DNA of 64,000 nt from Squalus acanthias (Eukaryota). Positions within the stretch are counted from its first letter, which is position 1, and each line of letters starts with the position of its first letter. The position numbers and the translations under genes are program-made. Under the pieces are notes generated by a model that saw nothing but the letters and a program-made list of their open reading frames with translations, made no database searches and had not been told where the DNA came from. This document shows positions 1 to 64,000 of the stretch, piece by piece. The stretch lies in NCBI GenBank assembly GCA_030390025.1, contig CM059431.1, forward strand, positions 116,376,001 through 116,440,000, in the 5' to 3' direction.

Positions 1-1935
1 AGTACCCTAGGATGTAGATTATCAGGCCCTGGGGATTTATCGGCCTTCAGTCCCGTCAATTTCCCTAACACCATTTCCCTGCAAATACTGATTTCTTTCA
101 GTTCCTCCCTTTCATCAGACCGTATGTTCTCCAACATCTCTGGGATGTTATTTGTGTCCTCCTTTGTGAAGACAGAACCAAAATATGCATTTAATTGGGC
201 TGCCATTTCTTTGTTCCCCATTATAACTTACCCCGCTTCTGACTGCAAGGGACCTACACTTGATTTCACTAATCTTTTTCTCTTCACATATCTATAAAAG
301 CTCTTACAGTCAGTTTTTATGTTCCCAGCAAGCTTACTTTCATATTCTATTTTCCCCTTCTTAATTAATCCCTTTGGCCTCCTTTGTTGAATCCTAAACT
401 GCTCCCAATCCTCAGGGTTACCGCTTTTTCTGGCCAATTTATATGCCCTCTCCTTGAATCTTATGCTATCCCTAATTTCCCTTGTTAGCCACGGTTGAGT
501 CACCCTTTTTGTTTTATTCTTATGCCACACAGGGATGAACAAATTCTGTAGTTCATCCATGCAGTCTTTGAATGTTTGCCATTGCCTATCCACCGTCAAC
601 CCTTTGAGTGACATTCCCCAATCAATCCTACCCAATTCACGCCTCATGCCATCGTAGTTTCCTTTATTTAAATTCAGGACCCTAGTCTCTGATTCAACTA
701 CTTCACTCTCCATCCTAATGAAGAATTCTATCATATTATGATCACTCTGACCCAAGGGGCCTCGTACAACAAGGTTGCTAATTAATTCTTTCTCGTTACA
801 TAATACCCAGTCTAAGATGGCCTGATCTCTGGTTGGTTCCTCGACATATTGTTCCAGAAAACCATCCCGTAAACATTCTAGGAATTCCTCCTCCACCGTA
901 TTTTTACTAATTTGGTTAGCCCAATCTATATGTAAATTAAAGTCACCCATGATGACTGCTGTGCCCTTACTGCATGCTTCTCTAATTTCCCTTTTAATGC
1001 CATCCCCAACCTCCGTATTACTGTTTGGAGGTCTATATACCACTCCCACTAACGTTTTCTGCCCCTTGTTATTTCTCAGTTCTACCCATACAGATTCTGC
1101 ATCATCAGAGCTAATAACCTTCCTTTCAATTGTGTTAATCCCCTCTTTAACCAGCAATGCTACCCCACCTCCCTTTCTTTTTTGCCTATCTTTCCTAAAT
1201 ATTGAATAACCCTGGATGTTGAGTTCCCAGCCTTGGCCACCCTGGAGCCATGTTTCTGTAATCCCAATCAAATCGTATTCATTTACCTCTATTTGCGCAG
1301 CTAATTCATCCACCTTGTTCCGAATGCTCCTTGCATTAAGACACAAAGCCTTCAGGCTTGTTTTTTTAACGCTCTCAGACCTATATGAATTATTATTTAC
1401 TGTGACCATGTTTGATTTAAACCGTTGAGTTCTTTGCCTTCTACTTTTGTTTTTCTCCTTCCTGTCTTTAGCTTTTATCCTTGTTCCCTTTCCTCTGTCT
1501 CCCTGCTCAGGTTCCCACCCCCCTGCCACTTTCGTTTAAACCCTCCCCAACAGCACTAGCAAACACTCCCCCTAGGACATCGGTCCCGGCCCTGCCCAGG
1601 CGCAGACCGTCCCGTTTGTACTGGTCCCACCTCCCCCAAAACCGGTTCCAACGTCCAAGGAATTTGAATCCCTCCCCCTTGCACCATTCCTCTAGCCATG
1701 TATTCATTTGAAATATCCTCCTATTTCTACTCTGACTAGCACGTGGCACTGGTAGCAATCCTGAGATTACTACCTTTGAGGTCCTATTTTTAATTTACCT
1801 CCTAACTCCCTATATTCTGCTTTTAGGACCTCATCCCATTTTTTACCTATATCGTTGATGCCTATGTGCACCACGACAACTGGCTGTTCGCCCTCCCCCT
1901 CCAAAATGTTCTGTAGCCGCTCCGAGACGTCCAAT
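1..1935 (-). mobile_element. CR1 LINE, 5' part: ORF1 esterase remnants and ORF2 APE endonuclease, continuing off the window
   Basis: ORF 228-1529 has the APE motifs LNARS, ITETW, GVVYRPP, MGDFN and SDH. ORFs 1507-1976 have SGNH-esterase-like VVVHIGINDIG and DGLRL, typical of CR1 ORF1. Confidence 0.9.
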
Positions 1936-3590
1936 GAGGTGACACTGGATAGAGAGTTTACTCCAAACACTTGCAACCTGCATAAAGCTCAATCTGTCTT
2001 CCAAATGCAGTAAGCAACAGCTTCTGAGCTGGAAAGTGAACAGCTGTGCGATGGGAGCTTTTATAGCACATTTACAGCTGTCAAGTAATGAGATGATCCC
2101 ATGGCCATACAACTCCTTACCTGCTTACCTGACGTGATCCCCGAGCAGCATGGACCCCACGGGCAACCTCATAAAATGGTAAGGTGAGCTCTAAATACTT
2201 TTAATGGGCTGTTAGCAAGGTCATAATGACCTGAATTGCCTCCCTCGTCGCTACGTGTCCCGACCCGCTGTCAAAAAAAAATTCCCACCCAACCCGCCAC
2301 TGAACGCACCCACTGACCCCCCCAAAATTCCCCCCTTTATGAGAGTGATGTTGTTTCTTTAATATGTGGAAGAAGTGCTTACAATGACAAGATGATCACA
2401 AACACATTTCAGATGCAAAGCCCTGAAAGCAGTGCAGATGGGCAGCCAAGAACAGAAGAGGAAATAGGGGAGTTTAAAAGTGTTAAGGCTGATCTCAGTT
2501 GAGTGGTAATCCAAATCATCAGAGTCAAAATATCTGTATTTCAATGTGGACACATGCTGGAATAAAATGTGCATGACAAGGCAGCCATGAGCTGTGTTTT
2601 TAAAAAAACCTAATTAGAGCTGGTTAGTCAGTGCATGAAAGATGCCAACAGGAAACTGAGAGATTAAAACAGCATTTTACAGCAGTCAGATGTAATGTTT
2701 GGTGACGGTTAGTGTTGGCATTTAGATCTGGAGGCATATTAAGTCACTGCAAATACATTTGGGTTTATCAGTGGTTCTGCAGATCTAAATTCTACCAGTT
2801 CTAATTACATACTGCAGAGATTTTAAGACCATGGTTTACTCGAGCTGCTGATTCTCTAATGGCTAAAACGTACCAGCATATAATTGGTTTGCTGTCATAT
2901 TACAAATGTTTCATCGTGTTTTTCATTTTGTGCTTTGTTTATGGAAAACTTTAAGCACTACAGCAGAAACGGAAAAAGATGGGCAATATGTATTAAGGAA
3001 CATACGCAGTATCATTTGGAAGGAGGACTTTAAAGTGGAAGGACCATTTCAGTAAGTACTTCAAGATCACATAATACTGTTGTTGAAGGACTAATGGCAC
3101 AAGCTAACCTATAAAAGCAGATACTACGCGGAACCACAGTTCCACTGCATCATGTTAATGTGCAGTAAGATTGGCATGATACAAATCTCGTCAAAACGCA
3201 TTGCTGCGTCTTTTGCGATAAGGTGATGATGCACAGTTCTTCAGGCTTTTCTCCATTCCCAACCAAAAGAAGAGGCTTGATAGACAGTTTTACATGAAGA
3301 TAATGTTTTTTAGTCCTTCAGTGTGGATGTATCAACCACATGGATGGAGCACATTAGCTTTCACTGTCCACTCTGACAATCGTGCTGGCGAACTATCAAC
3401 CCAGATTGGAATAGAAACACAGCCCATGAGTCTATAGAGCTTCTGAAAAAAAAACTTGTTAAAACTGCAGAAGGTTTGGTCCTGTGGTTTACACCATGAT
3501 CTAAACCCACTGGCAAAATGATTGCCTTGTAATCAGCCAGGCATAATTATTCTCTTTATGATATTCCTAAGAGCAATATAATTCCTGTAA

Positions 3591-4955
3591 TAAAAACAGA
3601 AAATGCTGGAAATACTCAGCAGGTCAGGCAGCATCTGTGGAGAGAGAAACAGAGTTAACGTTTCAGGTCGATGACCCTTTGTCAGAACTGGAAAAAGTTG
3701 GAGATGGAACAGGTTTTTAAGCAAGTGCAGGGGCAGGGAAAGGGGGGAGGGGAGGAAAGAACAAAAGGGAAGGTCTGTGATAGGATGGAAGGCAGGAGAG
3801 ATGAAGAGATAAACAGGATGATGGTGCAGGCAAAAGGAGATGTTAATGGGACAAGTTAAGAAACAAAGGATGACTCTAGATGAAGTGTAAATGGCAGAAT
3901 GATCGACAGCTGCCATGTGAGAGAGAGAGTAAAACAAGATAGGGGCCGAGGTTATGGTCTGAAATTGTTGAACTCGATGTTGAGTCCAGAAGGCTGTAAA
4001 GTGCTTAATCGAAAGTTAAGGTGCTGCTCCTCGAGCTTATGTTGAGCTTCATTGGAACAGTGTAAGAGGCCGAGGACCGAGAGGTCAGAGTGGGAGTGGA
4101 GCAGAGTGTTAAAGTGACAGGCGACCGGAAGCTTGGGGTCACCCTTACAGACTGAACGGAGGTGTCCCACAAAGCAGTCACCCAATCTGAGTTTGGTCTC
4201 TCCAATGTAGAGGAGACCACATCGTGAGCAGCGAATACAGTATACTAAATTGCAAGAAGTACAAGTAAATCGCTGTTTCACCTGGAAGGAGTGTTTGGGG
4301 CCCTGGACAGTGGGAAGGGAGGAGGTAAAAGGGCAGGTGTTGCATCTCCTGTGCTTGCACGTGAAGATGCCAGGCGAAGGGGAAGGGGTGTTGGGGATGA
4401 TAGAGGAGTGGACCAGGGTGTCGTGGAGGGAGCGGTCCCTTCGGAATGCTGAAAGGGGAGGTGAGGGGAAGATGTCTTTGGTGGTGGGATCACGCTGGAG
4501 GTGGCAGAAATGGCGGAGGATGATCCATTGAATGTGGAGGCTGGTGGGGTGAAAGGTGAGGACAAGGGGAACCCTATCGTGGTTCCGGGAGGGGAAGAGT
4601 TGAGAGCAGAAGTGCGGGAAATAGAACAGACACAGTCGAGGGCCTGTGTCAACCATGGTAGAGGGGAATCCTCAGTTGAGGTAAAAGGAAGACATGTCGG
4701 AAGCACTGGTATGGAAGGTGGCACTGTCAGAGCAGATGCGGCGGAGACGGAGAAACTGGGAGAATGGAATAGATTTCTTACAGGAAGCGGGGTGAGAGGA
4801 ATTGTAGTCCAGGTAGCTGTGGGAGTCAGTGGGCTTATAGTGAATGTTTGTCAATTGCCTATCCCCAGAGATGGAGACAGAGAAGTCGAGAAAGGGAAGG
4901 GAAGAGTCAGAGATGGACCGTGTGAAAGTGAGGGAAGGGTGAAAATTGGAAGCAG
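3591..4955 (-). mobile_element. Penelope-like retroelement, 5'-truncated (RT C-terminus, GIY-YIG endonuclease, terminal repeat)
   Basis: FLDFSVS..YKPTD..YLDYNSSHP marks the RT end; CRRCNTC and NLVYCIRC..LYIGET mark GIY-YIG. Flanked by direct repeat ATAATTCCTGTAA (3578-3590, 4956-4968). Confidence 0.9.
3655..3685 (-). ncRNA. Minimal hammerhead ribozyme motif in Penelope terminus, one core substitution
   Basis: Minus strand CTGACAA-AGGGTC-ATC-GACCT-GAAACGTTA; the core CUGANGA reads CUGACAA. Confidence 0.6.
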
Positions 4956-5379
4956 ATAATTCCTGTAAAACCAGCTGCCCCGTGTTACTTTTTTCTTTAA
5001 AAATCACACTTCCTTTAAATTGACCCGATTATTTACTTGACCAAGCTTTCTAATGTTATTTGCAACAACTCATTCTGTCATATGATATGGAGGTACAGGG
5101 AAAAATTCAAATGGCCTTACTTATTAGTAATCAGGCTGTGTATTATTTTTAATAGATGTGTTTGTATGTGGGTTGTAAGAAATTCCTTTATCCATTATTT
5201 CAATGAAGGTTATCCTCAAATGGATAAAGTAATTGACAGAGAAATTTCATGCAACCATGGTAACCTATTCATTAATAATACTTCAAAGCTTAGATTCAAC
5301 CTTATCTTTTTTACTATCTGAACAATAAAGGATGGGGGTGGGGGTAGATAACAGTGCAATGTACATATCACAAGATCAC

Positions 5380-5990
5380 AAAATGTTTATAGAACCACTA
5401 AAACTTTATCTGGGAGTCCATTTCATGTGTTGATAACTCTCTGTATGAAGAAAAATTTCCTGCTATTAGTCCTAAACTTACCTTTTACTAGTTTGAACCT
5501 ATGACCCCTTGTCCTACTCTCACAATTGAATTTAAAGTAATTCTCCAGAATTACTTTTTCCATACTGTTTACAATCTTCTGCAACTCGAGAAGATCACTT
5601 CTCAGGCAGCTCTTTCAAGGCTGTAAAACCTAAGTTTCTCCAGTCTTTCCTCATAACTGAAATCTCTAAGACTGTGGCTCAGCCTTGTGGCCCTTCTTTG
5701 CACTGTTTCCAATGTATGAATGTCTCCCTTGTAGCTCATTGACCAGAACTGGATACAGTACTGACCACAGCACTATACAGTTTGATCATGACTTCCTCTG
5801 ACTTGGATTCTACTGCTTTGACTATATAGTTTAACATTCTATTGGATTTGTTTCTGCTATGCATTGGTGAGTGTAAAGTCTACGAACACTCCTAGCTCTC
5901 TTCCAACTTCATCCTTTCGCTATTTCAATACCTTTCATGGAGTACATGTGTTGTCTATTTTTTGTCTAATGTGCAATGCTTTACATTTAT
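5380..5990 (-). mobile_element. Old degenerate CR1 3' fragment
   Basis: Resembles the reverse complement of the CR1 RT C-terminus (GACCAGAACTGGATACAGTA, AGATCACTTCTCAG). Confidence 0.6.
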
Positions 5991-5994
5991 CTTG

Positions 5995-6115
5995 ATGCGG
6001 AGATGCCGGTGTTGGACTGGGGTGGACAAAAATGAGAATTCGCACAACACCAGGTTATAGTCCAACAGTTTTATTTGAAATTACGAGCTTTCGGAGCTCT
6101 GCTCCTTCTTCAGGT
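5995..6115 (-). repeat. Penelope-type terminal repeat with intact minimal hammerhead core (6085-6113)
   Basis: Minus strand CTGAAGA-AGGAGC-AGA-GCTCC-GAAAGCTC, then TGTTGGACTATAACCTGG. Same family as the copy split at 16665-16721/33625-33660. Confidence 0.7.
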
Positions 6116-6439
6116 ACAGGTACAGTGAGGGAATACAAATCGATTACACAGTATATAGAGACAGAGAACAATGTGTCTGCAGAGATACAATCCGTCAGGG
6201 ACACATCAAAGACACATCAGAGTGCAGCTAAGACAATGAGGTGGGTCACAGGGGGTCCAACGTGTCAAATGCTGCCATCTGCAGTTAAGCTTTTAACTTT
6301 TTTTTTAAACTGGACATCGCTGTCTGTTTTTCCAGTTTTTTAATTGGCCTGCTAAGGCCAGAAGTCGATGGAGGCGGGACTAAAACCCGACAAGTGAGTC
6401 CAGCCTCCAAAAGCTCCCCATTGGCAAAATCACCCCCGA

Positions 6440-6590
6440 TGAGTTTAACTAATAGCCTTTCATGTGGAATGTCATCTGGAGATCTATTTGTAGGGCTTAC
6501 CATAGTCCAGCTAGAATGTCACTTCCTCAAAGAAGTCGAGGAGGTTGGTCAATTAGAATCTTCCCCTTCTCGATTCATGTTGGCTGCTGT
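6440..6590 (-). mobile_element. Old CR1 RT fragment
   Basis: Minus strand reads LTNLLDFFEEVT..LDYGKP..IPHERLLVKL. Confidence 0.65.
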
Positions 6591-6629
6591 TAACTAAGTT
6601 ATTATTGCACAGATAATCTTCAGGTTTAC

Positions 6630-7770
6630 ATTATGCTTGCTGGCCTACATTGGCTCCTGGTCCGGCAATGCCTCGATTTGAAAATCCTCATTCTTGTGTT
6701 CAAATCCCTCCATGGTCTCGCTTCTCCCTATCTCTGTAACTTCCTCCAGCCATACAACCCTCCGAGATCTCTGCGCTCCTCCAATTCTGGCCTCTTGCGC
6801 ATTCCCTTTGCTCCACCATTGGTGGCTGTGCCTTCAGCTGCCTAGGCCTTAAGCTCTAGAATTCCCTCCCTAAACCTCTCCACCTCTTTACCAATCTCTC
6901 CTTCTTTAAGTTGTTCCTTAAAACCTAACTCTTTGACCAAGCTTTTGGTCACCTGTCCTAATGGCCCTGAATTTGCAGTCAGAGGCTTCCCGCAGGGAAA
7001 TGCCTCCGATCCGCAAATAAAATGCCCGCGTGCCTGGTGGTCCGGGAGGTACGGAGACTCATGGTCCTGGTCCTCTCCGGGCACCCGCGGGTAGAGGCCC
7101 ACGTATCCCAGGGGCGCACGCGGTTCGCAAGTGCCCCTGGGATCACGTGGTCCAGCCCAACAAATGAAAGAAGAGAATCCCCATTCATACTAATGGGGAT
7201 TCCGTATGTACAGAACCTCCATAAGTATGAATGAGAATACCCCAAAAAATACCTCTACACATCAAATACATTTAAAAAAAATCACATATTTAAAATTAAT
7301 TAAAATGGCATTTAATTAAATATTTAAAACAAAAAATAATTTTTTTGAAAAATAAATTTAAATGTTTTAAAGGGGCTAAAAATAAACTTACCTTATTGTA
7401 CAGGTTTTTACTGTTTAAATGTATTTTTATGTTTTTTTAAATCTTGCGCTGGTAAAAGCAGGCCTTATGCCTGCTTTTACCTGGCGTAAGAATTTCACAG
7501 GCATTCGCTGGGCAGAAGTTGGGCAAATAGCCCAACTCTCCGCCCACAGAGGCCCATCTCCCAGGGATGCAGAGGATCTGTCAAGAAGATTCTTGACAGA
7601 TCGCAAGTTCCGGGTTTTCGTGCATGCGTGGCCCTGGCGGGTGCCGTACGCATCCATAGGGGCCACAAATTACAGCCCATTAGCTTTTTATGTGGCTTGG
7701 TGTCAAATTTTGTCTGAGAACGCTCCTGTAAAGCACCTCGGGATGTTTTACTACATTAAATTTGTTGTTG
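6630..7770 (+). mobile_element. L2 LINE 3' end, interrupted by a MITE
   Basis: LHWL...KILILVFKSLHG..PYL is the L2 RT C-terminus. The tail resumes after about 7680 and ends in (TGT)n. Confidence 0.75.
6963..7678. mobile_element. Non-autonomous DNA transposon (Harbinger-like MITE)
   Basis: Imperfect TIRs GGCCCTGAATTTG / CAAATTACAGCCC; it splits the L2 tail. Confidence 0.55.
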
Positions 7771-7789
7771 ATGATAGATTCCATAATTT

Positions 7790-8180
7790 TACATGGAACA
7801 CTCCCTCCACCACCGGCGTACTGTGGCTGCAGTGTGTACCATCTACAAGATACACTACAGCAACTCGCCAAGGCTTCTTCGACAGCACCTCCCAAACCTG
7901 CGACCTCTACCACCTAGAAGGACAAGGGCAACAGAAGCATGGGAACACCAGCACCTGCAAGTTCCCCTCCAAGTCACACACCATCCTGACTTGGAAATAT
8001 ATCGCCATTCCTTCATCGTCGGTGGGTCAAAATACTGGAACTCCCTCCCTAACAGCACTATGGGATTATCTTCACCACATGGACATGCTCAATGCCACCT
8101 TCTCAAGGGTAATTAGGGATGGGCAATAAATGCTGGCTTTTCCAACGACACTCATATCCTGGGAATGTATAAAAAAAAGA
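7790..8180 (+). mobile_element. LINE (CR1-group) 3' fragment
   Basis: HSLHHRRTVAAV..WNSLP followed by an A-rich tail; same family as 47640-48620. Confidence 0.75.
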
Positions 8181-8287
8181 CTAATGGGTCTGTAGTTCTT
8201 TGTGTTTGTTTTATCCCAATCGGGCACCAAACTGGCTTGTTTCCAATTTACTCTGGGATAAGTATCATCTATCTTTGGGAAGACACT

Positions 8288-8614
8288 GGGCTGGATTTTG
8301 AATGACCCATGGAGTCGGGTTTGGAGGCGTGTGGGGGGTTAAATTTGCAGGGTCGGGGTTTCCGACTCCATCCCACCTCCACGCAATTTTGACAAAATCA
8401 GTCGCGGGGTTCCCGACTCCGTCCCGCCTCCAAGAGGCGGGAGAGGCCATTAAAGCCCTTAACAAGCTCTAAATTGGCTTTGTAATGCCATTTTGAAACG
8501 TTTTAGCTAGTTTAACCCTTTTCTGACGTGAAGCACGCCTGGTGTGAAACACTCCAGTGAAACCTGGCGGGAGCACAAGTGGATAGCTGACTATCGGCTG
8601 CAGGTCCACTATTA

Positions 8615-8663
<49 letters not shown>

Positions 8664-8941
8664 CTCCTCCCCCCCCCCTTAGAGCTGCTGCTCATTTTGC
8701 ATCCAGGTCCTCTCACAGCAAAGGCCAGGCAGTCTCTGTCCTGCAATGCAGCAACAATGATGACATCATCAAAGGCGACTTTCAGACTCAAACCATCAAT
8801 TGGTTCATGGGTTCATGCTGGAACTCAATTGCCCAATTAGGTGAAAATTGCATCAATCTCCCACATCCAATTGCAGTCGGGTGGATAACACGAAATGCGG
8901 ATGACACAACCCCAACCCGCCCCAGTATCAAAATCCAGCCC
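8288..8941. mobile_element. MITE with 12-bp TIRs
   Basis: GGGCTGGATTTT ... AAAATCCAGCCC, with an internal (CT)n. Confidence 0.65.
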
Positions 8942-10865
8942 GAACATCTACCTTGTCAAGCCCCCTCAGTATCTTATATGTTTCAATAAGATCACCTCTC
9001 ATTCTTCTAAATTCCAATGAGTATAGGCCCAGCCTGTTCAACCTTTCTTCATAAATCAACCCCCTCATCTCTGGAATTAACCTAGTGAATCGTCTCTGAG
9101 CTGCCTCCAATGTAAGTATATCCTTCCTTAAACAAGGAGAGCAAAACTGTACGCAATACTTAAGGTGTTGTCTCATCAATACCTTGTACAGTTGCAGCAG
9201 GACTTCCCTGCTTTTATATTCCAACCCCCTTGCAATAAAGGCCAACATTCCATTTGCCTTTTTGATTACTTGCTGTACCTGCATGCCAACTTTTTGTGTT
9301 TGATGCACAAGGACCCCCAGGTCCCTCTGAACTGTAGCATTTTGTAATCTCTCTCCATTTAAATAATAATTTGCTTTTTTATTTTTCCTGCCAAAATGGA
9401 TAACCTCGCACTTTCCCACATTATACTCCAGCTGCCAAATGTTTGCCCACTCATTTAGCCTGTCTATATCCCTTTGCAGATTCTTTTGGGTGAAAATTTG
9501 GTAGCGCCCCCTGGTGCTACCTTCACCAGGGTGCTAATTTTAGCAGCCCGAAAAAGTTAGCGCCCCTGTGGCCAATTTTCCCAGGTAGCGCCCCGAGAGG
9601 GAGGAGGGGTGCTACTGGAAGTGCCCCGCATCCCTCTTGGGGCGCTGCGAGGCAATATCGCGGCGCTATGTGCCGCGGTACTGCAGGCCTTCCTCCCCTT
9701 CTTAAAGAGGAGGGGCCTGGCGCAGCCCGTCCTGTCGCCCAGCTGGGCCACCAGGGATCGGGAGTGCCTGCAAACGAGCCCGGCACTCAAGAGGAGTGCT
9801 GGGCTCACGGAGAGCAGCCGGCACCCCGTGGGGGGCTTCACGGGGGCCGGGGACAGCAACGGGGGCAGGTGCTGGCAGGCGGCCAGCAACAAAAATGGCA
9901 GCCCGCCACCTCCCCTATAACTAGCGCCGCCCCGGCCGCAAGTAGGCCCCCCTGAACCCATCAGACATAGTGTCCGGTGGTAAGTCGGGGGCGCCACCCA
10001 ACATTACAGCCAGGGCACCAGCGGGATGATACGCATGACGATGACGTCATCGCCAGTGGCGCAGCACCGCGCAGCACAGCGCCGCCGCTAACCTCCCGCT
10101 GAATTTCACGAGTGACGTTAGCGGTATCGTGCCCAGGTGCTAGTTGAGTTGCGCCCCATTGACACCTTCTTAGGGCGCTAACGGGAGGCGCAAATCACCC
10201 GAATTTAGCCCCCTTTGAGTCCTCTGCACAACTTGCTTTCCCACCCATCTTTGTATCATCTGCAAACTTGGCTACGTTACACTCGGTCCCTTCATCCAAG
10301 TCATTAATGTAGATTGTAAATAGTTGAGGCCCCAGCACCGATCCCTGTGGCACCTCACTAGTTACCGTTTGCCAACCGGAAAATGACCCATTTATCCCGA
10401 CTCTCTGCTTTCTGTTAGTTAGCCAATTCTCTATCCATGCTAATATATTACCCCCAACTCCGTGAGCTCTTATCTTATACAGTAACCTTTTATGTGGCAC
10501 CTTATCGAATGCCTTCTGGAAACCCAAATACACCACATCCACTGGCTCACCTTTGTCCACCCTGCTCGTTACATCCTCAAAGAACTCCAGCAAGTTTGTT
10601 AAACATGATTTCCCTTTCATAAAACCATGCTGACTCTGCGTGACTGCATTATGATTTTCCAAATGCCCTGCTACTGCTTCCTTAATGAAGGACTCCAGCA
10701 TTTTCCCAACGACAGGTGTTAGGCTAACTGGTCTATAGTTTCCTGCTTTCTGTCTCCCTCCTTTCTTAAATAGGGGTGTTACATTTGCGGTTTTCCAATC
10801 TGCTGGGACCTCTCCAGAGTCCAGGGAATTTTGGTATATTGCAACCACTATCTCTGCAGCCACTT
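8942..10865 (-). mobile_element. CR1 RT fragment split by a MITE
   Basis: ORF 10195-10863 (NYRPVSLT, PQGSVLGP, FADD) and ORF 8928-9419 are consecutive CR1 RT parts. Confidence 0.9.
9487..10213. mobile_element. GC-rich Harbinger-like MITE
   Basis: Interrupts CR1 with an apparent TTT duplication; termini TGGGTGAAAATT / AATTTAGCCCCC; TTAGCGCC motifs. Confidence 0.7.
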
Positions 10866-13800
10866 CTTGTGCTTAGATTGGACTGTCATGTTTTTTTCTG
10901 TATATCTAGTAAAAATAGACTTCCTCTTCTGTTTCTATCTAACATGAATATGTGAGCATATGAAAAAAAGGCCAAGAAAAGACAATCAAGCCCATCAAAG
11001 TCACCAGTAGATAGTATTAAATCAAACACTGTTTTCCTACTCTCTGGTATGCTGGTTCCTGGAAAAATACAGAGAAAAGAAATCCTCTGGTCAATTCAGG
11101 AAACCACTGGGAAATTTGTCTCTGACTCCCTAAGGCAATCAAGGAGGCTCCAGGAGATTGTGACAAAAAACAGAAAATGCTGGAATCATTCAACTGTTCA
11201 GTCAGTATCTGTAGCGATAACAGACAAGTTCACGTTTCAAGTGTCGACACTTTGTCAGAGCTTGAAACATTAACTTGTCTGTTCTCTCCACAGATGTTAA
11301 CTTCTATGAATGTCATAAAGACTTATACATATAAAAAGATGGCAGGAACATAGCTTACGATTCCGTTGAAAGAATTCAGAATATATTCTTGCATCTCCGA
11401 ATCTTTTCGAAGAATTCTTACTGACAGCTGGTCAGTCAGCAACACTAGAGCATTTCTTATGTCATCTGACTCCTTAATATGGCACAGTCTTGTAAGATAC
11501 TTGTGTTATCCTATTTATTATAAATGGTGCAGGGTTGGCTTCTTTGGTTTTACAGGGGTCAGTGTTTCAAAACGTTTCAGTGCTAAGCTGTCTGAGCGTT
11601 TCAAGGACGAACTGCTTGCTCTTAAATTGCATCGGTCTTCCATAATTCATAGGAACATAAGTAAGTATGGAGCTCAAAAAGGTCCTTCAGTGCATCAAGA
11701 CTTTCCCCATTATAGTCTATAGCATGATAGGGAATGTGTTACATAGCCTATGCAGGGAATATCCCTCAATTTCTTGGGGAGGTAATCAGTCATGGGTAAA
11801 ACCTTAAAATAAGGGTCTGTAAAATTTCTCTTTGACCCCAAAGGTGCATATTAGTTCCAATCCAAAGGTGACGCAGCAGAGAATGAGCTATCGTGTTCTG
11901 AAGAGTATTTGGTCATCTGCATTCATTCTTATCTTTCTAAACTTAATCCTATTCTTAAACAGCTATTCATTTTTTAAAGGGAAGTTAATCAACACAGCAT
12001 TAATTATTTTGCTGGGAATCTAATCTTCTTGTTCACTATTCTGTGAGGAAAATCTTTTCTCTGATATCTAGCCACTCTTGAGGATTGTTGATTTTGTGCA
12101 CACGTTCTCTTGTACTGCATTCAGAGTCTTTACTCAATAACCTCTTTGCATTTCACCACTTATACGCCTGAGCACATAAAGAAAGCTAGATCATGTCTTC
12201 TCTCAATTCTCTTCTCTCCAACAAAAACAGGCTCAGTTCTGCAACTGTCTTTTAATATTTCGATCCCCAAGTCCCAGATACATCCATGTAACTCTTCTTT
12301 GCATTCCGCCCCTTTGAATCAATATCCTCTTGAAAGTTGGATACCCAACATTGCACACAATATTAACACAAAAATAACTTGAGTTTGGTTAAAAATAAAA
12401 TAAATATCCTTGCCATGCATCCCAGTAATAGATTAGCCCTGTTGATACCTTAATTGACTAGATACGTGCAGTGAACGGAAAACCTTTTCCTTTACACAAT
12501 TGCAAGATGGACATTGATAAGTTATAACTTTGTATTTAGGTAGCTTGGTGTATATGTTTATATGTACATACCTTTGTGTCATCAGCAAATTTTATAATAT
12601 ACTAGTAAATCTCCCATGGCATTGCTCATGCTGAATCCGAGGATGCAGTGGTATAGGGTGCAGTGGGCCTGCAGCACCTGCTAGTGGCTACAGCTTGCAA
12701 CTACATTGTCACTGAAACTTGTTTACATAGGGAAATCACATTATAACTGGTTAAATTGGCATTTTCAATGTCAAATGTTGACATAACGGGTGTGACCAAA
12801 ACTTGTGACAATAGCAAGTGAAGTTTGTGGACAGGAAATGTTTGCATACATGAGATTTTAAAAATAATTTAGATATACTACCAAGTAATCCAAGTATAGG
12901 AAGTATAGCTGTGAGCAAAGATTTCCTTTGTTGCTTAAATATAATGAACCCATTATTATAAAATTGGATCATGATTATGATTTGTTACACAAAGTGCAGA
13001 AGGACATCTTCCCCCATATTCTTAATAAAAGCTGTATTTTGAATCACAAAACAAGAAAAAAAATTAACACCACATTTTAACTGCTTGCTATAAAATAATA
13101 ATTAAATGTTTAGCAAAGCGGTACTACTATAACTATAAAAATGTATTAAGCCCATCGTGAATGATCCAAAAGGTTTTATGTTGCATTCGAGGTCAAAGTG
13201 GTGATTAAAGCAGAAATCAAACGCCAAGTCGTTTAATTAACTTGAGGTCCCCTTTTCCAGCATAAAGAACACTGACACATTCACTAAATGCATTATGTTC
13301 TGCTTAAGCTGTCATTATATTCATTTCGAGTAATATTTTTTATTCTCTATTATTTCTATTGGCAATTAGCATTTTTGAGTTTCTATTTATGACACTTTCC
13401 AATTGACATCAGGAACATGATTCTTTTCCTTAGAATGTTCACTTTATTTCTCCTTCCATTGTGATCTTTAAATAATTCAGAATTTGTGATTCATTCCAAA
13501 GGCTTTCTCCATGAATTAATGACGACCAGTCATCTGGTTAGGGACCCATACAGTTTAACCAAACTGTATTACTGTTTAGTCGCACTGTAACAACATTGCT
13601 AGAAATAATTATATTATGCGTACAAAAAGGCTGTACTCTACCATAATGACCGATAATGTGTAGCATCACTGGTCTGTGTTGAGTTAGCTAGGATGGTAGT
13701 GGGCTGGTCCAATTATTTTCAGTGTCCTTAGACAAAGGAAAAATCAGCCTTGGATCTTTATCTTATGGCATATGCTGGAAAGAGCATGTGTATGTTTGTC

Positions 13801-13989
13801 GATTGAGGATGGCTGTGATGGGAATAGGGGGAGCAAAGTTATCCCTGGGGTTAAGGCCAGCAAATTTTCTCAAAGGACGGGAGGGAATGGATTGGTAAGC
13901 TTCTCTTGCCTTTGCTAGGGTCAGAATATCATGGGAAGTGTGGTCACTGAACTCTTACGTGTTCACTCCTTCACCCCAACACATTGGCA

Positions 13990-14235
13990 GTCCTGCAGAC
14001 CTAGTAACAATGCTCTGAAATTTCCTCCCCAAACCTCCCTAATCTGCCTTGTCACCTCGTTCTCCTCTTTTAAGGTCTTATTGTAAACCCATCTCTTTAC
14101 CAAGCTTTTGGTCACCCTTTCTAATATCTCCTTCTGTGGCTCAGTATCCACTTCATTAATTATGCTTTTGCGAATTGCCTTGGGATTTGTTTTTATGTTA
14201 AAGACGTATTTTAAATACAAGTTGCTGTTGTTAAT
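13990..14235 (+). mobile_element. L2 3' tail fragment
   Basis: Similar to 6850-6960/7680-7770; ends in GTTGCTGTTG. Confidence 0.6.
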
Positions 14236-14857
14236 TGCACCAGGTACTCATTTGTTACTCGAACAGGAAAACTTTCAGTCTTTGATTGTGCAGTTGGTAT
14301 CTGATGCAAGGTGTATCGCCAAGAATGTGTATGCCAAATGCCCCAGCAGTTATTTTATCCTTATCAAATCGGACTCTAAGAAATTTGTGGAAGGAGATTT
14401 GACCGGCTCTTGCTGGGTAAGACTTTTTATCCCCAGATCCCAGTGTCTGTGTTCTTTTTAACTTCTCGTCCTGACAGGTCTGAAGCTGTGGCTCAGGGTC
14501 TTAAAACTGAACCCAAGAGATGTATAATGAGGTGCACATTATCACAGCAATAATCATAGAGCACTTATTGATCATTTTCAAAATGAGATTTCTTTCACGA
14601 GTGAGCCATGAAGTTGGTATAAACATTTAGCTGCATGGCTCCATACAGAATAATATAAATTACGCCTATTACCAAATTTGCCTTCAGCGACCTTATAGAA
14701 AACAGCACAGCTGTTGCTTTACTTCCACATGACCGGCTATAAGCATGGTACCAGCTTTATAAAGCAACTGAATAAGCCAGATTTATGGCACTTTACTTAG
14801 AAGGAAAGCAGTTCTAGCCATTATATTAATACAGTGAGATAAAATCAGTTAGCTTTA

Positions 14858-15025
14858 CTTTTTTTTATTCATTCCTGGGATGTGGGCGTCGCTGGCAAGG
14901 CCAGCATTTATTGCCCATCCCTGATTGCCCTTGAGAAGGTGGTGGTGAGCCACCTTCTTGAACCGCTGCAGTCCGTGTGGTGAAGGTACTCCCACAGTGC
15001 TGTCAGGGAGGGATTTTGACCCAGC
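14858..15025 (-). mobile_element. LINE 3' end fragment
   Basis: Same tail as 47640-47790 and 50728-50918. Confidence 0.7.
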
Positions 15026-15859
15026 CCATGCATACTTGTGACACATACAAGCATAGTATATATTTTTGCTTTAGTGCATTTTTAATAAATGTTTTGCTGC
15101 ATCTGTGACATTTCATTAATTGTTAACTGACCTGCTGTTTTTCCAGAATGTTCTGTTTTTGTTCCAGATATCCATCATTTGTTTTTTTTTACCTTTTATT
15201 TACTATAGTCGCAAATAGAAAGTGAAATAAACAGCTTTATTTTTCTGGTGATTCAACTGCCATTTATAAACAAGGTGTGACATATTTCTCTTGTTACTCT
15301 CAGCAGGCTGTCTTGCTGTTTCCATGTTTGAATTGGCAATTGAGATCTGCCTCCTGCTCTGTCACTGAACTAGCACAGGAGGACAATGATAGGCTCTTCA
15401 CCACCCACTGGTTGAAGATATACTATTATCTTCCCCCATTGCCAATCAATATATCTTTTCTTCCCATTCCATGAAGTCAATAATGAAAACAATGCAAATT
15501 TCCCCGACGAGCATAATAATAAAAGACTTTGTTACAAGTTAGACATGTCATTTGCCTTCTAACGTTTAAAATACTAAAGCAAAGTCTTATTACTGCCTCC
15601 TACATAAGCATCCTTCATCCTTTGAATAATCCCGTGTTCTGAAATGGTAAGCAGTTTTGAATAGCAAGGAAAAGAATTGGACACACAAGTAATAAATTAT
15701 AATGTTATATTCTGTTAAGAATTTAGAGTCTGCCTTTTCAGTTCAATGCCATTCCCGCAAGCCGTCCCAGTATCTTACATTCAGGTGTGCACCCATACTA
15801 TCCAATATCTGATATAATAGCGTAATGCGAACCGTAATCTGAACTGGATATCAAGGACA

Positions 15860-16572
15860 TGAAATTCGTATCCGTAGCACCTACAAGTACGCTTAGAGTT
15901 CCAAAATGGCGTCCGCGCAGCACGCGTGCACACTTCTGGTGCAAGTCATGCCAGACACCATACTGATGAGGGCATTAGCGCACGCGCAGTGAGCATCCGC
16001 CGGAAGTATGCAGAGTAGGCAGATCATGACGTCAATCAGCATGCAACGCTGATTTGATGCCTGCGGTGCCATTTTGGAGCACAATGCTCCAGCTAACGCC
16101 CTCTCTTAACCTCGCACAGCTGAACAAGCATTCAGGAGCAGGAAGGGCACCCCCCAACGAGTGCTATTTAAAGGGATCATTACCAACTTTCAGGTTAGCT
16201 GCTGATTGATTTCTACTGGCTGCTGCTCTGATTGTACAAGTATTTGGTGCTTTCTAGAGTTATTTAAAGTTGTTAAAGTCTACAGGGAGTGGTGTGGAAG
16301 GTGCTGAAGGCCTTTGCCCTGACTTTTGCACAAACCAGATGCTCCCAAACATGGGTGCACTAGCAGGAATTCTCTTTGGAATACAGCATGACTTGCAGAA
16401 TGCTGGAAGAGGGAGGAGGAGTAGGGGGAGAAGGGCACTCAGCAGGAGGCCATATCCACCCAGGGTGTTGAAGGAGCAATTCTCCTACCTCAACCTCAGC
16501 AAGGAGCAGCGTGTGAGACGTCTGTGCTTCAGTAAGGATGTCCTCATTGAAATCTTCCACCTGCTGCAGCTA
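15860..16572 (+). mobile_element. Truncated Harbinger: left end and start of transposase
   Basis: TATTTAAAGGG at 16165, then MGALAG..RRPYPPRV..SYLNLS..RRLCFSK, homologous to the transposase N-terminus at 29940. Confidence 0.7.
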
Positions 16573-16584
16573 GATGACTGGGAG

Positions 16585-16619
<35 letters not shown>

Positions 16620-16653
16620 TCAATATATATATATATATGTATATATAAAATAT
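16585..16653. repeat. (TA)n microsatellite
   Basis: Visible directly in the sequence. Confidence 0.9.
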
Positions 16654-17048
16654 ACTTCTCTTCACTTCACCTGACGAAGGAGCAGCGCTCAGAAAGCTTG
16701 TGATTTCAAATAAAACTGTTGGGGGTAAAAATTCAGTTGGTTGTGCTTCCCGTTAGCGCCTTAAGAGGGCGCTAATGGAGCACAAAGCCGCTAACGCCCG
16801 GGCGCAGCGATGTTTGCGCCGCTCGGGAACTTAACTAGAGATTGTGCGGTGGCGCTAAAACTTACCGCTGCGACCACCTGCGCGCGCAGATTGTGACGTA
16901 ATTCCATGGTGCAACGCCCTTGTGGCGTCCCAGAGCTGAAATTGAGTGGCGCCCCCTGCCTTACCGCCTGGCGCATCCAACGACCGGAAGACTGGAACGC
17001 TATCAATCGCTGTGGGGCTGGGGGGGGGGGGGCGCTATTTAAAGGGGG

Positions 17049-18689
17049 TGTAAGGGATTCTGACCCTGCGTGTCTCGCAGCCTGTGAGATTCACGCGGCT
17101 CTGTGCAGCCTGTATGTCAGTGCGGGTTTAGGCCTTGTTGCCTGTTCTGGTCTCCAGCCAGTCTGGGAGCACTAGACACACCTGTGAGTGGTTCGAAACA
17201 CTCGCCCTTACGGTTCTAGACACTGGACTTAGATGCGAGAGCAGTAATGGAGATGAAACTCATGTAGACTCGGTTGAATGGTACGAAATGGAAAATCTTT
17301 ATTGCATGATATTTAAGATTACGAAATACATGTCATAAGCACAGATTAATGACAGTACAATCTTACAAGCAGTTATATAGCTGATCCTAGGGAAACGAGG
17401 AACGAACGACACACCGTAAATAGGGGCACACATTACAAGTATCCTTAATACTTAAACCCTCCCCTATCAATATCTGTCCTAGCTAGATTCGTAGGATTTC
17501 GAGACTCATGCTCACCACTCGTGATAACTCGGAGAAATTCCGAATAGCTGATCGGATGTTTTTCACCGCAGCACCCACGTGTCGATCAGGAGGTCTCCTG
17601 GTCCCACTTGTTTACTTGCTTCTGCTCCGGCTAGCAGGCTGGACCGTCTGCTGTGATGAAGATCTGTGTTGGTTGGTTTAACAGGTACTTTCCGAATACA
17701 GCCCAGTCAATATCATCTTTGACGATCCGTTCTTGCAAGTTCAAAGAAGTCTTCCTGGCAAGGAAAACTTGGCTGTTCGACCTACAGGCACGGTCGGGAT
17801 TTACTGACCGTGGCGATGAGTATGGTCTTCCTCTCTTCTCATCTCATCTCATCTCATCTCATCTCATCTCGGGCCTTTGGTTCCGATGCCAGTTACCAAC
17901 ATAGGTCTTCGTTACGCGACACGAGGTAGATCCGAACGGATCAGAAAATTCAACAGTCTTTTTCAAAGAGGCACCAGGCAAGCAGGAACAAGACTACGAG
18001 TCAAAAACACAGGAGCAGCCACGAGGTTACGAGTCGATCGGATAAGAGAATAAGAGAAAGATGGACGGTTGGAGCTTGTAATTATAGTACAAAATCTTCC
18101 GTTTCCCGCCCAACCTTAATGTCCTTTCTTTTGTTTGAGTGTGGCGCTCAAATGTCTTGTATGGGTGATCTCCGTTCTTAATGGGTTTCGGGGCTACTCG
18201 TAACTGTCTGAGTACCTGTTAATATTTCTCCCATTGTTAAATCGGTCGGTGTTCTCCCTGGAGGGGTTTTGTGGCTTCCAAGTGTATTGTATAACTACCT
18301 GCTAACGGCTCTCTCATCGTAGAGTCGTTGGGATTTTACATATTAATGTCTTTTGGATGGGCCCTTGATTACTCGGTACAATAGCTTTCATTCGTACCTG
18401 GGAGACCGATTTCAGTATTTATGTGTATACTGCAAACCCATAATGTCTCGTGTATTATCTTCACTGTGCTGAATCTTAATCGATCTTGCACAAATGTTTA
18501 TTGGAACGCCATCTTGTCTGCCTGTCGAAAAGTCTAGAATGTTCTGTCACGAGGTGCGGCGGCCATTTTACAGGCTGCTTGTGTCCACTTTGAGAAACCT
18601 GACAGCATTCTGCTGAAATAAAAGCTGTTTGAACGAGACTCTGTGTTTTCTCCTTATTAATAAAATCGCGATATATTGCGAATTCTACA
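17049..18689 (-). repeat. 3' LTR (1641 bp)
   Basis: Direct repeat of 28111-29746; about 5 substitutions and one extra ATCTC unit, counted by eye. Confidence 0.97.
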
Positions 18690-18701
18690 GTCCCTCCTGT
18701 T
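18690..18701 (-). promoter_or_regulatory. Polypurine tract
   Basis: Minus strand AACAGGAGGGAC directly precedes the 3' LTR TGT. Confidence 0.7.
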
Positions 18702-19139
18702 GATGCGAATAACTCCGCTTATCGTATCAAAAATCATAGTGGTGAGCAATATTATCTCGATTTCTCTCTGAATCCAGCAAATTAATCCCATAACTTTAAC
18801 CTAATTAGGGTCTCTGTGTCGTCCTTATTTCCCAAGAAAATTACATTTTATATCACCGTGGGCCTTTATTTGCCCTTAAACTTACACCACTTGTTTTCCT
18901 TCCCGGCGTAACCAGGCCGATGCCTCTCGTATCACCTGTATATTCATCTTTTATTCAGGGAAAGGAAAAACGAAACCCAAAACCAAACAATCATTTTTAA
19001 CTATAACACCATCACCAAAAATAATCAACACCAACTCTTAACATGTCGAGTTCCAAACGTATTTACAGTCTTTGAAAATCATTATCGAGTACAAACTTCC
19101 GCGGCGCACGTGGCGAGCGGGAATGACGCCATTTTCCGA

Positions 19140-21491
19140 TTACACGGTGCTTTCATCGTGCACGCGCACGTAACGTTCTCGCCACTCTCCCGTGTTTTCA
19201 TGCTTGGTGAGGCGTTTGTCTCTTTTACAATGTACGACCAATAGGAACACTACAATAAACACTTGACATACGACTAAAATGTGGGAGGCTATTCTGATCC
19301 ATGAAGGCACTTCAATATTGGTGAACAGATTCCACCACGGTGGAACTACTATATCCAGAATGTCTGTTCCTATTTCGACAGTTATCTGTTCTAATGTGTA
19401 AAAATGTTTCTGTGACACCGCGACGGCTTTTAAAAGCTTGGTGAGGTGTTCAGGGAGAGGGGGAATGAGGTATCCGAAATGCGCGACGAATCGTTGCAAG
19501 TCGGTGAAATTCTCTTTTACTGTGAGATGAACAGTGGATGGTTCAGGGATTGGGATAATTCGCTGTTGTGCTACTTGAACTTCCGCCCTGGGTTTAAAAC
19601 AGAAACTGCTGTCACTCACCGGACACCGGCTACGGTTTCCATGCTGGTAGTGTTGCGCTGCAGTGGTAACACAATATGTTCCACCCCCGATGTATGCTAC
19701 CTGCGGAGGCACATGATCTTGTGCCATTGCCTCCATGGTACAATTCATGGACTTGGCGCCAGTCGTTCTGAACCCGCACTGTGGTGTTAAAAAGGCATTC
19801 AAGTGCTGGGGGCACAGTATTATGTGTGCTCCCCTGCCACGACAACCAGAGAGATCTGTACCTGTCATCGTTTGCTCCCAGCGGATGACGTAAGGTGGAA
19901 CCGCTGCATAACGAATGTGGGCTCCCCCCTGAATGACACCAATGTTCTCTACCCGATACACCGGGGCGGGCTTTGCTGTGTCGCCCAAAACCGGCATGCG
20001 TAAAACTATACCCATAATGGTATGGTTTGATCGTCCGCAGTCCACGGGGACTGGGTATGCTTCTGAAGCTAGCCTGAGCTGGCACGGGCTCAGTGCGTTC
20101 TGAAAAGGGTGGAGCGCCCGCAGGTGTTTGTTACTTATCCAGGACGGGACCAAACCTTGTTTTAAATCCTCCAAATTACTGCGGCCTTCGCCCAGTAACC
20201 ACGCCCCGTAAAGCACGCACACCTCGTTCTGCGCAGCTTGTTCGGATGCATTCCGATCTTCCCTAATCAGGGCATTTACCGTCTTTGCATGTTTCTCCAA
20301 CTCTGCTATAATTTCCTTTAAATGGAGAGTCATGGCTTAGTCCTCGTGTAGACCCGACCCAACCACCTTATTCTCATCTGTTAGAATGTCTTTTAATTGT
20401 GTCTTTAAACCATTAATCTGGGTCTGCAGCTCCACACTGTCTAGAGCATTGACCACAGATGTACCCGTGTTAAAAGCAGTGAACGCGTCGTTCACTAAAC
20501 CCCTTCTTTGCCTCCCTACTTGATCCAAAACTTCCTGTGGTGCGGTGTACAAACTTGTTTTATCAATTTCCGCGAAATCGAATTTGTAAAATTGTCTGAA
20601 CATCTTGGTCAACAGGACCTGATACAACTGTTCCGTCTTTTTGGGGCACCACTCTGGTAACCGCACCTCGGTGAGATTTAAAATCACCGAGGCCACCGCG
20701 TAATGTACCCCCTGAAATAGTATCTGGTCTGTGGGGACCAGTACCAAACCATTCCCGGGTCCCTTACTAGTTTTAGGGCACCCTTCCTCTTCAGCTAGAA
20801 CCACCGGAATCGTGGGCGGGGCTTTGCGTGGGCGCGTAATGAGCTCAGTGGCATTTACCGGGATCGAAGAGTATGGGGCTCCGCACCCCCTGGTGCTCGC
20901 ATCCCACCTCATCCCCTGTCCGTTATCCTGCCACTGATTAATGAAAAATATGGATATGCCTTTGGGGCAAGGGTATTTTGACCCCCACATGCATACATAA
21001 ATTCCCTCGTCCGGTTCCCACCATTTGTCCCAACAGACTTTCACTTGTCCGTTTGTCCCCGTAATTGTCCGATGGGTATTATTACCCAGTCGTTCCCACT
21101 CGACCGAAGAGTTCCTCATAGTTTTGCTCAGCTTTCGCAGCCACCACCATCGGCTCAATGGGACATTCCCACTACAAGTCAAACAAATCCGTTTGCCGAC
21201 GGTGACGCTGATCCTGGGTGCGATGATCCTTACTTTGGGGCACATTAAAGAAGTCTCTTTGTAGGCAAACCCCGATGTGCTAGAATACTCCGTTGAGTTC
21301 GTTCCCAGCCATCCTGGCCACCTTCCCTTGTGGAAATAGGTGCTGGTCTCCTCTGCCTCCCGTCTTCCGGTCCCATCCACCGCGATGGGGGCCGTGTCCC
21401 CGGAACATCCAAACACCACGACATCCTTGGTGCGGCCTCGATAGGCCAATCCACATCCGATTGCCGCGAGCAATACTAGAATTCGTTCCAT
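19140..21491 (-). pseudogene. env: Envelope glycoprotein (signal peptide, Ig-like domain, class I fusion protein) with one in-frame TAA at 20337-20339
   Basis: Signal-like MERILVLLAAIGCGLA, RQRR/GLV cleavage site, heptad repeat, Cys-rich ectodomain and hydrophobic TM near the C-terminus. The two ORFs are in one frame (GAC TAA GCC ATG). Confidence 0.85.
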
Positions 21492-21777
21492 CCTTCCTTG
21501 GTTCCTGTGATCAGATAGAATGAGGTAGCCAGCCTCGCAAGAGTCTCTGGCTTTTGTGAAGGGTGAGCGGGTCCCCTGACCTCGCCTCACGTAAACTTCA
21601 ACGTTCGCTGAATAAACTTTAACTAAACCTATCTTTAAAGCTCCCATCATTTTATCGTTTTCTGTTAAAAACACTACAATCTTAACCTTATTAAAACTAT
21701 AAACTTAACCTTGAACTATGAACTTAAAACTTAAAACTTATTACTATACAGTGCCGCCCGTTCTCAGGGCGGCCCCT

Positions 21778-24700
21778 TTAAATTCTGAGAAGGCTGCTGC
21801 GAGCTCTTCCCGATGGTGGGAGGGCACTGACCCTTCCCTTTGAACTGCCGCAGCCTGTTGCTGCACTGATTCCTTCCTCTGATCTGCCGCCGCCTGTTGC
21901 TGCTGCGATGGGGCCGGGCTGTATCTGGGTTGCCTTAACCTTAAGTCTACGCCTTGGGGCAGTCTGGGGACATGACCACATCCTCCTGGGCTGGGGTTCT
22001 CTACTTGACCTACGGGGAGTTGCCATGGGCGGGGGTTCCGTGACTGACGGACCGGGTTCCGAGACTTCCATCGGGACGACCTGGGGTTCCACCACAGTCG
22101 CTGGCTCCGCCTCCGCTGACTCCGCCTCCCTAACCTCGGGGCTCGCAGTTTGTGGCTCCGCCCTGCTCAGCCCAGCAGGCGGCCCTTCACTCGCGATCTC
22201 TGCCTCCCCCGAGGGCGGGACGTTCAAAGCGGGCGGCTCTGTCTCTGGGGTCCTCACCGTCACTCCCTGTGCTCCCACAGCGGCTGGCCCCGCCTCCCCT
22301 AGCTCCTCCCTCCTGTCTTCGGGACCTGCAGCTTGTGTGTCCACCCTGTGTGGATCTCTATCTGCAGCCCGTATCCTCCCTATACCTAAAATGGGACCGT
22401 TCCCCAAAAACCACTCGTCTTCATCACTATCCTCATCTGACTCGAGTTCCCGGAATTCTCCCTCATCTGACTCCCAACCCCACAAAAATGCTTCATGATC
22501 TTCCAGGATGTCCCCTCCCCTGATGCAAGCTGCTATGCCTGCCTGTGTGCCTTGTGGTCCTACCTGGGGCTGTGCTTCCCCACTGGCGGGGTTTACCGCT
22601 GTGGTTTTCCCTTGCGCACCTGGCTTGTACAGTTTGCATTGGTTTACGTGGAACCACTTAGTGCGCCGAGGTACTTTTACGGCGTATACCATGGGACTCG
22701 CCTTGTCTACAATGTTGTAGGGTCCCATATACAGTGGTTCCAGACTCCCTACTCTGGCGTAGTTTCTGACCATGACCTGGTCTCCTACTTCCCACTCCCG
22801 CGTTTTGCGGGGTTCCAGCAGCAGGCGATTGCCCTGATGCTGCCTTCCCATGTTCCCAGCCGCCTGCTCATAAACCTGCTTCAGGCGCTCCAAGAGAGTC
22901 TGGGCGAACTTGTCCCTGCTTATCTCTTGGAGCTGACCCTCAGTGAGCACCGGCGCTAGCACATGGGTGGGGGTTCGCATGAGCCTCCCAGTCATCACCT
23001 CGTGCGGGGAGTACCCCGTACTTTTTGACTGACTGGCTCGGACCCCCATGAGGACTAAAGGCAGAACTTCCGCCCATTTTTGGGGCGAGTTCCTAGTCTC
23101 TTTCCTCAATTTCTCCTTCAGGGTCCGGTTCATGCGTTCAACAATCCCGGATGACTGGGGATTGTGTGCTACGTGCCACTTCCCTTCAATGCCCAAAAGC
23201 ATGAGGGTGTTCTGCATCACCTGGCCGGTGAAATGACTCCCTTGGTCTGACTCCACAAAACGGGGAAGTCCCCACCGCGAGAACACTTCCCGGACCAAGA
23301 TTTTTGCAGTACCCAGTGCCGTAGCTGTTCGACAGGGGAAGGCTTCCACCCACTTGGAAAACACATCCACCAAGACGAGGCAGTATTTATAACCTCCCTG
23401 AGTGGTGGGCAGGGGTCCTATATAGTCGATCTGTATCGACTGCCATGGTCCCTCTACCCTTCTTACGTGTCCCATGGGCACCTTCCTTTTCTGGGGGTCT
23501 GGGTTGTTTGCAGCGCACACAAGACAGTTTGCACAGAACTCGCGGACTTGTTCCCTGAGCCCTGGCCACCATCCCGCTTGCTCTACCCGTTGCCAGGTAA
23601 CCTCGGGCCCGGGGTGCCCTGCCCCTGGTCCCTCGTGAGCCAACTGGAGGAATTCCCTCCTGTGCTGCTGCGGCACAACCCACTGCTCCTCGCGGAACAG
23701 CATGCCTTCCTTAACTGAGAGGGTTGCCGTACTGTACGGACCTTCTACCTGCCTCCCCTCAGCAATGGTTTTTAGGACTGCTTTTAGGGCGGGATCCTGG
23801 GTTTGGACGGTCTTAAGGTCTAGGGGCAATGCTACCCTGGTGTTCCCGGGATTCCCGTCCCTGCCTTGGATCGCTGCTATGGGTCTGGTCCCATAGGGGT
23901 CCCAGAAAATGCCGTTGCGGGCACCTTCCCTGGCTAGCGCATCTGCCTGCTGGTTGCCCTCCCCACGGGGCTCTGTGGAGGAGTGAGCTTTCACCTTATG
24001 GATGAAAATCTCTCCTTCCTCCCCTACTGCTGCTGCTAAGATCTTTTCCAGCAAGGGCTTCACCGTTAAAGGTCGCCCGTCCGCGGAGGTGTATCCACGG
24101 CGGGACCAAATGGCCAGGTATTCCGTACACGAATTGCAGGTGAACATACTGTCCGAGCAAATCGTGTATGGGGTTGGGAAAATGTCTGGGTGGGTAACAA
24201 CGTACACCACGGCAGACAGCTCAGCCTGCTGCGCGCTCATGGTGCTGGGGAGCTTGATCGCCAGGGCAAGGTTTGCCGCAGGGTCATAAACTCCACACCC
24301 CGTGAGTCGTTCGCCAGCAGATACTGTGCTAGACCCATCAACATAAATCTCGCGCCCAGTGGGATGTATCCCGGCCCGTAAACCTATGTTGACATCCCAC
24401 ACCCCTTCCACCGAACACCGGTGGGTTGTACCGGGGTATACCAAATTGGCCGCAAGCCTGGGCTCGCAAAGACCTTTTACTTTAAGATCCATCTGGGAAA
24501 GAAGAAGGGTCCAGCGCGCAATGCGCACGCTGCTTACGGTCCCATCTTTAATCCTCGCATCTAGAAGCATCTTAGTTGGTGTGTGATGTGTGAGGAGAGT
24601 GATGGGAGAGAGCCCTGTGAAGATCGCTGATCTTTTCACAGCCCAATGCGTGGCTAAAAGGTGCCTTTCGCAATTGGAGAAACTTCTCTCCACATCCGTT

Positions 24701-26298
24701 AACACCCTGGATGAATAGACAACCGGCCTCAGCTTGCCGTGACGCTCTTGGAGCAGCACAGCGCTCAAGCTGTCTCCGCTGGCAGCTACCTCCAGGAAAA
24801 ACTCCTTCCCCCCATCTATGGCCCCTAAGGCTGGCGCGGTCTGCAGATCCCTTTTTAACTTCTCGAAGGCTGCTTGGCAGCCCTCGTCCCAAGACCACTC
24901 CACCCCCTTATGGAGGAGTCGGAGGAGCGGCGCTGCTGTGGCCGCATAGTCTTCGATAAAGTCCCTGCAGTAACCGGTCAGTCCCAAGAAGGACCTCACA
25001 CCCCTTATGTTGTTGGGAATCGGTAATTCTTGCACCGACTCCCTCCTCGCTTTGTCTATGGCTCTTTCCCCAGCGCGTATGGTCAGTCCCAGGAATTTTA
25101 CTTCCCGCTGACCGATACGTGCTTTCTTAGGATTTATTTTAAAACCCTTTCTCGCTAGCAGCTCCAATAACTCGTCCAGTAGTGGTCCATGCTCCTCCCT
25201 TGAGTCCGTAAATAGGAGCAAATCATCCACGTACTGCACTATCTGATTGGGCTGACTAAACTCCTTTAAACTTCCTGCCATACACTGATGGAAAATACTG
25301 GGGCTATTGTGGAAACCCTGTGGCAGGCAGTTCCATGTGTACTGTTGTCCTTTGAAAGTAAAGGCAAACTTGTACTGGTCCTCTCGCCTCAGCGGGATGG
25401 ACCAAAAACCGTTCGAGATATCCAGCACCGTGAACGTGGTCGCGGACGCTGGGATGCTCCCTATTAGGTCAGCAACTGCTGCTACCGTGGGCGCGCAGGC
25501 GGGAATGTTACTGTTAAGGACTCTGTAGTCCACCGTGGCTCTCCACGAATTATCCGGCTTCCTAACCGGCCATAATGGGGAGTTCACGTGTGTGGCTATC
25601 GGCCTCAACACGCCCTGCTGCACCAAGGAGGACATGGCTGTCTCCATATCGGGTTCTGCTTCTTTGGGGAAGTTATACTGCTTTTGGGGCCGGGTCATGG
25701 GGTCCCCATCTACGCTGACCTCAAACCCGATAACCCTCCCACAATCGTGCTTGTGGGTTGCAAACGCGTGCATATTATCTGACACGTACGTTTGCATGTC
25801 CGTTGGGACATCTGCGACCATAAGCCTGAGGTCGTAGCCTCCGGATGGCTGTATGGTACACAGGACCCCTGTTTCTTCCTCCCCCGGAATCACTACTACC
25901 TCGCCTTTTTCACCCTTAGCCCCCCAGAGACAGTGATTTCTGAGGTCCACGAGGATCCCGTGTCCCGATAGAAGATCAGACCCGAGAATACCTCTTCCAC
26001 CCCCCTCCTGCCATTCCATCAGTATACACTTCCACTTAAGGTGAAGTGCTCCCAAACGAATGGATAGCGGAAGGGAGAACGCGCCAGCCTGTTCTTTTCC
26101 TGTGAACCCCGCTAACGTGAATGGGACCCTGGTAGATAGCGGCGAGTCAAAAGGGCTATCTGTATGGATTATGGTGCAAGAAGCTCCCGTGTCCAACAAA
26201 TAACTACCCCTCTGTTTCTCTACCTCCATCTCCACCAAAGGTCGCTTCCACGCATCATAGCTAAGCGGACACAGGTAGACGGGCTGCGCGGGTTCTAG
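21778..26298 (-). CDS. pol: Pol polyprotein: protease, RT, degenerate RNase H, RNase H, integrase, C-terminal extension
   Basis: LLDTGA; LPQGF..YVDD; FLEVAAS (tether); YVDGS..AEL..SDS..KAH..GNQQAD; HHCC, DDE and GPY motifs. The frame is open from the gag stop onward. Confidence 0.95.
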   Translation of the reverse strand, partial: LEPAQPVYLCPLSYDAWKRPLVEMEVEKQRGSYLLDTGASCTIIHTDSPFDSPLSTRVPFTLAGFTGKEQAGAFSLPLSIRLGALHLKWKCILMEWQEGGGRGILGSDLLSGHGILVDLRNHCLWGAKGEKGEVVVIPGEEETGVLCTIQPSGGYDLRLMVADVPTDMQTYVSDNMHAFATHKHDCGRVIGFEVSVDGDPMTRPQKQYNFPKEAEPDMETAMSSLVQQGVLRPIATHVNSPLWPVRKPDNSWRATVDYRVLNSNIPACAPTVAAVADLIGSIPASATTFTVLDISNGFWSIPLRREDQYKFAFTFKGQQYTWNCLPQGFHNSPSIFHQCMAGSLKEFSQPNQIVQYVDDLLLFTDSREEHGPLLDELLELLARKGFKINPKKARIGQREVKFLGLTIRAGERAIDKARRESVQELPIPNNIRGVRSFLGLTGYCRDFIEDYAATAAPLLRLLHKGVEWSWDEGCQAAFEKLKRDLQTAPALGAIDGGKEFFLEVAASGDSLSAVLLQERHGKLRPVVYSSRVLTDVERSFSNCERHLLATHWAVKRSAIFTGLSPITLLTHHTPTKMLLDARIKDGTVSSVRIARWTLLLSQMDLKVKGLCEPRLAANLVYPGTTHRCSVEGVWDVNIGLRAGIHPTGREIYVDGSSTVSAGERLTGCGVYDPAANLALAIKLPSTMSAQQAELSAVVYVVTHPDIFPTPYTICSDSMFTCNSCTEYLAIWSRRGYTSADGRPLTVKPLLEKILAAAVGEEGEIFIHKVKAHSSTEPRGEGNQQADALAREGARNGIFWDPYGTRPIAAIQGRDGNPGNTRVALPLDLKTVQTQDPALKAVLKTIAEGRQVEGPYSTATLSVKEGMLFREEQWVVPQQHRREFLQLAHEGPGAGHPGPEVTWQRVEQAGWWPGLREQVREFCANCLVCAANNPDPQKRKVPMGHVRRVEGPWQSIQIDYIGPLPTTQGGYKYCLVLVDVFSKWVEAFPCRTATALGTAKILVREVFSRWGLPRFVESDQGSHFTGQVMQNTLMLLGIEGKWHVAHNPQSSGIVERMNRTLKEKLRKETRNSPQKWAEVLPLVLMGVRASQSKSTGYSPHEVMTGRLMRTPTHVLAPVLTEGQLQEISRDKFAQTLLERLKQVYEQAAGNMGRQHQGNRLLLEPRKTREWEVGDQVMVRNYARVGSLEPLYMGPYNIVDKASPMVYAVKVPRRTKWFHVNQCKLYKPGAQGKTTAVNPASGEAQPQVGPQGTQAGIAACIRGGDILEDHEAFLWGWESDEGEFRELESDEDSDEDEWFLGNGPILGIGRIRAADRDPHRVDTQAAGPEDRREELGEAGPAAVGAQGVTVRTPETEPPALNVPPSGEAEIASEGPPAGLSRAEPQTASPEVREAESAEAEPATVVEPQVVPMEVSEPGPSVTEPPPMATPRRSSREPQPRRMWSCPQTAPRRRLKVKATQIQPGPIAAATGGGRSEEGISAATGCGSSKGRVSALPPSGRARSSLLRI

Positions 26299-28106
26299 TC
26301 ATGGGGTATTATTAGACGGTCCTGCGGCACCTACGGGGCCGGTTGCGACCGCCACCTTTCCATGTGCACTCAATAAATTGCGCATGGCTCCTAACACTAC
26401 TTCGAGGTCGTCGGGAGGGGTGGGTGCATTAGCTTCCCTAGCCGGGACAGGCGCCTGGGCTCGGACCGCGGGATTTTTATCCTTGGAATCTTTCCAAGGG
26501 TTCCTGCAATGCTTGCGCCAGTGCCCTGTCTTCCCACACCCGTAACAAGCATTACTTGCCTGTGGGGCGCGATTACCCTCCTGATGCCACTCTCTTTGAT
26601 ACGGGGCTGCGGGTCGTACCTCATGTACTTTTCCCTTAAGGGGACGTGTTGCCATACCCCTTATATTGCGATATCCTAACGTGAGTCAATTCAAGACCGA
26701 CTCTTCCGTAATGTTGGGGTCATTGGGATCAAACCATGCTTTTGCCTGCTCTCTGACGGCTGGTAAACTGTTGGCTATTATGCACCTAAGCCAATGAGCT
26801 AAACCGGCGCCTTCCACATCTTCGCGCTCGGGCGCACCTAGACAACTGCGCTCATATACTGGCCACAGCCTGTCGGCAAAAACCTTCGGGGGTTCTCCCT
26901 CCATCTGCACTGTCTGTCCCACTCTAGCAAACGGACCTTCATCGTCCGCCCCCAACACTTCCAGGACCTCATTCTTTAATGCCTCATAAGTCTTGGTTCC
27001 CCTCTTGCTCTCGCCTGAGAGACACTGAAGGATTGTACTGCCTAACGAAAACAACAGCATTTTTGCTGTTTCCCCATCATCGCAGCCGTTAATGGCTGCG
27101 GTTTGCTCAACTTCTCTGAAATGTACGGAAGGGTCGTCTGCCTCGGTTAGCTTCCGTACGTGATTTATCATAACTCTCAGCTGATGTGAACTGTGAGGCA
27201 ACACAAGCTGTCCGAGGAGATCCCCTGGTTCTTCCCCACCGTTTCTGTTTGGGCCCCTTTTAATACCCGTTACTGGATACAACGGTCCCTTTTCCACTTC
27301 TTTCTCAATGGGCTCTTTCGTTTCTTCCATTGCTTCCTCCCTAACCCAGGTTTCCGAATAGCTGGTGGCGCAGAGGGCGCAGTGGCTACTACTTCCTCTG
27401 CTTTACTTGGTGGGGATTTCTTAAACTTCTCACTTACTAGCGGCTGGTGTGCTGACGGACTGATAAGGCACACCATGCCGTGCGCTTTGTTCACGGCCTT
27501 TTTGAGGTGCTCTATCTCTTTTTGGCAGGCGCTATGATCGGCTCCCTGAAACTCATCCTCAAGGGCCAACTTATATGCCGCCCTAACCCCCGTTAAGCTC
27601 TCTTCCTGAGTTCTTATCTGGGCAGCTTGGCGGGCACATCGTTCCTTTAACCTGCTCTCATTTAACTTTGCCTCAGTGACCTGACACTCGAGGTAATCTA
27701 TCCTTGTTTTATGGTGACTGGAGATTTCCTGGCGTTCTTGGTGCAACGCACTTAAATTCCTAATGAGCATTTCCCCTCCAGAAACCTTCTCATCCATTTC
27801 TCCCTCTAAATGACTGATTCGAGCTATTAGCGCTGTAATGGTCTGGTTTGAAATCTGAACCTGCCTTTTGTAACACATAAGCCAGACTGCTTTCTCGAGT
27901 GTCTTTTTATGTTCTTTACTATCTGTCCACCTTTCGGCTGCCTCTAGTGGACTTTTATCCGCTAACAATTCACTTATCCATTTCTTAGTTAGATTAACCT
28001 TTCCGAACACATAATCTGCTATCTTTTCCTGCATAACATTTCGTACAGTCACACCAAAGTCTAACACACTACCCTCTCGCTGCCAGTGTCCTGCCGCGGT
28101 CGCCAT
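26299..28106 (-). pseudogene. gag: Gag (coiled-coil N-terminus, capsid-like region, CCHC knuckle) with one frameshift near 27364 and one in-frame TGA at 26686
   Basis: Three consecutive ORFs between PBS and pol; CYGCGKTGHWRKHC zinc knuckle. Confidence 0.85.
28089..28105 (-). promoter_or_regulatory. Primer-binding site, tRNA-Ser-like
   Basis: TGGCGACCGCGGCAGGA, 5 nt after the LTR; resembles the complement of tRNA-Ser 3' ends (TGGCG.....GGCAGGA). Confidence 0.65.
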
Positions 28107-28110
28107 TTTC

Positions 28111-29746
28111 TGTAAGGGATTCTGACCCTGCGTGTCTCGCAGCCTGTGAGATTCACGCGGCTCTGTGCAGCCTGTATGTCAGTGCGGGTTTAGGCCTTGT
28201 TGCCTGTTCTGGTCTCCAGCCAGTCTGGGAGCACTAGACACACCTGTGAGTGGTTCGAAACACTCGCCCTTACGGTTCTAGACACTGGACTTAGATGCGA
28301 GAGCAGTAATGGAGATGAAACTCATGTAGACTCGGTTGAATGGTACGAAATGGAAAATCTTTATTGCATGATATTTAAGATTACGAAATACATGTCATAA
28401 GCACAGATTAATGACAGTACAATCTTACAAGCAGTTATATAGCTGATCCTAGGGAAACGAGGAACGAACGACACACCATAAATAGGGGCACACATTACAA
28501 GTATCCTTAATACTTAAACCCTCCCCTATCAATATCTGTCCTAGCTAGATTCGTAGGATTTCGAGACTCATGCTCACCACTCGTGATAACTCGGAGAAAT
28601 TCCGAATAGCTGATCGGATGTTTTTCACCGCAGCAACCACGTGTCGATCAGGAGGTCTCCTGGTCCCACTTGTTTACTTGCTTCTGCTCCGGCTAGCAGG
28701 CTGGACCGTCTGCTGTGATGAAGATCTGTGTTGGTTGGTTTAACAGGTACTTTCCGAATACAGCCCAGTCAATATCATCTTTGACGATCCGTTCTTGCAA
28801 GTTCAAAGAAGTCTTCCTGGCAAGGAAAACTTGGCTGTTCGACCTACAGGCACGGTCGGGATTTACTGACCGTGGCGATGAGTATGGTCTTCCTCTCTTC
28901 TCATCTCATCTCATCTCATCTCATCTCGGGCCTTTGGTTCCGATGCCAGTTACCAACATAGGTCTTCGTTACGCGACACGAGGTAGATCCGAACGGATCA
29001 GAAAATTCAACAGTCTTTTTCAAAGAGGCACCAGGCAAGCAGGAACAAGACTACGAGTCAAAAACACAGGAGCAGCCACGAGGTTACGAGTCGATCGGAT
29101 AAGAGAATAAGAGAAAGATGGACGGTTGGAGCTTGTAATTATAGTACAAAATCTTCCGTTTCCCGCCCAACCTTAATGTCCTTTCTTTTGTTTGAGTGTG
29201 GCGCTCAAATGTCTTGTATGGGTGATCTCCGTTCTTAATGGGTTTCGGGGCTACTCGTAACTGTCTGAGTACCTGTTAATATTTCTCCTATTGTTAAATC
29301 GGTCGGTGTTCTCCCTGGAGGGGTTTTGGGGCTTCCAAGTGTTTTGTATAACTACCTGCTAACGGCTCTCTCATCGTAGAGTCGTTGGGATTTTACATAT
29401 TAATGTCTTTTGGATGGGCCCTTGATTACTCGGTACAATAGCTTTCATTCGTACCTGGGAGACCGATTTCAGTATTTATGTGTATACTGCAAACCCATAA
29501 TGTCTCGTGTATTATCTTCACTGTGCTGAATCTTAATCGATCTTGCACAAATGTTTATTGGAACGCCATCTTGTCTGCCTGTCGAAAAGTCTAGAATGTT
29601 CTGTCACGAGGTGCGGCGGCCATTTTACAGGCTGCTTGTGTCCACTTTGAGAAACCTGACAGCATTCTGCTGAAATAAAAGCTGTTTGAACGAGACTCTG
29701 TGTTTTCTCCTTATTAATAAAATCGCGATATATTGCGAATTCTACA
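28111..29746 (-). repeat. 5' LTR (1636 bp)
   Basis: Direct repeat of 17049-18689, followed on the minus strand by the PBS. Confidence 0.97.
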
Positions 29747-29939
29747 GGGGCCTCTTCCTGTCTTTTTCTGTGGTCGACATTTTTGCACCACTCGTTCTGA
29801 GAGAGAGAGAGAGATTCGGAGAGAGAGAAAGAGAGACTTCTGCATTGACTCAACGCTTTGTGAGGTAGTTTTGCCTACTGATCCTAACTTCGCTGGTTCT
29901 TTAGTTGCTGTCCTTCATTACTTTGCTTGCAAAGAGAAT

Positions 29940-31099
29940 ATGGGGGCTGCACTGATTGGGGGCGTCATCCTGCTCCAGCTGAATCGGAGGATACAGAGAC
30001 GCAAAGAGAGAGTGGCAATGATGGCCAGACGGAGGAGGGCCAACAGGCGTATGTACAGGAGAGCTTACCCTCCCAGGGTATATCGTGAACAGCACTCCTA
30101 CATCCATATGTCTGAGGAGCTGTGTTTGCGAAGGCTGCGATTCAGCAAGGAGGTGGTCACTGAGCTCTGCCACCTGCTGCAGCCAGATCTGCAGCCTCAA
30201 CTGAGGTCCAGGACGTCTCTGTCGGTGGCAGTGAAGGTCACAGTGGCTCTCAACTTTTACGCTACTGGCTCATTTCAAGCTGCTGCTGGGGACCTCGCCA
30301 ATATTTCCCAGTTCGCGGTGCATTGCTGCATCCGGCAGGTCACAAATGCCCTCTTTAAAAGGAGACGAGAGTTCATCTCTTTCCCCATGACCCCAGACAA
30401 GCAGCGTGACCGCGCTCTGGGCTTTGCGAGGGTAGCGGGCTTCCCCATGGTGCAGGGAGCCATTGACTGCACGCATGTGGCTTTGCGTGCTCCGCATGAG
30501 AATGCCGAGGAATTCCGGAACAGAAAGGGGTTCCATTCCTTGAATGTTCAGTTGGTCTGTGACCACAGACAGCTGATACTCACTGTCAATGCCCACTATC
30601 CTGGCAGCTGCCACGATGCTTTTATCCTGCGCCAGACTACTGTGGCAGAACTTTTCGAGGCACCGCATCAGCCAGTTGGTTGGCTTCTCGGGGACAAGGG
30701 GTATGCATTGAGCACCTGGCTGATGACACCGCTCCGTACGCCCAACACCCCTGCTGAGCTGCGGTAAATGAGAGCCATCAAGCTACCAGGAACATAATTG
30801 AGCGCACAATTGGCGTGCTGAAGCAACGGTTCCGCTGTCTCGACCATTCTGGAGGAGCCCTGCAGTACTCGCCTGAGCAAGTATCCAACTTCGTAGTCGT
30901 GTGCTGCATGTTGCATAACATGGCAATCCTCAGGACCCAGCCAATGCCACCAGGCCTTGGAGCACCACCAGAGGAGGAGGAGGAAGAGGAGGAAGAGGAC
31001 GAGGAGGATGATCATCAGCAGCACCAAGGCGGGAGGGCGGCCCACAATGGTCAAACTGCAAGGGCCATCCGTCAACGGCTAATAGCAAGCCGCTTCTAG
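29940..31099 (+). pseudogene. Harbinger (HARBI1-like) DDE transposase with a 1-nt frameshift near 30766
   Basis: GAIDCTHV, NRKGFHSLNVQ, GSCHDA and GDKGY motifs. CGG TA(C) AAT GAG restores RYNESH..IER..LKQRF. Confidence 0.92.
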
Positions 31100-31392
31100 G
31101 GCCCCTGCCATTGCTAACAACATTAATGAACCCAGCACGCAACCCCTAAGCCGGCCAAGGCACAAATAATTCCAACCACCAACCATGTATATTTTGAATA
31201 CAGAAACTTATTTATTTTACAAACTCTGTGTGTGTCAATTCCTCATGACAAACTCACAGAAATAAAAAAAAAAAACAGTCAATAACATAACTGGTTCTCA
31301 CAACCTGGAGATAATGTCCAAAACACTAAACAAAAGTTGGACCATGAACCTCGACCTTTAATAAAAAAATGACCAGCATTTTGTCACACCTC

Positions 31393-33265
31393 CTACTTTT
31401 TGCCCTTCGAGGGTGATCTCCTTCCCTTGCGCACTTCCCCCCTTCTAACCCTACTGCTCCTCCGTAATGGGACCTCAGTGGCTGCAGCAAGGCTGGTGGA
31501 AGGCTGCTGCTCGTCAGACCCTGACACTGCAGATGCCCCTGAAGAACGGCCTCGACCAGTTCTGGGCCTGGAGGGCCCGGCTGCAGACTGCACCAACTCT
31601 GCATGGGCGGCAGCAGTCTGTCCTACAGGCGGTGGCAAGTGCAGTGGAGAAGTGACAGTGTTGGCAGCAGGAATGCTGTCATCGTGAGAGAGGACAGCAA
31701 CTCCCTGCTCGCCCGACACACTGGCACTCCCACGGGCAGCACTTCAGCATCCGGAGCAATCTGCTGGAGAACAGATTGCTGGCCTGCTGCGGCACGGTGA
31801 CAGCCCCGGGGACATGTGCACGAACCATCGAGGTTGGCAGCAGTCTGTGCTCGCGTGGCCTCAATCTGAGTCTGTATGAGAGCAGTCAGAGATGGGATCA
31901 CGGCAGCCAGTGACTGAATTGCAGCACTAAGCGTTAGTGTGGCATCCACCTGTGCTACAGCGAAGTGCTCCACACTCCTTGCCAGTGACTCAATGCATTC
32001 GGGCACCCTTCCCACTGCACCCATGAGCTCAGTGTGCATGCCCACCGCCTGGGTGTTCATTTCTGCGATCAGCCGCTCCTCCTCTGCGTCCATTGCAGTA
32101 GGAGTGTCTGGCATACTCTCCCTCTGGGGAGAAGGCCCCCGTTCTTCCCTACCCCCATGGCGTTGCTGCAGCCCGCTGGGTCCTGGAGCTTCACCCTCAT
32201 CAGACCCTTCCCCCCTGCTCCCCTCCAGGGAAGGCGGGTTCCCAGTGTGGGCATGGGCTTCCTCGGGAGAGGGTGGCACTGATGCTCCGGCTTCCTCTTC
32301 CTCCTCGGCTGCAGCATCACTCCCAGTGGCAGCTTCAGGGCCCGTCTCCTCAGCTGGTGAATCACCATCTGAAAGCAGGGAGGTACAAGAGTGGCTTTAG
32401 CGTGAGGACAGGGTGGCAGTAAGGGAGGAATAAGTGCAGCGAGTTAGCAAGTTGGATTGAAAGTGTCAAAGGCTGGTGTTGTGAGGGACAAGTGGAAGGA
32501 CAGAGGACAAAAAGGTGATGACCTTACCATTGCTGTCCAGAACGGGGTCGGCGTCTCCAGTGGCGACGGGACCGATCACCCGGCTTGCCACAATCCTGTG
32601 GACGCGCTCCTCAAGATCGCTGAGGGGTTGCAGCTGAGGCCGCCCTCCACCTGTCCGTTGCTGCTGTCTCCGATTATGCGCCAGCTTGGCCTGTAAGAAA
32701 AAGGACAGCATCTGAGTAAATATACAGCCATGGTCTTGCCTGATGTGCCTCCCATAGGTGAATAGCCCTTACTGTATACAGCCATGGTCTTGCCTGATGT
32801 GCCTCCCATAGGTGAATAGCCCTTACTGTATGCAGCCATGGTCTTGCCTGATGTGCCTCCCATAGGTGAATAGCCCTTACTGTATGCAAAGTGTGGAATG
32901 TGTGTGTGTGTTTCATGAAAGGGCCATAGGTGTTGGATGAGTGTTGTGCATTGGGGTTTTAAGACCCTCTGGCCATAGAGTGAGGTTGAGATGGAGGGAT
33001 GGAGAGGTATTGAGAAAAAGCCACTCACCCTGACGACCCGAGTGAGGTCGTTGAACTTTTTGCGGCATTGAGTATGGGTCCTGGGCAACATGCTCCTGGA
33101 GGAGACGCTCTGAGCCACCTCCTTCCACACTCTTCTGAACTCGCGTGGCAAAGGCCTCCTGCCACTCTCAGGGAAGAGCATACATCTTCTGCGCTCCACC
33201 GCGCCAACCAGAGCATCCAAGGCCCGCTCGGTGAAGCGATGAGCGCGTTCTCTCACCCTCTCCAT
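31393..33265 (-). pseudogene. Harbinger Myb/SANT-like DNA-binding gene, three exons (33265-33029, 32690-32528, 32368 to about 31393); probable late frameshift
   Basis: RAHRFT..L..W.EVA..RT..QCRKKFNDL motif. GT-AG junctions are phase-compatible and join into ORF 31623-32279. Confidence 0.8.
32724..32886. repeat. Tandem repeat, 3 x 54 bp, in intron 1 of the Myb gene
   Basis: CAGCCATGGTCTTGCCTGATGTGCCTCCCATAGGTGAATAGCCCTTACTGTAT repeated three times. Confidence 0.95.
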
Positions 33266-34149
33266 CCTTGGCAGCAAAATAGATTCACAGGTCTCTCCAG
33301 GCCGAGATTCAAGGCTGCAATGAGCAGGGTGTGGCTGGGGAGCAAGTTGGCCCCCCCCGCTTTAAGAAGTGGCCGGCGCCAGTGTGTCTGTGTTCCCTCG
33401 CTAACTGGCAGCAGCTGCGCTGCGCTCGCGCGCTGAGTTAGCGCCTCACTGCTCGGCCTTTGCGTCTTAAGACAGGTGTGCAGCGCCTGATTTAGCGCTC
33501 CACTCACCTCCCGGGGCGGTAAAAGTGAAGTTTCCAGTCAGTGCCGATAATTAGCGCCAGGCGCTAATATTTGCGTCCAGATGATATTTGCGCCCCAAAT
33601 GGGGCGCGACCTAATTTTTCCCCCTTGGACTATAACCTGGTGTTGTGTGACTTCTCACATGCTGCTTCAAGGAATTGACACTTGAGGATGTCCTCCAATA
33701 TCCTACCAAGTTAGCAATCTGGGGATCCGAGGAAGTTTGATTGGCAATGTCTTACAGCTGCATGGAATACTGTGTAGTCTTCAGACTCAGTATGTGTGCC
33801 CAGCCAATTTGCATTCCTCCATGCAAGAATAACAAATCAATCTGCAGCTGGGGAGACAGACCGCACATCATCTGTAACATATTCTATGTCTTGAATGTAG
33901 TGTATTTATCTGGACGCTAGATGGGGAATTGGGAGTTTTCTGTTAGAACAAACACCTTGCTGTCAGCATATAACTTGTAAGACTCTAGGGGGGAGAAATT
34001 CATTATAGCCCAGGAATGAAAAGTTTGAGATGTAGCGCCAGGCGCTAATGAATCACGCTGCACGCAAAATTGAGTCTCATCGCTCAAAGAAAGGATTGGA
34101 GCGCTAAATCAAGTGCTAATGGCCTAGCTCAGTGGCATTACACTCAAAG

Positions 34150-34635
34150 CGCCTCTCAGGCCGCCTGCCTTTTCTGCGGCCTGGAGGAGTCCGTTTTCCA
34201 TTTATATATGGAGTGTGAGAGGTTGCAGCCCCTCTTCCACTATTTGAAGGGGCTGCTCCTCGATTTTTGGCTGCACGTCAATCCCACGCTCCTGATCTTT
34301 GGTCACCCGGTGCAGGGGGGAGCGGGCAGATCAGGGGGGCCTCCTCATAGGACTGCTCCTGGGCCTGGCCAAAGTGGCCATCAACTGGTCCAGGCAGTGG
34401 GTGGTCGATGGGGTCGTTCGGCCCGACTGCCTGCCTCTCTTCTGTGGCCACGTTCGCGCCCGGGTGGCCCTGGAGATGGAGCACACGGTGTCCGCCGGCA
34501 CGCTTGAGGCCTTCCACGACCGGTGGGCGCCGCGGGGACTGGTGTGCATCATCACCCCTGGCAATGGAATTTTAATTGAATTCATTAAGGTTCTTTTAAT
34601 GTTTTAAGTTAAGTTACAGTATTATTATTGTTTTA
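34150..34635 (+). mobile_element. L1/Tx1-clade LINE ORF2 3' fragment
   Basis: CLFCGLEESVFHLYMEC C-terminal zinc-binding motif. Confidence 0.7.
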
Positions 34636-34819
34636 ACCAGAAGAGTAAACTCAAAGCGCTAACCAATATCAGGTGCAGTCTAATCGCAAGTCATCATTGC
34701 CACAGGCTCTTTCCAGTTCTTAAAGAGGAGGTTGATTTATGCTGCAGAACCTCATTCTCAGCATTGCTGCCTGTGAACCTGTGTCAGCAAGCAGGAGCCG
34801 GACGACTCAAGCAGGTGTC

Positions 34820-35961
34820 ATGATGGCAGATCCACACTCCAGGGAGAGAGCTCGCAGATTTTTGGACCAAGCATTGGAGGAGTTGGTGTTCGCTGTGGAG
34901 AGACGGAGGACAGTGCTATCCCTGGCAAGTGGCAGGAAGCCCTCGCTGCAAGTCTTCCGTGCCATGTGGAGGGAGGTAGCCCAGCAGGTCTCGGGCAGCA
35001 CTGTGGTCCCCAAGACCCACACACAGTGCAGGAAGAAATTTAACGACCTCACTCGGGTGCTCAGGGTGAGTGAATGCTTCAACAAATGCTTCATACCACC
35101 GTCTGAACCATAGTCTGCACACACTGCCCAAAGCACCACACCCCCAGCACTCACCCACCAACAATCTCTACCTACCAACACTCACGTCCACATCTCACAC
35201 CTTGCACACAATGACAGCTATTCAACTATGGCAGGCACATTACCCAAACACATTGGTCCACACTCACTCACACACTTTCCTCTCTCTTGCAGGCCAAGGT
35301 GGCTCACAACAGGAGGGAGCAGGAGCACAGGCGGGGGACAAGCCGACACCCAACCACTGTCTGCGCTGGAAAATAGAGTGTTGCAGATTATTGGGCGCCA
35401 GGTGGTGGGCACCGTGGCCACCGGCGACGTTGACCCCCTTGGGAACAACAATGGTATGTTCATCCCTACTCCTTCTTCTCACATCCCACTTCCCCCTCAC
35501 CCCACAAGCCTTTCGCACTTTCCAGCCAATCATGCTGTATGCATGCATTTCTCCCTTCCAGACCCCCTCCCTTCACCTTCACCCAACTCTTGTGCCTTTA
35601 TGCTTTCAGATAAAGAGCAAGCATCTGACCACCCTGTCCCTGAGGGCTCCATTGAGAGTGAGGTGGGAGAAGAGGAGGAGGAAGAACACACCGCGTCACT
35701 GCATCTCTCACCCACAGGCACCAGCTCGGATACTGGCACTACGTGTTCTTTGAGGCTAGTATAGCAGCGGGAGCTGCACAGTGTGGTGCAGCGGGAACAA
35801 GCGGGCTGCAGCAAGGTCAGTGGGAAAGGGTAGCTCGGGGGCCAGCTCCCCGGAGGGCGAGTTCGCGCATGAGTTCTGCTGCACAGGACTCAAATGAGGA
35901 CCTCGATGGGGAGGCCTTTAGAAGAAGTGTGATGGGCATGCACACGGAGATAATAGGTGCA
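34820..35961 (+). pseudogene. Harbinger Myb/SANT-like gene (exons 34820-35065, 35293-35453, 35610 onward), truncated by CR1
   Basis: RARRF..W.EVA..QCRKKFNDL; splice positions match the copy at 33265. Confidence 0.8.
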
Positions 35962-37556
35962 TAATAACATAAGAACATAAGAAATAGGAGCAGGAGTAGG
36001 CCATTCGGCCCTTCGAGCCTGCTCCGCCATTCAATGAGCTCATGGCTGATCTTCTGCCTCAACTCCATTCACCGGCTGTATCGCCATATCCCTTGATGCC
36101 CTTACTAGTCAGAAATCTATCGACTTCTGTTTTGAATATACCCAATGACTGAGCCTCCACAGCCCTCTGGGGTAGAGAATTCCAAAGATTCACCACCCTC
36201 TGTGTGAAGAAATTTCTTCTCATCTCAGTCCTGAATGGCCTACCCTTTATCCTGAGACTGTGGCCCTGGTTCTAGACTCCCCAACCAATGGAAACATTCT
36301 CCCAGCATCCACCCTATCAAGCCCTGTAATAATTTTGTATGCTTCAATGAGATCCCCTCTCATTCTTCTGAATTCAAGAGAATGCAGGCCTAGTTTACTC
36401 AATCTCTTCTCATACAGCAGTCACGCCATCCCAGGAATCAATCTCGTGAACCTTCGTTGCACTCCCTCTATGGCAAGTATATCCTTCCTTAGGTAAGGAG
36501 ACCAAAATTGCACACAGTACTCCAGGTGTGGTCTCACCAAGGCCCTATATAATTGGAGTAAGACGTCTTTACTCCTGTCCTCAAATCCTCTTGTAATGAA
36601 GGCCAGCATAACATTTGCCTTCCTAATGGCTTGCTGCACCTCTACATTCACTTTCAGTGACTCATGTACAAGGACATCCAGGTCCCTTTGAGCATCTGCA
36701 TTCCCCAATCTTTCACCATTTTGGAAATACTCTGCCTTTCTGTTTTTTCTACCAAAGTGGATAACTTCACATTTATCCACATTATATTCCACCTGCCATG
36801 TTCTCGCCCACTCACTGAGCCTGTCGAGATCCCCTTGAAGCCTCTTCACATCCTCTTTGCAACTGACACTGCCACCTAGCTTTGTATCATCAGCAAATTT
36901 GGATATGTTACATCCAAATCATTGATATAGATTGTGAATAGCTGGGGCCCAACCATCGATTCTTGCAGTATCCCGCTAGTCACAGCCTGCCATCCTGAAA
37001 AAGACCCGTTTATCCCTACTCTTTGTTTTCTGTCTGTTAACCAATTCTCAATCCATGCTAGTTTATTACCCCCAAATTCCATGTGCCCTAATTTTGTTCA
37101 CCAACCTCTGTGGGACCTTATCAAAGGCCTTTTGAAAATCCAAATACACCACATCTACCGGTTCCCCTTTGTCTACTCCACTAGTTACATCCTCAAAGAA
37201 CTCCAATAGGTTTGTCAAACAGGATTTCCCTTTCATAAATCCATGTTGACTCTGCCCATTCTTACTATTAGTTTCTAAGTGCCCAGTTATTGCATCCTTT
37301 ATAATAGATTCCAGCATTTTCCCAACTACTGATGTGAGGTTAACAGGTCAGTAGTTCCCTGTTTTCTCTCTCCCTCCTTTCTTAAATAGCGGGATTACAT
37401 TTGCTATCCTCCAATCTGCAGGAACCGTTCCAGAATCTATAGAATTTTGGATGACAACCTATGTGTCCACAATCCCAATGGTCACCTCTTTCAAAACCCT
37501 AGGATGTAGGTCATCTGGTCCTTGGGATTTGTCGACTTTTAGTCCCATTAATTTTG
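35962..37556 (-). mobile_element. CR1 LINE 3' portion
   Basis: RT ORF fragments 36421-37317; ACATAAGA-type tail repeats near 35965. Confidence 0.9.
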
Positions 37557-37898
37557 CCTGACTCGCAGTCACACCCTCCTGTCCCTGAACACTGACGAAC
37601 TCTAAAGTACTACTTAACCTAAAGGGTGTGACTGGCTCCTGGAACAAAGTGTCCAGGTAACTCTCCCCATCCCTGATGCATCACAATATCTGTAGCTCAT
37701 ACTCCAGCTCAACAACACTGAGCTCTGCTGCAGCCATTGGGCCAACACTTCGTAGGAGCACTAGAGTAGGCAAAGGCACAATAACGAAAGGCACTAAGGG
37801 ATTGCACAGGGGTGAATAGTTAATATTGCTGTTGTAAATATGTGTTAACTGATTATTGATAAATTATTATTTCAGTTTGGATGATTTTGTGGTGTGCC

Positions 37899-39138
37899 TC
37901 ATTTCAGCTTGCGCTGTGAAATGGACTGTGACAGGGATGGAATGATGGGGATGTGGTGAGCAACGGAGATCTGGGGTTTAATTTCTTGAAACCGCATTCT
38001 GATGAGACGGTCACGGATCGCCCTTCCGGAAGGCCGATTGAGTGGCTGCCTCCTCCCTCGCTGTTGTTCCTCCTCCTCCTCCTCACCCTCTTCCTCCTCC
38101 TGAGGTGTTCCTGCAATTCCTGGTGGCAAGGGCTGGGCCCTCATGATGGCCAAATTGTGGAGCATGCAGCAGACGACGATGAAATGGGACACTCGCTCAG
38201 CTGAGTACTGGAGGGCTCCTCCCAAGTGGTCAAAGCAGCGGAACCATTGCTTGAGCACCCCGATGGTCTGCTTGATGATGTTCCTGGTAGCGGCATGGCT
38301 CTCATTATATGAGTGCTGGGCAGGAGTGTTGGGGTTGCTTCGGGGAGTAATGAGCCAGGTGGAGAGCGGATAGCCCTTGTCTCCGACCAGCCAGCTGCGA
38401 GTTTAATGTGGTGGCTAGAAGATTGCTGGCACACCGGTCTGTCGCAGGGTGAAGGCATTGTGGCTGCTGCCAGGATAGCGGGCATTGACGGTGAGGATTC
38501 ACTGTCTGTGGTTGCACACCAGCTGTATATTTAGTGAGTGGTAGCCTTTCCGGTTACAGAAGATGTCAGAATTGTTATGCGTTGCCCGCAAAGCCACATG
38601 GGTACAGTCAATGGCGCCCAGCACCATGGGGAATGCCGCTATCCTGGCAAAGCCACATGTATGCTCGTCCTACTTCTCTCTGGTGATGGGGAAGGAAATG
38701 TAGTCCCTTCTCCTACTGTAGAAAGCCTCTGTGACCTCCCGGATGCAGCGATGGATGGCAAACTGTGAGATGTTCGCTATGTCTCTTGTTGCAGACTGGA
38801 AGGATCTGCTGGTGAAGAAATTGAGGGCGACGGTGACCTTGACTCATCAATGAGAGAGCCGTGGTCATCCTGATCTGGGGCTCGAGGTCTGGTTGCAGGA
38901 GTTGGCAGAGTTCTCTGACCACCTCCTTGGTGAAGCGGAGCCTTCTAATACACTGCTCCTCGCTTAATTGAAGGTAGGAGAAGAGCTGTTGGAATACCCT
39001 TGGAGGGTAAGGCCTCCTGTTGAGAGCCCTGATGGCCCTCCTCCTCCCGCTGGGCACATGTTCCAATCTTTCTCGCTTCCTCCGCTCCCTCCGCCGTAGA
39101 TCCTGGAGGGCGAGGTCGACTGCCAGTACAGCCCCCAT
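37899..39138 (-). pseudogene. Degenerate Harbinger transposase
   Basis: RPYPPRVF..RRLRFTKE and [21 protein letters not shown]; frameshifted. Confidence 0.85.
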
Positions 39139-39612
39139 TAATGTAACGAGGTGCAGCACTTTGATATGTTGTGAGAATAAATGTAACTCATTTTTAGTAG
39201 CCACAACACTCTGGAGACTAAACAACCTTTAATGACTGAATTAAACTGTTGCACAATGTCAAACTGGCAAGGAAGCAGTGAAACAGCACTAACCTGAGAG
39301 CTGCGCCTCATTACTCATGATCCCTTTAAGTAGCGCCCCTGGAGCCGGCTACCAACTGCTTCACGCCTCCTCTCCCTGTCGCTGTCGGGGCGAGGCACTA
39401 AGGCAGTGGGCGACAATGAATTTTGCAGATTGGGTGCGCAGTGAGCATTGCATGTTCACTGACGTCATGATCTGCCTGGCGCTGAAGTCCTCTGCACTAA
39501 CTCGTAGCGGCGGCGCTATGGGGGTGCTGGATTTTGCGTGCGTTGCTAGATTCGCCCTGCCGTGGCGCTACTGACTCAGCGCCCCGTTAGCGCCCCCGCC
39601 AGGCGCTAACTA

Positions 39613-39985
39613 GGCTGACACTCCAGTGCAGTGCTGAGGGAGTGCTGTACTGTCGGAGGTGCCGTCTTTCAGATGAGACATTAAACCAAGGCCCCGTCTA
39701 CTCTCTCAGGTGGACGTAAAAGATCCCATGGCACTATTTCGAAGAAGAGCAGGGGAGTTATCCCCGGCGTCCTGGCCAATATTTATCCCTCAACAACATA
39801 ACAAAAACAGATTATCTGATCATTATCACATTGCTGTTTGTGGGAGCTTGCTGTGCGCAAATTGGCTGCCGCGTTTCCCACATTACAACAGTGACTACAC
39901 TTCAAAAGTATTTAATTAGCTGTAAAGCACTTTGAGATGTCCGGTGGTCGTGAAAGGCGCTAAATAAATGCAAGTCTTTCTTTTA
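39613..39985 (+). mobile_element. Deu-domain SINE (SacSINE1/AmnSINE1-like), 5'-truncated
   Basis: TGCCGTCTTTCAGATGAGAC..GGACGTAAAAGATCCCATGGCAC..TTGCTGTGCGCAAATTGGCTG core; second copy at 62460. Confidence 0.75.
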
Positions 39986-40319
39986 ACTGGAGGCGCTAAG
40001 GTGTCAAAATTCTCCCCCAAGGACTATTCCTGCAAATGAAAGAATAGTGTTTAAAAAGATAGATACAACATTTTGGTGGCAATGCTGGTGGTAGAATATT
40101 CACGACATGTTTATGAATAATTTAGGATGAAATACAGATCAGTTCAGGAGCTGTGAGTATAATTAATTAATTTCTCTAAGATGTTCATGCTTTGCTTAGC
40201 TGTAGGCCTTTGTGTGGAATGAGTCAGTAACTATATATCCAGTGTATTCCACGTATCTGTATAATTCTGAATAAAAATACAGTTCTACTGGGAATATAGC
40301 TCCAGGATTGGCTCATCTA

Positions 40320-40800
40320 CTCCCGATGGCCTATAAAACAACCCTAGCTCAGTTCCTTCAAGGCAGGAGAAATGGATGAAGTGATTCAAATGTGGCAGGT
40401 TTAAACATCACCAATACTGCACATAAGAGAATTCTGCTTTCTTGTTTACAAGACGTGTTTAACATACTTTTGGATACTGGAAATGATGAAGAACTTGATA
40501 AAGCTACAAAAGTTTTTACTGATCATTTCACTTCTAAGCAAAATATAACAGATGTATCAATCATATTTTGGTACGCTGAACAATACAAGACTGAATCTGT
40601 AGGTGCTTTTTTGCACGTGCTTATGTCTACAATGCAGCAAAATGTAATTTCACTGACGCCGACCGTGAAATCAGAATACAGATTAAAGAAGGATTTTCAT
40701 CTAAAATTCTGTGTCCTTGAGTCTTGGAGAAAGAATGCACCTCACATGAATTGTTAGAACTGACAAGGACACTTCAATGTCATGTGGAAATGCTATTAAC
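40320..40800 (+). pseudogene. Decayed Gypsy-type gag remnant
   Basis: QDVF..L..LDKA..FTDHFTSKQN..ESV..F, then AAKCNF..EIRIQI in a shifted frame. Confidence 0.45.
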
Positions 40801-41016
40801 CAGGTAAAAATCATCACTCCAAAGTGAAACCACAGTCAACTCCAACCATGTGTCTTATTACTGTAGTGGAAAACTAATTTCTCTATTCAAACCACTCATC
40901 TACACTGTGATATTCCTGTCAGCATATAACTTGCAAGGCGCAAAGATTATTCCTGCAAGTAAATATAAAGACAAACATGACCCTGAGCCTGAGGATGTTT
41001 TCTTTTTCTAACTCTA

Positions 41017-41788
41017 GGGGGTAAATTATGGCCTAGAAATTCGCCTCCTTTGCGCCTCCCGTTAGCGCCTCTGGGGGGCGATAACGGGGCGCTGCTGGCT
41101 TTGCGACCGGGCACGGCGAGAGTACCGACGCCCGCAAAATTCCCATTGAGGCTTGCGGCGGCGGTAACCCCTAGCGCCACGATCTCCTGCACTTGGAGAT
41201 CGTGACGTCATCGTGCTGCGCCTCACCCTGGCAGAGCCCTGGACCCAGACTTCGGTTCCTCCCCCTGTAGCATCGCCGGGCGACAACACTGACAGCTGCC
41301 GGAGGCGTTCATCGGGTGGCCAGGCACTTGGGGAGGGCTATTTAAAGGGGATGATGGTTGCGTCAATGAAAAAACTTTCTGAAGGCGTTACTTCAATTTT
41401 TCAGCATTTTCCTCGGCCGCGATCGATCAGCCCTGCGCTCTGCTAGAGTGCTTGGGACTGATCGTCGCGGATCGCAGCTGCCGTCGGCGACGAGGGACCC
41501 CCTTCCCATGTACAGCCTGCAGCAATGGCCCTTCCCTTTAACGGAGGGAAGGAGCCTCTGTTCCCGGCAGCATTGCCCTCGACATTGGGCAGCACTGCAC
41601 CGCTACTGCCCCTCTTGCCAGCTTTAGTGCTCCAAGGGAAGTGGTAGGGCTTGATTTAGTGCTCCACTTGCTTCTTGGCGCGCTAAACCGGAAGTTTGCG
41701 TCGGAGTCCCTCGCGTAGCACCCAGCGATACTTTTGCCCTACCGCAAAAGTTATCGCCCCAAACGGGGCGCTACGCAATTTCTCCCCC
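41017..41788. mobile_element. Harbinger-derived MITE
   Basis: TIRs GGGGGTAAATT / AATTTCTCCCCC; TTAGCGCC and TATTTAAAGGG motifs. Confidence 0.75.
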
Positions 41789-42239
41789 TTTGATTTATGC
41801 GATAGTGTAAAACAGGTCGGCAGCCTGTTTTACATCTCTCCTCATTTTTATTTCCATTGACTTCAAAATCTACCCCATGTGTGTAGTGGAGGCAGAGGTT
41901 GAGGAGAACACTCAGTCCCTGTGGCTGATGTGATATTTGAATTGATGCATTTTCGCAGAATCTTTGAATGGCTTTAGCCTTTCATGACACGTAGAGGTTC
42001 CCAGAATAAACATGAAATCTTCCCTGCTTTGTGGTTCTGTGTTATGCTTCAGATGTTGCTGGCAGATTACCTCCTCTCCTTAGCTTCCCAAGTCTGAGGA
42101 TTTGCCTTCCTTCCCACCCTTGAAGATTGAACTGTCGATGAATCATCTATGTAATTATGACTAAAGGACTTATGCCTTTCTATTGTGCAACATCCAATGA
42201 GGATTTTTATTTTTATAAAGGTCACTGCAGAGTTCATTT

Positions 42240-42760
42240 GGGGGAGAAACTGGGTACCTTTGCACCTCCCATTATCGCCTCTGGGGGGCGATAACGGGGC
42301 TCTAATCACTTACCGCCCAGGCACGGCAAGAATATCGCCTCCCGCTAAATTCGGCGGGAGGTTTGCGGCGGCGACACGGCGCTGCGCCCCGATCTCCTTC
42401 ACCCGGAGATCGTGACATCATCGTCGTGCGCATCGCCCTGGTAGCGCCCCGAACCTAAACTTCGGTTACGGCCCCTGCAGCATCGCTGGGCGAAAACACC
42501 GGCAGCTGCAGAAGGCGTTGATCGGGAGGCCAGGCATTTTGGGGGCGAAAGTTAAAAGGGAGGTTGCCGAGGTAAGTACCTAAATTTCTGAAATGGTTTT
42601 GGTCAATTTTCTTTGCTCCTCCTGGGCCACGATCGATCAGCCCAGCACTCTGCTGGAGTGCATGGGGCTGATCGAGCCGGATTGGGCCGCCGTCGGGGAC
42701 CAGCTAACTGGTCCAAATGCAGAGACTGTAGCAATGGCCCTTCCCTTTAAGGGAGGGAAT
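42240..42760. mobile_element. Partial copy of the same MITE family
   Basis: Collinear similarity with 41017-41550. Confidence 0.7.
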
Positions 42761-43164
42761 TCTGAGTGAATGAGACTCCACACTTGTAAAATTAATTATT
42801 CAGGGCCGGAGAGGTTGTTCAGCAGTAATTATCACTTATTACGCTGTTGAAAACTTACTTACACCTGAATGCACTAGACCTAAATTTAGTATGGAACTAG
42901 TAGGCAAGTACTCAAAATTCATGCCATTGCAGTGATTTCAATGCCTAGTCTATCAGTGAGGACTGCAACAGCACATCCCGTGAAGGAGCAGGGTATCTCT
43001 GACAGGAATTTCTGGATTTCCATGTTTAACTGCGCTTGCACGGACACCTGAAGTTGCTGTCAGATTTACCCTGGAATAATGGTGAGTGCCAACAGCCTCG
43101 CCATTATTATCAGAGCAAAATCCAAGCCATTGTTTAAAATCATACCTACCGCTTGTTTAATAAT

Positions 43165-43901
43165 AGTCCGTTTGGGGCGCTAACTTTTGAAATCTGAGAA
43201 AAGTATCGCCAGGCGATAATTCTTTTTTGATCCCGGGAACTTCAGCTTTAGCACTCCAAGAGGGAAGTGGAGCGCTAAATCAAGCGTTAACTACTTCTCT
43301 TAGGGCGCTAAAGTGTGTGAGCGGCAGAGCGCTGAAGAATGTGCAGTGCAGTGCTACCGGCATCAGAGGCTCCTTCCCTTACTTAAAGGGAAGGGCCAAT
43401 GATGGTTTGTAACATTCTTCTTAGTTCTGTGGGGCCAAAGGACCTGCGCAACTCCCATTACAGCCCCAATCACTCTCAGAGAGTGGAGGGGTAAGGCACC
43501 GCGCAGCAATGAAGCTTCAAAAACTTTCAGCAGGCCCCAGACTGGTGCAAAGAATAAAGTTTGGCCTACCTGACTACCACTGCCTTTAATTATCGCTCCC
43601 CAAGCGGCCGGCCGAGGTGACAACACCTCCCGTTGCAGCCGTTGTTGACACCCGGCGATGCAGCAGGGGGCAGGAGCGAATTTCACATCTGGGGCGGTAA
43701 CGGGCCGCTGCGCACTTGATGACGTCACGATCTATGGGGCGCTAGAGACCGAGGCGGTAAGTGTTAGCGCCAGCGCAAAACCGCCAGGGAAGTTCGTGGA
43801 CGTCGCTGAATTTGCCGCGCCCGGCCAGTAACCCCTCAGAGCCCCGTTACCACCTCCCGCAGGCACTAACGGGAGGCGCAAAACAGCCAAATTTCTAACC
43901 C
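43165..43901. mobile_element. Inverted copy of a related MITE
   Basis: Reverse-complement similarity to 41017-41788. Confidence 0.65.
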
Positions 43902-44834
43902 GTTCTCTGTTGTTTGGTGGTTCATTGCCTTTCTTCTGAGCGATTCAAAAATGAGGCATATTTACCTGTCCCCTCCTTTTAAGGTCATTAAGACATTCTA
44001 TACATTCCTTTCCATTTCTTTTTGCATTGAACTGAGTATTGTATTTTTTGGCCTATTTTAACCCAGCCATTTTGACATATGGAAATTGTTGCCATTTTGT
44101 TGGGTGAGGCAAAACTGTGCTTTTTGTCTTCCAAATTGTTGAGCATACAATGGTATGCTGTCATTCCCTGAAATATGGCATGCGTCTTTCAGTGCTATTT
44201 TCTGCACTTTAACACACTTTAGCACTGGTGCATTATATGCCACAAATGTTAACAATAGTCAGTTGGCCCATTTCTGGTTGTTAAGGTGCTTATAAGCACA
44301 CAATTTTATCTTGTTTGCAATCTGGGGGCAATTTAGCATGCAGGAATGCACAAACTATTTATGGTTAAAATGCCTCAATGGATGCACGTAGATTGAATCC
44401 TGACCTGTTATTTTTAATAGTCTACATACATGGCTGAGCATCAAGCTGCATCTTGAAACTGAATTTTATGAGTTTGAGTCCAAGCCATTTGTTGAATATG
44501 AAGTGCTATTTTCTAGTAGGATCTTAAATTGAAGTGTTTAAAACAGTTTCAGAAAAACTTATATTTTTATTGTGCCTTTAGTGTAGGAATTATCCCAAGG
44601 TGCTTTACATGTGGGGGGAAAAACAACATACAGTGATAAAAGAAGTAGATGATGAGCCACAAAAGTAAAATGTGCTGAGGTAACCGAAAGCTTGGCTAAT
44701 AAGTTTCAAGATTTCAAAAGGGCATTTGAAGTTTCACATGAAAGGCAACTCAAAGCTGTGGGGATTCAGGGTAAACCTTCGGAATGAATAAAAAAAAAAC
44801 TGTCTAAAACAGTGAGTACTCGTTAAAAGAGTTA

Positions 44835-45765
44835 GATCATGGTGGGAGGAGAAGTACTGAGTGGGTGTCCCAGGGCTCAGTGCTGGGACCAACACGATTT
44901 TCTAATTTACATAAATAGCCTGGATTCAGAAACTCACTGCAAAAGTGGTCCCATTTGTAGATAATACTGAAGTGGGAGGAGGCAGTTAATTCTGAAGAGG
45001 CAGCTAGGGAAGTAAAAAAATAAGTTGGACACAATATATAAGTGCGGAACAATGGCATGTGAAATGCAGTGCAGATTAATGTAAAGTACGGCAGATAGGA
45101 AGGAAAAAACAGTGATACAGGTTCGAAATAATAGAATTCAAATTTAGGGCTGATATCAGTCATTTCTTCTACACATAAATAGTAATCACTACATAAGATG
45201 GACTTCTGGGGAAAGCAGAGGAGGTGAAAGCCATGCAACTATTCGAGAAACAATCTGATGCCACCATGGATCTTTCTCGCGGGATGAACTGATAAGGGCT
45301 GAATTAATTTTCCATCTGTACTTACATTGTGATCTTGTGAAACTGAAAGAGATCGAGGAGCCTTAGTAGATTCGACATTAAACATGCCCAATCAATAAAG
45401 AGCAGATTGAACGACATAGAAAAAACAGCAGAATACAAATCAGAGGAAGTTCTGATCAAATTGTACAGTTCTCTAATCGGACCGCACCTTGAGAACAGTG
45501 CCCATATCTGGCCAATTGCCAGATATTCAAGTGTTGAAGGCCATATGACTGATCCGTGGTGTCAAAGGTCTGAGCTATATGAGAAGACTGGAGAAACCTG
45601 AGCTTTTTAGACACAAAAGTAAGTATATGAGAGTGGATCTTATAGAGGTATACAAGGTAGTTAAGGGAATTGAAAGGCAAATCTAGAATATTACTTCAAA
45701 CTAAATCACAAGAGTAGGACAAGAGAACACAGGTTCAAACTAGTAAGCTGATAATTTAGGACCTG
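44835..45765 (+). mobile_element. Very old CR1 RT 3' fragments with unrelated sequence in between
   Basis: GTGTCCCAGGGCTCAGTGCTGGGACC (VSQGSVLG); EYKSEEVLIKLYSSLIGPHLE. Confidence 0.55.
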
Positions 45766-45949
45766 AAAAATGAGTGCTATGTAGAGGAAAAATGGGTACT
45801 AATCCTTTGTTCCCATTCTGCACCTAAATAGCATTGCAAAGAAAGAAAGCACCTGCATTCATATAGTGCCTTCAATGTCCTCAGGTTATCCCAAAGCTAA
45901 TGAATTATGTTCTTTTGAGGTGTAGTCACTATTTTGTACCAAATGCAGC

Positions 45950-47543
45950 AATGTGCGCCGCTGCTGGTGCCATCTGCTCCTCAGGTTCCTCCTCCTCCTC
46001 CTCCTCGTCTTCCACCTGCTCCTCATCCTCCTCCTCCTCCTCTGAAGAGGCTGTGTGCTGTGTGCCATGCTCCTCCTGCAGTTCCAATCCTCACTGCTGT
46101 GCTATGTTGTGCAATGCGCAGCAGATGACGGTGATTCTGGAAACTCTGGCTGGTGCGTACTGAAGGGCTCCTCCAGATCGGTCAAGGCATCTGAAGTGCA
46201 TCTTCAGCATGCCTATTGCTTGCTCTATGACACATCTGGTGGAGACGTGGCTCTCATTGTAGCGCTCCTCGGCCTCGGTACTTGGCCTCCTCAAAGGTGT
46301 CATGAGCCACGTCTTCAGTGGATAGCCCTTGTCTCCATGCTGAGGGAGAGTGGACTGGCGCAGCACAAAAGAGTCGTGACAGCTGCCAGGGAATCAGGCG
46401 CACACATGCATAATAATCTTTTTATGGTTGCAGATGAGCGCACATTGAGGGAGTGGACACCCTTACGGTTCACTCCTGGGTGATAATGGGGTGCCTTGAT
46501 GGCCACATGTGTGCAGTCAATGACCTGTTGGAAGTCAGCCAGAGCCGTAATGCCGAGTGCTTGCTCAATAACATTGGCCTCATCAGTGGCAAAGTTGATA
46601 TAATTGGCTGACTTGTAAAACATGGCATTGGTCACCTGGGTGATGCATCTGTGGGTGGCCGCCTGCGAGATCTTGCAAATGTCTGCTACAGATCCCTGGA
46701 AGGAGCCTGAGGTGAAGAAGTTGGCTAATAAGTTTTGACAGCCACTGGTAAGGAGTGTCTACCAGGACCTCTACAGCAGGTCTGCTACAAATGTCTGTGG
46801 TGACCTGGCATGATAGCCTGATCTTCCTGAAGCACTGCTGCGCAGCCATGTCCAGGAAGCTCATCCTCTGCCTGTAGACCATGTGGAGCATCAGGACATT
46901 GAGGAGAAGGCTGCTGTTGTGGTTGCAGCTGCTGCTGCTGGTGTGGCTGTTGTTGTTGGTGGTGGGGCACAGCTTGGTCTGATTCTGAGGACCAAGGTGA
47001 GACGGTATAAGCAGCACCCAAGCTGATATAGTAGATGCCAGGTAAATTGGAGATCAGAGGGCCAACCCCTCAATGTTGTGATAGTGAGTAGCAATCTGAT
47101 GCGAGTGGCTTCCGAAGTTTCAAAAATGACCTGCAAACTGCAGACACCAAAATCTGTGGACAAAATGGAATCAGCAAGAGCCTTTTTATGAGGCAAGTAG
47201 TGAGGTGTAATGTTGCAGTATTTATGTGCTTTTCCCAGCTGTCAATGAATGAACTCGCCAATGGCCACTGAGCTTCTGCCTCCCCTTCACAGGCGAGGTA
47301 CCTGAGCTCCGTGAATCCCATGCTCCTGAAGTTAAACACAAAAGCTGGCATTAAAATCACTCTTAAGTGTCTCTCAACAAGCACTTCATGATTTCAATAA
47401 GGTCGCCTGCTCTGCCGATCGCGCCTTCAAAGCTGCCCGAGTTAAATGCTCGAGGCAGCGGGATGATGGCGGGTTCCTGGCACGCTCGCTATTTCTGGGA
47501 CCCGCCCCAAACCCGCACGCTCGTCAACGGGAAAGTTCCGGCC
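45950..47543 (-). mobile_element. Degenerate Harbinger with transposase remnants
   Basis: [42 protein letters not shown]. Confidence 0.8.
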
Positions 47544-47639
47544 ATAATCTCAGTTCTGATGAAAAGTCGTTGACCTGAAATGTTAACTCTGTTTCTCTCT
47601 CCACAGATTTTTTTTTTAAATTAGTTTTTATGGAATGTG

Positions 47640-48620
47640 GGCGTCGCTGGCAAGGCCAGCATTCATTGTCCATCCCTAATTGCCCTTGAGAAGGTGGTGG
47701 TGAGCCGCCTTCTTGAACCGCTGCAGTCCACGTGGTGAAGGTACTCCCACAGTGCTGTTAGGTAGGGAGTTCCAGGATTTTGACCCAGCGACGATGAAGA
47801 ATCGGCGATATACTTCTAAGTCAGGATGATGTGTGACTTGGAGGGGAACTTGGAGGTGGTGGTGTTCCTCTGCGTCTGCTGCCCTTGTCCTTCTAGGTGG
47901 TAGAGGTCGTGGGTTTGGGAGGTGTTGCCGAAGAAACCTTGGCGAGTTGCTGCAGTGCATCTTGTAGATGATATACACTGCAGCCACGGTACACCAGTGG
48001 TGGAGTGAGTGGTTGTTTAAGGTGGTAGAGGGGGTGCCAATCAAGAAGGCTGGTTTGTCCTGGACGGTGTCGAGCTTCTTGAGTGTTGTTGGAGCTGCAC
48101 TCATCCAGGCAAGTGGAGAGTATTCCACCACACTCCTTACTTGTGCCTTGTAGATGGTAGAAACGCTTTGGGGAGTCAGGAGGTGAGACACTCGCCGCAG
48201 AATACCCAGCCTCTGACCTGCTCTTGTTGCCACAGTATTTATGTGGCTGGCCCAGTTAAGTTTCTGGTCAATGGTGACCCCCAGGATGTTGCTGGTGGGG
48301 GATTTGGTGATTGTAATGCCATTGAATGTCAAGGGACAGTGTTTAGACTCTCGCTTGTTGGGAATAGTCATTGCCTGGCACTTCTGTGGCGCGAATGTTA
48401 CCTGCCACTTATCAGCCCAAGCCTGAACGTCGTTCAGGTCTTGTTGCATGCGGGCATGGACTGCTTCATTATCTGAGGAGTTGTGAATGGTGCTGAACAC
48501 TGTGCAGTCATCAGCGAACATCCCCACTTCTGACCTTATGTTGGAGGGAAGGTCATTGATGAAGCAGCTGAAGATGGTTGGGCCTAGGACACTGCCCTGA
48601 GGTACACCTGCAGTGATGCT
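47640..48620 (-). mobile_element. CR1-group LINE RT 3' portion, inserted in a Penelope terminus (47550-47607 / 48620-48665)
   Basis: GVPQGSVLGP and FADD. The flanks join into TCTCTCCACAGA..TGCTGCCTGACCTGCTGAG, as in the Penelope at 3600-3660. Confidence 0.85.
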
Positions 48621-48829
48621 GCCTGACCTGCTGAGGAATCCCAGCATTTTCTGTTTTGATTCCAGTATGTAACTCTCCTGTCATCACAAAACAGGAGCTT
48701 TTCATATTTTTTTCTCAAGTGTAGAATGTTTCGCAATCACAAATCAACCGTATTTAAGCCAATCTGCAAAACAGGAGTACTAACTCAAAAACAAGAGAGA
48801 AAATAAAAAGCCATCGTATAAAGGAGTTG

Positions 48830-49524
48830 AGGTAGAGTTTCCGTTAGCTTCTGCTAGATTTTATCAGCGCAATCCAGGTGAAATCGGACAAAAGATCGAG
48901 GAATTTTAAACGTAAGTTACATCAAGCGTAAATCGAGTTTCTGCGATGTTTAATGGAGGTTTAAAACTCATTTCGCTCGAAGCTGGCCCCGTCCACAAAA
49001 TTGGCCACGCCCCCAGATTGAAATAATGAGTACGGCAAGTTTCCACCGTTCGAGCAGGCTCTTCAAATTAAGTTCTTTTCTTCGGCGCACGGGCACGTTT
49101 GAAAAGATTCTACATATTAAAAAATATTTATTTTACTAAAAAACTGGACTAGTGTACAGCAATGAAACTAGTAAATGGTTCAGTATAGTTTTTTTAAGTC
49201 AGTGCTTTAAAATCGGGTTACTCACAGGTGGAGGACTGGACGCTCTTATTGAAAATGCTTATTGTTTGTGATAAACCCATTTTCAGGTGTATTCATCAAA
49301 GTGCACCAGGTTACCACTCTTAAATATATCAAGGAATACTTTTTAATGCAAAAAAAAAGTTACATTCTATTACGCTGACCAATTGCGCTGGTTCATGGAA
49401 GATTTTACGTTTGTGATTAAGCAAATGCATTTTAGCGGAACATTGAACTGTAACATAACCAGTGTAATTTCAAGCGCAATTTGCGCCCAATTTCCCGATT
49501 GTGCCCAAAGCGGAAACTGACCCC
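48830..49524. mobile_element. MITE
   Basis: Termini GGTAGAGTTTCCG / CGGAAACTGACC. Confidence 0.5.
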
Positions 49525-49564
49525 ATTATCTTTTCTACAGAACGCAGGTTTACCCAGAAAAATT

Positions 49565-50149
49565 GGGGGAGAAATGGTTAAGTGCCCGACTATGGGCGCG
49601 AACTAGGTGGCGTGACTGCAACACATGCCTGAGAGGTAGGCCCGAGGATCACCCACAATTGGTCTTCAGGCCTCATTACCATGACACCAGTTAGCTTCAG
49701 GCGCCAATCGGGCGTTCCGATGCATCTCGTTGGTCAGTTCCAGAGCAAGATTGATCGGCTCAGACGGTATCAGCGGCCCTGATGCAGGTCCTGGGGATGC
49801 GGGGAGGCGAACAAGTGGGGGCCGAGCGCAGGCCAGCAGCTTTCAGGTATGTTTAAAATAGTTTACTTACTTTGTCTTCGACGGCCTCCAGTGGTCCCTT
49901 TAAGGACCGCTGGTCAGGCCGCTGTAAAGCCTGAAAGCCCGAAGCTTGCACGTACGTTAGACCCCTCATTAGCATATGCAAAGCGCCTAACGCCTATTCA
50001 TAAGACGGCTGCCAGGGACGCCTAAATATCTCCCGAGCCAATATGGCATCAGACGTATTTCGGGCACCCTTCGGGTGGAACGAAGCCCCACAAAATTGGA
50101 TCTTTTTGCCCCGTTTCGCACCCAAGATATGAGGTTGAATTTCACCTCC
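49565..50149. mobile_element. Harbinger-like MITE
   Basis: Termini GGGGGAGAAAT / ATTTCACCTCC; GC-rich body. Confidence 0.5.
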
Positions 50150-52064
50150 TATTAGTCTTACCAGGGTTTTCTGTGAGTAATTAAGCAATAAAATAAGTAT
50201 ATGATAAGTGTAAACAACAAATTATTTACTATATTAGGTACACTGCTCTTGGCTTTTTCAAACAAATAGCTACTTTTTTCACATTACAGCGCTTAACATG
50301 TTCCAATAAACCTACCTCAACCTTTGTATGTAATAAAGGAGTGTGATATGACACACACTATAAACTCGGTCCATGATAAGCTTCACTACCCAGAAAATAA
50401 AGAACATTTTACCTCATGGGTACAGTCACAATGAAAATTCTGACCATGAAATACTTAATAAAGCAGCAATTTTTATGGCTGCCAAATAATCCTGAAATGA
50501 TATTTTAAACAGTAAATTCAATAAATCTGAGAGGCAATAATTAATTGCTCAGAAGATTAAACTTAAACTGTACATTACTAATAGACACTAAGGGTACTAT
50601 AATAGTAAGCTTTCCGTGCCTTTAATTTGACCTTACATAAGGGTATATTACATCACCAATCCTATTTATAATAAGTGGAAAATCAACAGTCCTTTTATGA
50701 AAATAAAAACTAATCAGGCAATGGATATTTTTTTTATTCATTCCTGGGATGTGGGCATCACTGGCAAGGCCAGCATTTATTGCCCATCCCTAATTGCCCT
50801 TGAGAAGGTGGTGGTCAGCCACCTTCTTGAACCGCTGCAGTCCGTGTGGTGAAGGTACTCCCACAGTGCTGTTAGGGAGAGAGTTCCAGGATTTTGACCC
50901 AGCAACAATGAAGGAACGAAAATTTAGCACTACTGTATGAAATGGTCTGAGTTAAACCAATTCTTCATTTTCAAATGGAAAATAGAAACTCATTTGCCTT
51001 TGCATATTAAGTCCTCTTAATATGACTGCAGCATAAATAATTATTTGCGGTATCTTAATAACAGTTTGTGGGATAGAAATTCATCTTGCACTGTACTGCA
51101 TCGACCGCCTGTTATACGCCCTGCTTGATATTCAGTTCTATTAAAGTCAATGGAACTGAATATCGGGTGAGGAGTATAATGGGCGGCCGCTATACCATTC
51201 GTTTTGCACTACACCCAAGATGAATTTCTGCCCCCTATCTTTTTTTTGCCAGTGGGTAGTGGTTAATAGAAGTACTTCTACTTCAACAAATACATACCAG
51301 AAATAGCCGCGTGCTTTCAGTGACAAAGGTTTATTTTGGAATCGGTACACTGGGGCTTAAAATCAGTGGGCTGCAATCGCGACAGTATCGCCTGGATTGA
51401 GCCCACTAGTGCCCTCAAGTGTGCCCAGCTTGAGTTTGTGGGGGGACACGTCATTAGCAGGCACATTTTTGGTGCCCCCCTCTGCCCCATGCTCCTGAAA
51501 ACTCTGGTGCCCATCACTTGTCCAGGGGGTAGCAGGGACCTTTCCCCAGAGACCTTCTGACTCCTTGTAATATCAAAAAAATAATTCCCCATTTTTCGAG
51601 TGTCCACATCACTTTCCTAGTGATCTGCATTGAGGCCCACTTCCACCTTCTGAGGTTGATATGCCTGAGCGCATCCAGCATAGAGAATCCCTGTCCCCTC
51701 TGACACAGCTGACCTTGTAATGGGTTGGCAGAGACCTTGCCCCTTCGAAGGTCAAGTGAGATTTCCCAACTTAGGTTGGGACCTGGTGTAGTCAGATCGC
51801 ACCCTTTTTCTGAAGTATTCCACCGGATTCCCACCAGAGTTATGGTAGGAGCCTGACAGAATGGCTGAGATAACTCGGTTCCACTTTTTCTGTATCTACT
51901 GTGTTGGTCATGATATTTTTAACAACAACAACAACTTGTGTTTATATGGCGCCTTTAATGTAGTAAAACATCCGAAGGCGCTTCACAGGAGCTTAATCGG
52001 ACAAAATTTGACACCGAGCCACATAAGGAAGTAATAAGACAGGTGTCAAAAAGCTTGCTCAAAG

Positions 52065-52715
52065 AGGTAGATTATAAGGAGCGCCTTAAAGGAGGAGAGA
52101 CTGGCAGTCATGGATCAGGTAGCATTTCCAGTGTGTCTGAAATAACCCAGCAGTGCACTTAAACAATAAACGCTCACGGTTGTAACCAAAATAAAAATAT
52201 ATATACACATTTTACCATGAATGGTGAAGACCGATAAGTGTGAAGCACCACAAATTCAGTGACATGATAGGTCACCATGAGCTACTCTGTTTGTCATAAG
52301 AATGTGTAGCTCTTGGCAGAATCTTACGTTCACCTTTATTTAAAATTTGCAGCACCCCAAGTTAAGTGCTGCTGCTGTTGTTTCATAAAATAGCGATCCT
52401 GTGGCCACCCAAATTAACATAATTCCCATAGATTAATTCAAATGAATGTATTTAGGCATCTATATCTCCAAGATAGAATGTTTTGCTGGAAGCATAGCTG
52501 TGTCAAATATTTAGCTGATCGCATTCGTCCCCCAATAACTTTCATATCTATTTCCTTCCCATCTAAGTACACATGAAAATGAGGCCACTATTCTTAATGC
52601 ATTGACGGGTCTATTGTTTAAGTGCACTGCTGGGTTATTTCAGACACACTGGAAATGCTACCTGATCCATGACTGCCAGTCTCTCCTCCTTTAAGGCGCT
52701 CCTTATAATCTACCT
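52065..52715. repeat. Perfect 104-bp inverted repeat (52065-52168 / 52612-52715)
   Basis: Base-by-base reverse-complement match. Confidence 0.95.
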
Positions 52716-53045
52716 ATATGGCTATGAAGGTCGGTTTCTTTAGTCATGTACCAGGACCACAAACTCAGATTGCCCCACAACAGCCTCTGCCCTAATCTAT
52801 TTGCACGCTAGGAGGTATTGGCTTATTAGCGTAATGCATTGACTGTGTCTCTCTTTGTGTGAGAAATGACAGGGGATTTGTACAAGGTTATTTACACCTT
52901 GACGTGCATTCCCTGATCTGCAGCAGATTTTAAATCTAACATGCAGGATTACGATATTATCCTCTAATATAAGGCATGCAAGAAATATACAAATCCAGCA
53001 TGGGGACACTTAGTAATAACAGACTGCAAACTGCAGAGGACTGGG

Positions 53046-56000
53046 TGACATGAATCTGTCATTCATGACTTATGAAATAATACTGAGTGGCCTGCGGGTG
53101 GCGCTGTCCAGGGAGAGTATAAATACTCGGGCATGGGCCCAGCTTGCGCAGGACATTCTTAACCGGAACTAGTGAAGGACTCAACTAGACCGCCATGTTG
53201 TAAAACAGTAGATTAAAGCTTTGTTTAACGCTTAGACCAAGTGCCTAGTAGTTTTCTTACGTCAATTTAATCGACCGGACCTGCTCTACGCTCTGAGTAG
53301 TTTTGGGAACAGACGGCTACGACTCAAATGGTAGAAGGGAACCAGATATAGTAATCAATCCATTATGGAGAAACTACTCCAACCCGGCCGTCTTGACCTG
53401 GACCCGAATTCACCTACAACTGCTAAGGTATGGAAACACTGGTATCGTACCTTCAGCAACTTCCTCAGGGTGTGTGGTGAAAATGTTCCTGATAATTTAG
53501 AGATACTTGCCTGAAAGGGTTAAAAGAGCTCAAATATAAAGAGTAATTATGAACAAGTTTAAAAGAGGGAAATATGATGTAACGTGGTCAAGACTATACA
53601 CTACAAATCACTAATTGAGTAAAATATTAGAAATAACCTTGGAGTCCCAGTTGCTATGGTGAAATCTTTCAAAGCAGTTTTAATTGGATTTACTTGAATT
53701 TAACCTTGGAGTTGCCAGATTAATGTGCACACGAACTGCAAGAAGTTGCACCCGAGACCAACTATTTTGCACTCGGAACCAACTATATGTAATGTAAATA
53801 ATTATGGGACAATAGCCATGACTCAGAACAGAAACTGTATATAAGGTAGAGGGGTTTTAACGATCGGGGAGCATTTGTCCCTGGATGAGTGACTCCCCTG
53901 TTGGCTTGTATTAAAGTTGATTTACTGAACAAACCTCTGGACTCCGAGCAATTGATTGGGAATAAGGCGGACATCGACCCTTTATATCAGAGGGTCCGTC
54001 TCGGGGAGAAGAAGCTCTCCCGGTTTACCCTTACATTGCCAATTATGTATCCCCTTATGTATTTGACTATATCGAAGACTGTATAGACTATGACTCCGCT
54101 ATCTGAAAACTACAGCAACTATATGTTAAGGCCCCAAACAAAATTTTTGCTCGGCATCTACTGGCCACAACTCGACAACAACCCAGGGTATCACTTGACG
54201 AATTCCTTCAAAAGCTTCGCAGGCTCAGCAAAGATTGTAATCTCAAGGCTGTCTCAGCTGAGCAGTACCAGGAGGAGTTAATTTGTGATTCTTTTATTAA
54301 TGGAATTGCGTCTCCCTTCATACGCCAGCGTCTGTTGGAGAATAAAACCCTCGAGTTACAAGCTGCCTATGGCCAGGCATATTCTCTGGACTTGGCAAAA
54401 AAAAATGCAGATGCCTATCTTTTACCACGTGCACGGACTGCTGCTATCACTTTTAGTGACTCCTCCGATAAGCCTCAGGCGGAAGCCCTCACTGATGACG
54501 ACTCTATCCTAGCTGATAACGACCCTACCCTAGCGGCATCTTGGCAATCTAAAAGGAAGTGTTTCTTCTGTGGAGGTGCATTTCACTATAAGAAATTTTG
54601 TCCTGCTCGTAATGCAATCTGCAATCATTGCAGTAAGAAAGGCCACTTCTCGAAAGTATGTCAGTCAAGAGCCTCTTCTAGGGTTACAGCTGCTATCTAT
54701 AAAACTGCTCCCCCCCTGAGAGCCACTACTAATGTTACAGCTGTCATCTATAAAACTGCTCCTCTCGCAAGAGCCACTACTAATGTTACAGCTGTCAAGG
54801 GTAAAACTGCCCCTCCTCCCATCACAGCTGTTTTTCCCCAAAGCCTGTCCCTTGCAGCCATGAAGATTTCAGTAAATGGACACATTTTGAGTGCATTAAT
54901 CGACTCATGCAGCTCTGACACCTTCATCAGTGAGCAGGCTGTCAGTAAGTTAAAACTGTGTATTTACCCCTCGGACAGGGAAATTGCAATGGCTCTGATG
55001 ACACTGACCACCAACTCTTCCAGCTTTTGTCTTGTCGACCTTATTCTCAATGGCCGCACTTATTTCTCTACCCAGCTCGGGGTGCTCAAAAACCTGTGCA
55101 GTGATGTGCTCCTGGGACAGGATTTCCAGAAACAACACAAAAGACTCACTTTTGAGTTTGGAGGATCAAAGCCGGAGCTTACTATTTCCAAAGTACCGTT
55201 TTGTGCACTTTCGGAGGCTTCGCTCGACGAGCCCTCCTTGTTTGCCAATCTTTCCCCCCGATGTAAGCCCATAGCCACTAAATCATGACATTTCAGCCAA
55301 GATGACCTATCCTTTATCGAGGCAGAGATCTCTCGCCTTCTAGCTGACGGTATCATTGAGCCATGTTCATCATCCTGGTGGGCTCAAGTCGTCATTGTTA
55401 AAAATCCTCTGAAGCAACACAAGAAACGTCTTTGCATCGATTACTTGCAAACTATTAACCAGTATACCGACCTGGATGCCTACCCCCTACAACGCATCGA
55501 TGACATGGTCAATAACCTTGCTAACTAAAAGGTATTTTCAACTTTTGACTTAAAGACGCATACCATCAAGTACCGTTAAAGGACTCTGATAAAAAGTACA
55601 CGGCCTTTGAGGCCAATGGTCGGCTTTACCAGTTTTGTCGTCTTCCATTTGGGGTCACCAATGAGGTGGCCGTCTTTCAATGAGCAATGGATAGCCTAGT
55701 CAAACAGGAGAGCTTAATGGACACTTTGCCATATCTGGATAATATCACCATTGCTGGTCATGACCAGAAGGAGCATGATGCCAACCTCCAGAAATTTCTT
55801 GACGTTCTCCGTCGTCGCAACTTAACCTTAAATGAGTCCAAATCTATGAAATCAGTACCATCAGTTAACATCCTTGGCTACTGGGTGGGCAATGGTGTCA
55901 TCAAACCGGATCCGGAGCGACTTCGTCCGCTTCAGGAGCTCCCTCCTCCTACGAATCTCAGCTCTCTTCGTCGGGCCCTCGGCATGTTCGCCTAATATGC

Positions 56001-58064
56001 AAAGTGGACACCTCACTTTTCCGACAAGATCCAGCCCCTGCTTCACGCGAAGTCATTTCCGTTGGAGGCGAGGGCTATTTCAGCTTTCGACCTCCTCAAG
56101 CAACAACTGGAAAAAGCCGCGCTTCATTCCATCGATGAAAATCTCCCTTTCATGGTCGAGTGCGATGCATCGGAGGTGGCGATCTCGGCTACCTTGAATC
56201 AAGGCGGTCGACCCGTTGCATTTCTGTCCAGAACTTTGCAGAGTAGCGAGCTCCATTATCCTTCTGTCGAGAAGGAGGCTACGGCTATCATCGAAGCAGT
56301 ACATAAATGGAATCATTTTCTCGCTCGTCGCCATTTCACGCTCATAACCGATCAGCGCTCTGTGGCCTTTATGCTGGATAACCGGAAACGCACTAAAATC
56401 AAGAATAACAAAATACAGCTCTGGAGGATGGAATTGGCCACCTTTGGCTACACCATACAGTATCGACCCGGCAAGGAGAATGTGGCCCCGGATACCCTCA
56501 CGCGTGCATTCTGCTTTTCCATGTCAACTTCGACTCTTGCGGATCTTCATACTGACTTATGCCATCCTGGCGTTACCCATATGTTGCACTTTGTGCGATC
56601 TAAAAATCTCCCATTTTCTACGGAAGACGTGAAAAGAACATGCTCCACTTGTAGAATTTGGGCGGAATTAAAACCGCAATTCTTCCGTCCGTCGGATGGC
56701 TCGCTCATACACGCTACACAGCCTATGCAGCGACTCAGCATTGACTTTAAAGGGCCATTGCCTTCTCAGCGCGAAACACCTACTTGCTTACTATGGTGGA
56801 CGAATATTCACGCTTTCTCTTTGCTTTCCCCTGTCCCAATATGCTTACTTCCACAGTGATCAAATGCCTCGATCAGGTCTTTTCCCTTTGCGGTACGGCC
56901 AATTTCATCCACTCTGATCGGGGTCCCTCCTTCATGTCAAGTGAACTCAAAAGCTATCTTTCCCAACGGGGAATCGCCACAAGTAAAACGACACCGTTTC
57001 ATCCTATTGGAAACGGACAGGTTGCGAGATACAACGCTATCATTTGGAACGCTATTCGCCTTGCACTGAGGTCACACAATCTATCAGACCAGCAGTGGGA
57101 AACTATGCTCCCTGATGCGTTGCATTCCATCAGGTCTCTTCTTTCTACATCCACCAATGTTACTCCTCACGAATGATTCTTCAGGTTCCAGCGTCGCTCC
57201 ACTCATGGGACGTCCCTACCATCATGGTTCGCAGCTCCTGGCTCCGTGCTGCTCCGAAGATTCATCCGATCCTCCAAGAGTGATCCCCTCGTCGATGAGG
57301 TGGAACTAACGGATGTCAATCCTACAGACGCGTACGTGCGGTACCCTGATGGCCGGGAGTCCACAGTTTCACTTCGGGATCTGGCTCCCTGCCCAACCGG
57401 TCCCACGGACCCAATCGATAGAGAGATCCGTATTAACGACGCCGATACTGCACACTCCTCCGAGGATGACGCCCTACCGGGACATCAAGGGATCTGCCAG
57501 ATACTCCGCCGGTACAACCCGGGGAACAGAGCGCTCCCCGCGGGATGGCCACCCGAAGCCAGGACGCCGGTCAATCACCGGCTACTGAACAGGATGAAGC
57601 CAGCTCGGCACCTGTGGGGGCCCACACCCGGAGTCACGATCTCCCCAGTCTCCCTCAGGTTGATCGAGGCGACACGGGCTCTGCCAGCCCGCCGGTACGA
57701 ACCAAGGAACCTAGGGACCAAGACACGGTCCGAGGAGGCGTGCCTTCCAGCCACAAACGGAGATCCAAACGACTGCAGCTATTCGTAGTCCAATTAATCC
57801 GATAAAAGGAAGTCGCCGGACTTCCAATCCTTCAGGCGGGAAGAATGACATGAATCTGTCATTCATGACTTATGAAATAATACTGAGTGGCCTGCGGGTG
57901 GCGCTGTCCAGGTAGAGTATAAATACTCGGGCACGGGCCCAGCTTGCGCAGGACATTCTTAACCGGAACTAGTGAAGGACACAACTAGATCTCCATGTTG
58001 TAAAACAGTTGATTAAAGCTTTGTTTAAAACTTAGATCAAGTGCCCCGTAGTTTTCTTACATCA
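53046..58064 (+). mobile_element. Full-length, decayed Ty3/Gypsy LTR retrotransposon
   Basis: 219-bp LTRs (53046-53264, 57846-58064), TSD CTGGG. Gag from about 53364, protease LIDSCS, RT YLDN, RH CDAS, IN SDRG. Several stops and frameshifts. Confidence 0.93.
53512..54035 (+). mobile_element. Solo LTR inserted in the Gypsy gag
   Basis: TGAAAGGGT ... ACCCTTACA termini, TSD TTGCC, TATATAA then ATTAAA; the gag frame resumes after it. Confidence 0.85.
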
Positions 58065-58674
58065 CTGGGTATGAGTGAGTTCTCTTGTGGACTTTTCTTT
58101 GCTAATATGCCACTGAAACTCTTATCCTTGCCGTTGTAACCTCTAGTCTTGATTTCTGCAATATACCCTTTGTCATCCTTCACTCTGTATGAACTCAGCT
58201 GCCTGTATCATGTCCTGCCCCTCACTAGTATTCTCACTGGGCCACATCGGCTTGCTTCTCCCCAACACCTTAAAGGGATGATTTTCCTGAACAGGTGCTG
58301 TTTGGAGGCAACGTGAGTGCAGCGCACCAGAAGTGCACTGCTCCTGCGGAGGACAACTGGTGTTGGGATTTCATTACTAAGGAAAGGGCAAACTTTGTGT
58401 GCTGCTGGATGAGATGAAGATCCTGAGAGGAAGTCCTGGCACTGGCTGGGCCTTAAAGGCAGAAAAAACATTAAAGGGACAGGTCAAATACAAGTCCCTT
58501 AAGAGATCTAGAAGATCTTCATTTTTTTAAAGTAATGAGTGTAGGGTACAGGATTGTTTTGGGTCATTTAAATGTCATGAACTTTTGACTCTTTGGCTAA
58601 CTGAAAGCCCAACCTAAGTTAGCCACAAACAGCAGACTTTTGTCTACTGCTAAGAAAGACAGAAAACAGAAAAG

Positions 58675-61420
58675 AATCATAGCAATTTAAAGCAGAGAAG
58701 GAGGCCATTCGGCCCATCATGTCTGTGCCGGCCGACAAAGAGCTATCCAGCATAATCCCACTTTCCAGCACTTGGCTGTATCCTTGTAGGTTACGGCACT
58801 TCAAGTGCATATCCAAGTACTTTTTAAATGTGATGAGGGTTTCTGCCTCTACCACCCTTTCAGGCAGTGAGTTCCAGACCCCCGCCACTTCAATTAGGTC
58901 TCCCCTCAGCCTCCTCTGTTCCAAAGAAAACAACCCCAGCCTATCCAATCTTACCTCATAGCTAAAATTCCCCAGCCCAGGCAACATCCTTGTAAATCTC
59001 CTCTGCACCCTCTCTAGTGCAATCACATCCTTCCTGTAATGAGGTGACCAGAACTGCACGCAGTATTCTAGCTGCAGCCTAACTAGTGTTTTATACAGTT
59101 CAAGCATAACCTCCCTGCTCTTATATTCTATGCCTCGGCTAATAAAGGCAAGTATCCCGTATGCCTTATTAACCACCTTATCTACCGGTCCTGCTACCTT
59201 CAGGGATCTGTGGACATGCACTCCAAGGTCCCTCTGATCCTTTGCACTTCTCAGTGTCCTACCATTTATAATGTGATCCCTTGCCTTGTTAGCCCTCCCC
59301 AAGTGCATTGCCTCACACTCATCTGGATTGAATTCCATTTGCCACTGTTCTGCCCACCTGACCAGTCCATTGATATCTTCCTGCAGTCTACAGCTTTTTT
59401 CTTCATTAATAACCACACGGCCAATTTTTGTATCATCTGCAAACTTCTTAATCATACTTCCTACATTCAAGTCCAAATCATTGATATATACCATAAAAAG
59501 CAAAGGACCCAGCACTGAGCCCTGCAGAACCCCACTGGAAACAACTTTCCAGTCAGAAAAACACCCTTCGACCATTACCCTTTGTTTCCTGCCTCTGAGC
59601 CAATTTTGGATCCAACTTGCCATTTTGCCTTCGATCCCATGGGCTTTTAATTTCGTGACCAGTCTGCCATGCGGGACCTTATCAAAAACCTTGCTAAAAT
59701 CCATATAGACTAAATCAAATGCACTACCCTCATCGACCCTCCTTGTTACCTCCTCAAAAAATTCAATCAAGTTAGTCAGACACAACCTTCCTTTAACAAA
59801 TCCATGCTGACTGTCCCTGATTAATCCGTGTCTTTCTAAATGAAGATTTATCCTGTCGCTCAGAATTTTTTTCAATAATTTTCCCACCACCGAGGTTAGG
59901 CTGACTGGCCTGTAATTACTCGGTCTATCCCTTTCTCCCTTTTTAAACAATGGTACCACGTTAGCAGTCCTCCAGTCCTCCGGCACCACACCTGTAGCCA
60001 GAGAGGATTGGAAAATGATGGTCAGAGCCTCTGCTATTTCCTCTCTTACTTCTCTTAACAGTCTGGGATACATTTCATCCGGGCCTGGGGATTTATCCAC
60101 TTTCAAAGATGCTAAACCCCTTAATACTTCCTCTTTCACTATATTTATTTCATCTAATATTTCACACTCCTCCTCCCTGATTGCAATTTCTGCATCATCC
60201 CTCTCTTTTGTGAAAACAGATGCAAAGTATTCATTAAGAACCATACCCACGTCTTCGCCCTCCACACACAGGATACATTTATGGTCCCTAATAGGCCCTA
60301 CTCTTACTTTAGTTATCCTGTTGCTCTTAATATATTTATAAAACATCTTTGGGTTTTCCTTGATTTTACTTGCAAATATTTTTTCATGCCCTTTCTTTGC
60401 TTTCCTAATTTCCTTTTTAATTTCACCCCTGCACTTTCTATACTCCTCTAGCATTTCTGCTGTATTGAGCCTCGGTATCTGTCATAAGCTTCCTTTTTTT
60501 CTTTATCCTTCCCTGTATGCCCCTTGACATCCAGGGAGCTCGAGATTTGTTAGTCCCACCTTTATTCTTTAAGGGAACATACTTGCTCTGAACCTTCACT
60601 ATCTCCTCCTTGAATGCCTCCCACTGCTCTGACACTGATTTACCTTCAAGTTTCTGTCTCCAGTCCACTTTGGCTAAATCACATCTCAGCTTAGTAAAAT
60701 TAGCTTTTCCCCAATTGAGAACTTTTATTCCTGGTCTATCCTTCTCATTTTCCATAACTACGCTAAATCTAACTGAATTATGATCACTACCACCAATATG
60801 CTCTCCCACTGATACCCTTTCCACCTGCCCAGCTTCATTCCCTAAAACCAGGTCCAGAACCGCCCCTCTCTTGTTGGGCTTGCTACATACTTGGTAAAAA
60901 AAAGTTCTCCTGAATGCATTTTAAGAATTCTGCTCCCTCTAAACCTTACACACTAATTTTATCCCAGTTAATATTAGGGAAGTTGTAATCCCCTACAATT
61001 TTTGCATGTCTCAGAAATTTGCCTACATATTTGCTCTTCTATCTCCCTCTGACTGTTCGGAGGTCTATAGTACTCTCCCAGCAGTGTGATTGCCCCTTTT
61101 TTGCTTTTCAATTCATCCTATACGGCCTCGTTGGATGATCCTTCTAAGATATCATCCCTCCTCACAGCTGTAATTGTTTCTTTAATCAATATTCCGACCC
61201 CCTCTCCATTTTTATCCCCCTCTCTATCTCGTCTGAAAACCCTGTAACCAGGTATGTTGAGCTGCCATTCCTGCCCTTCTTTCAGCCGTGTCTCAGTAAT
61301 AGCTATAATATCATACTCCCACGTGTCTATCTGTGCCCGCAGCTTTATTCCCTAGACTCCTTGCGTTGAAGTGTATACCATTTAGCACTGCCAAACTCCC
61401 TTGTTGTCTATTTGTCTAGA
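58675..61420 (-). mobile_element. CR1 LINE ORF2 (APE and RT), degenerate
   Basis: ORF 58619-60454 with NYRPVSLT, QGSVLGP and FADD; SDHN upstream. Confidence 0.92.
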
Positions 61421-62459
61421 AAAAGGTACACTGGAACAGCAACAAACTACAGACTTTTTGCAAAACAGACACAGAGCAGGAAAGATTGTGATTTTGGACA
61501 CTGCAACAAAAACTAACGATGACAGAGAGGCCCCTTTCATGAGAGTCGGAAACCAGAAGACAAAACCTCAAAACTGTATAAAAAGAGAACGAGCTGTGCT
61601 ATCGGGAGGAGAGACAATATGAAGAAGACAAGGAAGAGTCACTTCGGTGATGCTCCTGCCCCCGTCAAAACAAGGGTCTGGCCAATCCGCGTTCTGAAAC
61701 ATGTTCCCAGTTGTGAGTATTATTTAGAGCTTCACTTATTGTTCAGCAATCGAATAAAATGTTCAGTGCTCTTAATAACAGTTTCTGTGGTTGTTGTCGC
61801 CACTCAAGGTTAAAACTAGCAATAGGGTTATTTCCCTAAACATAGCGGCAAATAATTAATAGTAATTAACCTATATGAGGCAGGATTTTTATAGAGCCAG
61901 CTTCTAATGAATGTTAAGAAGGTAGAACCACTGTGAAAGCAGCAGGTGGAGGAACAGGGACAACAAGTACGAAATATGATGGTGCAGGAATATGTGGAGG
62001 GTGCCGGTTTGACTGTGAGACTTTCATGTTACTCCCGGTGCCATGATGCAGCTGTAAGTTCAGGGGGAAGGGGTATTCCTACTCTATGGCAGGGAGATAG
62101 TTGTTGGTGGCACAGGAGAGGACTCGCTCCAGTGTCCAGGGCACAGGCTTCATCTCAACTGGGGGTGGGGCAGTGTGTGCACTGTACTGAACATGGCCTC
62201 CATCACTAGCGCAAAGAATGAATAGTATTCTACCACAAGCACAGAAGCAGCAAAATTATTTGTTATTTATATAAAACCAAATATAAAGATCTTTCTTGAC
62301 AGCAATGGCCTGTGGACTCTAGAGGAATCAAGGGATATGGGGATTGGGCGGGAAAGTGGAGTTGAGATCGAAGATCAGCCATGATCTTATTGAATGGTGG
62401 AGCAGGCTTGAGGGGCTGTATGGCCTACTCCTGCTCCTAATTCTTATGTTCTTATCCCT

Positions 62460-63230
62460 TGGTGTCAGCTGTGACTCAATTGGTAGCACTCTCACCTCCA
62501 AGTCATGAAGGTTGTTGGTTCAAGCCCCACTCCAGAGACTTGAGCACAAAATCTAGGCTGACGCTCAAGTATGGTACTAAGGGAGTCTCTTCTCTCTCTT
62601 AGGCAGTCCCTCGGAACCGAGGATGACTTGCTTCCACATTAAAAATGAGTTCTCAGGTGACTGATGAGTCCAATGCGGGACCTTCCCGGATGCTTCCCCT
62701 CCTCTTTGTGCGGTCTTGGGCCAGATATTCCCAGGTGTCAGTGGGGATGTTGCACTTTTTCAAGGAGGCTTTGAGGGTGTCCATGAAGCATTTCCTCTGC
62801 CCGCCTGGGGCTCTCTTGCCGTGTCGGAGCTCCGAGTAGAACGCTTGTTTTGGGACTTTTGGGAGACTCCCAAAACTGAGGGAGTGCTGCACTGTTGGAG
62901 GTGCTGTCTTTCGGATGAGACGTTAAACTGAGGCCCTGTCTGCTCTCTCAGGTGGACGTAAAAGATCTTGTAGCACTTTTTCGAAGAAGAGCAGGGGAAT
63001 TTTCCCCGGTGTCCTGGCCATTATTTATCTCTCAATCAACATCACTAAAAAACAGATTATCTGGTCATTATCACATTGCTGTTTGTGGGAGCTTGCTGTG
63101 CGCAAATTGACTGCCTTGTTACCTACATCACGGCAGTGACTGCACTTCAAAATGACTTCATTGGTTGTAGAGCGATTTGGGACGTCCTGAGGTTGTGAAA
63201 GATGCTATATAAATTCAAGTCTGTCTTTCA
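62460..63230 (+). mobile_element. tRNA-head Deu-domain SINE interrupted by an RTE fragment
   Basis: A/B-box-like GACTCAATTGG and GGTTCAAGCCC; core matches 39630-39980. Confidence 0.75.
62587..62874 (-). mobile_element. RTE-clade LINE 3' fragment
   Basis: PKQAFYSEL..GKR..GGQRK..DTLKASLK..WE.LAQDR; flanked by ACTAAGGGAGT / ACTGAGGGAGT. Confidence 0.8.
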
Positions 63231-63339
63231 TTTTTCTTTCCTTCCTGCCCACCTTAGCTCCCAGCAGCACCAATCTCGCCCCTCCTTAAAACTGCCCCCT
63301 CTATGGCTTCTGGCATATTAGCCCATTTGAAGACATCAG

Positions 63340-64000
63340 CTTCTATTTCCACTCCCACATCGTTACCCTTGGAGTCCCCTAAGGATCTATCCTTGGCCCC
63401 CTCCTATTTATCATCTACATGCTGCCCCTCGGCGACATCATTTGTAAACACAACATCAGGTTCCACGTGTACGCTGATGACGCACAGCTGTGCCTCACCA
63501 ACACCTCTCCCGATCCCTCCACTGCCTCTGATTTGTCCCACTGCTTGTCTGACATTCAGTGCTGGATGAGCAATGTCTTCAGCCCTCGCCAGAAAATCCG
63601 TTTCCTGGCCACTGACTCCATCCCTCTCCCTGGCCACTGTCTGAGGCTGAACCAGACCGTTCGCAACCTCAGCTTTCTATCTGACCCTGATGAGCTTCTG
63701 ACCCCATATCCTCTCCATCACCAAGACCGCCTACTTCCACCTCCATAACATCGCCCGTCTCCACCCATGCCTCAGCTCATCTGCTACTGAAACCCTCATC
63801 CGTGCCTTTGTTACCTCTAGGCTCAACCATTCCAATTCTCTCCTGGCTGGCCTCCCACCTTGCACGCTCTGCAAACTTGAGCTGATCCAAAACTCTGCTG
63901 CCCGTATCCTAACTCGCACCAAGTCCTGTTCACCCATCACCCCAGCGTTCGCTGATCTTCATTGGCCCCAGGTCCAGCAACGCTTCGATTTTAAAATTCA
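63340..64000 (+). mobile_element. L2 LINE RT fragment
   Basis: YMLPLGDII..FHVYADDAQL; AFVTSRL..NSLLAGLP..L.LIQNSAAR. Confidence 0.85.

Follow-up and report, generated by a model that had tools for sequence, protein, structure and literature searches.

An envelope protein with a putative N-terminal Ig-like module on a paramyxovirus F-type fusogen, encoded by an abundant endogenous retrovirus of a cartilaginous fish

Fusogens of the paramyxovirus F type normally rely on a separate attachment protein. The window analysed here, a stretch of 64,000 nucleotides from Squalus acanthias, holds a provirus whose env gene raises the question of whether such a fusogen can carry its own receptor-binding part. 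A first-pass annotation had proposed that an immunoglobulin (Ig) domain captured from the host is fused to the N-terminus of an F-like Env; we consider below whether the domain is present, where it comes from and what it may do.

All features of the provirus lie on the minus strand. Comparison of both flanks by blastn placed the 5' LTR at 28111..29747 and the 3' LTR at 17049..18690, with 99.39% identity over 1642 aligned nt (5 mismatches and 1 gap). According to the ORF list, the gag region (26299..28178) of this copy is divided into three ORF pieces, at 27270-28178, at 26686-27402 in another frame and at 26299-26685, the last carrying a CCHC zinc knuckle; apart from weak coiled-coil noise, no Pfam family matched gag at E≤0.1. 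The pol gene (21778..26298) encodes a protease and, with Pfam matches for each, the reverse transcriptase (RVT_1, 5.1e-36), the tether (RT_RNaseH_2, 2e-21), RNase H (RNase_H, 1.1e-19) and the integrase (Integrase_H2C2, 1.8e-17; rve, 5.8e-15), followed by a low-complexity tail of 280 aa matched by no Pfam family. The env gene, defined from the sequence and the ORF list (19143..21491), has 783 codons; in this copy a single in-frame stop, the TAA of codon 385 (20337..20339), interrupts it within heptad repeat A. The window contains one copy, young and defective, of an endogenous retrovirus (ERV) that is very abundant in its cartilaginous-fish host. Contigs of four runs compared with the provirus showed no leader-to-env joint, and none of 14 runs is recorded as containing its RNA, which is uninformative on expression. 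A coiled-coil ORF of 302 aa upstream of gag was considered as an SMC-like gene and rejected: it had no PDB match at E≤1, and its language-model scores, to generic coiled coils, did not exceed 0.87.

The element had been called lokiretroviral, an assignment that found no support. Compared by eye with the SnRV row in a published alignment, the RT is about 46% identical over ~200 positions. In blocks that are partly the same, identities by eye are 25/53, 27/56 and 17/23 with SnRV and 16/53, 13/24 and 9/23 with Loki-Xtr. The RT appears nearer to SnRV than to Loki-Xtr, and this comparison by eye leans against membership of the lokiretroviruses. PDB scores of Pol were non-discriminating (Ty3 246 bits, MLV-type RT 236, foamy PR-RT 220), and a word search did not find SnRV among the best 120 of 363 Pol relatives. 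Wang & Han (2020, PMC7947760) recorded lokiretroviruses in 0 of the 3 Orectolobiformes (Chondrichthyes) genomes that they screened, and three motifs of the present Env family had 0 matches in their supplement. SnRV-like ERVs are reported in the elephant shark (PMC4422223). The likeness to SnRV lies in RT motifs and in the identity read by eye; set against SnRV, the present provirus has no accessory 3' ORF of at least 80 aa in the ORF list. The Loki-Xtr Env is F-like as well and its G-P-S-S-G-I/L motif, directly after the signal peptide, is similar to the core motif described below, but its consensus has no N-terminal module (PMC7947760).

The predicted order of parts in Env is signal peptide, accessory block, F2-like strand-helix unit, RQRR, fusion peptide, heptad repeat A (HRA), beta-rich head, heptad repeat B (HRB) and anchor. 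A signal peptide is predicted at Env 1-17 (21441..21491) from the hydrophobic N-terminus, by reading, and from helix 2-17 of the model. The accessory block of ~220 residues would comprise a conserved leader segment of 70 residues, an Ig V/I-like domain and a linker rich in Cys and Pro. The leader, or pre-Ig, segment (Env 18-87; 21231..21440) is kept in skate and shark relatives (44-77% identity, 6 homologues), and its pLDDT is mostly <60 in two AlphaFold models. The Ig V/I-like domain (Env 88-187; 20931..21230) contains C106, W116 and D161-x-G-x-Y-x-C167, and the linker (Env 188-237; 20781..20930), assigned by reading, has an NAT sequon and pLDDT <50. The F2-like core (Env 238-330; 20502..20780; pLDDT 85-95 in the model) opens with C-P-x4-G-P-x-x-G-L, a motif that is family-wide in the alignment, and closes with the furin-type RQRR (Env 327-330; 20502-20513). 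The fusion-peptide-like segment and heptad repeat A (Env 331-444; 20160..20501) are placed by modelled helices 333-376 and 387-444 and by F-fold matches; the beta-rich fusogen head (Env 445-650; 19542..20159; pLDDT 71-95) by Foldseek matches to F and profile matches to foamy-virus Env; heptad repeat B (Env 683-714; 19350..19445) by modelled helix 679-711; and the transmembrane anchor (Env 731-753; 19233..19301), followed by a 30-residue tail, by a hydrophobic stretch and helix 730-766. The Pro-rich linker and the RQRR of the earlier annotation are both there, but they are not adjacent, being separated by ~90 residues (238-326) that belong to the F2-like core.

The predicted fold of Env 238-650 matched the F protein of hPIV3 in Foldseek (1ztm_C, E=1.2e-10). 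With this core 236 matches reached E≤0.001, and those listed are F proteins of paramyxoviruses and pneumoviruses (RSV, NDV, Nipah, Hendra, Langya and others). In the predicted structure an F-type head of domains I, II and III is flanked by HRA and HRB, the core having pLDDT 85-95, and the best sequence match of family profile A2 in the PDB was the foamy-virus Env gp130 (8rm1_D, E=0.003). The RQRR, a putative cleavage site, stands directly before GLVNDAFTAF, and R-x-[KR]-R is kept in relatives. Pfam PF00523 (Fusion_gly) was matched neither by the two env halves (E≤10) nor by the whole Env (E≤0.1) nor by 10 relatives (E≤1), and Env had no match to Foamy_virus_ENV, TLV_coat or GP41. Adjacent cysteines occur nowhere in the Env, which therefore has no CX6CC motif. 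The model places this Env among the class I fusion glycoproteins, with the structural type of paramyxovirus F and foamy-virus Env.

Ahead of this core, the Ig V/I signature reported at 20985-21245 proved to be exactly as written: Env 83-169 includes ISVTVGKRICLTC, RWWWLRK and DEGIYVC. HMMER alignments with antibody VL and CRTAM put C106, W116 and C167 on the canonical strands, as B-strand Cys, C-strand Trp and F-strand Cys; C106, W116 and D161-C167 align with Cys23/Trp35/Cys88 of VL and likewise with the CRTAM V domain. The triad has canonical spacing and is kept in 5 of the 6 aligned homologues, namely those that cover the F strand. A disulfide C106-C167 would span W116, and C103 and C153 are additional cysteines. 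Across species the framework positions are kept along with the triad and the loop-equivalent stretches vary. Two N-glycan sequons, N127 and N137, are conserved in the module, and ISIFFINQW at Env 179-187 is a probable G strand. Pfam Ig_3 was found with the 87 aa alone (E=0.0078), although its 17.1 bits did not reach the gathering score of 30, and inside a 384-aa N-terminal part it was found at E=0.15. Antibody VL and JAM-A were matched in the PDB at E 0.17-0.28. A module profile built from 6 cartilaginous-fish homologues (A4) retrieved the CRTAM V domain from the PDB at E=0.0077 and 0.015; of its 10 listed matches, the 6 with E<0.4 all belong to the Ig superfamily (IgSF) and the others (4, with E≥1) are unrelated. 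A wider N-terminal profile (A3), swollen to 569 positions by chimeric gene models, had 0 PDB matches. In a protein-language-model search, the nearest named clusters were all Ig, with scores of 0.92-0.94.

Both AlphaFold models place seven beta strands over Env 93-169, with pLDDT 58-78 and 64-82; the N-terminal model has a mean pLDDT of 54, with the G strand and both flanks <50. In Foldseek, the well-fitting matches among those listed (rmsd about 2-5 Å) are all Ig V domains, the best at E 0.012, but none of the 500 matches reached E≤0.001. VIA-align against 48,161 chains gave Ig-fold domains in all 50 listed rows, the best with Z 6.8 and rmsd 2.2 over 85 residues, a Z below 8 being graded middling by the tool. 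The viral structure library BFVD gave a best E of 0.031 at low probabilities and no retroviral receptor-binding domain. With every score sub-threshold, model confidence moderate to low and AlphaFold possibly drifting to common folds, the Cys/Trp/D-x-G-x-Y-x-C pattern might have arisen by coincidence in a Trp-rich beta region of some other fold. We regard this as improbable, since tests of five independent kinds (Pfam, two family profiles run on the PDB, language-model features, and structural alignment by two programs) reach Ig only, and since the conservation pattern described above singles out triad and framework. The results of Pfam, Foldseek, profile A4 and VIA-align, which agree although each lies under its own formal threshold, point to a divergent Ig V/I-like fold at residues 88-187, placed in front of a class I fusogen of F type as the annotation had it.

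The proposed origin of the domain fared less well. Among 51 matches at E≤0.001 in 1.84 billion protein representatives, 44 of them identified by sequence or source name, there was no cellular IgSF protein, and all 8 matches to the N-terminal 220 residues of Env are either fragments of Env or chimeric gene models that contain the conserved pre-Ig segment. Identity with the 6 homologues is 50-74% in the Ig region and 53-71% in the F2 core, so that the two evolve at the same rate. Moreover, hhalign related profile A4 to 12 N-modules of a second Env clade of the same genome, the P0019 clade (probability 72.3%, E=3.3e-5, 85 columns in register). This relation is visible only with a profile from 12 genomic copies; the Ig profile against single sequences (P0019, P0023, P0038 and P0018) gave probabilities <1%. 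The profile of the P0019 clade itself matched JAM-A in the PDB (E=0.0034), with IgSF in 13/13 matches. In the core tree the two clades stand on opposite sides of a 99/99 split, and their mutual identity is only 24-28%. A recently captured host IgSF exon, serving as immune decoy or immunomodulator, is very hard to reconcile with this sharing, with the equal rates and with the lack of cellular proteins among the matches, and we hold it highly improbable. The nearest sequence matches are indeed vertebrate cell-surface IgSF proteins (CRTAM, JAM-A, CADM4, IgLON), but only at E 0.003-0.4; the search for the closest host protein yielded weak matches to CRTAM and JAM-A and no cellular donor at E≤0.001. 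Since no donor was found and the module is common to a second, deeply diverged clade, any capture would be ancient and untraceable.

The same survey of related Envs showed where the module is present, in skate and shark relatives and in the P0019 clade, and where it is absent. None of the 9 distant relatives listed has an alignment that begins before query residues 221-237. In P0041 and in P0050 of Latimeria, the signal peptide is followed directly by the core, with no N-module, and the whole fusogen is still encoded. In the core tree P0041 is the sister of P0038, which has a module (support 98/95). The P0038 module matched Pfam V-set at E=0.0022, and profile comparison found no relation of it or of the Mustelus-type modules to the present Ig module; profile A5 likewise found nothing in P0038 and P0018. 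The N-modules of the frog relatives had no Pfam match, no IgSF match in the PDB below E=0.9 and no relation to profiles A4 and A5. With the frog, Mustelus-type and P0038 modules lacking an Ig signal or a relation, the term Ig-like therefore holds for only part of the family. As judged from these alignments, profiles and trees, the Ig module is neither a one-off nor a recent capture, being kept in skate and shark relatives and related to the N-module of a second clade; it is old and modular, and has been gained, lost or replaced among relatives.

This Env resembles the F proteins of paramyxoviruses and pneumoviruses, named class Ib fusion proteins in PMC11468914, in the predicted fold of residues 238-650 and in its layout: the F2-like unit is short, a furin-type site abuts the fusion peptide, two heptad repeats (A and B) are present and the anchor is C-terminal. 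It differs from them in the ~220-residue N-terminal block with its Ig-like domain and in coming from a retrovirus that lacks a separate attachment protein. PMC11468914 also describes the F scaffold as able to take receptor modules in foamy viruses and coronaviruses. According to the same source, foamy-virus Env gp130 (8rm0 / 8rm1) is likewise a retroviral Env that builds its receptor module into an F scaffold, the module being putative in our case. The foamy-virus receptor-binding domain has a different fold and follows the HRC helix, ahead of the furin site; in the present Env only about 25 residues separate helix 284-306 from RQRR, and the added module is N-terminal instead. Unlike foamy-virus Env, the present Env has no evident leader peptide.

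The SU of MLV has a proline-rich region. The RBD-C of MLV/FeLV-type (gamma-type) Envs is depicted in 10.1101/2024.03.17.585361 as an N-terminal modified IgV-like domain with a proline-rich linker, a modular receptor binder exchanged between Env groups. The layout of the present Env resembles it in having a putative N-terminal IgV-like domain before a proline-rich linker, and the Env is unlike gamma-type Env in its F-like fusogen and in the absence of CX6CC. No MLV/FeLV receptor-binding domain was among the fold matches listed by Foldseek, VIA-align and BFVD. The first-pass annotation had supposed the architecture undescribed; this stands for the combination, as our literature searches turned up no account of an F-like retroviral Env that carries an Ig module (the supplements of an anamniote Env preprint and of PMC10435555 may list the family), but not for its elements, since IgV-like receptor-binding domains of gamma type and receptor modules on F scaffolds (foamy virus, coronavirus) are known.

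What the module does is suggested by what the provirus lacks. As the annotation had stated, there is no separate attachment protein, the ORF list of the provirus containing no second glycoprotein ORF of at least 80 aa. Because of this, and because relatives without the block encode a complete fusogen, we infer that receptor binding falls to the Ig-like domain. It would keep the fusogen in the prefusion state until a receptor is engaged, in the manner of the N-terminal domain of a spike or of an MLV-type receptor-binding domain and its linker. Alternatively, a genuine Ig-like domain might cover the F-like trimer as a cap or glycan shield, or clamp it in its prefusion form; the receptor would then be contacted by another part of Env, the head or the pre-Ig segment, or fusion would be triggered by pH only. 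Such a role would suit the whole fusogen encoded by P0041 and P0050, the conserved sequons and the pH triggering of fusion by foamy-virus Env (PMC11468914), but it leaves the provirus with no other candidate receptor-binding domain and no attachment gene, and MLV-type Envs, according to 10.1101/2024.03.17.585361, bind their receptors through N-terminal Ig-like modules; we consider it unlikely, while giving it some weight. On balance we favour, as probable, the reading of this locus as a defective young ERV copy with an F/foamy-type Env that carries an old, modular N-terminal Ig-like receptor-binding module.

A minimal F scaffold topped by an Ig-like module at its N-terminus would represent a third solution, found in a retrovirus, besides the receptor modules of foamy viruses and coronaviruses. 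Natural relatives with the Ig module, with other modules or with none would form a comparative series for the coupling of receptor modules to F-type triggering, in an Env family whose ERV is unusually young and abundant among those of cartilaginous fish. The finding bears on the exchange of Env modules in deep retroviral evolution and on the common or host origin of retroviral Ig-like receptor-binding domains. A bolder idea, which we put forward as a long shot, is that Ig-type receptor modules are a toolkit exchangeable across classes of retroviral fusogens: an MLV-type IgV-like module would have been joined, early in the history of vertebrates, to a class Ib fusogen of F/foamy type in the SnRV-related lineage, as an adhesion-molecule-like V domain (CRTAM, JAM-A, CADM, IgLON) engaging a host IgSF adhesion molecule by a mimicked V-to-V trans contact. 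If this were true, the class III-related retroviruses (foamy and SnRV-like) would ancestrally have possessed F-type fusogens with interchangeable receptor modules.

Positions 20985-21245 of the window correspond to residues 83-169 of Env, the product of a 783-codon gene (21491-19143, minus strand), and the residue strings quoted for this interval by the first-pass annotation, which had proposed an Ig-like domain here, are present in that segment. In HMMER alignments with antibody light-chain V domains and the CRTAM V domain, C106, W116 and C167 occupy the canonical Cys/Trp/Cys positions and D161-x-G-x-Y-x-C167 matches the F-strand motif. Pfam Ig_3 was matched by the 87 residues alone with E=0.0078 (17.1 bits, below the cut-off of 30) and within the 384-residue N-terminal part of Env with E=0.15. 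A module profile built from six cartilaginous-fish homologues retrieved CRTAM from the PDB (E=0.0077 and 0.015), followed by DIP-eta, OPCML and neurotrimin; among the ten matches listed, the six with E<0.4 are all IgSF proteins and the other four (E>=1) are unrelated. Language-model features returned Ig clusters only, with scores of 0.92-0.94. These sequence statistics point to an Ig domain consistently across tests and weakly in each; we consider the rival reading, in which the Cys/Trp/Cys pattern is a chance motif, improbable.

The whole-Env model, computed with X at the break and a 42-sequence alignment, has a mean pLDDT of 64.6 (85-95 for the core, 240-650; 58-78 for the Ig region) and places seven strands within residues 93-169. 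Modelled alone, residues 18-235 gave a mean pLDDT of 54, with 64-82 in the Ig part and <50 in both flanks. None of the 500 Foldseek matches of this shorter model to the PDB reached E<=0.001; the well-fitting ones among those listed are all Ig V domains (rmsd ~2-5 Å, ~90 columns, target TM mostly 0.5-0.66), mainly antibody VL plus one shark NAR V domain. When VIA-align was run against 48,161 chains, all 50 listed rows were Ig-fold domains, including VL, TCR V, CD147 Ig0, CD79b, titin, NCAM2, BTLA and CD8, the best having Z 6.8 and rmsd 2.2 over 85 residues, where Z <8 is middling by the tool's own scale. A viral structure library searched with the 18-235 model yielded nothing useful. The N-terminal domain of Env very probably has an Ig-like fold.

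With the full Env model, Foldseek gave 236 matches at E<=0.001; those listed are paramyxovirus and pneumovirus F proteins, headed by hPIV3 F (1ztm_C, E=1.2e-10) and followed by RSV, Langya, NDV, Nipah, Hendra and PIV5. The top PDB sequence match of the family profile is foamy-virus Env gp130 (8rm1_D, E=0.003; 8rm0_A, E=0.014), and neither Pfam PF00523 nor the foamy Env models matched Env or the relatives scanned. A furin-type site, RQRR (Env 327-330), stands directly ahead of a conserved fusion-peptide-like segment; together with the long helices of the model (333-376 and 387-444) and a membrane anchor (731-753), these elements make up what is, as modelled, a complete class I layout, with a C-terminal helix at 679-711. 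The Pro-rich linker and RQRR of the layout drawn earlier are present, and ~90 residues of F2-like core (238-326) that it had missed lie between them.

The provirus spans 12.7 kb of the minus strand and is flanked by two 1.64-kb LTRs (17049-18690 and 28111-29747, minus strand), delimited by blastn of the two flanks. Over 1642 aligned nt they differ by 5 mismatches and 1 gap (99.39% identity); if the host's neutral rate is typical of vertebrates, this divergence would put the age of the provirus at roughly one million years. Its coding content comprises a gag region (26299-28178, minus strand), a pol in which Pfam recognises protease, RT, tether, RNase H and integrase, and one env. The copy in the window is defective: its env is interrupted once, by an in-frame TAA at codon 385 (20337-20339), and its gag region falls into three ORF pieces. 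Within gag, a coiled-coil ORF of 302 aa (27270-28178), in which no SMC-like signal was found, sits in a different frame, an in-frame stop occurs at 26686-26688, and a single in-frame stop (26299-26301) parts the zinc-knuckle piece from pol, an arrangement of read-through type. Pol extends ~280 residues past integrase as an acidic, Pro-rich, low-complexity tail (21778-22620, minus strand) that matches no Pfam family. A Harbinger/PIF-type transposase ORF (29721-31099, plus strand; Pfam DDE_Tnp_4, 5.9e-22) starts inside the outer edge of the 5' LTR, and a similar transposase N-terminal fragment lies on the other flank (16258-16674, plus strand). No other provirus ORF of >=80 aa resembles a glycoprotein, which bears out the earlier statement that there is no separate attachment protein.

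The family is extremely abundant, young and very recently amplified. In the 3.7-Gb genome, at least 150 places among 5377 first-look candidates match the 87-residue Ig segment. Identity is 100% at 148 of these places and 99% at the other two, and 109 of the 150 are in open frames of >=780 aa.

The provirus had been called lokiretroviral, an assignment that the following comparisons lean against. According to the available text of Wang & Han 2020 (PMC7947760), lokiretroviruses were found in none of three Orectolobiformes (Chondrichthyes) genomes, and the Env consensus of the published lokiretrovirus Loki-Xtr passes from the signal peptide directly to a G-P-S-S-G-I core without an N-terminal module, whereas the window Env carries its ~220-residue block (pre-Ig segment, Ig V/I-like domain and Cys/Pro-rich linker); searches of supplementary file 1 for three motifs of the window's Env family gave no match. 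By-eye counts on the published RT alignment gave 25/53, 27/56, 17/23 and 23/53 (~46% overall) against snakehead retrovirus (SnRV) and 16/53, 13/24 and 9/23 against Loki-Xtr; these are hand counts, over four blocks for SnRV, and not a phylogeny. Among the Pol proteins listed, the nearest belong to ERVs of frogs and coelacanth, at ~50% identity, and PDB scores for Pol do not discriminate as to placement. SnRV-like ERVs are known from elephant shark (PMC4422223) and an SnRV clade of ERVs is recognised (PMC12193657). The provirus probably belongs to this clade.

A phmmer search of Env against 1.84 billion representatives gave 51 proteins at E<=0.001, the closest named homologues being from skate (Rhinoraja) and sawshark (Pristiophorus). 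Among the 30 of 51 whose sources were looked up, the cartilaginous fishes are Rhinoraja, Pristiophorus, Mustelus, two Chiloscyllium species, Heterodontus, Heptranchias, Scyliorhinus and Rhincodon; the remaining named sources are frogs (Pelodytes, Mantella, two Xenopus species) and coelacanth, with no teleost. For none of the nine distant relatives listed does the alignment begin before query residues 221-237, which is where the core of the whole family starts (C-P-x4-G-P-x-x-G-L). Ahead of it, bamboo-shark P0019, already labelled 'Ig-like domain-containing protein' in UniRef, matches Pfam Ig_3 (E=0.024) and Ig_2 (E=0.046), P0038 matches V-set (E=0.0022), frog and Mustelus-type N-modules gave no Pfam match, and P0041 and coelacanth P0050 run from signal peptide to core without an N-module. 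P0038, with an N-module, and P0041, without one, are sisters in the core tree (support 98/95). From these differing N-termini and this sisterhood, we infer that relatives have acquired, lost or exchanged the block and that it is an accessory. Frog relatives P0023 (Pelodytes) and P0052 (Mantella) have R-x-K-R between the N-terminal hydrophobic stretch and the N-module, which may be a second furin-type cleavage site freeing a leader, as in foamy-virus Env. Four public gene models (P0006, P0012, P0009, P0042) contain pieces of this Env next to other sequence: a gag-like coiled coil in P0042, and host-like parts (zinc-finger protein, Niban-like protein, repeats) in the others. They are probably chimeric artefacts of annotation at sites where an ERV has inserted.

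A second F-like clade, that of P0019, has 83 matches in the same genome, many of them decayed; decayed copies (L011-L027) are 34-81% identical to P0019, most with several stops. This clade is older in this genome than the window's family and its N-module is also Ig-like. A profile of twelve of its N-modules from this genome, with X at stops, matched JAM-A (E=0.0034) and only IgSF proteins (13/13), and hhalign aligned it to the window-type module with a probability of 72.3% (E=3.3e-5, 85 columns in register from B to F strand). As read from the alignments, Trp at -13 and -9 ahead of the F-strand Cys is common to both Env clades. A 99/99 split separates the two clades in the core tree, and their Envs are only 24-28% identical to each other. 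Within the window's clade, identity to homologues is 50-74% in the Ig region and 53-71% in the F2 core, values that indicate comparable constraint on the module. The domain had been described as captured from a host. No cellular IgSF protein occurs among the 51 phmmer matches (44 read by sequence or source name), and the eight that match within the first 220 residues all have the conserved pre-Ig segment as well, being either fragments of Env or chimeric gene models. Recent capture from a host is therefore very unlikely, and a recently captured domain acting as a decoy is a reading to which we give hardly any credence; any capture would be ancient and untraceable by these comparisons.

That the architecture is undescribed appears to hold for the combination and not for its ingredients: retroviral Envs of F-like type, retroviral receptor-binding domains of Ig-like type and class Ib fusogens of modular build are already known. 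A literature search that covered few subscription papers and, of the survey papers, the main text found no account of an F-like retroviral Env with an Ig-like module, and the anamniote Env survey, in its available part, covers only gamma-type Envs (10.1101/2021.11.23.469661). The combination, and the natural series of Envs with and without the module, appear to be new.

The framework positions of the module are invariant among aligned homologues and residues 123-131, 146-151 and 170-178 are variable, a pattern that would fit the loops of a binding surface. Two analogies for this Env are known, namely the concept of an F scaffold that takes receptor modules N-terminally in coronavirus spike or internally in foamy virus (PMC11468914) and the IgV-like RBD-C of gamma-type Envs (10.1101/2024.03.17.585361). 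We regard a role as a non-binding cap or shield as rather unlikely. The virus has no more than one glycoprotein, and its fusogen is already complete if the block is left out; the block itself is conserved and modular and is predicted to be glycosylated. For these reasons we favour, with moderate confidence, receptor binding as the most likely role: the Ig-like domain would bind the receptor and would link this binding to the triggering of the F-type core.

Follow-up and report, generated by a model that had tools for sequence, protein, structure and literature searches.

A putative UGA-CUAG readthrough junction between gag and pol in a young endogenous retrovirus of Squalus acanthias

In snakehead retrovirus (SnRV) and in the element described below, an in-frame stop follows a CCA codon, 32–36 codons ahead of the protease aspartate; in SnRV the junction reads UAG-GGC. 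In the gammaretrovirus MoMLV, a UAG that is read through separates the zinc knuckle from the protease DTG in one frame, and it comes with an 8-nt spacer and a pseudoknot. Other retroviruses of aquatic vertebrates have gag, UGA, and pol in one frame, with readthrough presumed: SSSV (UGAAGA), ZFERV (UGACGA), and RMEV (UGAAGU), according to section 4.1.2 of a 2026 review (PMC13517186), and XtERV-S, according to PMC8278194. The first three are epsilon-related; XtERV-S is related to ERV-L and carries a class I Env. The review, in the sections cited here, calls the cis-signals for readthrough in epsilonretroviruses unclear. In its sections 2.5 and 4.1.2, the type II motif UGA-CUA is given for alphaviruses, PSIV, and cellular genes alone; by itself, this motif gave 1.5% readthrough in human cells (PMC4132726).

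The element that we compare to these systems lies in a 64,000-nt stretch of Squalus acanthias DNA (assembly GCA_030390025.1, contig CM059431.1, positions 116,376,001 to 116,440,000), which we will term the window. All coordinates are those of the window, and all features are on its minus strand. Self-BLAST delimits a 5′ LTR of 1637 nt with TG...CA ends (28111..29747) and a 3′ LTR of 1642 nt, which is preceded by a purine-rich tract (17049..18690). The two are identical in 1632 of 1642 columns, with 5 mismatches and one gap, and CCCC flanks the provirus on both outer sides as a target-site duplication. As its LTRs are 99.4% alike, the provirus is young. The primer-binding site (28088..28105) begins 5 nt past the 5′ LTR and overlaps the first gag ATG (28106-28104); its start resembles a similar site in L120, an SnRV-like sequence. 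The primer would presumably be tRNA-Arg; there is no tRNA gene within the 64-kb window. The gene order is gag, then protease, RT, tether, RNase H, and integrase, then env. The paired LTRs, this gene order, and the placement of the RT, together with the target-site duplication, primer-binding site, and polypurine tract, make the element an endogenous retrovirus (Retroviridae-like).

The gag gene (26302..28106, from the frames and an alignment to the skate Gag P0122) encodes a coiled-coil N-terminal part, a capsid-like part, and one CCHC zinc knuckle (26503..26550), 68 residues ahead of the gag stop. The knuckle falls below the Pfam cut-off in the window (zf-CCHC, E = 0.016) and is recognized in the unbroken P0122 (E = 3.4e-6), to which the two end pieces of the window gag are 50% and 44% identical. 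In the window copy, gag is disrupted twice, by a frameshift near 27364 and by a stop codon at 26688-26686 that lies in frame. Its env is likewise interrupted by an in-frame stop at 20339-20337. With these lesions, which the original prediction did not mention, this copy itself could not make full Gag-Pol.

The reading frame encoding the zinc knuckle terminates with a TGA (26299..26301) that is preceded by CCA and followed by CTAG (26295..26298); as had been predicted, the junction reads ACC CCA TGA CTA GAA CCC (26307..26290). The TGA is in frame with pol, and this frame stays open for 1506 codons past it, down to 21778. The resulting pol (21778..26298, from Pfam and the frames) encodes a protease, an RT, a tether, an RNase H, an integrase, an SH3-like domain, and a low-complexity tail (Pfam matches to RVP, RT_RNaseH, RNase_H, and rve), with the DTG aspartate of the protease at codon 36. 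The original prediction described 20 open codons leading into a 1486-aa pol ORF. The frame is indeed open, but that ORF starts with a TTG (codon 21), and the first ATG is codon 24. With gag ending in UGA-CUAG and pol following without a change of frame, occasional readthrough of the stop is the likely source of the enzymes, a strategy familiar from other viruses.

The claim that UGA-CUAG is a leaky context in vertebrate genes and some viruses stands: the same 7-nt motif is found in the alphaviruses SINV and CHIKV, in PSIV, and in AQP4, OPRK1, OPRL1, and MAPK10, as given in PMC4132726 and PMC13517186. What distinguishes the window from these type II systems is that the motif is at a retroviral gag-pol junction and that a downstream stem-loop is unsupported. 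In contrast, setting a UGA here against the UAG of gamma- and epsilonretroviruses overstated its novelty, as the UGA junctions of SSSV, ZFERV, RMEV, and XtERV-S were already known. For the same reason, specialists should find the junction only moderately surprising. None of the contexts listed for SSSV, ZFERV, and RMEV is UGA-CUA, and the literature searched shows no earlier retrovirus with CUAG after the stop; the context in XtERV-S could be UGA-CUA. The elephant-shark ERV supplement (PMC4422223) contains no 'tgactag' and three 'tgacta', none at a gag-pol junction (the junction of lineage I was not located). If our reading is correct, the few contexts known for readthrough in retroviruses would be joined by one more type of signal.

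Is the TGA simply a nonsense mutation in a gag-pol frame that is normally fused, with the motif next to it by chance? The window copy does have stops in frame at two further places, and one of these is also a TGA; the coelacanth gene model P0006, which is annotated as fused, continues from gag-like sequence into pol with a glutamine (Gln-Gly) at the position equivalent to the stop. Also, about half of the lokiretrovirus consensus sequences, seven of them, are annotated as fused gag-pol (PMC7947760). But the two TGAs behave differently in other copies. In four of four sequencing runs, with four different organism labels, contigs cover 26290 with at least 27 letters to their end, and hence span the junction stop. 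The 40 variant places listed for these runs (of 286) include no position from 26291 to 26364, whereas the internal gag TGA at 26688 is a different letter at 100% of the depth in all four. Judging from these contigs, the junction TGA is inherited and common to other copies, and the internal TGA is private to the window copy. The proposed check that TGACTAG is invariant thus gave no change among the listed places, which leaves room for minority variants.

Related proteins also argue against a nonsense mutation. Seven full Gags from three other clusters end 12 or 13 residues after the motif G[KQ][VI]AxxTG (12 in the window Gag), and none of the seven has a protease motif. They are 32–45% identical among themselves, and two of them are 51–54% identical to the window Gag; the comparison was between proteins and bears on the position of the stop. 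A fused Gag-Pol of 1144–3265 aa was absent from 8000 scored candidates (weak evidence), and there was no fused form among 17 capsid matches (the longest was 628 aa). Finally, CTAG would follow a TGA by chance about once in 380 cases: it does so after 6 of the 2275 TGA triplets in the whole window, and within the LTR-bounded interior, on the coding strand, after just 1 of 113, which is the gag stop itself. A nonsense mutation is therefore very improbable.

Instead, the UGA is very probably the inherited end of gag, and intact members of the family likely make Pol as a Gag-Pol protein by UGA readthrough, with the CUAG helping. Four lines of comparative evidence point to the programmed readthrough that had been proposed from this sequence: the stop is common to the copies, its position is kept in Gags that are just 32–54% identical, the site matches that of SnRV, and no AUG precedes the protease homology. 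The match to SnRV is close, as L120 has CCA-TAG-GGC with the aspartate 32 codons on, and the window has CCA-TGA-CTAG with the aspartate 36 codons on. Under this model, a small share of ribosomes would read through the UGA, aided by the CUAG, to give Gag-Pol. A near-cognate tRNA would decode the UGA a few times in a hundred, and this rate would determine how much Gag is made relative to Gag-Pol; the protease would then free the enzymes. The near-cognate tRNAs for UGA are those for Trp, Cys, or Arg. As the motif has already been dissected in human reporters, the proportion of Gag to Gag-Pol in basal fish retroviruses can be tested directly.

A second possibility is that Pol is made separately from Gag, either from AUG 24, on an mRNA that is spliced or begins internally, as in foamy viruses, or by reinitiation past the gag stop, and that the CUAG is incidental. 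AUG 24 (26229-26227) is in a good context, with G at −3 and +4, and its methionine is kept in the 83%-identical Pol P0002. There is also an acceptor-like AG at 26261 with 10 of 14 pyrimidines, and the Candida element Tca2 is a precedent for a promoter at the junction (PMC2194720). Yet foamy virus pol, on its spliced mRNA, begins at an AUG that precedes the protease, and the first AUG in the window is inside the protease homology, which begins at codon 9 in the alignment with the coelacanth P0006 and at codon 17 in the Pfam RVP match. Starting at AUG 24 would lose 15 residues that align with the coelacanth protease, 7 of which match RVP. Two out-of-frame AUGs lie between the acceptor-like site and AUG 24. 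An AUG is missing at that position in P0006 and in L120 (L120 has no methionine within the first 100 pol codons), and the first methionine of four amphibian Pols is at the active site, 3 residues ahead of the catalytic aspartate. A separate Pol would also leave the motif and the in-frame layout unexplained, and we consider it unlikely.

As for what might promote readthrough besides the CUAG, a candidate is a 36-nt stretch from −1 to +35 of the stop (26267..26302), which is matched by a divergent relative with neither flank aligning. Specifically, run X11 has a joint at 26267 with a side of 36 and, behind 26302, a loose end of 255 letters, both of which we infer to belong to one contig, and run X6 has a loose end before 26267. 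We count a divergent contig that fits only from −1 to +35 in favor of a readthrough signal, and sequence up to about +35 may raise the readthrough rate. We rejected a downstream stimulatory stem-loop: a 7-bp stem is predicted between +23..+29 and +77..+83 (26219..26279, pair probabilities 0.94–0.99), but its energy is no better than that of shuffled sequences and it is unsupported as a signal. Folding energies are not beyond those of shuffles (z from −1.8 to +1.5 over 18 windows; z −0.75), and there are no Rfam matches.

Another form of recoding, with the CUAG playing a minor part, is the least probable explanation of all. Ribosomes might shift out of frame and back, and there is one slippery-like heptamer at 26635, but gag and pol share one frame, and both of the other frames have stops near the junction. 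Alternatively, a distant long-range RNA signal might act, as has been proposed for Tca2, where, in yeast, the surroundings of the gag UGA failed to bring about readthrough and more than the local junction is required (PMC2194720); in other systems, the local motif is sufficient (PMC4132726 and PMC13517186). Against readthrough in the window we count this Tca2 result, the unexceptional folding, the context of AUG 24, the methionine in P0002, and the glutamine in P0006.

By its RT sequence, the element is an endogenous retrovirus with a snakehead-retrovirus-type RT. Its RT is nearest to Pols that include those of amphibians and the coelacanth (54–56% RT identity), and the RT words LPQGFH and QYVDD are common to the window and the SnRV row of a published alignment (clade Huo, PMC6001957). 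The two RTs are 46% identical and are not sisters in the tree; the backbone support for grouping with SnRV is 47/74 in a 27-row tree, and there is no similarity in Env or capsid. Metaviridae-like rows together with P0020, a protein with the Loki motifs, separate from the window RT at 100/100 in that tree, and the same Metaviridae-like split has an SH-aLRT of 98 in a quick 66-row tree. The element does not belong to the gamma/epsilonretrovirus readthrough class, as its stop is UGA and its RT lies outside the 100/99 group that contains P0008, which bears a gamma Gag. DNA of relatives was found neither in viral contigs (with a protease-RT piece and a Gag profile), nor in metagenome contigs (0 of 119 pattern loci matched), nor in genome contigs; L120 was the sole match in a Pol profile search. 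Among 24 runs listed, none with RNA contains the element, which is not evidence about its expression.

The env-like gene (19140..21491, from the frame and by eye) has a signal-peptide-like start, an RQRR site, a coiled coil, and a C-terminal hydrophobic helix. Its C-terminal half resembles the Atlas clusters Baculo_F (0.93–0.94) and Fusion_gly (0.88), with a low recognition score, and the N-terminal half has no match in the Atlas search. Env has no Pfam family above the cut-off and no match in a PDB sequence search; neither Env piece has a tblastn match to L120 below E = 0.17, and a fold model from the single sequence is unusable (mean pLDDT 35.7).

Lokiretroviruses (PMC7947760) share with the window a coiled-coil N-terminal part of Gag, a tether plus RNase H, and possibly an F-like Env (theirs is related to paramyxovirus F, PF00523, with an RXKR site). 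Nevertheless, the element is not a lokiretrovirus: their RT words are CPFGY.NSP and IYVDD, and P0020 is just 33% identical in RT and on a separate branch. More speculatively, and with a chance that we put a little short of even, the window family may be an undescribed lineage with an SnRV-type polymerase and an F-type envelope, and two deep, separate fish retrovirus lineages, this family and a set of lokiretroviruses, may each have adopted the host leaky stop UGA-CUA(G/A), which in the window family would have replaced UAG-G at the same codon.

Of the seven gag genes that are annotated apart from pol in the lokiretrovirus authors' consensus sequences, six terminate in TGA-CTA(G/A), on which the text of PMC7947760 is silent. 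These ends offer a testable mechanism of pol expression that the papers describing lokiretroviruses do not address.

On the minus strand, gag ends in ACC CCA TGA CTA GAA CCC within 26239-26310, and the same frame stays open beyond it, as originally described. The stop TGA is at 26301-26299 and the CTAG that follows is at 26298-26295; a CCHC knuckle lies 68 residues before the TGA, in the frame that ends there. Past the TGA, 1506 codons without a stop encode protease, RT, tether, RNase H, and integrase. The pol ORF of 1486 amino acids that had been described does continue gag in frame, but its start is a TTG at codon 21 of these 1506; ATG does not occur until codon 24, and codon 36 encodes the catalytic Asp. 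Between the LTRs, the coding strand has 113 TGA triplets, and CTAG follows just one of them, the gag stop. (In the whole window, it follows 6 of 2275.)

The gag stop is real and inherited. First, we aligned contigs of 4 of the 20 sequencing runs containing the region, with four different organism labels, to 25700-27500. In all four runs they cover 26290 and reach at least 27 letters beyond, so the stop is spanned. None of the 40 variants listed, from 286 places in the four runs, is at 26291-26364, and two of the four listed at +12 to +64 are silent. The internal gag TGA at 26688 looks like a private nonsense change, because another letter is found there at 100% of depth in all four runs. Also, in run X11 one contig fits 26267-26302 only and a loose end of 255 letters lies past 26302; in run X6 a loose end lies ahead of 26267. 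If the fit and the loose end in X11 belong to one contig, as we infer, then our reading is that a divergent relative kept 36 nt around the stop.

Second, seven Gags from three other clusters (32-45% mutual identity) end 12-13 residues past G[KQ][VI]AxxTG, and the window's gag ends 12 residues past it; four further Gag matches, which are more distant or partial, do not have this motif. A protease motif is absent from all 11 Gags compared. These protein ends agree with a stop that would have been inherited. None of 8000 scored candidates was a fused protein of 1144-3265 aa, a weak negative. One counter-case to a conserved stop is a fused coelacanth gene model (P0006, known as protein), in which gag-like sequence runs into pol. 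It has Gln (residue 229) and then Gly exactly 36 residues before the catalytic Asp, where the window has its stop; a UAG-G-type site turned sense in that copy or gene model would look like this.

Most likely, judging from the sequence, TGA-CTAG is a programmed readthrough site. Another possibility is that Pol has a separate start at AUG 24, which has good context, is kept in P0002 (a Pol 83% identical), and lies 32 nt downstream of an acceptor-like site. However, two out-of-frame AUGs lie between that site and AUG 24, and the start would fall inside the protease homology, which begins upstream of the first AUG (from codon 9 against P0006 and from codon 17 against Pfam RVP). Relatives, as far as their sequences tell, cannot use a pol start at this place, because the first Met of four amphibian Pols lies three residues ahead of the catalytic Asp and because the first 100 pol codons of L120, an SnRV-like locus, have no Met. 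(The L120 Pol is 99% identical to P0012, which matches SnRV.) As L120 has CCA-TAG-GGC with the Asp 32 codons on, the window's junction is homologous to the SnRV-type junction, for which the accessible text of PMC13517186 accepts readthrough. With the inherited stop and the protease homology, this supports programmed UGA readthrough as the predicted route to Pol.

The predicted readthrough would very probably be driven mainly by linear sequence context. No RNA fold exceeded shuffles (z ranged from −1.8 to +1.5 across 18 windows and was −0.75 in a further test), and the junction had no Rfam match. Readthrough was 1.5% with UGA-CUA alone and about 31% with OPRL1 (PMC4132726, in part). In human genes, effects on readthrough reach +27 (10.64898/2026.07.14.738498, in part), which fits a short conserved stretch at the window's stop without any structure. 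A caution is Candida Tca2, which also has UGA at its gag-pol junction but whose junction by itself failed to drive readthrough (PMC2194720, in part).

The strategy, the UGA, and the motif are each known. UAG had been given as the stop that gamma- and epsilonretroviruses read through; it is indeed standard in these and in SnRV, but UGA is also reported, as UGAAGA in SSSV, UGACGA in ZFERV, and UGAAGU in RMEV (accessible text of PMC13517186) and, as a stop codon without its context, in XtERV-S (PMC8278194, in part). In that same text of PMC13517186, UGACUA appears as a context of alphaviruses, PSIV, and cellular genes; "loki" occurs 0 times. We did not find the combination in print for a retrovirus: our literature search, outside subscription journals and Repbase, turned up no paper that places UGA-CUAG at the junction of a retrovirus, and a junction of this type is undescribed in the accessible parts of PMC12440569, PMC5210030, PMC10699275, PMC6001957, PMC12193657, PMC9040795, and 10.1101/2023.10.26.564294.

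The signal does occur in lokiretroviruses, among the 24 author-made consensus sequences listed in the accessible supplement of PMC7947760. (The main text, as accessible, had 0 matches to stop or readthrough words.) In seven of those listed, gag or smc-gag is annotated as a gene of its own, and six of these genes end in TGA with pol sequence in frame after it, followed by CTA-G in Ofa, Pyo, and Sau and by CTA-A in Bsp, Dcl, and Lro. The seventh, Tfu, has an ambiguous base in the stop and then CTA-A at the matching place. Cne, with no gag gene listed, has TGA-CTA-G in frame with a protease motif. Judged by eye, the frame of TGA-CTA is that of the authors' Pol in four sequences (Ofa, Cne, Dcl, Lro) and that of the conserved protease-start segment in three (Pyo, Sau, Bsp; in Bsp it shifts further on). 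Seven others (Oja, Sri, Ame, Sme, Pma, Pfl, and Str) are annotated as fused gag-pol, and 13 of 17 "tgactag" and 18 of 20 "tgactaa" matches lie elsewhere. The window shares the TGA-CTA gag end but not the RT type, which points to independent use of the signal or exchange of gag regions.

The window's RT words, LPQGFH and QYVDD, are those of the SnRV row of a published alignment and unlike those of lokiretroviruses. In a tree of 27 rows, hand-chosen from 121 Pol proteins, the RT is separated (100/100) from a branch of Metaviridae-like rows and P0020, a protein with Loki motifs, and lies outside the gamma/epsilon-like group (100/99); a tie to SnRV is possible, with support of 47/74. The best named Pol matches are from frogs and coelacanth. 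The named Gag relative is from a skate (54% identity), and names looked up for 8 of 17 capsid matches included whale shark, horn shark, catshark twice, and Xenopus once. These Gag relatives make a cartilaginous fish the likely host. Env (21491-19140, minus strand) has an RQRR site and a coiled coil, and it looks like an F-type fusion protein: its C-terminal half resembles F-type Atlas clusters (Baculo_F, Fusion_gly) with a low recognition score. No Pfam family is above the cut-off (residues 88-167 are Ig-like, with Ig_3 below it at E = 0.15), and Env had no match in L120. An F-type Env joined to an SnRV-type Pol is possibly an undescribed retroviral lineage.

The provirus is 12.7 kb long and flanked on each side by CCCC; it also has a primer-binding site and a purine tract. 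Self-comparison places the 5' LTR at 29747-28111 and the 3' LTR at 18690-17049 (minus strand), identical in 1632 of 1642 columns with 5 mismatches and one gap. The divergence of 0.3% corresponds to very roughly 7 million years at the shark rate assumed in PMC4422223 (seen in part). The window copy is defective in gag (frameshift near 27364, stop at 26688-26686) and env (stop at 20339-20337).

At about 1.64 kb, the LTRs are very long; they contain a run of GAGAT pentamers. The first gag ATG, 4 nt past the 5' LTR, overlaps the primer-binding site (28106-28088, minus strand). The annotated N-termini of two Gags, P0122 and P0128, appear to be encoded by the primer-binding site, because their first residues are similar to those of the window's overlapping start; translation may really begin at the next Met, 24 codons downstream, which is the start annotated in P0125. 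Pol carries, C-terminal to the integrase SH3-like domain, a low-complexity tail some 270 residues long (22600-21781, minus strand) that amphibian and coelacanth relatives do not have. Harbinger-like DNA transposon pieces (DDE_Tnp_4 and Myb/SANT frames) adjoin the 5' LTR at 29721-33361. Elsewhere in the window are LINE RT and endonuclease fragments (231-1535, 10198-10872, 47679-48680, and 58622-60481) and Gypsy-like fragments (54107-56856).
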